Part shown: positions 1 to 64,000 of the stretch, piece after piece | Numbering within the stretch: the stretch's first letter is position 1 | How the letters are laid out: every line of letters begins with the position of its first letter | Origin: Malacoraja senta | Taxonomy: Eukaryota | Assembly (NCBI GenBank): GCA_038087875.1 | Contig: CM075977.1 | Coordinates: 84,816,001 to 84,880,000 of the forward strand | DNA: 64,000 bases | Direction: 5' to 3' | Translations under genes and position numbers: made by a program | The notes under the pieces: model-generated | The model's input: the letters and a program-made list of their open reading frames with translations, nothing else | The model's database searches: none | What the model was told of the DNA's origin: nothing

Positions 1-75
1 GCAAGTGAACGTCTGCCTAACCTGAAAGGATCATCAGGGTCCCAGGACAGAGTCGAGGGAGGAGGTATAGGGACT
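1..75 (-). mobile_element. Penelope-like element fragment (linker/endonuclease region)
   Basis: Reverse strand resembles PYTSSLDSVLG...FQVRQTFTC and is similar to the fragment at 19650-19700. Confidence 0.55.
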
Positions 76-914
76 GTGCCTTTGCTCTAGCTGTGTCACT
101 CTGACTGTTCTCCAACTAGTATCTCAAGAAACCCATTGACGTGGTACTAACCTCCTGCAGATTTCTTGCATTCACACAGGTAAATCTGGCACTATATCTT
201 CACCTGTTGCACCGTGACACAGTTTTAGCAACTTTATTCATCTTAACGGAGAGGAACAGCCCTGTGAAGACTTTATTTATGTTGTTAGGAAGAGACTTCC
301 ACAATTTAAATTTAGTGTGTTTGATGCGATAATAAAATATTCCTAAATTAGAGTAGTATGTGACTTGCTCCCAGTGAAGTGTGCATGCATTCATACATCT
401 GCTACTCTCATCCTTTCTTGTGGTGGAGGTCACGTTTAGGAATTTGTTGGAGTAGACCAGGAGCACAACTGCATTTAGTAAATGGTATGCTATAACCATT
501 GTGTGGGCAATGGTGGAGGGAATGAAGTTTTAAGGTACAGCTGGAGTGCAAAGGAAGGTGGTTGCTTTGATCTGGATAGTGTTGAGGTACTCAAGTGTTT
601 TTGGAGTGGGATTCATCCAAACTTGTGTCGAGCAAACCATCGCACTCTGGACTTGTACTTTGGAAAGACTTCAGGCAGTCAGACACCTACCCTCTGACAT
701 GCCATCCTAGCTATTATTGTACTGACCGAGTATATGAAGGAAGCTGGGAATGTCAAGGATAGCCATCAATACTTATCAATTGATGTCTGTGTGTTACCTA
801 GACGTTCTCACACACAGGCAGAGATGGAGGACTGCAAATGGAATTAAACGTTGTGCAATTAGCAAATATCCCCATTTATGGCCCAGTGATGAGAAGATCC
901 TTGACCTACCAGTC

Positions 915-1315
915 AGCTCTCCTTTCCCCTTCTCTGTCTGCACATCTTCCACCCCTCAGTTTCCCATTTTCCTACCCCCCCCTCCCTCCCTATTCCCTTA
1001 CATCCACTATTCCTCCCTCCGATTCTACATCTTTAGTGCCTCAAACTTCCTTCTCAGATTCCACATCTGCTCCTTTTGATTTCACTTTACTATGTTACTT
1101 TTTGTTACTATCTGCACCTATCTGCCAATAATCCCACCTCACCTGAATCCACCTATCACTTGCTAGTTCTTGTCCCGACCCCTTCCCTTCACTTCTCTCT
1201 ACCAGCTTTCTCGCCTCTATCAGTCTGAAGAAGATTGGTTTCCAGACCAAAACACCACCTGTTTTCCCTCCACAGATGCCGCCTGGCCTGCTGAGTTCCT
1301 CCAGCACTTTGTGGT
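915..1315 (+). mobile_element. Penelope-like element 3' region with degenerate hammerhead motif
   Basis: Pyrimidine-rich tract, then CAGTCTGAAGAAG...AGATGCCGCCTGGCCTGCTGAGTTCCTCCAGCACTTTGTG, shared with other copies in the window. Confidence 0.65.
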
Positions 1316-1734
1316 TTATTCGGTATCACTGGTAAAGATGGTTCGGCCTAGGACACAAGGGACACCACTCTGAGGAAGCCCTGCAGTGTTGTCCAGGGCA
1401 AGGATGAGTAACCTCCAATAATCACCATCATTCTCCTTCAGGCTAGATAAACACCAGTCTTCATTCCATTGCACTCAGGCTACTACTTTAGACTTTGTCA
1501 AAAGTACACTTTGCCCACCTGCAGCACCACAGGAACTATTGACATTACACAAACATTTACTGCATTCTTGGTTCCTGAACCACTGAATAATGCAGATTCA
1601 GCATTTTAGTCGAATTCTACCAGTGTGTCTCTGCTACAAGAAGGCAGACACCATGCAGGACCTTTCAGCCTGAAGGGCCTTGACAGAGGATGAGTCCTTA
1701 TCCACCACTTTCCCCAGGCTCACCAACTGTCGAA

Positions 1735-2028
1735 GCAGTGGCAGGGTGGGTAGAGTTGCTCTCTCACAGGGACCCAGGTCAGATCCTGATCTCAGGTGCT
1801 GCCTGTGTGGAGTTTGCCCATTTGGATTGTGATTGTGTGGGTTTCCACAAGGTGCCTTGGTTTCCTCCCACATCCAGAGGATGTGCGTGTGGCCTCTGTA
1901 AATGGCCCTAGGTGTGCAGCGAGGAGGCAAAAATTGTATGACATGGAATTAGTGTAAACAGATCAATGGTCAGCATGGATTTGGTGGCCGATGGGCTTGT
2001 TTCCATGCTGTATCTTTAAATAAATAAA
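1735..2028 (+). mobile_element. tRNA-derived SINE (V-SINE/HE1-like)
   Basis: tRNA-like head, conserved core GTGGAGTTTG...GGTTTCCTCCCACATCC, tail GTTTCCATGCTGTATCT-TAAA repeats. Confidence 0.7.
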
Positions 2029-2599
2029 CTTTTGATGTTTCAGTCCAGCAGACCAAACCCAGTTCAATCTGGCAGATTTTATGGTTTATTTTAAGTAAAT
2101 AGTTTAAGGGATTTTCATAAAATGGTTGCTGTTAAGAGTTTTGCATTTTTGCCAGAAGCAGTTTTGGATCTCTAGCAGGGCAAAGACAGAAATGCTCAGA
2201 GTGCCACATTTCCGACATGCTTAGAAAACGATAAAAGTACAACAGCTGAAATTTCACAAGTTCAGCCGAAACTCAACTCCAGACTCAGATTCAAGAGATA
2301 GATAGTGGTAACCACATCCTTGGCGACTTCTTGATTTAAAAGGTCTTGTGTGAAGTCAGGAGCAAATCTCATAAAAGTGTTAGCTTGCTGCCGTCAAGGG
2401 GGTGCTAGAATGATGGGAGAGAACGCCACCTACTGCACAAGAGCTGCATGGCTGTACTGTGATGCTGTGCTGCATTGGAGCTTAGGTACTCATGCTGATT
2501 CACTGCAGAAATATTAAGGGTGGTAAGATTACTGGCTGGCATCTATCCATGTTAAGTTTGTATGTCCCATCATGACCCAAGGTTTACTTTAGTGCAACT

Positions 2600-2671
2600 C
2601 AATTAAAAACAAAAAGCAAAATTCAAAGGAATTAAATTTTATTAAACATCGCAATAACAGGATTCTTTATT
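2600..2671 (-). terminator. Putative distal polyadenylation site
   Basis: Minus-strand AATAAA at 2666-2671 and 2638-2643, followed by U/GU-rich TTGAATTTTGCTTTTTGTTTTTAATTG. Another AATAAA lies at 4544-4549. Confidence 0.6.
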
Positions 2672-4715
2672 TACAACAGCATTATTTAACATCAAGTAAG
2701 CAAATGACATCAGCAAAAGCAATATTAGTTAACAACTTGCATAAATGTATTTAATTTCTTTGAATATACCTAAATTGGCATAGAATGCTCACAATAAGGA
2801 TACAAAAATGGATGCCAGAAGAAAAAAAGTTGTTTAGTGTGAACTAAAAAAAAATACATCTCTGAACTTGCAAACACTGTAAGCCTTCTGCCGAAGAACC
2901 TTACTTTACATATTGCTTAGAATTTGCAATCTGCCAATATACACCACTCAGAGACTTGGGGGAGAAAACAAACATTTTACAAATAGTGCCCCACTACTGA
3001 CCACAAAAGGAACAAAGTAACATTGAAAAAAAAAACTAAGCAATAATCATGGGTCCATATTGCAGTAGGCAACCATTATTTCTAATTATCTGACAACAAA
3101 AATTAATAACTGATGACACATCCAAAAATTTTACACAATTCACTATACAAACAATATAATACAACAAACAGCTGCTAGGAATATACAGGACATAAAAACA
3201 TATCTAAGGCATTATGCTAAGTTATAGCATTTGAGGTTCCTGCACTGTACTAAGAAATTGACGGATCTTACAAAACAAAGTCAAGCTCTAAATGAAAAAG
3301 TAGACGGGATTTGCCTATCAAATTGAAAATCCATAGAATTGTTTGTGCAGAGAATTTGTCTGCATCCAGTCAACAATCAACTGTGTAGAAATACTATAAA
3401 ATGATGTTGAACCACACCAACACACCATGGCTTAGCTGTATTTTAAAATCAACTCAGTGAAATCTTTGGATTTTGCAAACGGAGTCGTATCGCCTTGCTT
3501 GTCTGCAATGTACAGCACTACATAGTTCTTAAATGTTAGTTTTGATTCCATACTTTAAGTCTGTTAGAGGGAAAATGTTATGATTGAACACAATGCAATC
3601 AGAGAGATTTTGCTTCCCAATGAAATTAGCTCCCATGATCCTCTTCCCAAGAGAGTAGACCTTTAAGCATTCAAATTTAGAGAAGATATACATTTGGGTT
3701 ACAGTGCACAGAGTTTAAATGATCATGTGAAACAAACCTACCCTACCCTTCAGAGTTCTGTGTTTTAATCTTTTGGCTCTGTAGGCAACTACACAGTGGT
3801 TATTTGCACAATTCCAACAGTAATACACCCAGTCATAAACCATATATTTTAAATTAAAGCAAAGATACAAAATAGGATAAATACAGAAAACTTATTAGAT
3901 TATTACATGATGTTCCCATAGACATAAATGCAAAGGTCTAGGCTCTAAATGCTTGCAAAATTAATTGCCTGCATTTCAGAAAACTTTTCTAATTCACAGC
4001 AGTATTTACATAAAGCTATATACCAAAGCAATCTGAAACACAATGATGTTATCTGAACACACAGAAAGAATACATTTCTTTATCAAATGAACAATCTGCA
4101 GCTGAGATGTGGCAGCTCACCTTTCTAAAAGCAACTGTTGAGGCAAAAACAACTGTTGAGGCAAAAACAGGTCTGCATTCAGTGTCTGTACAGTGATCAA
4201 TATGATCAGTGTGGGTTTTGGGCTTTAAATGACAGCATGCTCCATACAGCCTGACACACAAGCACAGAGGTATCAGGACTCAGAATGTTACAGCTCAAGA
4301 GAGAAGCTATGTAATAAAACACCCACTTCCAACCCATTTAACAAATTTTCCAATGTATTCATAATATTAGACTGAGAGAAGCTATATGGACCAGAGTAGC
4401 AGTTTGTAGTTTTGGCATGATATTTGCATGTTTGAAAATCTAAAAATGGTTGCAAAATATCTATCAGAAAACCAGTTAAGTTACTGGCCTTATAAATGCT
4501 ACTGAAACAGGCTTGTTCACTACCTATCAAGGCATCATGATTCTTTATTTACAAAATAAACCAGAGACACTGCTGCTAAGGTATCTAATGTAATACTGTA
4601 GTACCTCACATTAAATCAGCAGCATAAGAATTTTACTTCATCAAAATTCTACAAGTATGTAAAACATAATGCTCTCAAGTAAGTTATTGCTTGGTTACAT
4701 ACAGGCTCTTATATA

Positions 4716-6328
4716 CAGTGCCCTCCATAATGTTTGGGACAAAGATCCATTATTTATTTATTTGCCTCTGTACTCCACAATTTGAGATTTGTAATAGAAA
4801 TAAAAATGTGGTTAAAGTGCACATTGTCAGATTTTATAAAAGGCCATTTTTATACATTTTGGTTTCAACATGTAGAAATTACAGCTGTGGTTACACATAG
4901 TCTCCCCATTGCAGGGCACCATGTTTGGGACACATGGCTTCACAGGTATTTGTAATTGCTCAGGTGTGTTTAATTGCCTCCTTAATGCAGGTGTACGAGA
5001 GCTCTCAGCACCAAGTCTTTCCATCATCTTCGGAAACTCTTATTGCTGATAATTTACATGAGGTTGTGCCAATGAAAGTCAAAGAAGCCATTATGAGACT
5101 GAGAAACAAGAATAAAACTGTTAGATACATCAGCCAAACCTTAGGCCTACTGAAATCAACTGTTTGGAACATCACTAAGAAGAAAGAGAGCACTGGTGAG
5201 CTTACTAATCGCAAAGGGACTGGCAGGCCAAGGAAGACCTCCACAGCTGATGACAGAAGAATTCTCTCTATAATAAAGAAAAAAAACCAAACACCTGACG
5301 GACAGATCAGAAACTCTTCAGCAGTGGATTTGTCAATGACCACTGTCCGCAGGAGACTTAATGAACAGAAATAGAGGCTACCCTGCAAGATGCAAACCAT
5401 TGGTTAGCTGCAAAAATAGGATGGTCGGGTTACAGTTTGCCAAGAAGTACTTAAGAGAGCAACCACAGTTCTGGAAAAAGGTCTTGTGGACAGATGAGAT
5501 GAAGATTAACTTATATAAGAGTGATGGCAAGTGTAAAGTATGGAGAAGAGAAGGAACTACCCAAGATCCAAAGCATACAACCTCATCTGTGAAACACGGT
5601 GGTGGGGGTGTTATGGCCTGGGCATGTATGGCTGCTGAAGGTACTGGCTCACTTATCTTCATTGCTGATACAACTGCTGATGGTAGTACCATAATGAATT
5701 CTGAACTGTAAAGACACATCCTATCTGCTCAAGTTCAAACAAATGCCTCAAAATTCATTGGCTGGCGGTTCATTCTACAGCAAGACAATGATCCCAAACA
5801 TACTGCTAAATCAACAAAGGAGTTTTGCAAAGCTAAAAAATGGTGAATTCTTGAGTGGCCAAGTCAATCATCTGATCTGAACCCAATTGAGCATGCCTTT
5901 AAATGCAAAAGAGAAAACTGAAGGGGAATAGCTCCCAAAACAAGCATAAGCTAAAGATGGCTGCAATACAGGCCCGGCAGAGCATCAACAGAGAAGACAC
6001 CCAGCTGGTGATGTCCATGAATCGCAGACTTCAAGCAGTCATTGCATGCAAAGGATATGCAACAAAATACTAAACAGGACTACTTTCATTTACATGACAT
6101 TGGTGTGTCCCAAACATTATGGTGCCCTGAAATGGGGGGGACTATGTATAAACACTGCTGTAATTTCTACATGGTGAAACCAAAATGTATAAAAATGGGC
6201 TTTATACAATCTGACAATGTGCACTTTAACCCCATGTGATTTTTTTCTATTACAAATCTCAAATTATGGAGTATAGAGGCAAATAAATAAATGATGGGTC
6301 TTTGTCGCAAACATTATGGAGAGCACTG
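4716..6328 (+). mobile_element. Tc1-family (DD34E, IR/DR type) DNA transposon, copy 1, defective
   Basis: TA|CAGTGCCCTCCATAATGTTTGGGAC...CATTATGGAGAGCACTG|TA; ~220 bp TIRs; transposase fragments with GRPR, WTDE, QQDNDPKH, DLNPIE; frameshifts and stops. Confidence 0.96.
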
Positions 6329-8894
6329 TAGCTAACTGCTTTCCAAAAGTCATTGCATCTTATTTTTTATAAAATACTGTACCATATGAAAATGTTATGG
6401 CTGTTTGTGTTCTCTTATCTGATCCTAGATCTACACAATTTTGCTTTTTGAAACTGCCGCTGACTTTGGGAAATTGTAATGAAGCACTGGGTTTCTGAAG
6501 CTTATAAAACAGTCCGTCCTCTCAGCACAATATAACTGCATTGAACAATTAGTTTAGAATAATAGGCTAGACGAGTCTGTAATACCGTTAAATTTTATGT
6601 CTCACAATGCAAGCATTACTATCCCATGCATAAACTCAACTAAACACACCAGAAGCAAAGTCATGAGTGTAAAGTCATGAATTTAATAGTTATAACAATC
6701 TGGTCTAATATGCATGATAGGATAGCATTGTTGGAACTAAACTGCATTGAATACGTAGCCTCAATGGAACCGCCGACATTGTAGTATTTGGTATATTGTG
6801 TGAGTAAATGTCACAATTATATCTGCTTAATTCTTCAAAGCTAAAAGCTTTTTAATGTCTACATAACAAATGCAGTATGGAAAAGACCCATACTAACCCC
6901 ATGCCCACACATTAAAAGGAAACTCAACAAACTCTTAATAAATTCCAAATCTATTCACAATTGTCACTAGAATGAGTAGCCCAAGATACGTTTGCTCAGA
7001 ATTCTGTATTAAGAGTAAAAACCACATGACTTGATACCAGAAATGCAATAAACCAGGTAATGCAAATATTGGTTCTGCACACAAGATGGGATGCACCATT
7101 TAATGAGTTTCTTGTAAAATGTTGATCAAGTTTTACGTGCGTGACTCGTAATAGAAGCTTCTGCTCTTTGTACAGTTCGGTCCCAAACCAATTGATTGTT
7201 CAGGGACAATTAAAGAGTATAAAAAATATTAGATTAGTAATACTTTGCTAGATTAGAGATGCAACATTAAATGATTATGAATCAGCAGTGAGGCCAGGCA
7301 CAGGATGCCACCTATTTCAGAAATCCAGTAAAAAAAATTCTCCTGAAGATTCTCATTTCCGCATTATGTCTTAGCTGCCTGTATACCTGTGTTTGCTTCT
7401 ATCAATGAAGATGAACAACTTATCTCCTGAAGAACACATTGTACAAAATGGGAAAGCAAGGTACACCAAGAAAAGGAGAGAATACATTTGATCTTTGCTT
7501 TTGTTATTTTGCCATTGCAGAATTTTTTGAAAGAAAAGAAGTGGAGAAATCCTTAGCAAATGCCAGTGATGCTCCTGAACTCCACCCAGCACCCCAGCCT
7601 GTCTGTGGGAGAGTGTGAATCATATTGCTCATCTCTGGTGGACAGAGATAAAGCCAGCAAGGGAGAATGGTCTGCAAGAGGCCAACCTGTCATTTTGGAA
7701 AGGCCAATACTGTTGCCACTACCACTGAAGCACAACCTAAGAGAGGCAAACAGTAAGGCTCAGAAGAAGGGAAGATGGTGAAGGAGAGAAGGAAGCTGGC
7801 CTTCAGTTCCAAGGAGGCCAATTTCATGTAGGGATTTTTGTTGTGAGAATACCAGATGTTGCTAGGAGAATAGTAATGTGGACTGGGTGAACAACATACA
7901 CTTGCAATGAGGATATGACTACAAATTCCTGCCTTTTTTAAAGATGGATTATGCAGCTCGTGATGGGATTGAATTGGGGCTATGGGCTTTCCTGAGACAG
8001 TCCGAATGACTGAGAGAAATCTATTCTGCATTTTGGGCACGGGTATCGACATACGTCTCCATCGCTGGTAGGCCATGGGAACTAGCACGGAGATTTGACC
8101 TGAATGTGAATGAAAGAAAGTAGTAAAAATGAGCCACAGATTTGATAACTTTACTAGATCTGTAACATGGCAAGGATCAAAATGGTCTTATTTACTGCTA
8201 TGCAATCGTTAAGATGATTCGGTAATTTTGTGTTTTCTGTCGACATGCAACAATTACTGTCAGATAAGTTATTCTGGTGTGAGAGGTGGGGCTCTACAGA
8301 GCTGATAACGTTTAATAGGTAGCCTCAGTCTGCAGAGCCAAATGATTATAATATTTAAATGTAATGAAAAACAGTCAAAAATTTCATGCACCCTGGATAT
8401 TGAGCCATGACTGCAGAACACACAGAGCATGAAGAGATAATGCACCAAAACACCTTTGCTAACACACTAACAACCCACCAGGTCTATTCCCCATTTGGTT
8501 TCATGTAAAACATAAAGCAATTTCATATTCCATTTAGATACCTTCCAAACCAAATTCTTTATTCTTACATTATTCAGCTTATTGGTAAGTTTATTTATAT
8601 TCACAGCAGAACCTTTTAAAGAAAGGCTTCATTTCTAAATACTGTTGAAGGGAAACATGGCTGAAAGCCTGCACACTGGATTAAATAGCAGAAAAGTCAG
8701 CAACCACTGAAGATCAAAAAAAAGCGCAAAGAGCTGATCATTCTGCAAAACGACGATAGAAATACATTCATCGGACAAGGTTCAAAGCCGATGTCAATCT
8801 GTTGTGAGGACAGACTTAAGTCACACTTATGGTGAATGCAATTAATGGACAAAGCAACTTCGGTAGGCAAGTACGTTGCTACTAAGGAGCCTGT

Positions 8895-9063
8895 CTCTGT
8901 TAGCAACACTTGTAACAGGAATTTCTCTGAGACTGGCTGAGAGTTCAATTGGCTGCTGCACTTTTCTTGGCTTGATCTGGTGGAGCTTGTTTGTTGGTAT
9001 AATTGTTACCACCTAAATGTTGACCTTGCACTGTACATCAGCAAGCACGTGGACCTTCTGGAC
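8895..9063 (-). pseudogene. Frameshifted SRC-1a-like alternative C-terminal coding segment inside the NCOA2 terminal exon
   Basis: Acceptor ctcctgtcttcaactag|GTC gives VQKVHVLADVQCKVNI*. The -1 frame continues LGGNNYTNKQ...; a second -1 frame gives SQPVSEKFLLQVLLTE. This matches the recalled NCOA1 isoform-a tail VQQVQVFADVQCTVNLVGGDPY...KSLLQQLLTE. Confidence 0.8.
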
Positions 9064-9098
9064 CTAGTTGAAGACAGGAGGAATAGCAATCCAGAGGG

Positions 9099-9110
9099 TC
9101 AGCAATATTT
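9099..9110 (-). CDS. NCOA2: NCOA2 terminal coding exon segment, KYC-stop
   Basis: Acceptor gcttttcaatcttgcag|AAA TAT TGC TGA. KYC* is the C-terminus of vertebrate NCOA2 and NCOA3; the phase matches the exon 21 donor. Confidence 0.93.
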   Translation of the reverse strand, partial: KYC

Positions 9111-10084
9111 CTGCAAGATTGAAAAGCATGAAATACATTTTTAATTAACAGAAATAAGACACAATATACCATTATAAAGAGTAAAAGCAGTGGATTCAGA
9201 ACAGTAAGTGACTTTGGAAAATGAGAAACCAACTATTTTTTCTGGTCTTTATGCTTTTTTTAGACACATTAAAAATAGTTTGCATACCATATAATAAACT
9301 TTCCAATTGCTTGAATTATTATGCTCAAATCATTTTTAAAAAACTCAACGATATTAAAACCATTACAGTGCATTCATTATGTGCAGTATACACTTGATAT
9401 TTTTAGTTTACATTTCTTGCTTCGTGTCCTAGTTAAGGATATGTTCAGGAGCAGTCAAGGAGTTAACAAGCCAGGGCTGGATAAACAATATTACAGTTTA
9501 AATGTTTTAAAATATAACGTTTTAGTCAACTCATCCCTGCTTTAAAAAAAACTATAGACTGAATTGAATGGATTTTTAAAAAACAGGAATGCGTTTTGAC
9601 TTTTTGCTTTTACTATTCACTATTAGTTAGTTAATAAATCTCTGTTTTACTAATGGAACACAATTAATTATTTATTGCAACTTGTTATTGTAGCACTCTT
9701 GCAATAAATCTTTCCTCCTAAAATAACAAAAAGTTTAATTCACATCAGCAGTAACAACCATCATCCAAAAGGCAACCCGTGTGCTAAATATCTAATGTTA
9801 TCTGTTTTAAGATTTGTAATTTGGCAATAAAAGCCGGTAACACAATAATATCCCACCATGCATTGGTGAAGCTTGGCTTCCATTCAACTTAGATAGAGAT
9901 AAAATTACCTCTTTTATTCAAATGCAAATTAACTAGAATTTATTTAAGGAATTAATCCATAGGCCAAATGAGCAATTTCAGATAGACCATTTGGATAAGA
10001 AATGATACAATCCTCACTTTGGAGCTGTGCTGAAAGAGAGTCACTGCAGGTATGATGCTTCTTCCTATTCCTACCATCTATGAG

Positions 10085-10420
10085 GCAGGGTCTCCCAGTT
10101 GCCAAACACTTTAACTCCCCTTCCCATATGACCTTTCTGTCCTGGGCCTCATCCACTGTCAGTGAGGCCAAAGGCAAATTGGAGGAACAGCACCTCATAT
10201 TTTGCTTGAGCAGCTTACAACATAGCAGGATGAGTATTGATTTCTCTAAATTCAAGTAACCCTTGCATTCCCTCTCTCTCGGTCCCTCCCACACCCTAGT
10301 CATCCTACTAGTTTCACTGCTGTCCTGCTGAATTTCACCTTTTCACTTTCTAGTTTTACTAATTATAACCTTCTTCACAGCAACAGTGGACCATTGTGGG
10401 CTCCACCTTTCCTTGATCAT
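10085..10420 (+). mobile_element. Penelope-like element, GIY-YIG endonuclease C-terminal fragment
   Basis: Degenerate LPVAKHFNSPSH..DLSVLGLIHC..EAKGKLEEQHLIFCL...GMSIDFSKFK*, typical of the PLE ORF end. Confidence 0.75.
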
Positions 10421-10842
10421 TTTCATACAAAAGCACGTAGAGAATACAAATAACTCTGAACTTTATGAACCATATGTGCAGGTGACAATATATAAGAAAT
10501 AACTAAGGAAGTGACCAGAAACAAAACCTATGTATAGGATTTTTCTAGGAGCAATTATTTAAAGAGCATTAAGATTTAAATTCTTAAGATTATACATAAT
10601 ATGTACTACAAATCTATGCTGATATAGTCAAGGATTTTACAGGGCTATAAACTGGGCATTAGATGATGTACATTAGGTCCAAGAATTAATTGTGCAGTTG
10701 TAAAACTAATTACTTTGTGATTCAGCCCCGTCCCTTAACTGAATATCCACTTAAATAATTTATCTACTTCATAATAAACTCAAAGTACGCTTATTGCGAC
10801 TTTAATTGCATTTGGGTAGTCATGGTACTTAATGTGAAGATA

Positions 10843-12478
10843 CAGTGCCCTCCATAATGTTTGGGGCAAAGACCCATCATTTATTTATTTGCCTCTGTAC
10901 TCCACAGTTTGAGATTTGTAATAGAAAAAATCACATGTGGTTAAAGTGCACATTGTCAGATTTTATTAAAGGGTATTTTTATACATTTTGGTTTCACCAT
11001 GTAGAAATTACAGCTGTGTTTATACATGGTCCCCCCCATTTCAGGGCACCATCATGTTTGGGACACATGGCTTCACAGATATTTGTAATTGCTCAGGTGT
11101 GTTTAATTGCTTCCTCAATGCAGGTATAAGATAACTCTCAGCACCTGGTCTTTCCTCCAGTCTTTCCATCACCTTTGGAAACTTTTATTGCTGTTTATCA
11201 ACATGAGGACCAAAGTTGAGCCAATGAAAGTCAAAGAAGCCATTATGAGACTTAGATACAAGATTAAACTATTAGAGACATCAGCCAAACATTAGGCTTA
11301 CCAAAATCAACTGTTTCGAACATCATTAAAAAGAAAGAGAGCACTGGTGAGCTTACTTATTGCAAAGGGACTGGCAAGCCAAGGAAGACCTCCATAGCTG
11401 ATGACAGAAGAATTCTCTCTATAATAAAGAAAAATCCCCAAACACCTGTCCGACAGATCAGAAACACTCTTCAGGAGTCAGATGTGGATTTGTCTATGAC
11501 CACTGTCCGCAGAAGCCTTCATGAACAGAAATACAGAGGCTACACTGCAAGACACAAACTACTGGTTGCCAAGAAGTACTTAAGAGAGCAACCACAGTTC
11601 TGGAAAAAGGTCTTGTGGCCAGATGAGACGAAGATTAACTTATATCAGAGTGATGGCAAGAGCAAAGTATGGAGGAGAGAAGGAACTGCCCAAGATCCAA
11701 AGCATACCACCTCATCTGTGAAACACGGTGGTGGGGGTGTTATGGCCTGGGCATGTATGGTTGCTGAAGGTACTGGCTCACTTATCTTCATGAATGATAC
11801 AACTGCTGATGGTAGTAGTATAATGAATTCTGAAGTGTATAGACACATCCTATCCCCTCAAGTTCAAACAAATGCCTCAAAACTCATTGACCGGCGATTC
11901 ATTCTACAGCAAGACAATGATCCCAAACATACTGCTAAAGCAACAAAGGAGTTTTCCAAAGCTAAAAAATTGTCAATTCTTGAGTGGCCAAGTCAATCAC
12001 CTGATCTGAACCCAATTAAGCATGCCTCTTATATGCTGAAGAGAAAACTGAACTGGGACTAGCCCCCAAATCAAGCATAAGCTAAAGATGGCTGCAATAC
12101 AGGCCTGGCAGAGCATCACCAGAGAAGACACCCAGCAACTGGTGATGTCCATGAATCGCAGACTTCAAGCAGTCATTGCATACAAAGGATATGCAACAAA
12201 ATACTAAACATGACATTGCTGTGTCCCAAACATTATGGTGCCCTGAAATGGGTGGGGGGGGGGGGGGGGGGGGGAGGGGGGTGTCGGGACTATGTATAAA
12301 CACTGCTGTAATTTCTACATGGTGAAACCAAAATGTATAAAAATGGCCTTTATTACAATCTGACAACGTGCACTTTAACCACATGTGATTTTTTTTCTAT
12401 TACAAATCTCGAATTGTGGAGTACAGAGGCAAATAAATAAATGATGTGTCTTTGTCCCAAACATTATGGAGGGCACTG
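10843..12478 (+). mobile_element. Tc1-family transposon, copy 2, defective
   Basis: Same TIRs with TA TSD. ORF 11484-12062 has WPDE, QQDNDPKH and SPDLNPIK (catalytic E to K); frameshifted N-terminus. Confidence 0.96.
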
Positions 12479-13509
12479 TATATTAAGAGCTAAAAGCCAA
12501 TCAGAATGCTCAGTGAAAGTGTACTACTTATATGATGCTCATGTGTCTACAAACTCTGTGAAAACATTTAGCAAAACAGAACATCCATGACAGACAATAG
12601 TTGCTTATACTGTAAAATCTGAGTGTGATTAAGTTTACAGGTTCCCCCACTATCCCTGAAAAATTGAACATAAATAGCATTTTGAGGCTTAACTGCATTT
12701 GCACATTTTGCTTGGTAGTTAATCAAATATAGCCCAAAAGGGCCAACATTTTGCTGGGGGCTCTTTCAGATAAACAGGTAACTGTTTTTCACAAACTGTA
12801 CTAATTTTGTCAATATTCTTTGACTGCTGGAAATCTTACTGGCCTGAAAACCGCAGGTCAGATCCTGAAATTCACCTATTTACCCTACCAACTGTGCCAA
12901 GTACATATTTTGAACTTCCAAATCTGCTTCATGCATATACAATAGGTTATTTTTATAATTGGGTCTTTGTTATGTTAGTATGGACAAAGTAAAAAATAAA
13001 CTGCCAATGTTATTAAACCATTAGCTCATTTAACGTTTAAATGATCAAGGACAGATTCAATGTCATCCATCAAAGTAATGCTTACTAAAAGCAAGTTTAC
13101 AAATGTTCCCTGTGAATAGTCTCTCTCATTGTGTCAGGTTATGTGGTTTGCCACAATAATAATGATAGCAATTAACTATTACATTAGAACAATCCAGGTA
13201 ATAAGTGAGGTTTGACAGCGTTTTTCAAAGTCCATCCACAAACAATGTACAGTAGATCTTTGATAACTCTGCACATTCAGGATTTCGATTGGGCTGGACT
13301 GACTTATGGTCTAGATTACTAGATGTTATTCTTATTAATATGCCAACACACTTTAAACTAGTTTTCTTTTTAAATGTTACACAGTATTACAATAAATTAA
13401 ACAGTTAAACTGATAGGTTTAAAGAGTGTGCAGAAAACATGTGATGATAAAGATTTATTAGAGTTGTGCTGCAATTAACAAATTAAAAAGAGGTTAAATG
13501 AAACAAGGT

Positions 13510-13800
13510 TTGTTTCCACCCATCACTTACCAGCTTCTGTCACAAAACTTCTCCTCACCCCTCCACAACCTGGTTCCATCACCTTATAATAGCTCCCTAT
13601 CTGGTTCTACCTACCACCTACCGCTCTCCACACCCCCCCCCCCCTTTCCCATCTGCATACTGGGCATCTTCCCTGTGCACATTCAGTCCTCATTCAGGGA
13701 CTCGAAATGACGACAATCTCTCTCCCTCCGCAGATGATGCCTGACCCGCTGTTCCCCAAGCAATTTGATTTTTGCCCCAGGTTACAGCATCCACAGGCTC
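13510..13800 (+). mobile_element. Penelope-like 3' fragment, degenerate
   Basis: C/T-rich tract, then CAGTCCT...GAAATGACGAC...CAGATGATGCCTGACCCGCTG. Confidence 0.55.
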
Positions 13801-14689
13801 CACTTTGCTTTAAATAGTTGAGTTCCCATTTAACTGCATCTTCAGATTTCATAGTATTCATATATATATTTTTACACTAAAACCTGAAAACTACAGATAT
13901 TAATGTGGTATCTGTAAGAATATATATTTTTAAAAAACCAAGAATGGTTTTGTTTACTGGCACAAGCATCCTTGAATGTCAAATCCATCAAGCTAGATGC
14001 ACTCACCCCTACACATCAGGAAGGGCAAGGGAAACAAGATTTCTTTAATGAGTATCCAGGTATTGAAATACACTGCACTGTTAAAAGTAAATGGGCAAAC
14101 ATTAGTGCAGTGACTAATCAGTCTGCAGTCAATTGCTCTGAAGAAAACTTTCATTAATAAGCAGCAGAGAGAGCTGATGGGACAGGCAAGTTTGATTTCT
14201 TCATATCTGTTCAGTGTAATGGTTTTGCATTAACACTGGGCACTTCACATTCTATTAAAAGAGATATTAGCCATTTGAAAAGGATCTTTGATACTCAGAA
14301 AAAGGCAGCTTGGAAAACATGGCAAAAGTAAGTTTTTTTTTGGTGCTGCAGGTGTTATTTAAAACCACCATGCATGTAACTCATCCAATAAACATTTTTT
14401 TGGTCTCCCGAGCCTGTCGAGGAGAGTGGGATGGAAATTGTGCAAGTCTATGGCGATTTATGTTGGCAACAGAGTATCGATTCCATTAATGTTTGAGAAG
14501 GTTATCTCAAAGACCTTATTCTCAAGTGATACTGGGCTTGTGCTAGGTGTCTTTTTATGCTGACTAACTTGGAAAAAAGTACAAAAACGGATTCCTTTGG
14601 TTGAAAATCCTTCAGCCAAGAAAGACAATAGTTTAACCATATTCTGTTCAACCACCTCAGCTGCTGGCACAAACTGAATAAGGAGATAT

Positions 14690-14757
14690 GTCACCCATTC
14701 CTTCTCTCCAGAGATGCTGCCTGTCCCGCTGAGTTACTCTAGCATTTTGTGTCTATC
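14690..14757 (+). mobile_element. Short Penelope-derived repeat with TSD
   Basis: GTCACCCATTCCTTCTCTCCAGAGATGCTGCC... flanked by the 11-bp direct repeat TAAGGAGATAT (14679-14689, 14758-14768). Confidence 0.8.
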
Positions 14758-15409
14758 TAAGGAGATATATAGGGTTTGGGGCACAGCTCAGCTCCGCGTT
14801 CAGACTTTCCACCTCATCCAGTTACCGAACAACACAGTTCTGCGACCGTCGCAATACAAATTCAATAAAAAGATAGCTGCAGAATAAAATTGAGAATGTG
14901 GCAGATAACACAAATACTGGGTCCTCAGGATGAACACAGAACAGTTCAGGGACAGACCCTTCGGCACACAATATCATGCCAAACATTATGCCAGGTTAAA
15001 CTAATTTCCTCTGCCAGTGATCCATATTTCTCCATTCACTGCATATCGCTGTGGTTGGACACTAATCTAGAGTAGGAATGTGAAATGTGAAATGCTTGTG
15101 CAGATTGCTTCAATTCTTGAGGCCAACACCGAGAACCCATCGCAGGCAAGTCTTTAGTAAAATGGTTTCCCATTACTTAAGTTTTCCCCTCAGCACTTCC
15201 CCCCCATACCTGCACCATTCCCTATCCCACACAGGACAAATTATCACCTACCACAATCTTCTATCTTGACCCTCCTCTGTCACTAATCTCCGACTTATCC
15301 CATCCCCAATAAACTTCCTGCCTGATCCAACCTCTCCCATCCACCACCACCAATTTCTTGCCCCATCCCCATCCCCATCTCCTCCCTTGCCACACTTCAG
15401 TCCAATACT

Positions 15410-15662
15410 TAGTCCTACACATTAGGGGCAATTGTAAATTGTCCATGTTAGTCAGCATAACAAGCCCAGTATCACTTGAGAATAAGATCTTTGAGATAAC
15501 CTTCTTGAACATTAACCTACAAATCCACATGTCTGTGGGATGTGGGAAGAAACCAGAACACCTGGAGGAAACCCACGCAGTCACGGGAGAATGTCCAAAC
15601 TCCACAGAGATAGCACCTACCATCAGGATCTAATCTGGGTGCTGAGACACATTAGCTCCACC
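15410..15662 (-). mobile_element. tRNA-derived SINE with an internal foreign segment
   Basis: Same family core on the reverse strand. Confidence 0.65.
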
Positions 15663-16180
15663 TGTGTTCATTAACACAATATTAATTTTAATATTTGAGA
15701 TTTTAAAACAAAATTCACTATGACCTTGCATTATGTCTACTGCAGACCTCCCACTCTCTCCAGTGGGACTGCTTATACTTCATTTCCTCTACACTGTCAC
15801 CAACGTTACTCAAGCAACATTGGAGATGGGGACATTATTTTTTTCCCATTGCCAGTCTTAATATAAATAGTGTTTTCAAGCGGTAATTTTTTTTCTCTTG
15901 CTAATTGTCACTTTACTTTTGAATAAGCGAAGCTCTGTTCTTTAAGTAGTTATTTACTCTGTGAGAGGCATCACACTGAAGAACACACTTATCAATTTGG
16001 AGAGTGGGTGGGGAAAGGAGTGAGAAACAGTTTGGTTTTCATCTGCACATGTTCAGCAGAGTCAGTATTAAATACTGATTATACATGCTTGAGTTGACCT
16101 TCTCCGCCCTATGCTCGGAACTGAGACTGATGATTGGATTTGGCCAGTTTGAACCAGAGATCAAAGCAAAGACCATCCAT

Positions 16181-16275
16181 AGGTACACACAAAAAGCTGG
16201 AGTAACTCAGCGGGTCAGGCAGCATCTCTGGAGAAAAGGAAAATGTGACGTTTTGGGTCAAGACCCTTCCGCAGT
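16181..16275 (-). mobile_element. Short Penelope-derived repeat (mutated hammerhead core)
   Basis: Reverse complement of the family at 36980 and 39327. Confidence 0.75.
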
Positions 16276-16559
16276 CCCTTCTTACACAAAGACCATCCAG
16301 AACAGTTAAACACTAGATAAATTCATTGAGCCACCAGTTGAAATGCAATAGACTAATAATGCCTCTGATTATAAAAAAAAGATGGAAGAAACCTGTCCCC
16401 ACCTCAGGTTCTTTGCACTCGTCACAGAAAATCTTCAAAGCCTGGTCCTAACTATACATTACATAGAATTTTACAAAGAAAATTAAAATTCTGTGTGATT
16501 CATTGTAACTGCTTAAGGCAGTAATATAAGAAAAACTTTGCCTGATACATCTGATTGTA

Positions 16560-18098
16560 CAGTGCCCCCTATAATGTTTGGGACAAAGACCCATCATTTA
16601 TTTAATTTGCCTCGGTACTCCACAATTTCAGATTGTTATAGAAAAAAAATCACATGTGATTAAAGTGCACATTGTCAGATTTTATTAAAGGCCATTTTTA
16701 TACATTTTGGTTTCAACATGTGGAAACTACAGCTGTGTTTATACATAGTTCCCCATTTCTGGGCACCATAATGTTTGGGACACATGGCTTCACAGACGAT
16801 TGTAATTGCTCAGGTGTGTTTAATTGCCTCCTCAATGCAGGTATAAGAGTGCTCTCAGCACCTAATCTTTCCTCCAGTCTTTCCATCACCTTTGGAAACT
16901 TATATTGCCGTTTATCAACATGAGGACCAAAGTTGTGCCAAGGAAAGTCAAAGAAGCCATTATGAGACTCAGAAACATAAATACAACTGTTAGAGACATC
17001 AGCCAAACCTTAGGCTTACCAAAATCAACTGTTTGGAACTTCATTAAGAAGAAAGAGAGCACTGGTGAGCTTACTAATAGCAAAGGGACTGACAGGCCAA
17101 GGAAGACCTCCGACCTCCACAGCTGATGACAGAAGAATTCTCTCGATAATAAAGAAAAAAAACCAAACACCTGACGGACAGATCAGAAACACTCTTCAGG
17201 AGTGGATTTTTTAAAGACCACTGTCCGCAGAGGACTTCATGAACAGAAATAGAGGCTACACTGCAAGATGCAAACCACTGGTTAGCTGCAAAATAGGATG
17301 GCCAGGTTACAGTTTGCCAAGAAGTATTTAAAAGAACAACCACTGTTCTGGAAAAAGGTCTTGTGGACAGATGAGACAAAGATTAACTTATATCAGAGTG
17401 ATGGCAAGAACAAGTATGGAGGAGAGAAGGAACTGCCTAAGATCCTAAGCATACCACCTCATCTGTGAAACACGGTGGTGGGGGTGTTATGGCCTGGGCA
17501 TGTATGGCTGCTGAAGGTACTGGCTCACTTATCTTCATTGCTGATACAACTGCTGATGGTAGTAGCATAATGAATTCTGTGGAGTGTAGACACATCATAT
17601 CTGCTCAAGTTCACACAAATGCCTCAAAACTCATTGGCCGGCGGTTCATTCTACAGCAAGACAATGATCCCAAACACAAAGGAGTTTTTCAAAGTTAAAA
17701 AATGGTAAATTCTTGAGTGGCCAAGTCAATCACCTCATCTGAACCTAATTGAGCATGCCTCTTATATGCTGAAGAGAAAACTGAAGGGGATTAGCCCCCA
17801 AAACAAGCATAAGCTAAAGATGGCTGCAATACAGGCCTGGCAGAGCATCACCAGAGAAGACACCCAGCAACTGGTGATGTCCCAAACATTATGGTGCCCT
17901 AAAATGGGGGACTATGTACAAACACTGCTGTATTTTCTACATGGTGAAACCAAAATGTATAAAAATAGCCTTTATTAAAATCTGACAATGTGCACTTTAA
18001 CCACATGTGATTTTTTCTATTACAAATCTCAAATTGTGGAGTACAAAGGCAAATAAATAAATGATGGGTCTTTGTCCCAAACATTATGGAGGATACTG
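16560..18098 (+). mobile_element. Tc1-family transposon, copy 3, defective
   Basis: TA|CAGTGCCCCCTATAATG...CATTATGGAGGATACTG|CA; fragmented transposase; internal deletion near 17880. Confidence 0.95.
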
Positions 18099-18338
18099 CA
18101 ATTTAAAGTTACTGGCTACTATACAGCAGTTGAAATGAAAAGCATTGCCTGCCTTCCGTGGTAGTAGTTCCACCTTGCTCATAGGCAGTCAAAGCCCTTT
18201 GAACACCCAAGTTAAAAGATTACAAAAAATAAAATAAATGAAAGGTACAATGAAACACTACCACGTTTAACTAAAACCATTACAATATGGTAAAATAATC
18301 CAAACATTTACTGATAGCTTATCCACATGATCCATAAC

Positions 18339-18828
18339 TAGGGTTTGCCAACTGTCCCGTATTAGCCGGGACATCCTGTATTTTGGGCTAAATTGGTTTG
18401 TCTCCGTACGGGACCGGCCTTTTCCCGTATTTGACTGTTACTACTCGGGTCGAGGGGACTGTAGGGTCGGAGCGCCGCGTCCGGCCTGCCTCACCCGTGC
18501 CGATATAGTGCAGCAGCAGCGTCTCGCCCGTGGCCCCATCGGTTGGCAGCCTTCGGACCTTCGCTTACCGCCGACACCCCCCACCCCTCCTTCTCATGGC
18601 CGATGATCATCGGTTCATGTGTTGGATGGGGTTCCGGACTTTGCGCGCGACGTCGCGCGGACCAAAACTCCTCAGCTGGCCCTCAAGCTGGGCTTTGTGT
18701 GCATCAGCACCCGGGTGAACTTATCATTCACCCAGCCAGAGCCGTGTCAGTCAACGAATTGCTGTCAGGAATTTGTCCCGTATTTTGACCGTTTGTCCCT
18801 ATTTGGGAGTGAGAAGTTGGCAACCCTA
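18339..18828. mobile_element. Non-autonomous hAT-type DNA transposon (MITE)
   Basis: TIRs TAGGG(T)TTGCCAACT / AGTTGGCAACCCTA; perfect 8-bp TSD TCCATAAC (18331-18338, 18829-18836); subterminal TGTCCCGTATT repeats; CpG-rich. Confidence 0.9.
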
Positions 18829-19215
18829 TCCATAACATTACTCAAATTAACTGGACCATTTATTGCATCCCTGCCCCTCTAGTTCTAAGCACAAATCTGG
18901 ACACAAATATTCATGCCTTTGTCGTACATGCTGCTGTTGCTTGGTTAATGTTTGAGTCTTCCTGCAAAGGCTGATTGCAACTGTTTGCACTCCACATTTA
19001 ATACTATTACTCACTTGCATATTTGAAATGTTTTCCAATGCAAAGTATTTTGCAGATAAGTCCTTTCATGACATTAAAATGCCATGTCTCTCTCTAGCCT
19101 TTGGTAAGACGCATTTGTTGAGGTCTCAGCGACTTGGCTGCTGTTCCAAAATTGAGCTGCTAATGCACCAGTATTGATTTTCACTGATATTGGGAAAACA
19201 TTGTCCATTTCTTAC

Positions 19216-19405
19216 CTGTTCAGCACCCATAGAGGACAATCCTGATGTTGGCATAGAGGTCATGCTAATCTGGCCTGACATCTGATTCATGTTGTTCATA
19301 CCAGCAGCATTGGTTGCCATAGAAACACTGATATTCATGTTGTTGCTGTACATGCTGGTGTTTGCCTGTTGTCCAAACTGTGGTGGGGACGGCTGTGAAA
19401 ACATG
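19216..19405 (-). CDS. NCOA2: NCOA2 exon 21 equivalent
   Basis: Acceptor ctcttctaatatag|C, donor CAG|gtaaga. [33 protein letters not shown]...GLSSMGAEQ; 190 nt, ends phase 0. Confidence 0.96.
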
Positions 19406-19489
19406 CTATATTAGAAGAGGGGAAAACAAAAATCATATATTAGATTAAGTACATTTCCCTAAAATTGTTACTACTTGGGTCTGTGAGAT

Positions 19490-19701
19490 CTGCATCCAAC
19501 AGGATCCCACTACTGGCCACATCTTCCATCTCCACACCTTTCTGCTTTCCGCAGAAACCGTTCCCTCCGCAACTCCCTGGTCAACTCGTCCCTTCCCACC
19601 CAGTCCACCCCCTCCCCAGGTAATTTCCCCTGCAACCGCAGGAGATGCAATACCTGTCCCTTTACCTCCCCCCTCGACTTCATCCAAGGACCCCAACAGT
19701 C
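19490..19701 (+). mobile_element. Penelope-like element ORF fragment (Cys-rich linker before GIY-YIG)
   Basis: Translates to FRRNRSLRNSLVNSSLPTQSTPSPGNFPCNRRRCNTCPFTSPLDFIQGPQQS. Confidence 0.75.
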
Positions 19702-20469
19702 AGTGATTCTTACCAAGGGTGGGCACACTTTTCATACAGTAGACAACAAGGGCACTCCCTGCCAAACTTTTGAGTCACAATGAAGGTGCTTACACTTTCA
19801 CTCTTCGATCCTCATTGATGCTTTAATCAGATCCAGACTGAATTACTCCACCACTCATCTGTGGACTCTCCACAATGGATAAACACTACTTGCTCAAAAT
19901 GGAAAACCCATCCCATACAAAATTTCACAGGTCAATCACGTGTGGCCTCATTAAACTACACTGCTCCTTACCTCAACTATCCACATAAACCTTGGTTCAT
20001 TTCAAATGGCAAACTGTGCAGTGGAATAGTTAGATATAACAAATACTTCAAAGCAACTAAACAGTTTTGCAAAAATGTCTCCAATTGATTTTTAGTCACA
20101 CAACTTCAATCCCACTCCTCTCCATCACAGAAAGAATTACAGCCCTTAATAATATCCCCCCCCACCCTCCCCAAAAAAAGGGTATGGGTTAAATTGAACA
20201 GCTAACATACCCAAGGGGTTGTTATATAAACACTGTTTACTTTCCTCCATGATTCAACCACTCCACTTTACAAAAGCACATATTTTAGTCTACAAAATTG
20301 TAACCGAATTAAGACCTTTTCTTAATCTTAGAAGTTAGAAAGATTAAAAAGACTCAATTTATTGCAAATCCCACCTCAAATGTCCTGAATGTGATGGTGA
20401 AAGTATTTGCATTCATCTGTTTTCCCACCCTCCCTCTGTAATGGAAGCATGAAGATGGTGAGAAAGTAC

Positions 20470-20647
20470 CTGTTTCCGTTCATGCTTCCCTGTGGCCAGC
20501 CATTAATCTCAGAAGGTGACTGGTAGGTGGGTGTAGGTTGAGACTGCTGTATCATTGAACTCTGTGTATGGCTCATCCTTGGGGACATTAATGGGCTTTG
20601 GGGGGTGGTAGCCCCAGCAAATCCTGCATCAGACTGCTGATTCATTC
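20470..20647 (-). CDS. NCOA2: NCOA2 exon 20 equivalent
   Basis: Acceptor ttcaatcacag|GA, donor ACAG|gtactt. [30 protein letters not shown]...EINGWPQG; 178 nt. Confidence 0.96.
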
Positions 20648-23600
20648 CTGTGATTGAACAAACACCATAAAGCAATTTGAACTATATATATAGTTTCAAG
20701 AACAATTTTATAATATATACTTTATGCATTTAAAAAATATCAAAATTTCTCCATCTATGATTATGAGCAAAATTGACAAAAGTGAGCTTGTGAGCAAAAG
20801 TGGTTGACACTTTTTATCCCTCCTCAACACTGCACACAACCAATTAATTTACCATGAGGAATGAAAGCCAATTATTAATTTTAAAAATGCATCCATTGCT
20901 GTAGTTACATTTTGGCTCTGCCCTCAGAAATACCTTGGGAAAAAATTGCAAATTGAAAGCAACAAACAACAAAACACAATCAGACTTCTATATTCTCAAT
21001 CGGTTAATGAATGCCAAGCACATTTAAAAAATGAATTTTGATATTTTAAATTGATGTATCCACATAATGAAATAAAGAGCTTGCTTAAAATTAATACATG
21101 ATATCTCATATCTGTCACAAGGCAATCAGTAGTTTATTCTGCTCTGTTTAACTATTTCTCACAGCAATGAAGAAATTGTCATTTGCCTCTTCATTATTGG
21201 CATAAACATTTACATTTTTAATTTGGTTCCATTAAAAATCTCCTATGCACAATCGCAGTAACAAATTCCCTTGAGCATCCGTTTTAATAGTCTGGTGGTA
21301 AATTAGGAATTTAGAGAGATGGACACAAGCAGGAATTAAATGATATATGTTAATGTGAAGATTAATTCCCCAAGAACTCACAAAAAGGGAAGTGAATGAA
21401 TGTAACTAAAAAGCATTTATTTTTCATTTTGTCAACATTCAGTTCCTGCAATTTAATTTTGAACATTTTTTAACAGCGTCATTAAAAACCTCAAACCTAA
21501 AACTAGCTTTGTCACCCATGCCTTTTTCATGCTTCATAAAAGGTAGCTCAAGGTGGACACATGGTCATAAATTATTGCCACTATCATAGAAGGTGGACTC
21601 CAACAAAATTGTTAGGTGTTGATGAAGTGTCTCCTTTAAGCAGCTATGTAAGTGACTTATTAAAAAATAAATAAACTTGAAAGAAATTTCTATTCATTTA
21701 TCTTTCCCTCTTATGTACCTTGCATTATGCTTCCCATTCAAATGGCCTGTCAATTGTCCAGACATTGCAATCTAGGTTTACTCTAACACTCCCCAGAGTT
21801 AGCCACTGAATATGAACAAGAGCTTTGGGGTAGGTAACATGATCAACATAATACACCCCCTTTAGGAGAGGACATGCATCAGTTCTCAGGCTTTCTTAAT
21901 CTACAAGACTGTGCTGTGTCATATACTTCATTTACCTCATTAGAGGTAAGCAGAAAATGTGAGTTACTGGTGGAATATTTCCTGAAGTTAGATCAATTTT
22001 GGAATTTACCAGTAAGTTTTCTAACCAGCCACTACTGAGCAAGAACTTTACATGTGAATAATATCCATGAAATTGTCTCATTGATATGGGGCACATTTAG
22101 AAATTAGATCTCCTTAACAGTATTTCATAACAACAATGCACAGAATTTACATGTGCCAATGGATGTCAAATCAATAGGGTACTGGGATTGGGGACGAGAA
22201 TATTGGATGAACTAAATTAATTCCCATTCTTTATTTTTCTGTAACATTTAATTAACATTAAAATGTTGCATGCAAAAATGTTTAGTTCATTTTTATTTCC
22301 ATTATAAGATTCTATGGCTACATTTATAACAGGAAGTTTAACATAATTATAACACCAGTCATACTTTGCAGACAAGAACAGAAGTTTGTTACTGCCAATC
22401 AACAAAAAAGAGGTTTACAAAACCATTGAATTAGCTACACTTGGGGCTGTAACATCCGACTTCACCAATGTTTAAAGCTCAATTTTGTGGGCAAATATAT
22501 CACAAGATGTGTGAAAGCACTCCTATTAAATAAAGGTCATTTTTTTCTGCCATAAAAAATAATGTTAGAAGTCTCATGAGAGTTTTCTTTACAAGGAGAA
22601 TAACTGTTTACACCTTTGAATACTCACAACATAGATTATTCTCAATAACAAAACCATAGAGAACATTAACCTCGAGAACACAGTTTAAATTAGGCATCTA
22701 GGTTCAAAAGATAAATAGCGAAATTAAATATCTCTGAAGTTTGTTAAACTGATTTAATTATTACATCACAAATATATAACTAAAGCTTTTATAGGCATAT
22801 AAAGTATGACCGCATGAAATGTTTCACAGTAATTCAACATAAATCAATTCTGCTCAATCAAGTTTACAAATTTGTAAATTACAATGTTTACTTTAACAAC
22901 AAAATGCTACTCAGTTTTGCAAGTCTAGTAGTTCTGCAAAAATTCTACTGAATCCTGTATCAATGTACTGTCAGTAAGCAAAACGTTATAAACATCTCCC
23001 CCTTATTGAAAATACATAATCCAACTACTTTGGATTCTTAAAACTAATGACGACTTGTAAGAATGATAATGACCAAGGCTGTCAGCATTGAACATTCTGT
23101 GTTCATTTGAGTTATGTGATGTTTAATACAACTTAACACTATTTAGAATTTGCACATGATGTAATATTATTATCAAAATATTGAGTAATCTACTACAGGA
23201 ATGGTTTATGTAGAATTAACTGGTGAAATGCCAGGTATTTGAGGGACTAACAATTGACATCAACCTAAGTGTAACTTAAAATGTAAATTGGTTCAGGTTC
23301 TGTTGAACCTTTACTAGTTGCATCAGATGAATGAAATTTACTCCAACTCAGAATGCCTTTCCCTAACAAAACAATAATGCAATCAGAGATTTATTGGATC
23401 TGCATTATGTATTAATTTTATAAAAAACATTACATTTTGCAAAACATTAGATAACAATTCTCCACCAGTCAACAGAAACAATTCACTAATAAATTATGTC
23501 AGTGTCCAATTCGGATGAGCAGTAAGGCATCCATAATATAAATGCCTGCCTACATATCGGCATGATCTGATGACTGATACTGGGAATCAGTATTTTGATC

Positions 23601-24210
23601 CAAGACCAACAATTTTTTTTAATTATTTTTTAACAATAAAGATCAGAATATACTAATTATAATGTAGCTGCTGATGTGAAACATTTCATTAATGGCCCAC
23701 TTCGATGGTATTTTCCTCATTAAGATCTATGGTCTCACTGAAATGCAATAACTTTAGCCAGCATTGTAGCAGATAAGCAGTGCATGCGAGTTAGTACTGA
23801 ATATCAACATTCACTTCAAAAAAGGAAGGCGGGTCAGGTTAAATAAGGTAAAGACATTGCAAGCAACAGCTCCACACCCAATGCAAAGCCCAAATCAATT
23901 TGATCTATCATTCCCAACACACAAAGACAAAGAATAATGCAATCTGTACAGTAAATAGATTTGCCATTCTAATAGTTAACAGCACTCAGAGGAAAGGCAG
24001 TACCTGAGCTGGGAAACTGGAAGGCATTGTGCTGCACCTGGGGACTCAATAGAGGCCCAAACTGTCCTCCCACATTTCCTATCATCCCCTGGTTAGCCAG
24101 ATTCATCTGTGAGCCATGCAAGGAGCTGTGAGAGAGGAGCTGTGACCCAGGATTTGGGGACACTGGGGAGAAAGGACTGGTGGAAGGCGGTGGGGAAGTA
24201 AGCCCAGTAC

Positions 24211-24466
24211 CATAGTTCGGAGGGAATGGGAACTGTTGTGGTGATGCCTGAGGAATCCGAGGAGTGCTCATGGCAGCTGCCATGCTGCCAGAGGCTGCCA
24301 TATTTGGTGGGATGTTCAAACCCTGCTGCCGCATCATGATGGTTCTCTGTTGCACCTGCTGCTGCTGTTGCTGCTGCTGTTGCTGTTGCATCAATTGTCT
24401 TTGTCGCAGGTGCTGATTCAGAAGCTCACGCTGTCTCTGGGCCAGCATCTGTGCATTTATAGGTCC
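24211..24466 (-). CDS. NCOA2: NCOA2 exon 19 equivalent, Q-rich (short-donor form; long form extends to 24004)
   Basis: Acceptor ttcttcag|GGA, donor TATG|gtactg. [24 protein letters not shown]...QQFPFPPNY. Confidence 0.95.
24356..24388 (-). repeat. NCOA2: Coding CAG/CAA tract, 11 glutamines
   Basis: Read directly; CAG run interrupted by three CAA codons. Confidence 0.95.
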
Positions 24467-25419
24467 CTGAAGAACAAACGCAAAATATGACCCTGTCATT
24501 AACAACGTTCAATTATTTAGTAACCTTGCTGCAAATCAGTTCATAAGAGGAGCTGAGTGGGTTCACAAGTAAATCTGGAGCACCTTGTCAGTTCCATTAT
24601 CTGATGTAGGACAATATGGTGTTGAAAGTCAACATTCAATATAACAAGAGTGCCTGAAATAATTGTCTTCATCAATTCCAAAAAAAGAAACATAAACAAT
24701 TGTTTTTTCTCCCCCACTCTTTTCCACCCCAAATTCTAGGAATTTTCTTGAATTACATTCATAACATGGGATATTCCCAATAAAATGGGACTTATGACCA
24801 AGTTAACAGCCTAAATTATTTTGGGTTTCTTATCATCTCTGCATATCACAAAATGTTTTTACCCTATTATGCCAAATTCACTTAATTCCTGATGGGTTCT
24901 AGAGAAAAGGTATGGTATTGTTCAAACTTTCAGCACTAATTCATTGTCCATTAATATATCCAATTTTAAAGCAATATCAAAAATTACCATTCAAGCTGAC
25001 ATTATTTTAACCAATTTGTTTTTAATAAAACAGATTCATTATTTCATATTGGAAGCACAATTTTCATCTTTTCTGATATAACTGCTGAAAAATAGACTAG
25101 AGATGTGCATTTAACAGGTATGAATCTACTTTAAATGGAGTCAGCCTTACTTTCTTAATTTTTTTGCTTTGTCACTCAAACGTGCACATTCACGTCAACT
25201 ATGATTTCCCAACTCCTTTTTCTGAAGCATCACTTTTTTTTATATTAGAATCTAATTCGTAAGAATAATAAAGCAGTTCTGGTGAGGTCAGCATTCAAAT
25301 TCAGCTTGCTTGGTCTGCACAGTAAATATCAGCAGTACAGACACCAGGAAGAGGATACATTTCCCAGCTCTTCATGTAAGATTAATAGTTCATACCCATT
25401 CCTAGAAAAAATAAATAAA

Positions 25420-26022
25420 CCAAGCTGGCGTACGGTATGCTTGCCATCATTGATCGGAGCATTGAGCATAGAGTCAGGAAGTTATGGTGCAGTTTTATGG
25501 GACTTGTTTAGGCCACATCTAGAGTACTGCATGCAGTTCAGGTCGCCCCATTAGAGGAAGCATGTGGAGGCTGGATTAGAGAATGTTAGGTATAATGAGA
25601 GTTTGACAGACTTGGATTGTTTTCTCGGGAATGCCAGAGGTTGAGGGGAGACCAGTATGTAAAATTGTGAGAGGCATAGAGAGCATAGACAGGCAGGACC
25701 TTCTATGCAGGATTGAAATATCAAATACTACAAGGCATAGCTTTAAGGCGAGAGGGGCAAAGTTTAAAGGACAGGGGCAAGATCTTTTTCCTCACCCACA
25801 CACAGACGGTGGTGGGTACCTGGAACATGGCACTGGCGTTGGTGGTGGAGGCAAATATGATAGTGGCACTTAAGAGGCTTTTTGGATAGGCACATGGGTG
25901 TGCAGGGAATGGAGAGATATGGGTTATGTGAGAACAGATATGATTAGTTTATCAAGATATCCAGTTGGGCACAGATATTGAGGGTTGAAGGGCCTGATCC
26001 TGTGCTGTATTGTTCCATGTTG
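25420..26022 (+). mobile_element. Old CR1 LINE 3' fragment
   Basis: Degenerate RPHLEYCMQFRSPH and CR1-type 3' end (GAAGGGCCTG..CTGTGCTGTA). Confidence 0.8.
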
Positions 26023-26161
26023 TAGCAGGCAGCAAGTCTACAACTCTCGTCTCAATGGATATCGAAATGAACTTATTTATGAATCTAATGGGAAAATCAT
26101 TATTTCAAATAAACAATAAGTAGAACATGATTAAAGCATCCTAGTATTTTCTAATGCCTAC

Positions 26162-26251
26162 CTGACCACTCATTTGTGGTGGCACGCTGGCCCTTAGAGG
26201 TAGATTCATGTTGGAGACAGTGGTGAGTGGGTTCATCAGTGGCTGTCGATT
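26162..26251 (-). CDS. NCOA2: NCOA2 exon 18 equivalent (absent from ORF track)
   Basis: Acceptor tttgttttgctag|AAT, donor CAG|gtaggc. NRQPLMNPLTTVSNMNLPLRASVPPQMSGQ; 90 nt. Confidence 0.94.
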
Positions 26252-26514
26252 CTAGCAAAACAAATACAAATTGTGAAATTGGTTATTTGTATGAAAATGT
26301 TTAAGGTTTAAAAATAAGAAATGGAGAAGCAAGGGCCTTGTAGATGCAGCTGAATTAGCACATTGCCACAGTACTTGACAATGCACCATCCTTTAATACA
26401 GGAGGTTGAAAACAAGACTGGGTTGAGTGGGGCTATGGCCACTACCAACCTTTCCCTACTGCCGCAGTAGATTACTATTAGCTTTCAATCATGAACAACG
26501 GGAACGTGCTTGAG

Positions 26515-26700
26515 ATACTGAGGGGCACAGGTCTGTCTATGTAACATGGGTACAGTTCTGAGGGGCACGTGTCTGTCACTGTAACACTGGGTCACAGTAC
26601 TGCTGGGCACAGGTCTGTCACTGTAATACTGGGGCACAGGTCTGTCACTGTAACACTGGGATATAGTACTGGTGGACACAGGTCTGTCACTAACACAGAA
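26515..26700. repeat. Degenerate minisatellite (core GGGCACAGGTCTGTCACTGTAACACTG, ~28/42-bp units)
   Basis: About five imperfect copies in the short intron between the exon 17 and 18 equivalents. Confidence 0.8.
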
Positions 26701-26808
26701 AGGTGGTCACTGCGTAACAGCACTGGTGGGAACATCCACTCATTTTGGTTTCTCTAAAATAAAGGACTAGGTATTTTTACTGCTTAGCTCAGATGGCAGG
26801 TACATTAC

Positions 26809-27105
26809 CATTTGCTGTCCTTGAAGCCTTTGTTGGAGCTGAAGCCGAAGCTGATTGGGCTGGTTAGGCACCATCCCGGTGGACCTCAGTGCAGGTCTTG
26901 GCTGCATCCGTAACATCGGGTATCCTGGTCGTTGCCCCATTTGATTCGCCAGAGGATGAAAATTAGGGTCCTGCATGGTGGAGTAGTTTCCTTGTACTAC
27001 TGTGGTCTGCGGACCATATGCCTGATTGTAGACCTGAGGCTTTTCAACCATCATTGTGGACTTCTGGCTAGGAAATGACTCTGGCTGGTGATCCACACTT
27101 TGGCT
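26809..27105 (-). CDS. NCOA2: NCOA2 exon 17 equivalent
   Basis: Acceptor ttgtatttcag|AGC, donor ATG|gtaatg. SQSVD...MQDPNFH...LRMQPRP...[19 protein letters not shown]; 297 nt, phase 0-0. Confidence 0.94.
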
Positions 27106-27367
27106 CTGAAATACAAGATTAAACTTAAAATAAAATTGTGGGTAATGGTCTTTTCTCACCCTTTCCCTTAAATCCTATTTACACTTTCCAGTCTACACAC
27201 ATGGATATTATCACTCTTATAGTTCTGCTTTTAAATTTTGCCCGAGCCGCTCATAATCTCCCAGTTGAACGTCTTTCCATGATCTACCATTGACTACATG
27301 GAGTGCAGCATCTGAATCCTCCCCCTCTTGCTCCAAGATCTTGTCTAACCCAGAAGATACATCCTTA

Positions 27368-27824
27368 AGGGCCTGTCCCACGAGCATGCGACCTGCATGC
27401 TGCAAGCGCGACCAAATCGGAAGCGGCGGCCGCGCGGAGGTCGAGTGATCCCCATACAGGGCCGGTCCCACCAGCATGCGGCGAGGGCGACCAAACCAGA
27501 AGCGGGGGCCGCGCGGAGGTCGAGTGAGTGACGTGAAGTTCGAGCGAAGTCCGCGGGAAGTTCGCGTGTGACGTACGGCGTCAAGACGCTGCGCACGCCC
27601 GTCGAGGCGGTGCGCACGGCGTTGAGGCGGCTGCGGGCCGGCAGGCCGTTGCCGCGCGGAATTTTTGAACACGGTCATTTTTTCGGAGCCCCGCGTGATG
27701 TCGGGACCAGCTCCATACGGCTCCGGTGATCGAAGTGGGACCAGCTCCGCGAGGCCGTACGGCTCAAGCGACCACATTAGGTTGCGCTTGCCGCATGGAG
27801 TCGCATGCTCGTGGAACAGGCTCT
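27368..27824. mobile_element. Non-autonomous PIF/Harbinger-like DNA transposon (MITE)
   Basis: ~30 bp imperfect TIRs AGGGCCTGTCCCACGAGCATGCGAC / GTCGCATGCTCGTGGAACAGGCTCT; 3-bp TTA TSD; very GC/CpG-rich. Confidence 0.85.
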
Positions 27825-27874
27825 TTACCCCTTCACACTGGGCAGGCAACACAGCCGTCAAGATTCACTGTATT

Positions 27875-28145
27875 TGAGGCAGAGAGGTGCAGCTGGTAGG
27901 ACTGCTGTGTCACAGTGCCAGATATCTGGGTTCGATCCTGACTTTGGCTGCTGACCTTGATCCTGACCACTGTGACTGTGTGGGTCTCCTTCAGGTGCAC
28001 CAGTTTCCTCCCACATCCCAAAGACGTGTGAGTTTGTAGGTTAATGGCCTCTAAAATAGATAAGCGAGATAACACAGAACTAGTGTGAACTGGTCCACAC
28101 TAGTGGGCCAAAGGGCCCGTTTCAATGCTGTATCACTAAACTAAA
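27875..28145 (+). mobile_element. tRNA-derived SINE
   Basis: B-box-like GGGTTCGATCC, core TTTCCTCCCACATCCCAAAGACG, CTAAA tail. Confidence 0.75.
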
Positions 28146-28592
28146 TCAGAGAAGTGTCTGTTCCTCTACTATGCTATCCCATGTGACTACTACACTACTT
28201 TTTCTTCCCTCCATTCGAATGGCTCCTCTGCCTTGGTGCTTTGGACAGTTTGCACACTCGCCCTTTAGTCCACACCCTTTAACATACAGGGAGCAAGAAC
28301 CTTGCATTGTGTTCCAAGGGCTGAAGCTACTCCAGATTCAGCCTCTAGATCATTACTCTGGACTGAAACATTTATTTTGGCACAAAGGTAGTTAATGGAA
28401 TTTAGGGTGAGAAAGAGGATTTGATTTAATGGCAGATCAGGCTTGACAGTCCTCATGAATGACTCCTGATGTTTATAGTGGAAGACTTGTGTGGCATTAG
28501 TGTACAGCCTACTGTGATAAGTATTTTTGTGAACCAAATTTTACAGTGCCACCTTCTTGCTCTCAATCTTTTGTGCAAGACTGAATGCTTAC

Positions 28593-28767
28593 CTGGATAA
28601 CGAGTTCAGGTATTCCGAGTGCCCGGTCAATTTCTTCCAGTCCTAGTTCATCAATATTCTTTAGTGCTGAACGTAACTGGTCTAGAATTGTGCCTTCATC
28701 ATTTGGAGCTTCCGTTGGTATAGATGTACAAAGCAGGTCATCTTGAGAACTGTTGTACGACTGCCTC
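28593..28767 (-). CDS. NCOA2: NCOA2 exon 16 equivalent, CBP/p300-interaction domain (AD1)
   Basis: Acceptor ttttaaatattag|GAG, donor CCAG|gtaagc. [34 protein letters not shown], the p160 CBP-binding motif. Confidence 0.96.
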
Positions 28768-29634
28768 CTAATATTTAAAAAATAGTAGTAATATAGCCAT
28801 CTCAACAAGTTTTTACATTGCTGCATGTGATAACAACAAAATAAAATACGTCTGGGCAAAATTATGTCCTCAAACAGAGTAAGAAATAAGGTTTGTGAAA
28901 GAGCTTAATGAAAAAGAGATTAACCATATATGGATATTTTCACATCACTGACAAAGAAACATACTTTCAAATCAATTTTCTTTATTATTCAAGTATAAAT
29001 TAAGAGAAAATATCTTTTTTTTAGCCTTTATCTATTGTTTGGGCATACTTCTTCAACCACGTTCAGCTCACATTTCCTACTTCTTGTATACATGACCTTG
29101 AACAATGAATTCTAAGTTCTACTTTTACATGGCTTATTCAAGTTCAGGCCTCAAAATCCAGTGTCCACTGTTTAGGTTGTTGGCTCTCCACTGGAGTTCC
29201 TTCTTGTGCCTGACCCAGCAAGCTAGGAGAAGGAGATTGGTAGGGGGGGGGGGGATTAAGTCATGGGAAATTGGTGTCCAACATTTTGAAAAGGGTGGTT
29301 TTGAGGGTCGGTGGTAGAATGGGGAACAAGCATTTGTGATCTGGCAAAAGGCTCACGATTCACTATTTGCGTTGTTGTTTCAGGTGGTGATGGGAGTTAC
29401 TGAGGATCAGCATCAACATTTGTGAGGATGTGAAGTGGGTAAGAAGTAGAGTGGGGAAGAAAAAGTTTTTTAAAAAAATTGAAGACTTGCAGAATCATTG
29501 TCAGGTTTGGAGGCCAAATAGCAAATCAACCCTTAGGGCTTGCATAAGGGGAGGAATGATGAGCGGAGGGAGCAATCGATCAGTGCATATGAAGGCAAGT
29601 AAGTGACATACCAGGCCGATGTCCCAGTCTGGTT

Positions 29635-30275
29635 GTCATAGAGTCATAGAGAGTGGAAATAGGCCCTTCGGCCCAATTGGCTCACACCAACCAACATGCC
29701 TCATCCACACGAGTCCTATTTGCCTGTGTTTGGCCCATATCCCTCTCAACCTGTCCTATCCACGTACCTGTCTAATTGTTGCTTAAACATTGCGATAGCA
29801 CCTGCCTCAAATACCTCTTCCGGCAGCTCGTTCCAAACACTCACCACTCTTTGTGTGAAAATGTCACCCCTTGGATTCCTATAAAATCTTTCCCCCTTAA
29901 ACCTATACCCTCTGGTTCTCAATTCCCCTACTCTGGACAAGAGACTTTGTACACCTACCCGCTCTATTCCTCATGATATTATACACCTCTATAAGATTAT
30001 CCCTCATCCTCCTGCACTCCAGGGAATAGTTCCAGCTTACTCAACCTCTCCCTATATTTCACACCCTTGAGTCCTGGCAACATCCTTGCAAATCTTCTCT
30101 GCACCCTTTCCTACTAAAGCACATCTTTCTTATAACATGGTGCCCAGAACTGGACACAGTACTCCAAATGCAGTCTCATCAATGTCTTGTATAACTGCAA
30201 CATGACCTGCCAACTTCTGTACTCAATACTCTAACTGATGAAAGCCAATGTGCCAAAAGCCTTTTTGACCACCCC
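29635..30275 (-). mobile_element. CR1 LINE 3' fragment
   Basis: RTRGYRFKGERF...FTQRVVSVWNELPEEV; CTATGA tail. Confidence 0.88.
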
Positions 30276-30589
30276 ATCTGTTATCAGTTGTGTTATCAGT
30301 TCTATGTTCATTTGAAAATGGGCCATTTCTAGACCACTCTTCTGTTTAATTATCACTTCTAGCTTTGCTCATCTTCATCACACTGTCATTTCTGTGCCAT
30401 CGTTTTCTACATTAACAACCATAACACATTTTTTAATATATATACTTGGTGAATGAATAGACTAATTTCTAAGCCCCAAGCTCCAAAGGGAGTTATCCCG
30501 TTCCATTCTCCTCCTTATTTCACTGTACTTCTGCAAAGTATTCATTCACACATTCGCATCAACTCCGCTCTGACTCTTTTTTTGCCATT

Positions 30590-30772
30590 AACCTGTACAA
30601 AACGATAATTTAAGGGGTAAATTAACCCAAACTTTGGCAGCTGCGAGAAAACCGGAGCACTAGAGATGTAAGAACCAGCTAACTCCCCACAAGCAGCATC
30701 CAAGGTCAGGATTGAACCCGGGTCCCTGAAGCTGTGAGACAGCAGCACTAACTGTTGTCACTGTGTTGCCCT
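30590..30772 (-). mobile_element. tRNA-derived SINE, degenerate
   Basis: Reverse-strand head ...GGGACCCGGGTTCAATCCTGACC. Confidence 0.6.
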
Positions 30773-31034
30773 GAGATTTAAACTTACAATTTTTTTTGGT
30801 CCCCATAATCTATGCACCCAAAGCTTATTTCACCTTTGATGTGGAGAACTCTAGTCTTAAGCTTTTCCTCTCCACAATTTCAAGTCTTAAGCTTACAGTA
30901 TAGATCTCATTTGAACTATTTACTACTCAAATGCTTTTCTTCCTAAGATAATGCTGGAATAAAAATTACAATTATTACCTCATTGCAATTCAAAAAATAA
31001 AATAAAGTTAGTTTTAAATAATATTGCAACTTAC

Positions 31035-31164
31035 CGATTTTGATTAGCAAAAGGCCCCTGATCAATCGGCATTATACTGTCAGGCCAAGGTGCAGTTTGG
31101 TTTGGAGGCGCTTGTTGCTGAGCATATGAAGGCCCTCCCAAACCCACCTCAATTTCTGGCGACC
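31035..31164 (-). CDS. NCOA2: NCOA2 exon 15 equivalent
   Basis: Acceptor gtgaattag|GGTCG, donor AATCG|gtaagt. [44 protein letters not shown]; 130 nt. Confidence 0.95.
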
Positions 31165-31441
31165 CTAATTCACATGACAAGTAGCACAAAAAATGGATTT
31201 TTAAAATGGCATTCGGTAACATTGCTCGCTTTCAGAAAACAAAACTAATTTTAAAAGCTCATTATAGATATATCTGTAACAAAGTGAATCAATATGTTTC
31301 GGTTTATTATTGTCACGTGGACTTTGTTTCGCATACTTTCACACAGTTCAGATATACTATACATACAATCAAGTCAAACTCAAGTACAGTAGATAGAGCA
31401 AGAGAGAAGTAAACACAAGAACTTGAAATGCTGCTACATAC

Positions 31442-31654
31442 CCATTATTTGTGTTTGGGGCATTGATCTCTGACCAGGCTGACTGTTTGGCCTCATGGGA
31501 ATACCAGATGAAGGACTGCCGATCATGCTGCCTTGCAGAGTTGCCCTGCTCATTGTAATGGATCCTGTGGTGTTTGCAGCAGAGCTTGACTGACCCCAGT
31601 CTACAGAAGCCATACTGGATCGTGGGGCTCCACTTCCCATACTACTGACCATTC
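31442..31654 (-). CDS. NCOA2: NCOA2 exon 14 equivalent
   Basis: Acceptor ttgtttccgcctag|GAATG, donor ATGG|gtatgt. GMVSSMG...IPMRPNSQPGQR...; 213 nt, phase 1-1. Confidence 0.92.
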
Positions 31655-32751
31655 CTAGGCGGAAACAAGGAGGGCTGGAGAGTAATCCTGTTTCTGAAAT
31701 TCATTTTTCTTCCACAATTAGTACACACGGTTAGATCCATACCCAAAATTTATGACACTACTTCTACAATTTCTTTTCGTCCATTTATTTTCAAATCTGT
31801 AATTACTGCCATACTACCATTTCTTCAAGGTAAACACATTCTCGTCGTATTTAGCGTCGTAAAACATCTTGACAAATTCCAGCAGTTTAGTCAAAATAAT
31901 ACTTGAATATCACTAAACATGCATTATATCTCTTCTGCGGACTAATAATACTGTAAAATCGTGCTGGCAGGAAGTGTTGCTTTATGTACCAGTGACAGGT
32001 GCCGAGGAGTGTGGATAACCCTAGCTTCCTTCCTGAGGAAGTGAATCACTTTTGCTGCTGAATACGTCAATGTTTTACTTTCCAATGAGCTCAAGATAAG
32101 TTACCAATGCCTAATAGCCAGTTTTATTACATGCAAAACAATTTGTTGTAACTGAGAAATGTTAGGTATTTTTAATACGCTGGAGTACAAGGCCACAAAC
32201 TATTTAATAGAGGACTCAGTAAACACCGTTGGGTCAAAATGTTTAATATTTCACAGCACAGGGAAATTACACAAATGTTTTTCCGATGTTTGTCTCAAAC
32301 TGCAATACATAATGGGTATACCCTATCTGGGGAAATCCTCCTCTTTCCATTATGATCAAAGAATCACGTAAATTGTGCTTCTGCTATGTAAAGCAGACCA
32401 CATCCAGCAATTTATCATAAATAAGCTTTTATAAATGATCACTTTTAAAGTAGTCACTAATTAAAGTATTATTGTTGACTTATGTCAACTTAAAGCTGTA
32501 TAAATTATGTGGATAATGGCAGCGTCCAGTCTTAATCCGTTGAATGATTGTACACTACAGTATATCCTGCCGTTGTAATATTTACTTAAAATTTATCAGA
32601 TGAATTACTAAAAATAATCAGGCTTACAGGACAAGCAGCATTTCAGCTTTCAGAGTTTTTGGCATAACACATGCCTCAAATGGCACTTCATATATTTGGG
32701 GTAGGTTTGGTAACCATTTCAGAAGCCGATTTTGGTTAATGAGAGTTAAAT

Positions 32752-33055
32752 AGAAGCAGAATTAGGCCATTCGGCCCATCGAGTCTACTCCACCATTCAA
32801 TCATGACTGATCTACCTTTCCCTCTCCATTCTCCTGCCTTCTACTCATAACCTTTGATACTCTTACCAATCAAGAACCTGACAATCTCCGCTTTAAAAAT
32901 ACCCAATGACTTGGCCTCCACAGCCACCTGTGGGAATGAATTCCGCAGATACACTACCCCCTGACTAAAGAAATTCCTCCCCGTCTCCTTTCTAAAAGTA
33001 CGTCCTTTTATTCAGAGGCTGTGTCCTAGACTCGCCCACTAGTGAAAACATCCTG
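32752..33055 (-). mobile_element. CR1 LINE 3' fragment
   Basis: CR1 3' UTR motif (GAATGGTGGAGTAGACTCGATGGGCCGAATGGCCTA) on the reverse strand. Confidence 0.8.
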
Positions 33056-35214
33056 GTGAAGAGTGGGGAATACTGAGGAAGAGACAAATACTGCATCTTA
33101 ATCATTATTTTCCTTTTGAGGTCATTTCAATTAGTGGTCAACTTCACAGCAGTCACATAATGTTTAAGTAAGGCAGCCGATGTAATCTACTGAATTTACA
33201 TAATAGAATGAAGAGAATACCACCTACTGCTGTTGAAATGTACAAAATACAATACAATTCCCCTGTTCTCCACTCAAGCATATAATGTGATTACTGACAT
33301 GTTTTCAGAAAGACATTGTTTTGGTTGAACATGTGATGACATTCTGGTTATACATCTGAAAAGCTCTCAGAATTTTTTAATAAAAGAAAGAAAATTAAAT
33401 CTTCAGAATTGTATTGCAAAGTATGGAATGGAGAGTTCCATTTATACTTCCAAGCCTAGCCAAATAGACAATATGTAACACATAAATTATGTTCTTATTA
33501 TTTCCTGTACTTTTGGATTGGGAGTTCTTGTTTTTGACCTGGTGATGAAAGAATGGTGATTTCCCCCCCCAACTTAGGGTAACACACTGCTTGGAAGGAA
33601 AGAGAAATCACAGAGATGGTGACCCCAATTCCTGCATGTTTGGTGATTGTGCCAAAAATCTATTTGGTGAAGTGTTGCACCTCATCTTCCAGATGTTGTT
33701 GTACACAGCACTTGGGGGTGGGGGGGAAGCACCTACTGAAATCTGGGCTCAAACAAGAGACTCATAGTTTCATTCCTCAGGATGTATTGAGCTAATTGAA
33801 GGGAATCATGACAGGCTACTGAAGGGAATCAATCCATTGGGTTCAGCGGAGATAAAAGTCAGCCAAAGATTATATAATTAGCTTGTGTTCAACATGACAT
33901 GGTGACACAGTTCCAGTACAATAGGCAAAGGCATGATATGTCTTGACTGTAAAGCTGCATGTTGTTCATGAGGCCAAAGACAATGTTAATTTGGCTAAAC
34001 CAGCAATTTGGCTAAACCAGTACAAGGCATTGTTTTATACGTACAATGCCTTTGTACAAGTATAAAACATTACAATTTCTTCACAGTGATTAGACACCTC
34101 GTTTAGATTTTCTGACATCAGGATCTATAAATAAGGCAGCAGTAACATGCATCAAATGTATACCCGAGACATTACATTCAAAGGAAGTCGCCAAATGACA
34201 GTGCAGAATTATTTAAACAGGGTTTTTGCAGCTGATGTCTATTAAAACTTCATTCATCGGAGTAAAGACCCACCAGCAGAAAATGACAACTACAGTAACA
34301 TCTTTACATCCTCTGCCTCCAGATCCAATTGATATTATTAGAAGTTAGCAGTTGTACAGCATAAAACAAATTGTACATCTCACACTGTAAACTCCACAAT
34401 GGATATATTTCCTTTACATCCCCAGATGAAAAGCAACAACTTGCATTTTTAGATCGCTTTAAACCTATTAAAAAATGTCCTAGGATTCCTCAAGTTAGCA
34501 AACAAGATTTGATTGAGCCACCTAGGAAAATGCTAAAATGACAATGGGCCTGATGAAATTTGAAAGTGTAAAGAAGTGTCTTAGAGGTGGAGGAGGGAGT
34601 GAGACAGAAACTTTAGGGAGGCAACAGCAGAGTGTAGACTGGGTCAGCACTGAGAGGAGTAAGGACAGAGAGAAGCCCGGCAAGATTAGCTCCCACTGGC
34701 CTGGCTGGATGGGGGCGCAAATGAGAGAAGATGAAGCTACTGGGGTTGATACTTCTGAGGAGAGATTGGCACAGAGGGTGATTACAGGATTATCCATGGG
34801 TGGGGCAAGCATGCGGTGCTTGCAGGAGAATAAGTTCATCAAGGGGAGATGATCTGGTTGAGGTAATGATTTGGGAGGCAGACTTCACAACAGGTAAAAA
34901 TTGAAAGGAAGAGAGAAGAACAGAAAAGAAAAGAGGTATTTCAATTCTGATACAGGTCAATAGTCAAGAGAGTTTTATTGTCAAATGCCCCTTGGATAAT
35001 CACTCTTGAGATTCAGATACAACAAATGATTATTTGAGTTAAGCAACGTTCAGCAGGTTAGTTCTTTAAGTGGAGAAAAAGGAAAATATAAATCAAAGGC
35101 AACTTAGATCTTTCATGTTTTTATGTAAAAAGGATAAGATTTTTATTTCACTTAGTTGTATTGCTAACTAGAAGTAGAAAGAGTAAAAAAGAAACAGTTC
35201 CGACATAAACATAC

Positions 35215-35397
35215 CTGCACTGGCTCCCAAACCTCCTTGGTTACCCATCACTTGCTGTGACACTACAGCAAATGGACTAATGTTTCGTATTGGTGGGAAT
35301 GGTCCTGCACTTGTCTGTCCCTGCATATGGATGTCCAGTCCTGCATTTCGACCTTGTTGCTGTCTGCCTGGTTGCACAGCTCGAGGGTTATTGAAAG
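35215..35397 (-). CDS. NCOA2: NCOA2 exon 13 equivalent
   Basis: Acceptor ttttcttttaactcgtactgcag|CT, donor GCAG|gtatgt. AFNNPRAVQPGR...AGPFPPIRNISPF...; 183 nt, phase 1-1. Confidence 0.93.
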
Positions 35398-36979
35398 CTG
35401 CAGTACGAGTTAAAAGAAAAACATGTGCATTGGTGAAGAACTATTAAACATTTACCTGTCAACAGCTTTAAGCAATTTTGGCTCATGGTATGACAAATAC
35501 ATATGGTCCTTTATTTGCTGACAATAATGGCGAGTACATAGTTGGACATTATTGTTACATCAATTTCAGATGAGGGAAGATTCACAGTAAATAGGAAGAC
35601 TAGGAAACTATTCTCTGAAATGCATCTACTATGGCATTGGCTCCCAGTTCACCACTGGAGTGCACTGACTAGCACAGGGTTGCGGTATTTTGTAGTAGGT
35701 TCAAAGTTAACCAAAAATGTGTTCATTCATAAATGTTTGAAAAACGTTTGCAAATTTTTCTATTAACTCATAAACATAGGTATCCATTGTTGGCAAGCGA
35801 TGTTACAGAGTGCAGTGCAATTATCTGTGAAAGTGGCTGGCATCTTTATTTGTGCACCACCGTTTACTTGGCATCAATGTTAAAATGGCTACATTTCCCA
35901 CATCAAAACAATAAGCACATCTTGAAAGTAAATCTTTGCAAAAGGACTTGGGATGTGGAAAGGCCCTGTGTAAGTGCAATTCTTGCTTGGAGTGTCATGC
36001 GGCCTGCCGAAGCTCTCGCTGATATCTTCAGAGCTACTGTCTTTGGGCGGCAATCCTTACTGCTTGGCTGCTGGTTTCTTCTGCTTCCACAGCCTTGATG
36101 GGAGCTGCAGCTTCTGGGGTGATACTTTTCAGTTGGCTAGGAAGTACTCAATTTCACCTAAGTTACAGTGAAAACATAAAACGGAAAAATGGTACAGACT
36201 TTCTATTAATTTGGAAAGATGCTGAGAGGGAGGCCAAAGGACCTGGGGTGCTGACGTTCTGCCAAAATGTAGGATCGACAGGTTTGATCCTCTGACTTTG
36301 TGATAGATAGGATACAGAACTCGAAGTGTGTCTGTGTGTATTCTCAAATGCAAACAGAGTCAACACGTCAAGAATGTCATGGAGGAGCAAAGAGGCACTT
36401 TATTTAATGTGAAGGCAGCTGCTGCTTTACACATGCCAGCCAATTTTCAAACCAAATTAAAAGTGAATGTTAACCGGGTCCTGCTGCCTGCAAGGTCTGA
36501 GTTATTGTCTGAGACAACTGCCAAAGGAGGTGATGACTGTAGCTGAGGTCAGGACATTAACACAGCTTAAGATGGTGGGTCTTGGATGCAGCTCTTGATT
36601 TATTCTTGCAATTACATCCTTGGGCCATAATTGTTGGTCTCTGCAGCTTCAAACTATTTCCTGTCCCAAGTGTGACTGAAATCAATGGAAAACTTTCTCC
36701 TCGTCTTCACTGATCAAAATTTGCAAGGCTCTTTCACGGTACAACCTTTCAAAAGTTGCCTCAATGTCAAGCCTGCCATCACCATGATTCAGCTTGTGCC
36801 CACATTTGGACCAAGCCTGTAATGAGGTTAGAATAGAGGCCTGATATAATCCAAACTGAGTTAGTTACTGCTGCAGAAAGTCTGCTCGAGAACAACGTTT
36901 CTGAAGCAAAGCATTCTGTCCATATTTAAGATCAATCTCTGAAGTCTACTTGCTTATCATGGACAAAACACTCTCAATT

Positions 36980-37074
36980 CTGAAGAAGGGTCTCGACCCG
37001 AAACGTCACCCATTCCTTCTCTCCAGAGATGCTGCTTGTCGCACCGAGTTACTCCAGCATTTTGTGTCTACGCA
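36980..37074 (+). mobile_element. Penelope-derived short repeat with intact minimal hammerhead core
   Basis: CTGAAGA-A-GGGT(CTCG)ACCC-GAAA-C-GTC at 36980-37007; flanked by a CTCAATT direct repeat. Confidence 0.8.
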
Positions 37075-37459
37075 CTCAATTTCCTGTGTTATCAAGAACA
37101 ATCTTGCACAATCTTGATCCCAATAGTTGTGATTGGTTCTGAAGCATAATCTGCAGGCTTTATGTTGTCGGGGTGTATGGTCTTTACTGAGTCCTGTGGA
37201 CTTGGTTGCTGTTTCTTCATTCAGATTAGTTTGTCATATACACCAGAGTGCAATAAAATTCATAGAAGCTCAGAGTAAGCAATATTCATAATAATGATAG
37301 CTGTAACAGTAAATAGTGACAGATTCAAAGCAGCCGAATGGTGCAAAGATTGTAGTGCAATCTGAAGTCATGCAAAAATAAAAGTGCAATAACGAATAAT
37401 CAAATGAGGTAAGAGTTAAGAGTGAGAGTATGTGACATAACCTCTGGAAAAGGTGTGTG

Positions 37460-38290
37460 CGAGAGGTGATTAGTTCAGGAGTCTAATAGCAGTGGGGTAC
37501 AAGCAGTTCCTAAGTTTGGCCATTAAGGGTTTCAAGCTCCTGCATCTTCTATAGAAGGTAGAAGAGAGAAGAGGGCATGGCCAGGATGACAAGCATCCTG
37601 CACAATATTTCCAGCCGTCATGATGTAACGCATCGTGAAGATGGACTGGATGGAAGGAGTGATGAGATTGTGATAAACTGGGCTGCATTCACCACTCTCC
37701 ATCAACAGTGCAGCAGCTGCCATACCAGGCTGTAATGCATCTCATCAGAATACTTTCTATAGTCCATCTGTAGAAGTTCAAGAGAATCTTTGTGAGCATG
37801 CCAAATCTTCTCAGATGCTTAAGTAAATATACCGATGTGCTATCTTGATCACATTAGTGTGAAGGGATCAGATTAGGTTGGAGTTAATATGGATCCAACG
37901 AACTTAACTGTTGACCATCTCTAATGCAGCTCCATAGATGATGAAAGGGTTGTGTTCACAACCCACACTTCCAAAGGTCAACAGCAAACTATTTTATCTT
38001 GTTGATATTAGGGGGTTAGGTTAATGTTCTGACACCAGGACACAAGGTTCTTGATCACTTTCCTATAGTCCTTCTCATTGTTGATCCGGACAACAACAGT
38101 GGTATCATTGGCAAACAAAGATCGATTGGTCACACAGTAACAAACTCTCAATCTTGAGGAGCACCAGTGTTGAGAGTCAGGGTGGAAACCTTAAGATCAA
38201 TTATAACCAACAGAGATCTGCCATTACAGTCCAGAAGCCAGTGGTACATGCAAGCACCAAGACCAAGCTTGATGAAGTTGATGAGCATTG
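37460..38290 (-). mobile_element. Degenerate Rex1/Babar- or L2-like LINE fragment
   Basis: C-terminal motif ...HPGHALFSLLPS...NCLYPTAIRLLN and a decayed RT-like stretch upstream. Confidence 0.6.
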
Positions 38291-38965
38291 CAAGTCAAAA
38301 TGATTTAAGATTCGCTATGGTGATTATTAGATCCTCAGGAGACAGCGCAAGAACAGTCACCAAAGACGTAGCTGAAATTAACCGCTTCAATCTTTGTTGC
38401 TGTACTCGCACACTACACTCCACACTGAGAATTATGTTGTTCACAGAACTTCCTTGTCGAACCATTAATTATAAATGGTGATGGCTAATTTAACCACAAG
38501 ATGGAAGAGAGTTGCAAAGCTTGACCCAGCCGACTGATCGACGAACAGTTTACTCTATCTATTTAGCCAAGCATGTAACACTGTGTTCTAGGTTCACTTT
38601 GTTGGCATTTTATACACCCTTAATTGAAGAGGTAGTAATGGAGTAAAGAGGGATAAACCAGGCCATGAGGTGACTTACTACAATGGTGTACAAATCTACT
38701 GCTACTGATAGTGCCTCACAGATGACCAATTTGAGTTACTAGATCTCTAATATCTATTACACATAACTGTAAGATACACAGTGTATTCTATGTAACAGAA
38801 TGGCCATGGCAGAAGCACTTTGCAAAGGAGATTAGTAAATGTGAGGTCAAGTAACGTATCCACACATTTCAGGCCAGGGCAATTTGGTCGACAATAGCAT
38901 TCCTGAATCACACTTCCTCATCAATATTGGCGTCCTCTGCTCAGAGGACATTTATGTCGTTGTAA

Positions 38966-39170
38966 CTGGAGAAATGGAATTACGGGTGTGTTACGGGTCG
39001 TGACCCATCTTCAGACTGAGAGTCCCTGACTCTCTAGGTTACCTATTCCATTTCTCCAGAGATGCTGCCTAACCAGCTGAATTACTCTAGCTTTCTGTGT
39101 CCATCTTCTGTTTAAACCAGCATCTGCTGGTTCCTACACTTCCTTCCTACACTTCATTCCTTCCTACACT
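38966..39170. mobile_element. Penelope-derived repeat with inverted 5' portion
   Basis: A minus-strand hammerhead-like part (38966-39018) is joined to a plus-strand 3' part; tandem TTCCTACAC tail. Confidence 0.7.
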
Positions 39171-39326
39171 TTATGTTGCCATACTGACTGGCATTCAACT
39201 GGGGCAAATGTACCGATACATAAGCTGAGGAAAAGTTCTTTGATCAGTGATTCTTTCCCAATTTCCTTTTGGAGATGCCTCCTTTGGATTACATTAAATG
39301 GAGTTACTCATCAAACTAATTACATT

Positions 39327-39454
39327 GAGTCTGAAGAAGGGTCTCGACCCGAAACGTCACCTATTCCTTCGCTCCATAGATGCTGCCTCACCCGCTGAGT
39401 TTCTCCAGCATTTTTGTCTCCCTTTGATTTTTCCAGCATCTGCAGTTCTTTCTT
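39327..39454 (+). mobile_element. Penelope-derived short repeat with intact minimal hammerhead core
   Basis: Core at 39331-39358; 14-bp TSD AAACTAATTACATT (39313-39326, 39455-39468). Confidence 0.85.
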
Positions 39455-39954
39455 AAACTAATTACATTTGTTTGATGGTAAAAGATTGCATCGGGTGAAC
39501 TTAAAAATGCTTTTATGTCTCCTGACTAACTTCAGTAAAATATGAATCTATCATTCAATTTTTCCTATCAGTGAAGTCACAGAGACGTCAATCCAGATGC
39601 TTGGCTCAGTATTGTCCAAAAGTAGGTCCAAATTATATGATTTATTCTCAATAGTAGTGGTTGAACCCACAACTTCTAATTCAGTGATGAGAATGTCGCC
39701 AATGAGTGAAAGGAAACTCACATCACTTGCAACATTAGGAAGCCCGGGTTCAAATGTGTGGATACAGCACAGATAGTTCCCCTGGCTTAAGAGTCTGCAA
39801 ACCAGGAATCACACTCAGAATAATGTTATGCCATTTATGGTTAATGTGAGGAGTGATATCTTCGCTCCTCGTTCAATTCAGGTGATGCACCTTGGGAAGT
39901 TTCCAGGCTGACAGCTGTCCTCAATTTCATTCAAAACACAGATTGATAGATTAT

Positions 39955-40272
39955 ATGTGTAGGAAGGAACTGCAGATGCTGGTTTACACCGAAGATTGAC
40001 ACAAAATGCTAAACTCAGCGGGACAGGCAGCATCTCTGGATAGAAGGGTGACGTTTTGGGTCGGGACCCTTTCAGACTGACAAATCTGAAATGCATCTGT
40101 GCCCTCATTTTAGCAAGTTGCACAACAGCCCTGGATCTAATGGTGTGTCCAGAGGCAAAGTGAGAGGTCAGATATATGTCACCTAATCTGCAGCATGTTT
40201 CCAATTTCAGCACTGCAGCATCTCTGGATAGAGGAATGGGCGACGTTTCGGGTTGAGATCTTTCCTCAGACT
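39955..40272 (-). mobile_element. Two Penelope-derived short repeats (39955-40080, 40215-40272)
   Basis: Reverse complements of the same family, with a mutated core or stem II. Confidence 0.7.
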
Positions 40273-40311
40273 AGATTATGGATTTTTGGATGTTTAAGGG
40301 AATCAAAGAAT

Positions 40312-42165
40312 ATTTATTTATTTTATTTATTTATTTGTTTGTTCCGAACAAGTAAAGACATAAATAGGAATAAATAACAACAACAAAATCGAAATAGTCA
40401 AACATTGGACATTCCAGGCAATATTTGCAAAGCAATGAAAAGCATAATGCAAAATTTAAATGTCCAACACTTTTTCTTTACAAGCTCGAAAAGGAGAAGC
40501 AGAATAACTTATTTAATCTCACCCCTTCTCCCTAAACCCTTCTTCCATATTTAATAATTAATTAATGAATAATAATAATACCCCAGACAATTTTTAGAGA
40601 TACATACAGACATATATATACATACAACTGATATACACATACAAGTAATATGTATGAAGTAACCAAAAGACATAAGTAAATAATAAACAAAATAATAAAT
40701 AAACATTAAACCGTTTGTCAACCATCCCCTTCATCCCTGTACCTTGTGAAAAAAAGTTTTTTGTATGTCATTTTGAACTGGTTCATGTTTGGACATTGCT
40801 TTAATTCCACATTCATGATATAAATTTTTATTAGAAGCAAACATATTATAATGTAGAGTAACATATTATAATAGGAGAAGAAAAAACTTTTCATATACAT
40901 CAATCACTCATACATTATTAAATTTGTCAATTGTCAGTTAATTCTGCTTCTAGTGTTTTTTTTTAATATAGATAGAAAAAGAAAAATAGAGAGAAAGAAG
41001 AATTACAATATCAAAAAAGAAAAAGAGGTGGAATGAATTACTTACAATACGTCATAGGAGATAAGTTCGTAGGTTATGAAATATAATTACATCTAATCCT
41101 GAGTTCAAGCTTCAGTCGGGCTTTCGCGCTGGGCCACTCTATCCCTTCAAATAGGCAATGAATGGAGCCCATATTTTAACAAAAAGTTCTTGCTTGTCCA
41201 TTAACACGAGTCTAATTCTTTCTAGATGTAGGGTCTCCGACATTTCCACAATCCACATTTTAATTGTGGGGGTTGTAGGGCCTTTCCAGAATTTTAATAT
41301 TATTTTTTTCCCAGTTATTATACTGTAGTCAAGGAAGTTTCTTTGGCTTGTTGTGAGTGTTAAACTTTGTTCTGATATCCCAAGTATTATTAATTTTGAG
41401 TCTGGAACCAATTTGGTATTAACAACTTCAGAAATTATTTGAAAAATATCAGTCCAGTAATTTTTAATTTTTATACAATTTGCAAAGGTATGTGTTAAAT
41501 TGGCCTCTAGATGCAGGCATTTATCACATATAGGAGAGATATGTGGGAAAATTCTATTTAGTTTTATTTTGGAATAATGTAATCTGTGTAAGACTTTGTG
41601 TAATCTGTGTAAGACTGTGTATTAAAGCATGTCTGGCATTTAACGAACATTGATGTATATGTTGTAAACTTTCGTCCCAAATATCTTTCGTAATAGGATA
41701 ACCTAACTAATTTTCCCATTTATGTCTATATAGTTCCATCGGTGGTACCTCGTTATTTAGGAGAATGTTATAAATATAAGCTATTAATTTTTTAGTGTTA
41801 GGATGCTTATTCAAACTTAATTCCACATTCAAACTGTTCCACAATCCTACTTCACAGACCGAAATACAAAAAGGTTTTCTGGTCGCGCGGACTCTTTGTA
41901 CCTTAAAATTAAATATTCTTCTTAAATTATAACCCCCCACTCGCACATTAAATAATTTTTGTATATTTCCAGGTAAGTTTTTATTTTTGGCCCTAAACAT
42001 TATTTGTGCTGTTTTAAATGCAACAAAATCTTCTAATTTTAATAATTTTGACTGTAAGAATAATGGATTAGTGTGACCCAGATACCTGACCTTGTGAATA
42101 ATACGTATTGCTCTTTTTTTCAGAATAGTTAATGAATGTAGCGAACTTTTATAGTTATTGCCCCA
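40312..42165 (-). mobile_element. L2/Crack-like LINE 3' fragment interrupted by an L1-like insertion
   Basis: ORF pieces MFRAKNKNLPGNIQKLF...LWNSLNVEL / NVELKQCPNMNQFK; (AAAT)n tail at 40312-40335. Confidence 0.65.
40816..41816 (-). mobile_element. L1-like LINE 3' fragment
   Basis: Zinc knuckle CDKCLHLEANLTHTFANC, C-terminal ...ILKFWKGPTTPTIKMW...KIWAPFIAYL; 15-bp TSD TTAATTCCACATTCA. Confidence 0.8.
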
Positions 42166-43302
42166 GATGAAGATAGTGCAGGAAAATAAGGCAGAGATAG
42201 AAGATCAGCCAAGATTTTAATGAAGTAGAGCATTCTTGAATGATTAGATGGACTACTACTGCTCATAGTTTAAATGCAAATTCATTACAATATTATTTCA
42301 TTTATGATTGCTAATTTGCTACTGCATAAAAAGTAAAAATAGTAAAAAAGTAGGGTTGTTTCCCCTTCATACATCTTTCAATTTTATTACCGTGATGAAA
42401 AGTATGCATGAAACATGTTTGCAACATGTAAATGAGAATGGAAGCTGATAAGAAAATATACCATTTGCTAATTTTAAAAATTAATTTGAGGATTTCAAAA
42501 GCCAATCTTATCAATTGGTTTTATAATGAGACAAGTATTACCATTAACTAAAGTGATAAAGGAAATCAATGGTGTGATAGCAGTACTTTGAAATTAAAAG
42601 TTCAGCAAATCAGCATTCACATATCAATAAATATGCAATTCAATTGAACTCTCCAGACTTTAGAATGGAGATCGCATAAAAGAATTAGGATTCAACATTA
42701 AATAATTTGCTGCCGTTCATCTTAACAAGCCCCCAGAAGTGTAGTTTTATGACAGCAAGGTCAATATATAGGTGACACCTAAGACTAACTCGAGCCAAAC
42801 TGAAACAGCGAGGGAAAATATATCAGATGGAGAGACAAGAAATTGCAGATGCTGGAACCTGGAGCTAAGAAAGCAGCATGCGTGATGGATGGAAAAAGAA
42901 ATTGTTTACATTTTGGGTTGAGACACTGCATCAAGAATATAATAATATAAAAGATCCTTTAGGTAGTATAGTTATACTATGCAAGTAAGATTTGTCCAAA
43001 ACATGAAGACAGGAAGAGAAAACATACTTGATAAATGAATTGCATAATAAATTCAAAATTGTTATAATTCCTGCTTTGAACAGCAGATGGCGATCATACT
43101 GTTCCTGCGTGTGCACATGGAGGACAAAACCAGACAACTCTGACCTCCAGCAGTAAACAATATGTAGTGTCACCCATCTTGTAATTGGGCAGTTTCCACT
43201 GCTTCCCCAACAAATTGTTAGATGGAACAGTATTTTTGTACAGTACTATATGACCAGTGAGACCAGATGTAGACGCAAATTCATCATAGTGAAGCTTCAG
43301 AA

Positions 43303-43538
43303 TTTAGATACAGCGTGGAAACACCGAGTCCGTGCCGGCCAGAAATCCCCATATACTAGCACCATCTACACACTATGGACAATTTACAATTTTACCAAAG
43401 CCAATAAAACCTACAAACCTGTCCGTCTTTGGACCCAGAGAAAACCCACACAGTCACAGGGAAAAACGTACAAACTCCATACGGACAGCACAGCACCCGT
43501 AGTCAGGATCGAACCCGGGTCTCTGACGCTGTAAGGCG
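43303..43538 (-). mobile_element. tRNA-derived SINE
   Basis: Reverse-strand GACCCGGGTTCGATCCTGACTACGGGTGCTG...GGAGTTTGTACG. Confidence 0.75.
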
Positions 43539-44040
43539 CCACATTTTAAAAAAAATAGTGGCGCCTTACGAGTCATCAGATTTGATCCAGCCTATATCTT
43601 TGCTTCACATTTGAAGTCAGCACCTGAAAAAAAAATTACCTGTGCTGACAGATCTTCAAAACCAAATTTTTGCCCATGTTTTGCACAATGTTTCTTTGCC
43701 AGGGAGGGAGTAAGGGTTACTGTTCAAAGGGGAGAGGGCAGAAGCAGGGAGTAAAGGATTATTGTTGATTGGGAGTGGGGGGAGGGGTCAGAAGGAGGGA
43801 GTAGAGAATATTATTGAAAGAGGAGGGGGAAAAGGGCAGGAGTATAATATTTTTGGAAAGGACAGAGGAAGTGTGTAGAGTATTATTTTTCTGAGAGTGG
43901 GACAGAGTGATGGTGTTGGGGATTATTTATTACAATTAAACTTTACAAGATGACGTGGAATTCTGCAATGCTGGAAATCCCAGTAGTCAGCCAGATAACA
44001 TTGGCCCCATAAAAGCATAAGAAATAGGAACAGGAGGCAT

Positions 44041-44348
44041 GGGCGTGACGGTGGCAAGGCGGTAGAGATGCTGCCTGACAGTGCCAGAGGCCCGGGTTCG
44101 ATCCTGACTACGCGTGCTGTCTGTATGGAGTTTGTACGTTCTCTGCGTGACCGCATGGGTTTTCCCTAGGTGCTCCGGTTTCATCCCACACTCCAAAGAT
44201 ATACAGGTTTGTTGGTTAATTGGCTTCAGTTAAAGATGATTGTAAATTGTCCCTAGTGTGGAGGATGATGCTAGTTCATGGGGATCACTGGTCAGTGTGG
44301 ACTTTGTGGGCCGATGGACCTGTTTCTGCGCTGTATCACTAAACTAAA
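44041..44348 (+). mobile_element. tRNA-derived SINE, near full length
   Basis: A-box-like GGTGGCAAGGCGGTAG, B-box GGTTCGATCC, core, CTAAACTAAA tail. Confidence 0.8.
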
Positions 44349-45672
44349 GTTGATCATTTGGCCTGTTGCCTACTCTCCCATTCAACAAGATCATGACTGA
44401 GCTTCCTACCTTATCTCCCATTCCTTGATATCTCCAACGTTCAAAAGCCCATCAGTGTTTGTTCTGAGTGTACCCCATGGTTGCATCTCCACACTCTTGC
44501 CAGAGCAGAGAATTCCAAAGATTCACTCACCCTCCAAGATCTAAAATATCTCTTCATATCAGTATGCTCCCCCTCCCCTCATTCTGGAACTGCTCGCTGA
44601 CTCGGCTTGTTGGGCAGTTCATTGGCTGAGGGAATACTATAGTTAATAGCAGCCAGCTTGAAGTTCAGCTCAGCTTCATCCATTTTGTGCACACTGACGG
44701 ACAAATATGGTGAAGCAAAAGCGGTAGTGATTCTGTGTCAAGTAGCACGTAACTGTTCATTTTCCATGACTCTCCTTGCAGCACCATGACAAAATTAACA
44801 TACATTTTTAATACTTCTTGTGTATTGAACTTGAACGCAGAGACTGAAATCTTTGCACAAATAAATGGTGGCAGTCAGTTGAACCCTCTTGCTGGGGGGA
44901 TTGTAGCGTTGAAGATTTAACACAAACCAGACCATGAATTGCCTGGCCCACAAGCCAAAATAAAATCAGGTGATGAGAAGGATTGCAAAGTCCAGACAGG
45001 GTTGCAATATATTCCTTATGATGCATTAAAAAGCATGTTTGCTGGCTTGGAAATTTGACAAACCCAACACAACTCGACATGAATATTAAAAGTTGTGCAC
45101 TATAAATGTCGAAAACCTAAAATAAAACAGAAAATGCAAGAAACATGGTTTCTGTATAGAGAGAGAAACTGTTAACACTTTACATCAATAACCTTTTCAT
45201 CAACATCATTAAGGTTGGTTCTCTCTCCAATCCTGCTGCATGTCCTGCTGAGTATTTCAAGATTTTTGCTTTAAATGTTGGAAATTATTTTTTGAAAGGA
45301 GCGGCCGCTGACTAAAGAGAATATGGAAGACAGGAGCGGCAGCAAGTGAGGAAGTCAAGAATGCCAAGATACTCGTACCTAATCTTACCAATGTCGCCTT
45401 AACCCCTTCAACTAATAGGCAGGGACACAGCGTCTGGGGTGTTCATTCACATAGAGGATAGAATCACGTAATCCCAACCTTCACTTTGGTTGCTGATCAA
45501 AAAAGGGGACATCATTTAAAGTGAACCGAGCTCCAAGGGTGTAAAATGAGTTCAAGATCACTCTGCTCCACTACTTCCATTTTACTGGTCTACGTTAATT
45601 ATATTTAGTTTAGTTTAGTTTTGTGGTACAGTGTGGAAACAGGCCCTTCGACCCGCACCGACCAATGATCCC

Positions 45673-46340
45673 CGTGTGCAGTTTTGGTCCCCTAATTTGA
45701 GAACGGACATTATTGCTATTGAAGGAGTGCAGCGTCGGTTCACAAGGTTAATTCCCGGGATGGCGGGACTGTCATATGCTGAGAGAATGGAGCGGCTGGG
45801 CTTGTATACTCTGGAGTTTAGAAGGATGAGAGGGAATGTTATTGAAACATAAAAGATTATTAAGTCTGAAGAAGGGTTTCGACCTGAAACGTTGCCTATT
45901 TCCTTCGCTCCATAGATGCTGCCTCACCCGCTGAGTTTCTCCAGCATTTTCGTCTACCTTCGGTTTTCCAGCATCTGCAGTTCCTGCTTAAAGATTATTA
46001 AGGGTTTGGACATACTAGAGGCAGGAAACATGTTCCAGGTGTTGGGGGAGTCCAGATCCACGGGCCACTGTTTAAGAATAAGGGGTAAGCCATTTAGAAC
46101 GGAGATGAGGAAACACTTTTTCACACAGAGAGCTGTGAGTCTGTGGAATTCTCTGCCTCAGAGGGCGGTGGAGGCCGGTTCCCTGGATACTTTCAAGAGA
46201 GAGCTAGATAGGGCTCTTAAAGATAGCGGAGTCAGTGGATATGGGGAGAAGGCAGGAACGGGGTACTGATTGGGGATGATCAGCCATGATCACATTGGCT
46301 CGAAGAGTTGAATGGCCTACTCCTGCACCTATTGTCTATT
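45673..46340 (+). mobile_element. CR1 LINE 3' fragment
   Basis: VQFWSPNL...RLGLYTLEFRRMRG...LWNSLPQ, CR1 3' UTR and TATTGTC tail. Confidence 0.92.
45865..45989 (+). mobile_element. Penelope-derived short repeat inserted into a CR1 LINE
   Basis: CTGAAGAAGGGTTTCGACCTGAAACGTTG...; 13-bp TSD AAAGATTATTAAG (45852-45864, 45990-46002). Confidence 0.88.
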
Positions 46341-46630
46341 CATTAGCAAAATCCTATACACCAGGGACAATTTACAATCTTTACCAAAGCCAATTAACCT
46401 GCTAACCTGTACATCTTTGGAATGTGGGAGGAAACTGGAGAACCTAGGGAAAATATGCACGTCATGGGGAGAATATATAAACTTTGTACGGACAGCACCC
46501 GTAATCAGGATCGAACAAGGGTCTTTGGCACTGTAAGGCAGCAACTCAACTGCTGCCCCAAGACATGTTCCACACTTTGAAGGCCAAAAGAACATAGAGC
46601 AATAGTATGCGAATTACATGTGACACTTAC

Positions 46631-46841
46631 CATTTTGTAACATCCCAGATAATGGGCTCGGCGTTCCAAGTGGTGATGCAGAGACATTCCCGTTGCCTAT
46701 TTGCAGCAGGTCTTGGAAGATGGTCTGCTTGTCCACTGGTCCACTGGCAGGAACTGTCTTCATGTCTGGGAAAAGCTGCTGTAACTGACTGTTCTGCAGG
46801 TCATCAAGAATTTCTTCTAAGTTATCCAAGTCACTGCTGAT
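46631..46841 (-). CDS. NCOA2: NCOA2 exon 12 equivalent
   Basis: Acceptor ttgacagcag|ATC (tandem CAGCAG), donor AATG|gtaagt. ISSDLDNLEEILDDLQNSQLQQLFPD...; 211 nt, phase 0 to 1. Confidence 0.95.
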
Positions 46842-49800
46842 CTGCTGTCAACAACAAGGCCAATTACCGCCCATAAATTTTGTGTCCAAGCCCAATCAGT
46901 GGATACTAATTAATTATCACGGCCTGTTTAATCATTTTTAAATGATCTCATGCCTCCCGGCCCAAATCTCTCTCCCTTCGCTCAAGGAGGAGGAATATTT
47001 GTTGGGGTTAGAAACAATGGCCACAGGACCCAGCCCCATCCACCTTTGCATAAAATGAACAGATCTAATGACTTAAAGAGGCACCTCAGAGACACGATCC
47101 CCATCAGCTGTCAATACACATTACGCTGGCATGTTCAACAAGGAAATAAGAACCCTTCTTATTTGTCCCCCCCCCTCCTCCCCCTCCCCTCCCTGTCCTC
47201 CATACTGAGGAAAGCTCAAGTACAACATTGAATTCCGATTGAAATCAACTTCAGGCCGACTGGAAGATGGAACAAATCCACTGGGCGTGGGGCATTTACC
47301 CAATGAATCACCGGAGGAGCTAAAGCTTGTCAGGCAAAATCATGGTCAGTGAATTTTCATCCAAGCAAGATGTATATTATCGTAAAACAAGAGTGCATAG
47401 CTCTTGCATATCAACCTTGAGTGGGATAATTAATTTCCTATGAAAATAATCCATTAGACCATGGGGCATAATGACCATCCCAACCTCACTTTGCTATGTA
47501 CTATTAAGTTTTTACTCATTTCAGGATCACCCACTTAACATTGATGCAAATTTAGTAAATAAATATCAGATTAAATCTAGGGAATCAATTATAAAAGATA
47601 CCCATTAAGTGAATTACTTATCAGTAATCCACAAAAATTCCTGCCATCAAAAATAGTTTAAGTACAATTTTTATCTCGAGTGGATATCTTTCAATTCCTT
47701 ATGACATAATTAATACAGTTTGAGAACCTACAAGCTAGGAGCAGGAATGGACCGCACTGCCCATCAACTCAATTCTGGCATTAAAGAACAATATGGTTGA
47801 TCTGGCTGTAACATCAACACCATATTCCTGCTTATTCAGGGTTACATTTCACTAAATGTTCATCAGGAATCTATACACCTCTACATTAGAAATATTCAAA
47901 GGTATTCCTCCCCTTGAAGGAGAGAGTTCCAAAGAATCTTGACCCTGAAGGGAACAAAAGTCTAATCTCTCATGGCACCTTTTTATGTAATTACACATTT
48001 TAAAAAAGTGTCTGATTCTAAATCCTCGCATATAACGAATCAATATTTCCACTTCTGCCCTTTCAAGAATATTCAGGATCTTCAATGAGTGAATAGTAAG
48101 CTTTAAGTTCAACTATATTTTAAATTTATGAAATTATTTAAGATGCTTGACCCTAATGGGATGTTGCACATTAGATTTACAAAATTGGGGTGCAGATGTG
48201 CTCAATTTATGAGGAAGTATATGCAGTGATCACATATAGAGAAACACAAAGCTGCAAGAATCACAGGTATTATTGATTTAACTTTGATTTTTTTACACCT
48301 CGGTATATGAAGTATGTTTGTTACTACCACATTAAAACTTCCCAAACTGATCTCAATTTCTTTTTTGAACTGACCTGACTGCACAAAAAAGATTGCTTAG
48401 AAATATAGTAATCTATGATCAAAGTGGGTTTATTTCTCTGCATAACAATGGTGTTCAAACCTTTCTGTAACAATTTGGGGGGGGGGGGGGGGGAAGGCGA
48501 GGGTACTTCATAAACAGCCCATGTTATTTGTTCTGTTGCATTTCACCAGAAGTTGTTTCCTGAACTCTCTCATTTGGTTAACAATCTGAAGAACCTTCAA
48601 GTCTGAATTCTGATATAACAGCAAGCACCCTGATGTGTGACTAAATGTTAAAGATTTAGAATTTGTATTTAGCCCGCCATCAAATATACTGGTTTCAAAC
48701 AAAGAGGAAACGTCAACGGTGTTTATATATTAACTCAGCATTATTTCAAACTATTTCAAATCAAACTCTTCATTATCAATTTCAAAGTCTATTTCAAACT
48801 AAGTTTAATTATAAATGGTTTATTCGTTTATATAGCTCTTAATATGGTTAAACACGCAAGGTTTAACCATCAAGAATCAAGATTGCCTTCTTGGGCAGCT
48901 GATGATTTAATGTTATGTTCGACAGGTGCATAAACATTGCTGAGGCCTTCTGGAAAACAAGGAACTAGGAGAATGTGGATGTCGTTCCCAAGAGTGCAGT
49001 TGTATAAAGATGACAATGTGGCATCTGCTTCCAGAGATTACTAGTTAACCTATTTTTACATTATTAATTATTCCCAGGTTGGCCATTTTAGCCAAGAACT
49101 TCAATATAATTCATGTTAATGTGAAGAATAAATGTATTGGTGCATGTGATTGACAGAAAACATGACAGAAATTTTCCAATGACAGAACTAAATTGGTTCT
49201 CTTTCACTTGCAGAGTAACTCCTTCATCAGTAAAATTTAATGAGACACTTGGTATCCACATCATTCTGTGCATTAGATGTACATCCTACAGCCCATTGGA
49301 ATCTTTAATCTTACTCAAATCAACACTATCTACACAACCTGCATATTTACTCCTTCTTCACAGAACCGACCTTGATACTAGATCCCATTTAACTTTGTTG
49401 TTAAGCAACCCTGTGAGGAAGCCATGCTTATGTCATCAGCCATTCTCAGGCCTAGTGACGATAGAATGTCTTTGACCTTTAACTGTATGGGCAGGATAAG
49501 ATCAGTTATATTGTCAGAGTAGGGATGGAGACGTCACACAAAAACCTCTGAAGCTACATTACTTATACACACCTTAGTGGGTAACAACCAGCAGGTACAG
49601 AATAACTCACAAATCTTCTAAAGGGTGAATTTCCAATAAAATCTTGCACAATTTCCAAATTAAAGACAAATTAAACCATTTTATAAAATTAAAGTTGCCA
49701 GGATGTCTCCTGCACAAAGTGGCAAGCTATTCAATACCAACACAGGCGCACAGTTGACCTAATTGTTGTTCTAATTGTAAAATTTAACACAATACCTGAT

Positions 49801-50889
49801 ACGTTGACTTGCGTGTGGAGCTAGGATTCCTTGCCCAACAATTCTGCACCTGCATCACCAATCTCTACTCTTAAGAACTTTGCTGTGCATCACAGCTGCC
49901 CTCTTAACAAATTCAACCAGGTTGAATGAGTGCCAGACAAAGCATGTGCCCTGGCATTCTTGAAATTAAAATCTCAAAACATATCATGAAACTAATCGTT
50001 GCTTTCAGCTCCCTGTACACAGGCCATTATCACCATCAGTCGGAGAGACTGCTCATTAAATGGGCTAAGCTGGATCTTTGACTTGTCATGTAGAAGGCTA
50101 TTTAGCAGAAAGATCATGCACCATAAAAAGCAATGGGGGAAAAGTATGAAACTGGATCCAAATCTGATTTTGTGACCTTTGCATGAATGTTCAGCATGAT
50201 ACAGGTAATAAATTGTATGATAACAAAAGCCACTGAACGAGAAGCAGTAATATTTGGCTTCAGAGAGATATGATAAAATCTGTTTTATTAATAAAAGGGC
50301 TTGGAAAACAAAAGGCTGAACAGGTGCTTTTCATTTCAGCTCAGCCAGAAGGCTTAAATTTGTCTTTATTGTAGCTGGTAGAACCACTTCAGATAAATGA
50401 CCAAAAAGAAGAGAATGTAATGAGCACAGAGAGACCCAGGAGTAAAACATGGGAAAGAAATAAGATAAGCTAATAAAATGCTGATGTACGAGAGCAATGA
50501 CATACAGCAATGTGCTTTCTCTCAATGTGGGAAAACATCCCAAAGAGTTTTACAGGTGCAATCAGAAATCAGACAAAATAATAGCAGGATGTATGATGAC
50601 AAGGCTTGGACTTAGTGCCAGTTTATGAGCAACTGTTAAAAAAACAGCAAGGCAGAGACATTTAGAGAGATAATTTTCAAATTGAGGACCTGTGGAAAAG
50701 GTGCTGCAGCCACTAAATATATGGGGGAAGGGACACTTTATGTTGGACATTTTCACAATATTGCAATATGGGAATGTCGGCAGGGAGTGTTGGAATGGTA
50801 GAAGCAGCAAGAAAACAAAGCATTGGGAAGGGAGTCACTGTTGAAGAAACATTTAATGTCACAACCTGGCAAAAAATACACAATTGGGC

Positions 50890-52120
50890 CAAACGTTCAA
50901 GGAACTATGTACTTGCACGCAAAGGTACAAGTCTCACGGTTCTATAACACTCCCTAAGGTCCTGCCATTCATTTGTAAATCTTAACCCTGTTTCAACTCC
51001 TCTAATTGCTTCACCTTGTACTTGTCTGCGTTAAATTCCACCTGTCATCCCCTTGCCAACTTTCCCAGTTGATCTAGATCCTATTCTGACGGCAGGCAAA
51101 CTTTGTTGCTGTCCACAAATACACCAATTTTGGTGGCATCTACAAACTTAATCACGCCACCTACATTCTCTGCCAAATTGTTAACATTCATGACAATAAT
51201 AAAGGGCCCAGCAGTGATCCCTGCAGCACACCAGCAATTACAGGTCTCCAATCTGAAAAGCAATCCACCACTTCCACTCTGTCTCCTACCACCAAGTCAA
51301 TTGACTAATTTATCCTGGATTCCATGTATTCTACCTGTCTAGAACAATCTCGCACGAGGGACTGCATCAAAAGCCTTATAAAAGTTCAATTATAGATGTA
51401 AATAGCCCTTGCACTGCATTTTTATTTCACTGCACTGTATGTGCAAGTGACGAATAAAACTTGACTTGACTTGAAAATATTATTGTTCACCTCCTCAAAA
51501 AACTCAAATCAAATTTGTGCAACATGATATCCCATGAACAAAGCCATGCCAACTAACTTTAATCAGTCGACACTTTAACAAACCAACAATTTTCTTGACA
51601 GTGATCTCAGGCTCACCAACCTATAGTTCTCTGGCTTGCCCCTGCATCCCTTCTTAAATAAAGTCATCAAATTAGCCATCCTCCAATCTTCCGATATCTC
51701 ACTCACGGCTAACGAAGATACATATGACCCTGCCAGGATCCCAGCAATCTCCCTTCTTACCTCCCACAACATCCTAAAATATGCCCGGTCAGACCCCAGG
51801 GATTTTTCAGCCTTTATGTGCTCCAAGACCTCTACCTGCTTCAGGGGGTCATTGTTTTCTTCCCCAAACTCACTAGCTTCCATGTCCTTTTCCATTGTAA
51901 ATATAGCGAGAAGTATTCACTCAAGACCTCACCCATTTCCTGTGGATCCACACACAGATTACCACATTAATCCTAAAGGAGACCTACTCCCTCACTAGTT
52001 ACTATACCATTCTTAGTATTCTTATAGAATATTTTAGGATTCATCCTTATTTTATCTTGATACCTCATCCATGGCTAAAGTAGTTTAAAAAAGTCCCCTT
52101 TTTGCCTTCCTAATTTTCTT
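50890..52120 (-). mobile_element. Old, degenerate CR1 LINE ORF2 fragment
   Basis: EDWRMANLMTLFKKGCRGKPENYRLVSL and a decayed KFVDATKIG RT motif. Confidence 0.8.
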
Positions 52121-52123
52121 CTT

Positions 52124-53695
52124 ACATAGATACATAGAAAATAGGTGCAGGAGTAGGCCATTCGGCCCTTCGAGCCTGCACCGCCATTCAATATGATCAT
52201 GGCTGATCATCCAACTCAGTATCCCGTACCTGCCTTCTCTCCATACCCCCTGATCCCTTTAGCCACAAGGGCCACATCTAACTCCCTCTTAAATATAGCC
52301 AATGAACTGGCCTCAACTACCCTCTGTGGCAGAGAGTTCCAGAGATTCACCACTCTCTGTGTGAAAAAGTTTTTCCTCATCTCGGTCTTAAAGGATTTCC
52401 CCCTTATCCTTAAGCTGTGACCCCTTGTCCTGGACTTCCCCAACATCGGGAACAATCTTCCTGCATCTAGCCTGTCCAACCCCATAAGAATTTTGTACGT
52501 TTCTATAAGATCCCCTCTCAATCTCCTAAATTCTAGCGAGTATAAGCCAAGTCTATCCAGTCTTTCTTCATATGAAGTCCTGACATCCCAGGAATCAGTC
52601 TGGTGAACCTTCTCTGCACTCCCTCTATGGCTATAATGTCCTTCCTCAGATTTGGAGACCAAAACTGTACGCAATACTCCAGGTGTGGTCTCACCAAGAC
52701 CCTGTACAACTGCAGTAGAACCTCCCTGCTCCTATACTCAAATCCTCTTGCTATGAAGGCCAACATACCATTCGCTTTCTTCACTGCCTGCTGCACCTGC
52801 ATGCCTACTTTCAATGACTGGTGTACCATGACACCCAGGTCTCGCTGCATCTCCCCATTTCCTAATCGGCCACCATTTAGATAATAGTCTGCCTTCCCGT
52901 TTTTGCCACCAAAGTGGATAACCTCACATTTATCCACATTATACTGCATCTGCCAAACATTTGCCCACTCACCCAGCCTATCCAAGTCACCTTGCAGTCT
53001 CCTAGCATCCTCCTCACAGCTAACACTGCCCCCCAGCTTAGTGTCATCCGCAAACTTGGAGATGTTGCTTTCAATTCCCTCGTCCAGATCATTAATATAA
53101 ATTGTAAATAGCTGGGGTCCCAGCACTGAGCCTTGCGGTACCCCACTAGTCACTGCCTGCCATTGTGAAAAGGACCCGTTTACTCCTACTCTTTGCTTCC
53201 TGTTTGCCAGCCAGTTCTCTATCCACATCAATACTGAACCCCCAATACCGTGTGATTTAAGTTTGTATCCTAATCTCTTATGTGGTACCTTGTCGAAAGC
53301 CTTCTGAAAGTCCAGATACAACACATCCACTGGTTCTCCCCTATCCACTCTACTAGTTACATCCTCGAAAAATTCTATAAGATTCGTCAGACACGATTTA
53401 CCTTTCGTAAATCCATGCTGACTTTGTCCAATGATTTCACCACTTTCCAAATGTGCTGCTATCCCATCTTTAATAACTGACTCTAGCAGTTTCCCCACTA
53501 CCGATGTTAGACTAACTGGTCTGTAATTCCCCGTTTTCTCTCTCCCTCCCTTCTTAAAAAGTGGGGTTACGTTTGCTACCCTCCAATCCTCAGGAACTAC
53601 TCCAGAATCTAAAGAGTTTTGAAAAATTATCACTAATGCAGCCACTATTTCTGGAGCTACTTCCTTAGGTACTCTGGGATGCAGCCTATCTGGCT
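52124..53695 (-). mobile_element. Young 5'-truncated CR1 LINE with reverse-transcriptase domain
   Basis: 392-aa ORF with NYRPVSLTS, YLDFQKAFDKV, GVPQGSVLGP, KFADD; one frameshift near 52575; intact 3' UTR and CTATGT tail. Confidence 0.97.
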
Positions 53696-54524
53696 GAACT
53701 CCTACATCCATTATATTCCGAGGGACTTGCTCTATCCCAGCTGTCTATACGAAACAAATGTCTCCTCCTTTTCTGACCAGAGCCTGAATTTTCGTTTTCA
53801 GTTCCCAAATTTTGCAAGCGTAGCTCTTCCTACCTCATTTATATTTAAATACACACAGAGAATGGTGGCAGTCTGGAATGTGGTGGTTGAGGTAGATATG
53901 ATAGTGGCATTTAAGAGGCTTTTAGATACTTATACTGGGAATGAAAGGATATGGATCACATTAAGAGGGGAGTTTAACTTAGCATCGTGTCCATCACTTA
54001 TATTGTTGGGTGTGGGTCAGAGCAGCAGCTTGAGCCTATTATTCCATCCATAATATAGGGAGAATAACAGTACCCATTCCCTCCTTGTCAAACTTCTTCA
54101 GTTAATGCAACAGACAGAAAACGTAAACTGGCTATGCTGCAAAACCTACTTAAATTGAAAAAAAGGCAAAGTAGTGGGACCTGCACTTAATACACTAACA
54201 GTCTTATTAAGCAATGAGGCAAATTATTCTGTTCTGCCATGTCATTTCCCTGTTTACATGTGAAGCTTTTTGGATGGCTCAAAATAGTGAAGTACTGCCT
54301 GGAACCAGACGGCCTGGATTGAACTCTCAAGGTGCATTGAGTTACCTCACTTCAAATGGGCAACTAATGAGAATCCCACAATTATTGTATAGTAAATGTC
54401 ATTTGACCCATTTGGAATATTTCAGACAGAAAGATTTGAATAGGATCTTTACTTGGAAATTAAAATATTGACTTCAAAAAAATTCATGCTTTAATATAAA
54501 ATTATATCAACTGGAGGCACGCAC

Positions 54525-55809
54525 CTGTTCTGATGGCTCAAAATTCATTTCCTTCTCAGACTTGATTGCTGTTTTAGTGCTCATGCAGGCATCCAACTTG
54601 CTATCCATCCGCTCGATTTTAGGTTTAATATTATACATACTAGTGTCGTCCTTATCCAGTAAGTATCGAAGTAGTGCATTTTCTTTTCTCTTCGGGCTCA
54701 TTTGTTCCTGTTTAGGTATTTCTCCACCAGGAATTGAACTGCCCACGTCCTGGTTGTGTTCCTTACCTGTGGCCTCTGCTGTCAGCTTTGCCAAATCTAC
54801 AGGAGAAGTGCTGTCCTGCAGGAGTCTGTGCAAAATTTTATGTTTTTCTTTCAGCGAGGGCCCATGTGATGCAGAGGTGTTGGTTGTGGATGATGTCACT
54901 GCTGAAGTAGACAGTAATCCTAATGAATTGCCTGGAGAGTCTTTCATTGAATCTCCAAGAGAACTTGGCAAAGGGGAAGCTTCCACTTGATCTGATTTGG
55001 TGATCAGTAACTGTAGGAGTTTGGTATGTCCTTTGCCATCATGCCCTCTGCCTTGGCCATCAGTCCTTTCTCCGCCACCAAATGGATTTAAGTTACTTTC
55101 ATTGCCATCTTTCTGTTCACCAGAAAGTCCACTTTCTGACTGCCCGGTTGCAACTTCAGTTGGTCCTGGCTCACCGAACAACCCAAAGGAATCTTTGGAG
55201 TCCACGCTCCCTTTTTTAGTGAGCGAAGAACTGGTGTTTCCAGGAGAATTTTGCAAAGTCACCATTTTCAGTTCGGGTGATGCTCCATGAGATACTCCAT
55301 GTCCTTCACTGAGGGCTTGAAGTGCATTAAGGGAGCTGCTAGAGTAGCTATGGCTATTCCCTGTGCTGCTACAAACCCCGACTGGAGAATGCAAGTTTCC
55401 TACCGGAGAAAACTGATTAGCTGAGATGCAAGGGCTTCCAACCACCCCGGGACTTCCACGATGTCTGGGAGAAAGCATGGAGTTCTTCTGCCCAGCAGTC
55501 ACGCCTGGACTACTTCTTGATGGGCTGCCCATTTTGAGTGCATAGTTACTACCCTGAGGAGGGGCTGCTTGCATGCTTGATCCATGGTTTATTCCTCCTG
55601 CAACAAACCTGTTTCCTGGCATTTGTCCCATACCTGTTTGCTCTTTCAGACCATTCAAGGCAAAACTTGAACTGCTGTTCATTGCCATCTCTTGACCTGT
55701 TGTTGCAGCTGAAACACCTGCCATGGCTGGACTACTAGAATTTGGATTCAATGGCTTTACCATTCCTTGTCCAGTTGATTCCTGATTCATCCCACAGACA
55801 TTTTGCTCT
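54525..55809 (-). CDS. NCOA2: NCOA2 large exon (human exon 11 equivalent), nuclear-receptor interaction domain with three LxxLL boxes
   Basis: Acceptor ttaaaactgcag|AGAGCAAAAT, donor GAACAG|gtgcgt. Encodes EQNVCGMN...GSNYALKM...KLLQLL (55005-55019)...KILHRLLQD (54819-54833)...[12 protein letters not shown] (54657-54671)...FEPSEQ, colinear with human NCOA2 as recalled. Confidence 0.97.
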
Positions 55810-56032
55810 CTGCAGTTTTAAAGAAAACAGGCAAGTCATACCACTGCAATTAAAATATCAAACGCATACATTTATACAGGATCAATGGAGAGGAGGGATG
55901 AAGGTGACTGTGGGCATTGGAGATGGATGATGATGTTTCAGGCACCCAAGGGAGAATGGTCAAAATCAGCAAGTTTATTTTAAACATAAAGGGCACTTAG
56001 CAGTAGCAAAACCTCAGCTTTGGACAACATCA

Positions 56033-56661
56033 CTTCATAACAAGAGGAGTTGAGTATAGGAGCAAAGAGGTGCTTCTGCATTTGTACAGGGCTCTAGTGA
56101 GACCACACCTGGAGTATTGCGTGCAGTTTTGGTCTCCCAATTTGAGGAAGGACATTCTTGCTATTGAGGGAGTGCAGCGTAGGTTCATCAGGTTAATTCC
56201 CGGGATGGCTGGACTGTCATATGTTGATAGAATGGAGCAGCTGGGCTTGTACACTCTGGAATTTAGAAAGATGAGAGGGGATCTTATTGAAACATATAAG
56301 ATTATTAAGGGTTTGGACACGCTAGAGGCAGGAAACATGTTTCCGATGTTGGGGGAGTCCAGAACCAGGGGCCACAGTTTAAGAATAAGGGGTAAGCCAT
56401 TTAGAACAGTGATGAGGAAAAACCTTTTCACACAGAGAATTGTGAGTTTGTGGAATTCTCTGCCTCAGAGGGCGGTGGAGGCTGGCTCTCTGGATACTTT
56501 CAAGAGAGAGTTAGACAGAGCTCTTAAAAATAGTGGTCAAGGGATATGGGGAGAAGGCAGGAATGGGGTACTGATTGTGGATGATCAGCCATGATCACAT
56601 TGAATGGCGGTGCTGGCTCGAAGGGACGAAGACCTACTCCTGCATCTGTTGTCTATTGTCT
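56033..56661 (+). mobile_element. CR1 LINE 3' fragment
   Basis: LVRPHLEYCVQFWSP...LWNSLPQ; CR1 3' UTR with TTGTCTA tail. Confidence 0.93.
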
Positions 56662-57119
56662 AAGTACCATTGACCATTTGCTGAAGCACATCTCACATTC
56701 ATTGTGAAGACCTGGTCTGGAAGGATAAATCTCTTGAGATCCAGGCTGAGCTGGGCAATTAGATATAAAATTGTCTTGAAGATAAGAAAGAGGGTTGTGG
56801 TAGAAGGCAGCTTTTCTAGACTGCAGACTGTGAAGTTTCCATGTTGCATAGCTCTGCGGCCTTTTAACTATCATCTGCTTCTATGCAAGGGTATAACACC
56901 ACCCCTGGGCCACATTGACGCATGCAAATGCTGCATGGGTCACACCAACCCGAGGTGCATAGTGCACATCCAAGCAAATCCTTGTACGGGCATGTCACTT
57001 GCACAGACAATATGGAAGTAATATTGCAAACTTCAAATTACACAAAGTACAGTGCAATCCAATGAACTTCTGTGGAGTTGTACATAAAAATAGTGCTCTA
57101 TGTAACAGAAGGTCAAGAC

Positions 57120-57319
57120 NNNNNNNNNNNNNNNNNNNNNNNNNNNNNNNNNNNNNNNNNNNNNNNNNNNNNNNNNNNNNNNNNNNNNNNNNNNNNNNNN
57201 NNNNNNNNNNNNNNNNNNNNNNNNNNNNNNNNNNNNNNNNNNNNNNNNNNNNNNNNNNNNNNNNNNNNNNNNNNNNNNNNNNNNNNNNNNNNNNNNNNNN
57301 NNNNNNNNNNNNNNNNNNN
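57120..57319. other. Assembly gap (200 N)
   Basis: Run of exactly 200 N. Confidence 0.99.
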
Positions 57320-60300
57320 AACAAGGAAATAAGAACCCTTCTTATTTGTCCCCCCCCCTCCTCCCCCTCCCCTCCCTGTCCTCCATACTGAGGAAAGCTC
57401 AAGTACAACATTGAATTCCGATTGAAATCAACTTCAGGCCGACTGGAAGATGGAACAAATCCACTGGGCGTGGGGCATTTACCCAATGAATCACCGGAGG
57501 AGCTAAAGCTTGTCAGGCAAAATCATGGTCAGTGAATTTTCATCCAAGCAAGATGTATATTATCGTAAAACAAGAGTGCATAGCTCTTGCATATCAACCT
57601 TGAGTGGGATAATTAATTTCCTATGAAAATAATCCATTAGACCATGGGGCATAATGACCATCCCAACCTCACTTTGCTATGTACTATTAAGTTTTTACTC
57701 ATTTCAGGATCACCCACTTAACATTGATGCAAATTTAGTAAATAAATATCAGATTAAATCTAGGGAATCAATTATAAAAGATACCCATTAAGTGAATTAC
57801 TTATCAGTAATCCACAAAAATTCCTGCCATCAAAAATAGTTTAAGTACAATTTTTATCTCGAGTGGATATCTTTCAATTCCTTATGACATAATTAATACA
57901 GTTTGAGAACCTACAAGCTAGGAGCAGGAATGGACCGCACTGCCCATCAACTCAATTCTGGCATTAAAGAACAATATGGTTGATCTGGCTGTAACATCAA
58001 CACCATATTCCTGCTTATTCAGGGTTACATTTCACTAAATGTTCATCAGGAATCTATACACCTCTACATTAGAAATATTCAAAGGTATTCCTCCCCTTGA
58101 AGGAGAGAGTTCCAAAGAATCTTGACCCTGAAGGGAACAAAAGTCTAATCTCTCATGGCACCTTTTTATGTAATTACACATTTTAAAAAAGTGTCTGATT
58201 CTAAATCCTCGCATATAACGAATCAATATTTCCACTTCTGCCCTTTCAAGAATATTCAGGATCTTCAATGAGTGAATAGTAAGCTTTAAGTTCAACTATA
58301 TTTTAAATTTATGAAATTATTTAAGATGCTTGACCCTAATGGGATGTTGCACATTAGATTTACAAAATTGGGGTGCAGATGTGCTCAATTTATGAGGAAG
58401 TATATGCAGTGATCACATATAGAGAAACACAAAGCTGCAAGAATCACAGGTATTATTGATTTAACTTTGATTTTTTTACACCTCGGTATATGAAGTATGT
58501 TTGTTACTACCACATTAAAACTTCCCAAACTGATCTCAATTTCTTTTTTGAACTGACCTGACTGCACAAAAAAGATTGCTTAGAAATATAGTAATCTATG
58601 ATCAAAGTGGGTTTATTTCTCTGCATAACAATGGTGTTCAAACCTTTCTGTAACAATTTGGGGGGGGGGGGGGGGGAAGGCGAGGGTACTTCATAAACAG
58701 CCCATGTTATTTGTTCTGTTGCATTTCACCAGAAGTTGTTTCCTGAACTCTCTCATTTGGTTAACAATCTGAAGAACCTTCAAGTCTGAATTCTGATATA
58801 ACAGCAAGCACCCTGATGTGTGACTAAATGTTAAAGATTTAGAATTTGTATTTAGCCCGCCATCAAATATACTGGTTTCAAACAAAGAGGAAACGTCAAC
58901 GGTGTTTATATATTAACTCAGCATTATTTCAAACTATTTCAAATCAAACTCTTCATTATCAATTTCAAAGTCTATTTCAAACTAAGTTTAATTATAAATG
59001 GTTTATTCGTTTATATAGCTCTTAATATGGTTAAACACGCAAGGTTTAACCATCAAGAATCAAGATTGCCTTCTTGGGCAGCTGATGATTTAATGTTATG
59101 TTCGACAGGTGCATAAACATTGCTGAGGCCTTCTGGAAAACAAGGAACTAGGAGAATGTGGATGTCGTTCCCAAGAGTGCAGTTGTATAAAGATGACAAT
59201 GTGGCATCTGCTTCCAGAGATTACTAGTTAACCTATTTTTACATTATTAATTATTCCCAGGTTGGCCATTTTAGCCAAGAACTTCAATATAATTCATGTT
59301 AATGTGAAGAATAAATGTATTGGTGCATGTGATTGACAGAAAACATGACAGAAATTTTCCAATGACAGAACTAAATTGGTTCTCTTTCACTTGCAGAGTA
59401 ACTCCTTCATCAGTAAAATTTAATGAGACACTTGGTATCCACATCATTCTGTGCATTAGATGTACATCCTACAGCCCATTGGAATCTTTAATCTTACTCA
59501 AATCAACACTATCTACACAACCTGCATATTTACTCCTTCTTCACAGAACCGACCTTGATACTAGATCCCATTTAACTTTGTTGTTAAGCAACCCTGTGAG
59601 GAAGCCATGCTTATGTCATCAGCCATTCTCAGGCCTAGTGACGATAGAATGTCTTTGACCTTTAACTGTATGGGCAGGATAAGATCAGTTATATTGTCAG
59701 AGTAGGGATGGAGACGTCACACAAAAACCTCTGAAGCTACATTACTTATACACACCTTAGTGGGTAACAACCAGCAGGTACAGAATAACTCACAAATCTT
59801 CTAAAGGGTGAATTTCCAATAAAATCTTGCACAATTTCCAAATTAAAGACAAATTAAACCATTTTATAAAATTAAAGTTGCCAGGATGTCTCCTGCACAA
59901 AGTGGCAAGCTATTCAATACCAACACAGGCGCACAGTTGACCTAATTGTTGTTCTAATTGTAAAATTTAACACAATACCTGATACGTTGACTTGCGTGTG
60001 GAGCTAGGATTCCTTGCCCAACAATTCTGCACCTGCATCACCAATCTCTACTCTTAAGAACTTTGCTGTGCATCACAGCTGCCCTCTTAACAAATTCAAC
60101 CAGGTTGAATGAGTGCCAGACAAAGCATGTGCCCTGGCATTCTTGAAATTAAAATCTCAAAACATATCATGAAACTAATCGTTGCTTTCAGCTCCCTGTA
60201 CACAGGCCATTATCACCATCAGTCGGAGAGACTGCTCATTAAATGGGCTAAGCTGGATCTTTGACTTGTCATGTAGAAGGCTATTTAGCAGAAAGATCAT

Positions 60301-63300
60301 GCACCATAAAAAGCAATGGGGGAAAAGTATGAAACTGGATCCAAATCTGATTTTGTGACCTTTGCATGAATGTTCAGCATGATACAGGTAATAAATTGTA
60401 TGATAACAAAAGCCACTGAACGAGAAGCAGTAATATTTGGCTTCAGAGAGATATGATAAAATCTGTTTTATTAATAAAAGGGCTTGGAAAACAAAAGGCT
60501 GAACAGGTGCTTTTCATTTCAGCTCAGCCAGAAGGCTTAAATTTGTCTTTATTGTAGCTGGTAGAACCACTTCAGATAAATGACCAAAAAGAAGAGAATG
60601 TAATGAGCACAGAGAGACCCAGGAGTAAAACATGGGAAAGAAATAAGATAAGCTAATAAAATGCTGATGTACGAGAGCAATGACATACAGCAATGTGCTT
60701 TCTCTCAATGTGGGAAAACATCCCAAAGAGTTTTACAGGTGCAATCAGAAATCAGACAAAATAATAGCAGGATGTATGATGACAAGGCTTGGACTTAGTG
60801 CCAGTTTATGAGCAACTGTTAAAAAAACAGCAAGGCAGAGACATTTAGAGAGATAATTTTCAAATTGAGGACCTGTGGAAAAGGTGCTGCAGCCACTAAA
60901 TATATGGGGGAAGGGACACTTTATGTTGGACATTTTCACAATATTGCAATATGGGAATGTCGGCAGGGAGTGTTGGAATGGTAGAAGCAGCAAGAAAACA
61001 AAGCATTGGGAAGGGAGTCACTGTTGAAGAAACATTTAATGTCACAACCTGGCAAAAAATACACAATTGGGCCAAACGTTCAAGGAACTATGTACTTGCA
61101 CGCAAAGGTACAAGTCTCACGGTTCTATAACACTCCCTAAGGTCCTGCCATTCATTTGTAAATCTTAACCCTGTTTCAACTCCTCTAATTGCTTCACCTT
61201 GTACTTGTCTGCGTTAAATTCCACCTGTCATCCCCTTGCCAACTTTCCCAGTTGATCTAGATCCTATTCTGACGGCAGGCAAACTTTGTTGCTGTCCACA
61301 AATACACCAATTTTGGTGGCATCTACAAACTTAATCACGCCACCTACATTCTCTGCCAAATTGTTAACATTCATGACAATAATAAAGGGCCCAGCAGTGA
61401 TCCCTGCAGCACACCAGCAATTACAGGTCTCCAATCTGAAAAGCAATCCACCACTTCCACTCTGTCTCCTACCACCAAGTCAATTGACTAATTTATCCTG
61501 GATTCCATGTATTCTACCTGTCTAGAACAATCTCGCACGAGGGACTGCATCAAAAGCCTTATAAAAGTTCAATTATAGATGTAAATAGCCCTTGCACTGC
61601 ATTTTTATTTCACTGCACTGTATGTGCAAGTGACGAATAAAACTTGACTTGACTTGAAAATATTATTGTTCACCTCCTCAAAAAACTCAAATCAAATTTG
61701 TGCAACATGATATCCCATGAACAAAGCCATGCCAACTAACTTTAATCAGTCGACACTTTAACAAACCAACAATTTTCTTGACAGTGATCTCAGGCTCACC
61801 AACCTATAGTTCTCTGGCTTGCCCCTGCATCCCTTCTTAAATAAAGTCATCAAATTAGCCATCCTCCAATCTTCCGATATCTCACTCACGGCTAACGAAG
61901 ATACATATGACCCTGCCAGGATCCCAGCAATCTCCCTTCTTACCTCCCACAACATCCTAAAATATGCCCGGTCAGACCCCAGGGATTTTTCAGCCTTTAT
62001 GTGCTCCAAGACCTCTACCTGCTTCAGGGGGTCATTGTTTTCTTCCCCAAACTCACTAGCTTCCATGTCCTTTTCCATTGTAAATATAGCGAGAAGTATT
62101 CACTCAAGACCTCACCCATTTCCTGTGGATCCACACACAGATTACCACATTAATCCTAAAGGAGACCTACTCCCTCACTAGTTACTATACCATTCTTAGT
62201 ATTCTTATAGAATATTTTAGGATTCATCCTTATTTTATCTTGATACCTCATCCATGGCTAAAGTAGTTTAAAAAAGTCCCCTTTTTGCCTTCCTAATTTT
62301 CTTCTTACATAGATACATAGAAAATAGGTGCAGGAGTAGGCCATTCGGCCCTTCGAGCCTGCACCGCCATTCAATATGATCATGGCTGATCATCCAACTC
62401 AGTATCCCGTACCTGCCTTCTCTCCATACCCCCTGATCCCTTTAGCCACAAGGGCCACATCTAACTCCCTCTTAAATATAGCCAATGAACTGGCCTCAAC
62501 TACCCTCTGTGGCAGAGAGTTCCAGAGATTCACCACTCTCTGTGTGAAAAAGTTTTTCCTCATCTCGGTCTTAAAGGATTTCCCCCTTATCCTTAAGCTG
62601 TGACCCCTTGTCCTGGACTTCCCCAACATCGGGAACAATCTTCCTGCATCTAGCCTGTCCAACCCCATAAGAATTTTGTACGTTTCTATAAGATCCCCTC
62701 TCAATCTCCTAAATTCTAGCGAGTATAAGCCAAGTCTATCCAGTCTTTCTTCATATGAAGTCCTGACATCCCAGGAATCAGTCTGGTGAACCTTCTCTGC
62801 ACTCCCTCTATGGCTATAATGTCCTTCCTCAGATTTGGAGACCAAAACTGTACGCAATACTCCAGGTGTGGTCTCACCAAGACCCTGTACAACTGCAGTA
62901 GAACCTCCCTGCTCCTATACTCAAATCCTCTTGCTATGAAGGCCAACATACCATTCGCTTTCTTCACTGCCTGCTGCACCTGCATGCCTACTTTCAATGA
63001 CTGGTGTACCATGACACCCAGGTCTCGCTGCATCTCCCCATTTCCTAATCGGCCACCATTTAGATAATAGTCTGCCTTCCCGTTTTTGCCACCAAAGTGG
63101 ATAACCTCACATTTATCCACATTATACTGCATCTGCCAAACATTTGCCCACTCACCCAGCCTATCCAAGTCACCTTGCAGTCTCCTAGCATCCTCCTCAC
63201 AGCTAACACTGCCCCCCAGCTTAGTGTCATCCGCAAACTTGGAGATGTTGCTTTCAATTCCCTCGTCCAGATCATTAATATAAATTGTAAATAGCTGGGG

Positions 63301-64000
63301 TCCCAGCACTGAGCCTTGCGGTACCCCACTAGTCACTGCCTGCCATTGTGAAAAGGACCCGTTTACTCCTACTCTTTGCTTCCTGTTTGCCAGCCAGTTC
63401 TCTATCCACATCAATACTGAACCCCCAATACCGTGTGATTTAAGTTTGTATCCTAATCTCTTATGTGGTACCTTGTCGAAAGCCTTCTGAAAGTCCAGAT
63501 ACAACACATCCACTGGTTCTCCCCTATCCACTCTACTAGTTACATCCTCGAAAAATTCTATAAGATTCGTCAGACACGATTTACCTTTCGTAAATCCATG
63601 CTGACTTTGTCCAATGATTTCACCACTTTCCAAATGTGCTGCTATCCCATCTTTAATAACTGACTCTAGCAGTTTCCCCACTACCGATGTTAGACTAACT
63701 GGTCTGTAATTCCCCGTTTTCTCTCTCCCTCCCTTCTTAAAAAGTGGGGTTACGTTTGCTACCCTCCAATCCTCAGGAACTACTCCAGAATCTAAAGAGT
63801 TTTGAAAAATTATCACTAATGCAGCCACTATTTCTGGAGCTACTTCCTTAGGTACTCTGGGATGCAGCCTATCTGGCTGAACTCCTACATCCATTATATT
63901 CCGAGGGACTTGCTCTATCCCAGCTGTCTATACGAAACAAATGTCTCCTCCTTTTCTGACCAGAGCCTGAATTTTCGTTTTCAGTTCCCAAATTTTGCAA
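57320..64000 (+). repeat. Direct duplicate of 47137-53817
   Basis: Every ORF recurs identically at +10183; even the G17 homopolymer has the same length. Confidence 0.97.
62307..63878 (-). mobile_element. CR1 LINE (duplicate of 52124-53695)
   Basis: Identical ORFs offset by 10183 bp. Confidence 0.9.

What the first reader, a model, noticed from the sequence alone, without database searches (positions are those of the whole stretch)
8895..9063. Hidden SRC-1a-type C-terminal tail with an extra LxxLL box in the NCOA2 terminal exon
Seen: 47 nt past the KYC acceptor lies a second strong acceptor (ctcctgtcttcaactag|G, 9063), in phase 0 like the exon 21 donor. It reads VQKVHVLADVQCKVNI* (TAG at 9013-9015). 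One base back the frame reads LGGNNYTNKQAPPDQAKK, and one more base back KCSSQLNSQPVSEKFLLQVLLTE (LLQVLLTE 8895-8918), staying open to 8697. Known: NCOA1 isoform SRC-1a ends in VQQVQVFADVQCTVNLVGGDPYLNQ...KSLLQQLLTE, with a C-terminal NR box usually regarded as NCOA1-specific; canonical NCOA2 ends in KYC. Order, spacing and length match (~57 vs ~55 aa). Inference: the alternatively spliced C-terminal NR box predates the split of the p160 paralogues. Here it survives either as a decaying relic, as a truncated 16-aa isoform, or intact if both 1-nt deletions are errors; both can be placed in short homopolymers (ATTT, AAAA).
Basis: partly seen in the sequence, partly recalled or inferred. Interest (0 to 1): 0.9.

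Follow-up and report, generated by a model that had tools for sequence, protein, structure and literature searches.

The report
SRC-1a-type tail fossil in skate NCOA2
The last exon of a skate NCOA2 gene holds a leftover copy of the alternative SRC-1a-type protein tail known from its sister gene NCOA1: only the first 16 codons can still be translated (rays splice to them), while the receptor-binding LxxLL box survives as untranslated sequence in a very conserved 3'UTR.

Summary

The window is NCOA2 of a skate close to Amblyraja radiata. RNA-derived contigs of related species join exon 21 (end 19216) either to 9110 (…GAEQ-KYC*) or to 9063 (…GAEQ-VQKVHVLADVQCKVNI*). The 16-aa isoform is therefore real. 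RefSeq already predicts it in Amblyraja, Pristis and Mobula.

Homology to the NCOA1a tail is solid:
- A profile of 30 NCOA1a tails hits piece 1 at E=1e-4.
- It hits the Callorhinchus NCOA2 counterpart of pieces 2+3 at E=3e-7. That counterpart is one open frame ending …LLQELLTE plus a stop.
- The acceptor sits at the same nucleotide as in bird NCOA1.

The LxxLL part is not coding:
- Three other species show the same frameshifts, so these are not assembly errors.
- One species carries a further 2-nt deletion.
- The skate also has an in-frame TGA and has lost the terminal stop.
- Skate–chimaera differences are spread evenly over codon positions (6/5/7).

The fossil persists because it lies in a ~630-nt 3'UTR block that is about 80% identical (70-94% per 50 columns) across ~400 My. 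The second frameshift is at 8922-8924, not 8960-8968.

Verdict: a real evolutionary relic plus a truncated isoform. Moderately interesting.

The parts
19216..19405 (-). NCOA2 exon 21 (…[63 protein letters not shown]), phase-0 donor CAG|gtaag at 19216
   Evidence: About 80% identical to NCOA2 fragments. One residue different from Amblyraja radiata NCOA2.
9099..9113 (-). Canonical terminal-exon acceptor (cag, 9113-9111) and the coding part AAA TAT TGC TGA = KYC*
   Evidence: RNA contigs X15 and X20 join the exon-21 end to 9110.
9064..9081 (-). Alternative 3' splice site: pyrimidine tract ctcctgtcttcaac plus tag (AG at 9065-9064)
   Evidence: RNA contig X31 (depth 51) reads …GGTGCTGAACAG|GTCCAGAAG, the 19216->9063 junction. 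In the nucleotide alignment it sits at the same position as the a-type acceptor of bird NCOA1.
9013..9063 (-). Translated remnant of the a-type tail: VQKVHVLADVQCKVNI plus TAG (9015-9013)
   Evidence: HMM of NCOA1a tails: E=1.1e-4, model positions 1-16, 11/16 identical to VQQVQVFADVQCTVNL. Identical to the C-terminus of A. radiata isoforms X2/X4. The only change seen in relatives is synonymous (9049).
8924..9016 (-). Untranslated fossil, middle part, in the frame of LGGNNYTNKQAPPDQAKKSAAAN*TLSQSQR. It is 1 nt out of frame with the 16-aa tail and has an internal TGA at 8947-8945.
   Evidence: HMM E=0.15, model positions 12-38. Orthologous to the open Callorhinchus frame LGGNGYANQQAPHQAKKRAVANRTLRPSQR.
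8922..8924 (-). Second frameshift site: an A-run that is one A shorter than in Callorhinchus (CAGAG-AAAT versus CAGAGAAAAT)
8895..8921 (-). Untranslated fossil of NR box 4: FLLQVLLTE (LxxLL core LLQVLL). The stop that follows it in NCOA1 and in Callorhinchus NCOA2 was lost by a 2-nt deletion just downstream (about 8894).
   Evidence: 8/10 identical to KSLLQQLLTE. Aligns to Callorhinchus KCLLQELLTE plus TGA. Relative X20 has a further 2-nt deletion upstream at 8939.
8481..9113 (-). Deeply conserved block at the start of the terminal exon / 3'UTR, which contains the fossil. The core TGCATTCACCATAAGTGTGACTTAAGTCT is at 8840-8812.
   Evidence: Skate versus Callorhinchus: 35-47 identical per 50 columns in all but one bin (22/50, 8626-8577) down to 8481, then background. 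The core is also present in sterlet (78% over 91 nt) and in a zebrafish-type transcript. No Rfam family and no excess folding.

Best explanation
The window carries the 3' half of NCOA2 (minus strand) of a skate close to Amblyraja radiata.

Its terminal exon has two acceptors 47 nt apart, both used after exon 21:
- The upstream one (9110) gives the canonical end …GAEQ-KYC*.
- The downstream one (9063) is the paralogous counterpart of the acceptor that makes SRC-1a in NCOA1. It gives …GAEQ-VQKVHVLADVQCKVNI*.

The sequence after that TAG is the remainder of an ancestral a-type tail (LVGG.PY.NQ … K.LLQ.LLTE*). It is no longer translated. It is cut off by the stop, by two frameshifts (about 9016 and 8922-8924) and by an internal TGA, and it has lost its own stop.

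It is still recognisable because the first ~630 nt of the terminal exon are under strong non-coding (3'UTR) constraint in cartilaginous fishes.

Shown: the sequence, both splice junctions in relatives, homology to NCOA1a, the frameshifts being real, the non-coding pattern of change, and the conserved UTR block.

Inferred:
- The a-type alternative terminus, with a fourth NR box, existed in the p160 gene before NCOA1 and NCOA2 separated.
- The long reading frame was most likely lost before elasmobranchs and chimaeras split.
- The 16-aa isoform lacks any extra NR box. At most it changes the extreme C-terminus next to AD2. A role like the AD2-damping effect reported for the SRC-1a terminus is possible but untested.
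For: Gene identity: NR boxes KLLQLL, ILHRLL and LLRYLL in the 54507-55790 exon, and NCOA2 hits.

Junctions: X15 and X20 (two species) join exon 21 to 9110. X31 (a third species) joins exon 21 to 9063 and then runs 8514-9065 with 5 substitutions and no gap.

Annotation: A. radiata X2/X4, Pristis pectinata X2/X5/X6 and Mobula hypostoma X1/X2 all end in the 16-aa tail (…CKVNI, …CRVNI, …CKANI).

Homology:
- NCOA1a-tail HMM: window piece 1 E=1.1e-4; Callorhinchus 40-codon frame E=2.9e-7, covering model positions 16-55 and ending …LLQELLTE plus TGA.
- 0 of 1000 shuffles approach the summed score.
- blastn of the skate block against bird NCOA1: 79% over 48 nt across the acceptor, E=2.6e-6 (alignment).

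Not coding:
- No indels at the frameshift sites in three other species, and an extra 2-nt deletion at 8939 in X20.
- Skate-chimaera differences fall 6/5/7 on codon positions 1/2/3.
- The fossil region is no better conserved (about 78%) than the pure UTR after it (about 86%).
Against: - The RNA runs are from related species, not from the window's own organism. They are assembler contigs, so isoform proportions are unknown.
- No shark or other batoid DNA could be fetched because the gene ranges exceed 100 kb. The frameshifts therefore cannot be placed on a tree.
- The skate state (-1) and the chimaera state (+1 relative to an intact 21-nt stretch) could be independent events, which would mean a later loss.
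- The relic in sterlet is only suggestive (CAG TGC ACT GTC AGT ATT TAA, in the right frame offset). It is not significant by HMM.
- No relic was seen after KYC in one NCOA3 locus, in a zebrafish-type NCOA2 transcript, or in the 10 kb downstream of a divergent, unidentified p160 gene (L006).
- The function of the 16-aa tail is untested. Its few changes between lineages are amino-acid changing.
Confidence: 0.8

Rival explanations
1. The tail is intact and encodes a full SRC-1a-like terminus of about 55 aa with a fourth LxxLL box. On this view the two frameshifts are homopolymer errors of the assembly.
For: Both shifts lie in short runs (ATTT near 9016, AAA at 8922-8924).
Against: - Contigs of three other species have no indel at these places.
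- Independent assemblies of three batoid genera give models that stop after the same 16 residues.
- Restoring the two shifts would still leave TGA at 8947-8945 and no stop after LLTE.
- X20 carries a further 2-nt deletion.
Confidence: 0.01
2. The resemblance to SRC-1a is chance in an AT-rich UTR.
For: Piece 3 alone is not significant (E=12) and piece 2 is borderline (E=0.15).
Against: - The pieces are collinear.
- The summed score is 44.6 bits, against at most 10.8 in 1000 shuffles.
- The chimaera orthologue scores E=2.9e-7 and has its stop at the same place.
- There is a nucleotide-level match to bird NCOA1 across the acceptor.
Confidence: 0.01
3. The relic did not descend from the pre-duplication gene. 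Instead it was copied from NCOA1 into the NCOA2 terminal exon by ectopic gene conversion in stem cartilaginous fishes.
For: A clear relic was found only in chondrichthyans. It was not found in zebrafish-type NCOA2, one NCOA3 locus or locus L006.
Against: - The acceptor sits in the same phase and directly after the KYC stop, which is expected for alternative acceptors of one ancestral exon.
- Sterlet keeps a suggestive QCTVSI* and TTGTTACAA at the corresponding offsets.
- Conversion between unlinked paralogues over about 170 nt is rare.
Confidence: 0.05
4. Timing rival: early cartilaginous fishes still made a full a-type NCOA2 tail with NR box 4. The frame was then broken independently and later in elasmobranchs (-1 nt) and in chimaeras (+1 nt).
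For: - Relative to an intact 21-nt stretch K-V-x-x-L-G-G, the skate has 20 nt and Callorhinchus 22 nt.
- Callorhinchus keeps 40 codons open, with LLQELLTE and the stop.
Against: - Differences between the two lineages show no third-position excess (6/5/7).
- The fossil is no better conserved than the neighbouring UTR.
- Skate and sterlet share the stop right after V-N/S-I (suggestive only).
Confidence: 0.25
5. The 16-aa isoform is splicing noise. The old acceptor is kept only because the whole block is conserved as UTR, and the tail has no function of its own.
For: - The isoform differs from the canonical one only by 16 versus 3 terminal residues.
- Changes between lineages are non-synonymous: K>R in Pristis, V>A in Mobula, L>F, C>Y and N>S versus chimaera.
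- None of the shark models that were listed ends in the 16-aa tail; up to 15 members per cluster were shown.
Against: - The junction dominates the assembled contig in one RNA run (depth 51).
- The junction is modelled in three batoid orders.
- Piece 1 is the best conserved part of the relic (about 92% versus chimaera).
- The one difference among close relatives is synonymous.
Confidence: 0.35

Closest known systems
SRC-1a (NCOA1 isoform with the 55-56-aa a-type C-terminus, VQQVQVFADVQCTVNLVGGDPYLNQ…QQKSLLQQLLTE)
   Same: - The acceptor is at the same position and in the same phase.
- The first 16 residues are 11/16 identical.
- The order is the same: GG-x-x-Y-x-N-Q segment, then K-x-LLQ-x-LLTE.
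- In Callorhinchus the length (40 codons) and the stop position are also the same.
- NR box 4 of NCOA1 is a genuine receptor-binding motif: peptide AQQKSLLQQLLTE is bound to the GR ligand-binding domain in PDB 3BQD, as tabulated in PMC10297449.
   Different: - The gene is NCOA2, not NCOA1.
- The reading frame ends after 16 codons.
- The LxxLL box is out of frame and untranslated. The skate copy has an internal TGA and has lost its terminal stop.
SRC-1e / canonical NCOA2 and NCOA3 C-termini (…DKKTEEFFSVVTTD in NCOA1e; …KYC in NCOA2 and NCOA3)
   Same: An upstream alternative acceptor or exon brings in an early stop and so excludes the a-type tail. In skate NCOA2 the KYC acceptor plays this role 47 nt upstream. 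In bird NCOA1 the e-type exon lies about 195 nt upstream. PMC13199265 describes the a/e pair.
   Different: KYC and the e-type peptide are not similar to each other. In NCOA2 the two ends share one exon, with no intron between them.
RefSeq (Gnomon) models of batoid NCOA2 ending in the 16-aa tail: XP_032875228.1 and XP_032875230.1 (Amblyraja radiata), XP_051878804.1 (Pristis pectinata), XP_062920847.1 (Mobula hypostoma)
   Same: The C-terminus is identical (Amblyraja) or differs by one residue from the one predicted from the window.
   Different: These are automatic predictions. They carry no statement about the SRC-1a relationship or about the untranslated LxxLL fossil downstream.

Membership tests
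p160 coactivator NCOA2 (SRC-2/TIF2/GRIP1) | Central exon with three NR boxes (…KLLQLL…, …ILHRLL…, …LLRYLL…) and an NCOA2-type C-terminal region ending in KYC | tested here: met
   The ORF at 54507-55790 has [23 protein letters not shown] and [13 protein letters not shown]. The best database relatives are NCOA2. Exon 21 differs by one residue from A. radiata NCOA2. KYC* is at 9110-9099.
SRC-1a-type (a-type) alternative C-terminus | Alternative phase-0 acceptor in the terminal exon that is actually used in mRNA | tested here: met
   RNA contig X31 joins the exon-21 end to 9063. This is the same nucleotide position as the NCOA1 a-type acceptor.
SRC-1a-type (a-type) alternative C-terminus | N-terminal segment VQQVQVFADVQCTVNL | tested here: met
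   VQKVHVLADVQCKVNI, 11/16 identical, HMM E=1.1e-4.
SRC-1a-type (a-type) alternative C-terminus | One continuous reading frame of about 55 codons | tested here: not met
   TAG after codon 16, two frameshifts and an internal TGA. The same state is seen in three related species and in three annotated batoid genera.
SRC-1a-type (a-type) alternative C-terminus | In-frame C-terminal LxxLL (NR box 4) followed directly by the stop | tested here: not met
   LLQVLLTE (8918-8895) is out of frame and its stop is lost. In Callorhinchus the box and stop are kept, but they are 1 nt out of frame with the acceptor-proximal part.
SRC-1a-type (a-type) alternative C-terminus | Binding of the terminal box to ligand-bound nuclear-receptor LBDs | not testable with these tools
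   This needs a peptide-binding assay. It is moot for the skate, because the box is not translated.

The most novel reading that the evidence does not exclude
Two linked ideas. First, the 16-residue module VQxVxV[FL]ADVQCxVN[IL] may be a functional unit of its own, for example the part of the SRC-1a terminus that damps AD2. It would then have been kept as an expressed NCOA2 isoform in rays and skates for more than 200 My. Second, the rest of the former coding exon may have been taken over as a regulatory 3'UTR element, which is why an LxxLL box is still legible about 400 My after it stopped being translated. A bolder variant is that some living shark or chimaera still translates the full four-box NCOA2.
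Probability: 0.25. Interest if true: 0.6.

Novelty: new variant of a known kind. Interest (0 to 1): 0.45.

Why it matters
The fourth, C-terminal NR box is usually treated as a peculiarity of the SRC-1a isoform of NCOA1. A legible copy in the NCOA2 terminal exon of skates and chimaera sits behind the same acceptor. This shows that the a-type alternative terminus was already present in the p160 gene before the vertebrate paralogues separated, and that NCOA2 later lost it.

It also gives a natural truncation series for asking which part of the SRC-1a terminus does what:
- the full tail in NCOA1a;
- 16 residues without the box in batoid NCOA2;
- none in the KYC forms.

Finally, it is a clean example of former coding sequence preserved as a strongly constrained 3'UTR block. 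It does not change the current picture of how p160 coactivators work.

Tried and rejected
1. Penultimate NCOA2 exon ([30 protein letters not shown]). I searched the skate intron 9111-19215 by motif, tblastn and blastn with the Callorhinchus exon. Nothing real turned up; the only hit, 'DGDGAR', is a GGGGAT repeat.

2. Sterlet model ending RCAQVNV*. It looked like the relic, but it is a separate exon 1.9 kb downstream of the KYC exon.

3. PDB search with piece 3: no hit.

4. Shark and other ray loci (Heptranchias, Mobula) and Polypterus: no DNA was returned because the gene ranges exceed 100 kb. One bird NCOA1 protein and one divergent p160 protein were not on record.

5. Other loci. One NCOA3 locus (L003), a zebrafish-type NCOA2 transcript (L005) and locus L006, which encodes a divergent p160 protein of unidentified organism, show no a-type relic after their stop. 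For L006, 10 kb downstream was checked.

6. A KYC relic upstream of the a-type acceptor in bird NCOA1: none, only a CT microsatellite.

7. The conserved UTR block as a structured RNA: no Rfam match, folding z=+0.29.

8. The long open frame 9005-8700 as a coding region: all 6 skate-chimaera differences that I counted by eye in that frame on the alignment change the amino acid. Sterlet has indels there.

9. Literature. I found no paper describing an a-type tail or its relic in NCOA2. The 2026 comparative paper on SRC-1/2/3 (PMC13468300) does not mention isoforms. Kalkhoven et al. 1998 (PMC1170374) is not held, so its statements on SRC-1a and AD2 are cited from memory only.

Full report
**Observation.** On the minus strand, exon 21 of a p160 coactivator gene ends …GGTGCTGAACAG|gtaag at 19216, in phase 0. 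The canonical terminal exon begins at 9110 behind cag and reads AAA TAT TGC TGA (KYC*). Forty-seven nucleotides further on lies ctcctgtcttcaactag|G, with the exon starting at 9063. From there the frame reads VQKVHVLADVQCKVNI and stops at TAG 9015-9013. The frame from 9061 reads LGGNNYTNKQAPPDQAKK. The frame from 9062 reads KCSSQLNSQPVSEKFLLQVLLTE, with LLQVLLTE at 8918-8895.

**Gene and organism.** The 54507-55790 exon carries the three NR boxes in their NCOA2 form ([36 protein letters not shown]). Database relatives are NCOA2 throughout. Exon 21 differs by one residue from Amblyraja radiata NCOA2. The window is therefore from a skate close to that species.

I found no counterpart of the penultimate exon of bony vertebrates and chimaera (VNDPALRGG…) in the 10-kb intron. 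All listed shark and ray models also lack it.

- Contigs X15 and X20 align from 8500 to 9113 and then continue into the reverse complement of the end of exon 21. That gives …GAEQ|KYC*.
- Contig X31 (depth 51) aligns from 8514 to 9065 and then continues into the same exon-21 sequence.
- X31 covers the whole tail region with five substitutions and no gap. X15 has none of the hypothetical missing bases either. X20 carries an additional 2-nt deletion at 8939.
- The only substitution inside the 16 codons is synonymous (9049, CAC>CAT).

The frameshifts are therefore real in this lineage, and the downstream part tolerates further frame-breaking changes.

**Public annotation.** Cluster members of the batoid NCOA2 proteins show that the 16-aa end is already predicted by RefSeq:
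- Amblyraja radiata X2/X4: …GAEQVQKVHVLADVQCKVNI, identical to the window.
- Pristis pectinata X2/X5/X6: …CRVNI.
- Mobula hypostoma X1/X2: …CKANI.

The stop after codon 16 is thus shared by three batoid orders. From general knowledge, these separated some 200 My or more ago. The shark models listed end only in KYC. Callorhinchus models end in KFC, with or without the penultimate exon.

**Homology to SRC-1a.** A search seeded with a bird NCOA1 returned many NCOA1 proteins. Their a-type ends read (Q)VQQVQVFADVQCTVNLVGGDPYLNQPGP…QAQQKSLLQQLLTE. Their e-type ends read DKKTEEFFSVVTTD.

I built an HMM from the 30 distinct a-type tails and ran it against all stop-to-stop peptides of the window and three fetched loci (21,492 peptides). 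The results:

| Rank | Hit | E-value | Model positions |
|---|---|---|---|
| 1 | Callorhinchus NCOA2 frame just after KFC* | 2.9e-7 | 16-55 |
| 2 | Window piece 1 | 1.1e-4 | 1-16 |
| 3 | Window piece 2 | 0.15 | 12-38 |
| 8 | Window piece 3 | 12 | 33-55 |

The three window hits are collinear within 170 nt and sum to 44.6 bits. The best of 1000 shuffles reached 10.8 bits. At the nucleotide level, the skate block matches the bird NCOA1 terminal exon across the acceptor (79% of 48 nt, E=2.6e-6). In the alignment the two acceptors coincide: ag|GTCCAGAAGGTCCACGTG versus ag|GTCCAACAGGTCCAGGTC.

**The chimaera copy and the anatomy of the fossil.** The Callorhinchus NCOA2 locus (L001) aligns to the skate terminal exon at 89% identity over 500 nt. 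After KFC* it has ccag|GTCCACGTGTTTGCTGATGTACAGTACAAGGTCAGC (VHVFADVQYKVS…). In another frame it has one uninterrupted stretch, LGGNGYANQQAPHQAKKRAVANRTLRPSQRKCLLQELLTE, followed directly by TGA. That is 40 codons, the same number as from L-V-G-G to T-E in NCOA1a, with the stop in the same place.

Compared with this copy, the skate differs as follows:
- It has 2 nt fewer at AACA--TTTAGG, which creates the TAG.
- It has a 3-nt in-frame difference.
- It has TGA where the chimaera has CGA (8947-8945).
- It has one A fewer at 8924-8922. This is the true second frameshift.
- It has 2 nt fewer just after LLT(E), which removes the stop.

**Coding or not.** Across the 40 chimaera codons, the 18 skate-chimaera substitutions fall 6/5/7 on codon positions 1/2/3. 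There is no third-position excess.

The fossil region is about 78% identical between the two species. The purely untranslated 200 nt after it are about 86% identical. Conservation continues to 8481 and then drops to background.

The core of the block (TGCATTCACCATAAGTGTGACTTA.GTCT, 8840-8812) is also found at the corresponding distance after KYC in sterlet and in a zebrafish-type transcript. It matches no Rfam family and folds no better than shuffles.

The LxxLL box is thus preserved because it lies in a strongly constrained 3'UTR block, not because it is translated.

**Other lineages.** Sterlet NCOA2 keeps a suggestive CAG TGC ACT GTC AGT ATT TAA (QCTVSI*) in the right frame offset relative to KYC, and TTGTTACAA where the LLQ of the box would be. 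Neither is significant by HMM. I saw nothing comparable after KYC in an NCOA3 locus, in the zebrafish-type transcript, or in the 10 kb downstream of the gene at locus L006, which encodes a divergent p160 protein of unidentified organism. In bird NCOA1 the e-type exon lies about 195 nt upstream of the a-type acceptor, with no KYC relic between them.

**Interpretation.** The ancestral p160 terminal exon carried an a-type coding end with a C-terminal NR box. It also had an upstream alternative that brings in an early stop.
- NCOA1 kept both.
- NCOA2 kept the acceptor and the first 16 codons, which are still spliced to in skates and rays. It lost the rest of the frame.
- The remnant was frozen inside a conserved UTR.

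Three observations make an early loss more likely than late, independent losses: the even codon-position spectrum, the stop shared by three batoid orders, and the possible shared stop in sterlet. The 20-nt versus 22-nt states of skate and chimaera keep the second option open, at about 0.25.

The skate isoform has no extra NR box. Whether its 16 residues do anything is untested. One possibility is that they resemble the part of the SRC-1a terminus reported to lower AD2 activity (Kalkhoven et al. 1998, cited from memory; the a/e difference is summarised in PMC13199265).

**Comparison with what is known.** NR box 4 of NCOA1 is a genuine receptor-binding motif: peptide AQQKSLLQQLLTE is bound to the GR ligand-binding domain in PDB 3BQD, as tabulated in PMC10297449. 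Full-text searches found no description of an a-type tail or its relic in NCOA2. A 2026 comparative paper on SRC-1/2/3 does not treat isoforms. The 16-aa isoform exists only as automatic RefSeq predictions.

I file the feature as a truncated, largely fossilised variant of a known kind. It fails two defining features of a functional a-type terminus: a continuous frame and an in-frame terminal box.

**Limits.**
- The RNA evidence comes from related species and from contigs, so isoform shares are unknown.
- No shark DNA could be obtained.
- Chondrichthyan NCOA1a tails were not retrieved, so gene conversion is made unlikely by position and phase but is not formally excluded.
- Divergence times are from general knowledge.

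Noticed in passing
window 47137-53817 and 57320-64000 (N gap 57120-57319): The two stretches are 100% identical at an offset of 10183, and the second copy starts immediately after the 200-N gap. This looks like a false assembly duplication inside an NCOA2 intron. It contains a reverse-transcriptase ORF.
   Followed up: partly
window 9111-19215: The penultimate NCOA2 coding exon of bony vertebrates and chimaera ([30 protein letters not shown]; Callorhinchus copy at L001:80236) has no detectable counterpart. RNA contigs join exon 21 straight to the terminal exon, and the listed shark and ray models lack it too. It appears to have been lost in elasmobranchs.
   Followed up: partly
window 8481-9113 (core 8812-8840); L001:84047-84680; L002:52109-52198; L005:4881-4908: This is a deeply conserved NCOA2 3'UTR block, about 80% identical (70-94% per 50 columns) between skate and chimaera. 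A roughly 30-nt core is also kept in sturgeon and in a zebrafish-type transcript. No Rfam family and no special folding. Its function is unknown; a protein- or miRNA-binding site is the obvious guess.
   Followed up: partly
L004:27329-27700 (Bucco capensis NCOA1): The SRC-1e exon (DKKTEEFFSGVAPD*) lies only about 195 nt upstream of the a-type acceptor, with a long CT microsatellite between them. Two adjacent a-type acceptors (…AQ|VQQV… and …AQ|QVQQV…) are seen in many NCOA1 models.
   Followed up: no
window 4925-5711, 11484-12062, 16905-17978, 52533-53711: Tc1/mariner-type transposase fragments and a LINE reverse-transcriptase ORF lie downstream of and within NCOA2 introns.
   Followed up: no
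L002:53719-53743 (sterlet): Gene model RXM36587.1 skips the KYC exon and ends in a small exon 1.9 kb downstream that reads RCAQVNV*. Its resemblance to QC.VN. is accidental.
   Followed up: yes
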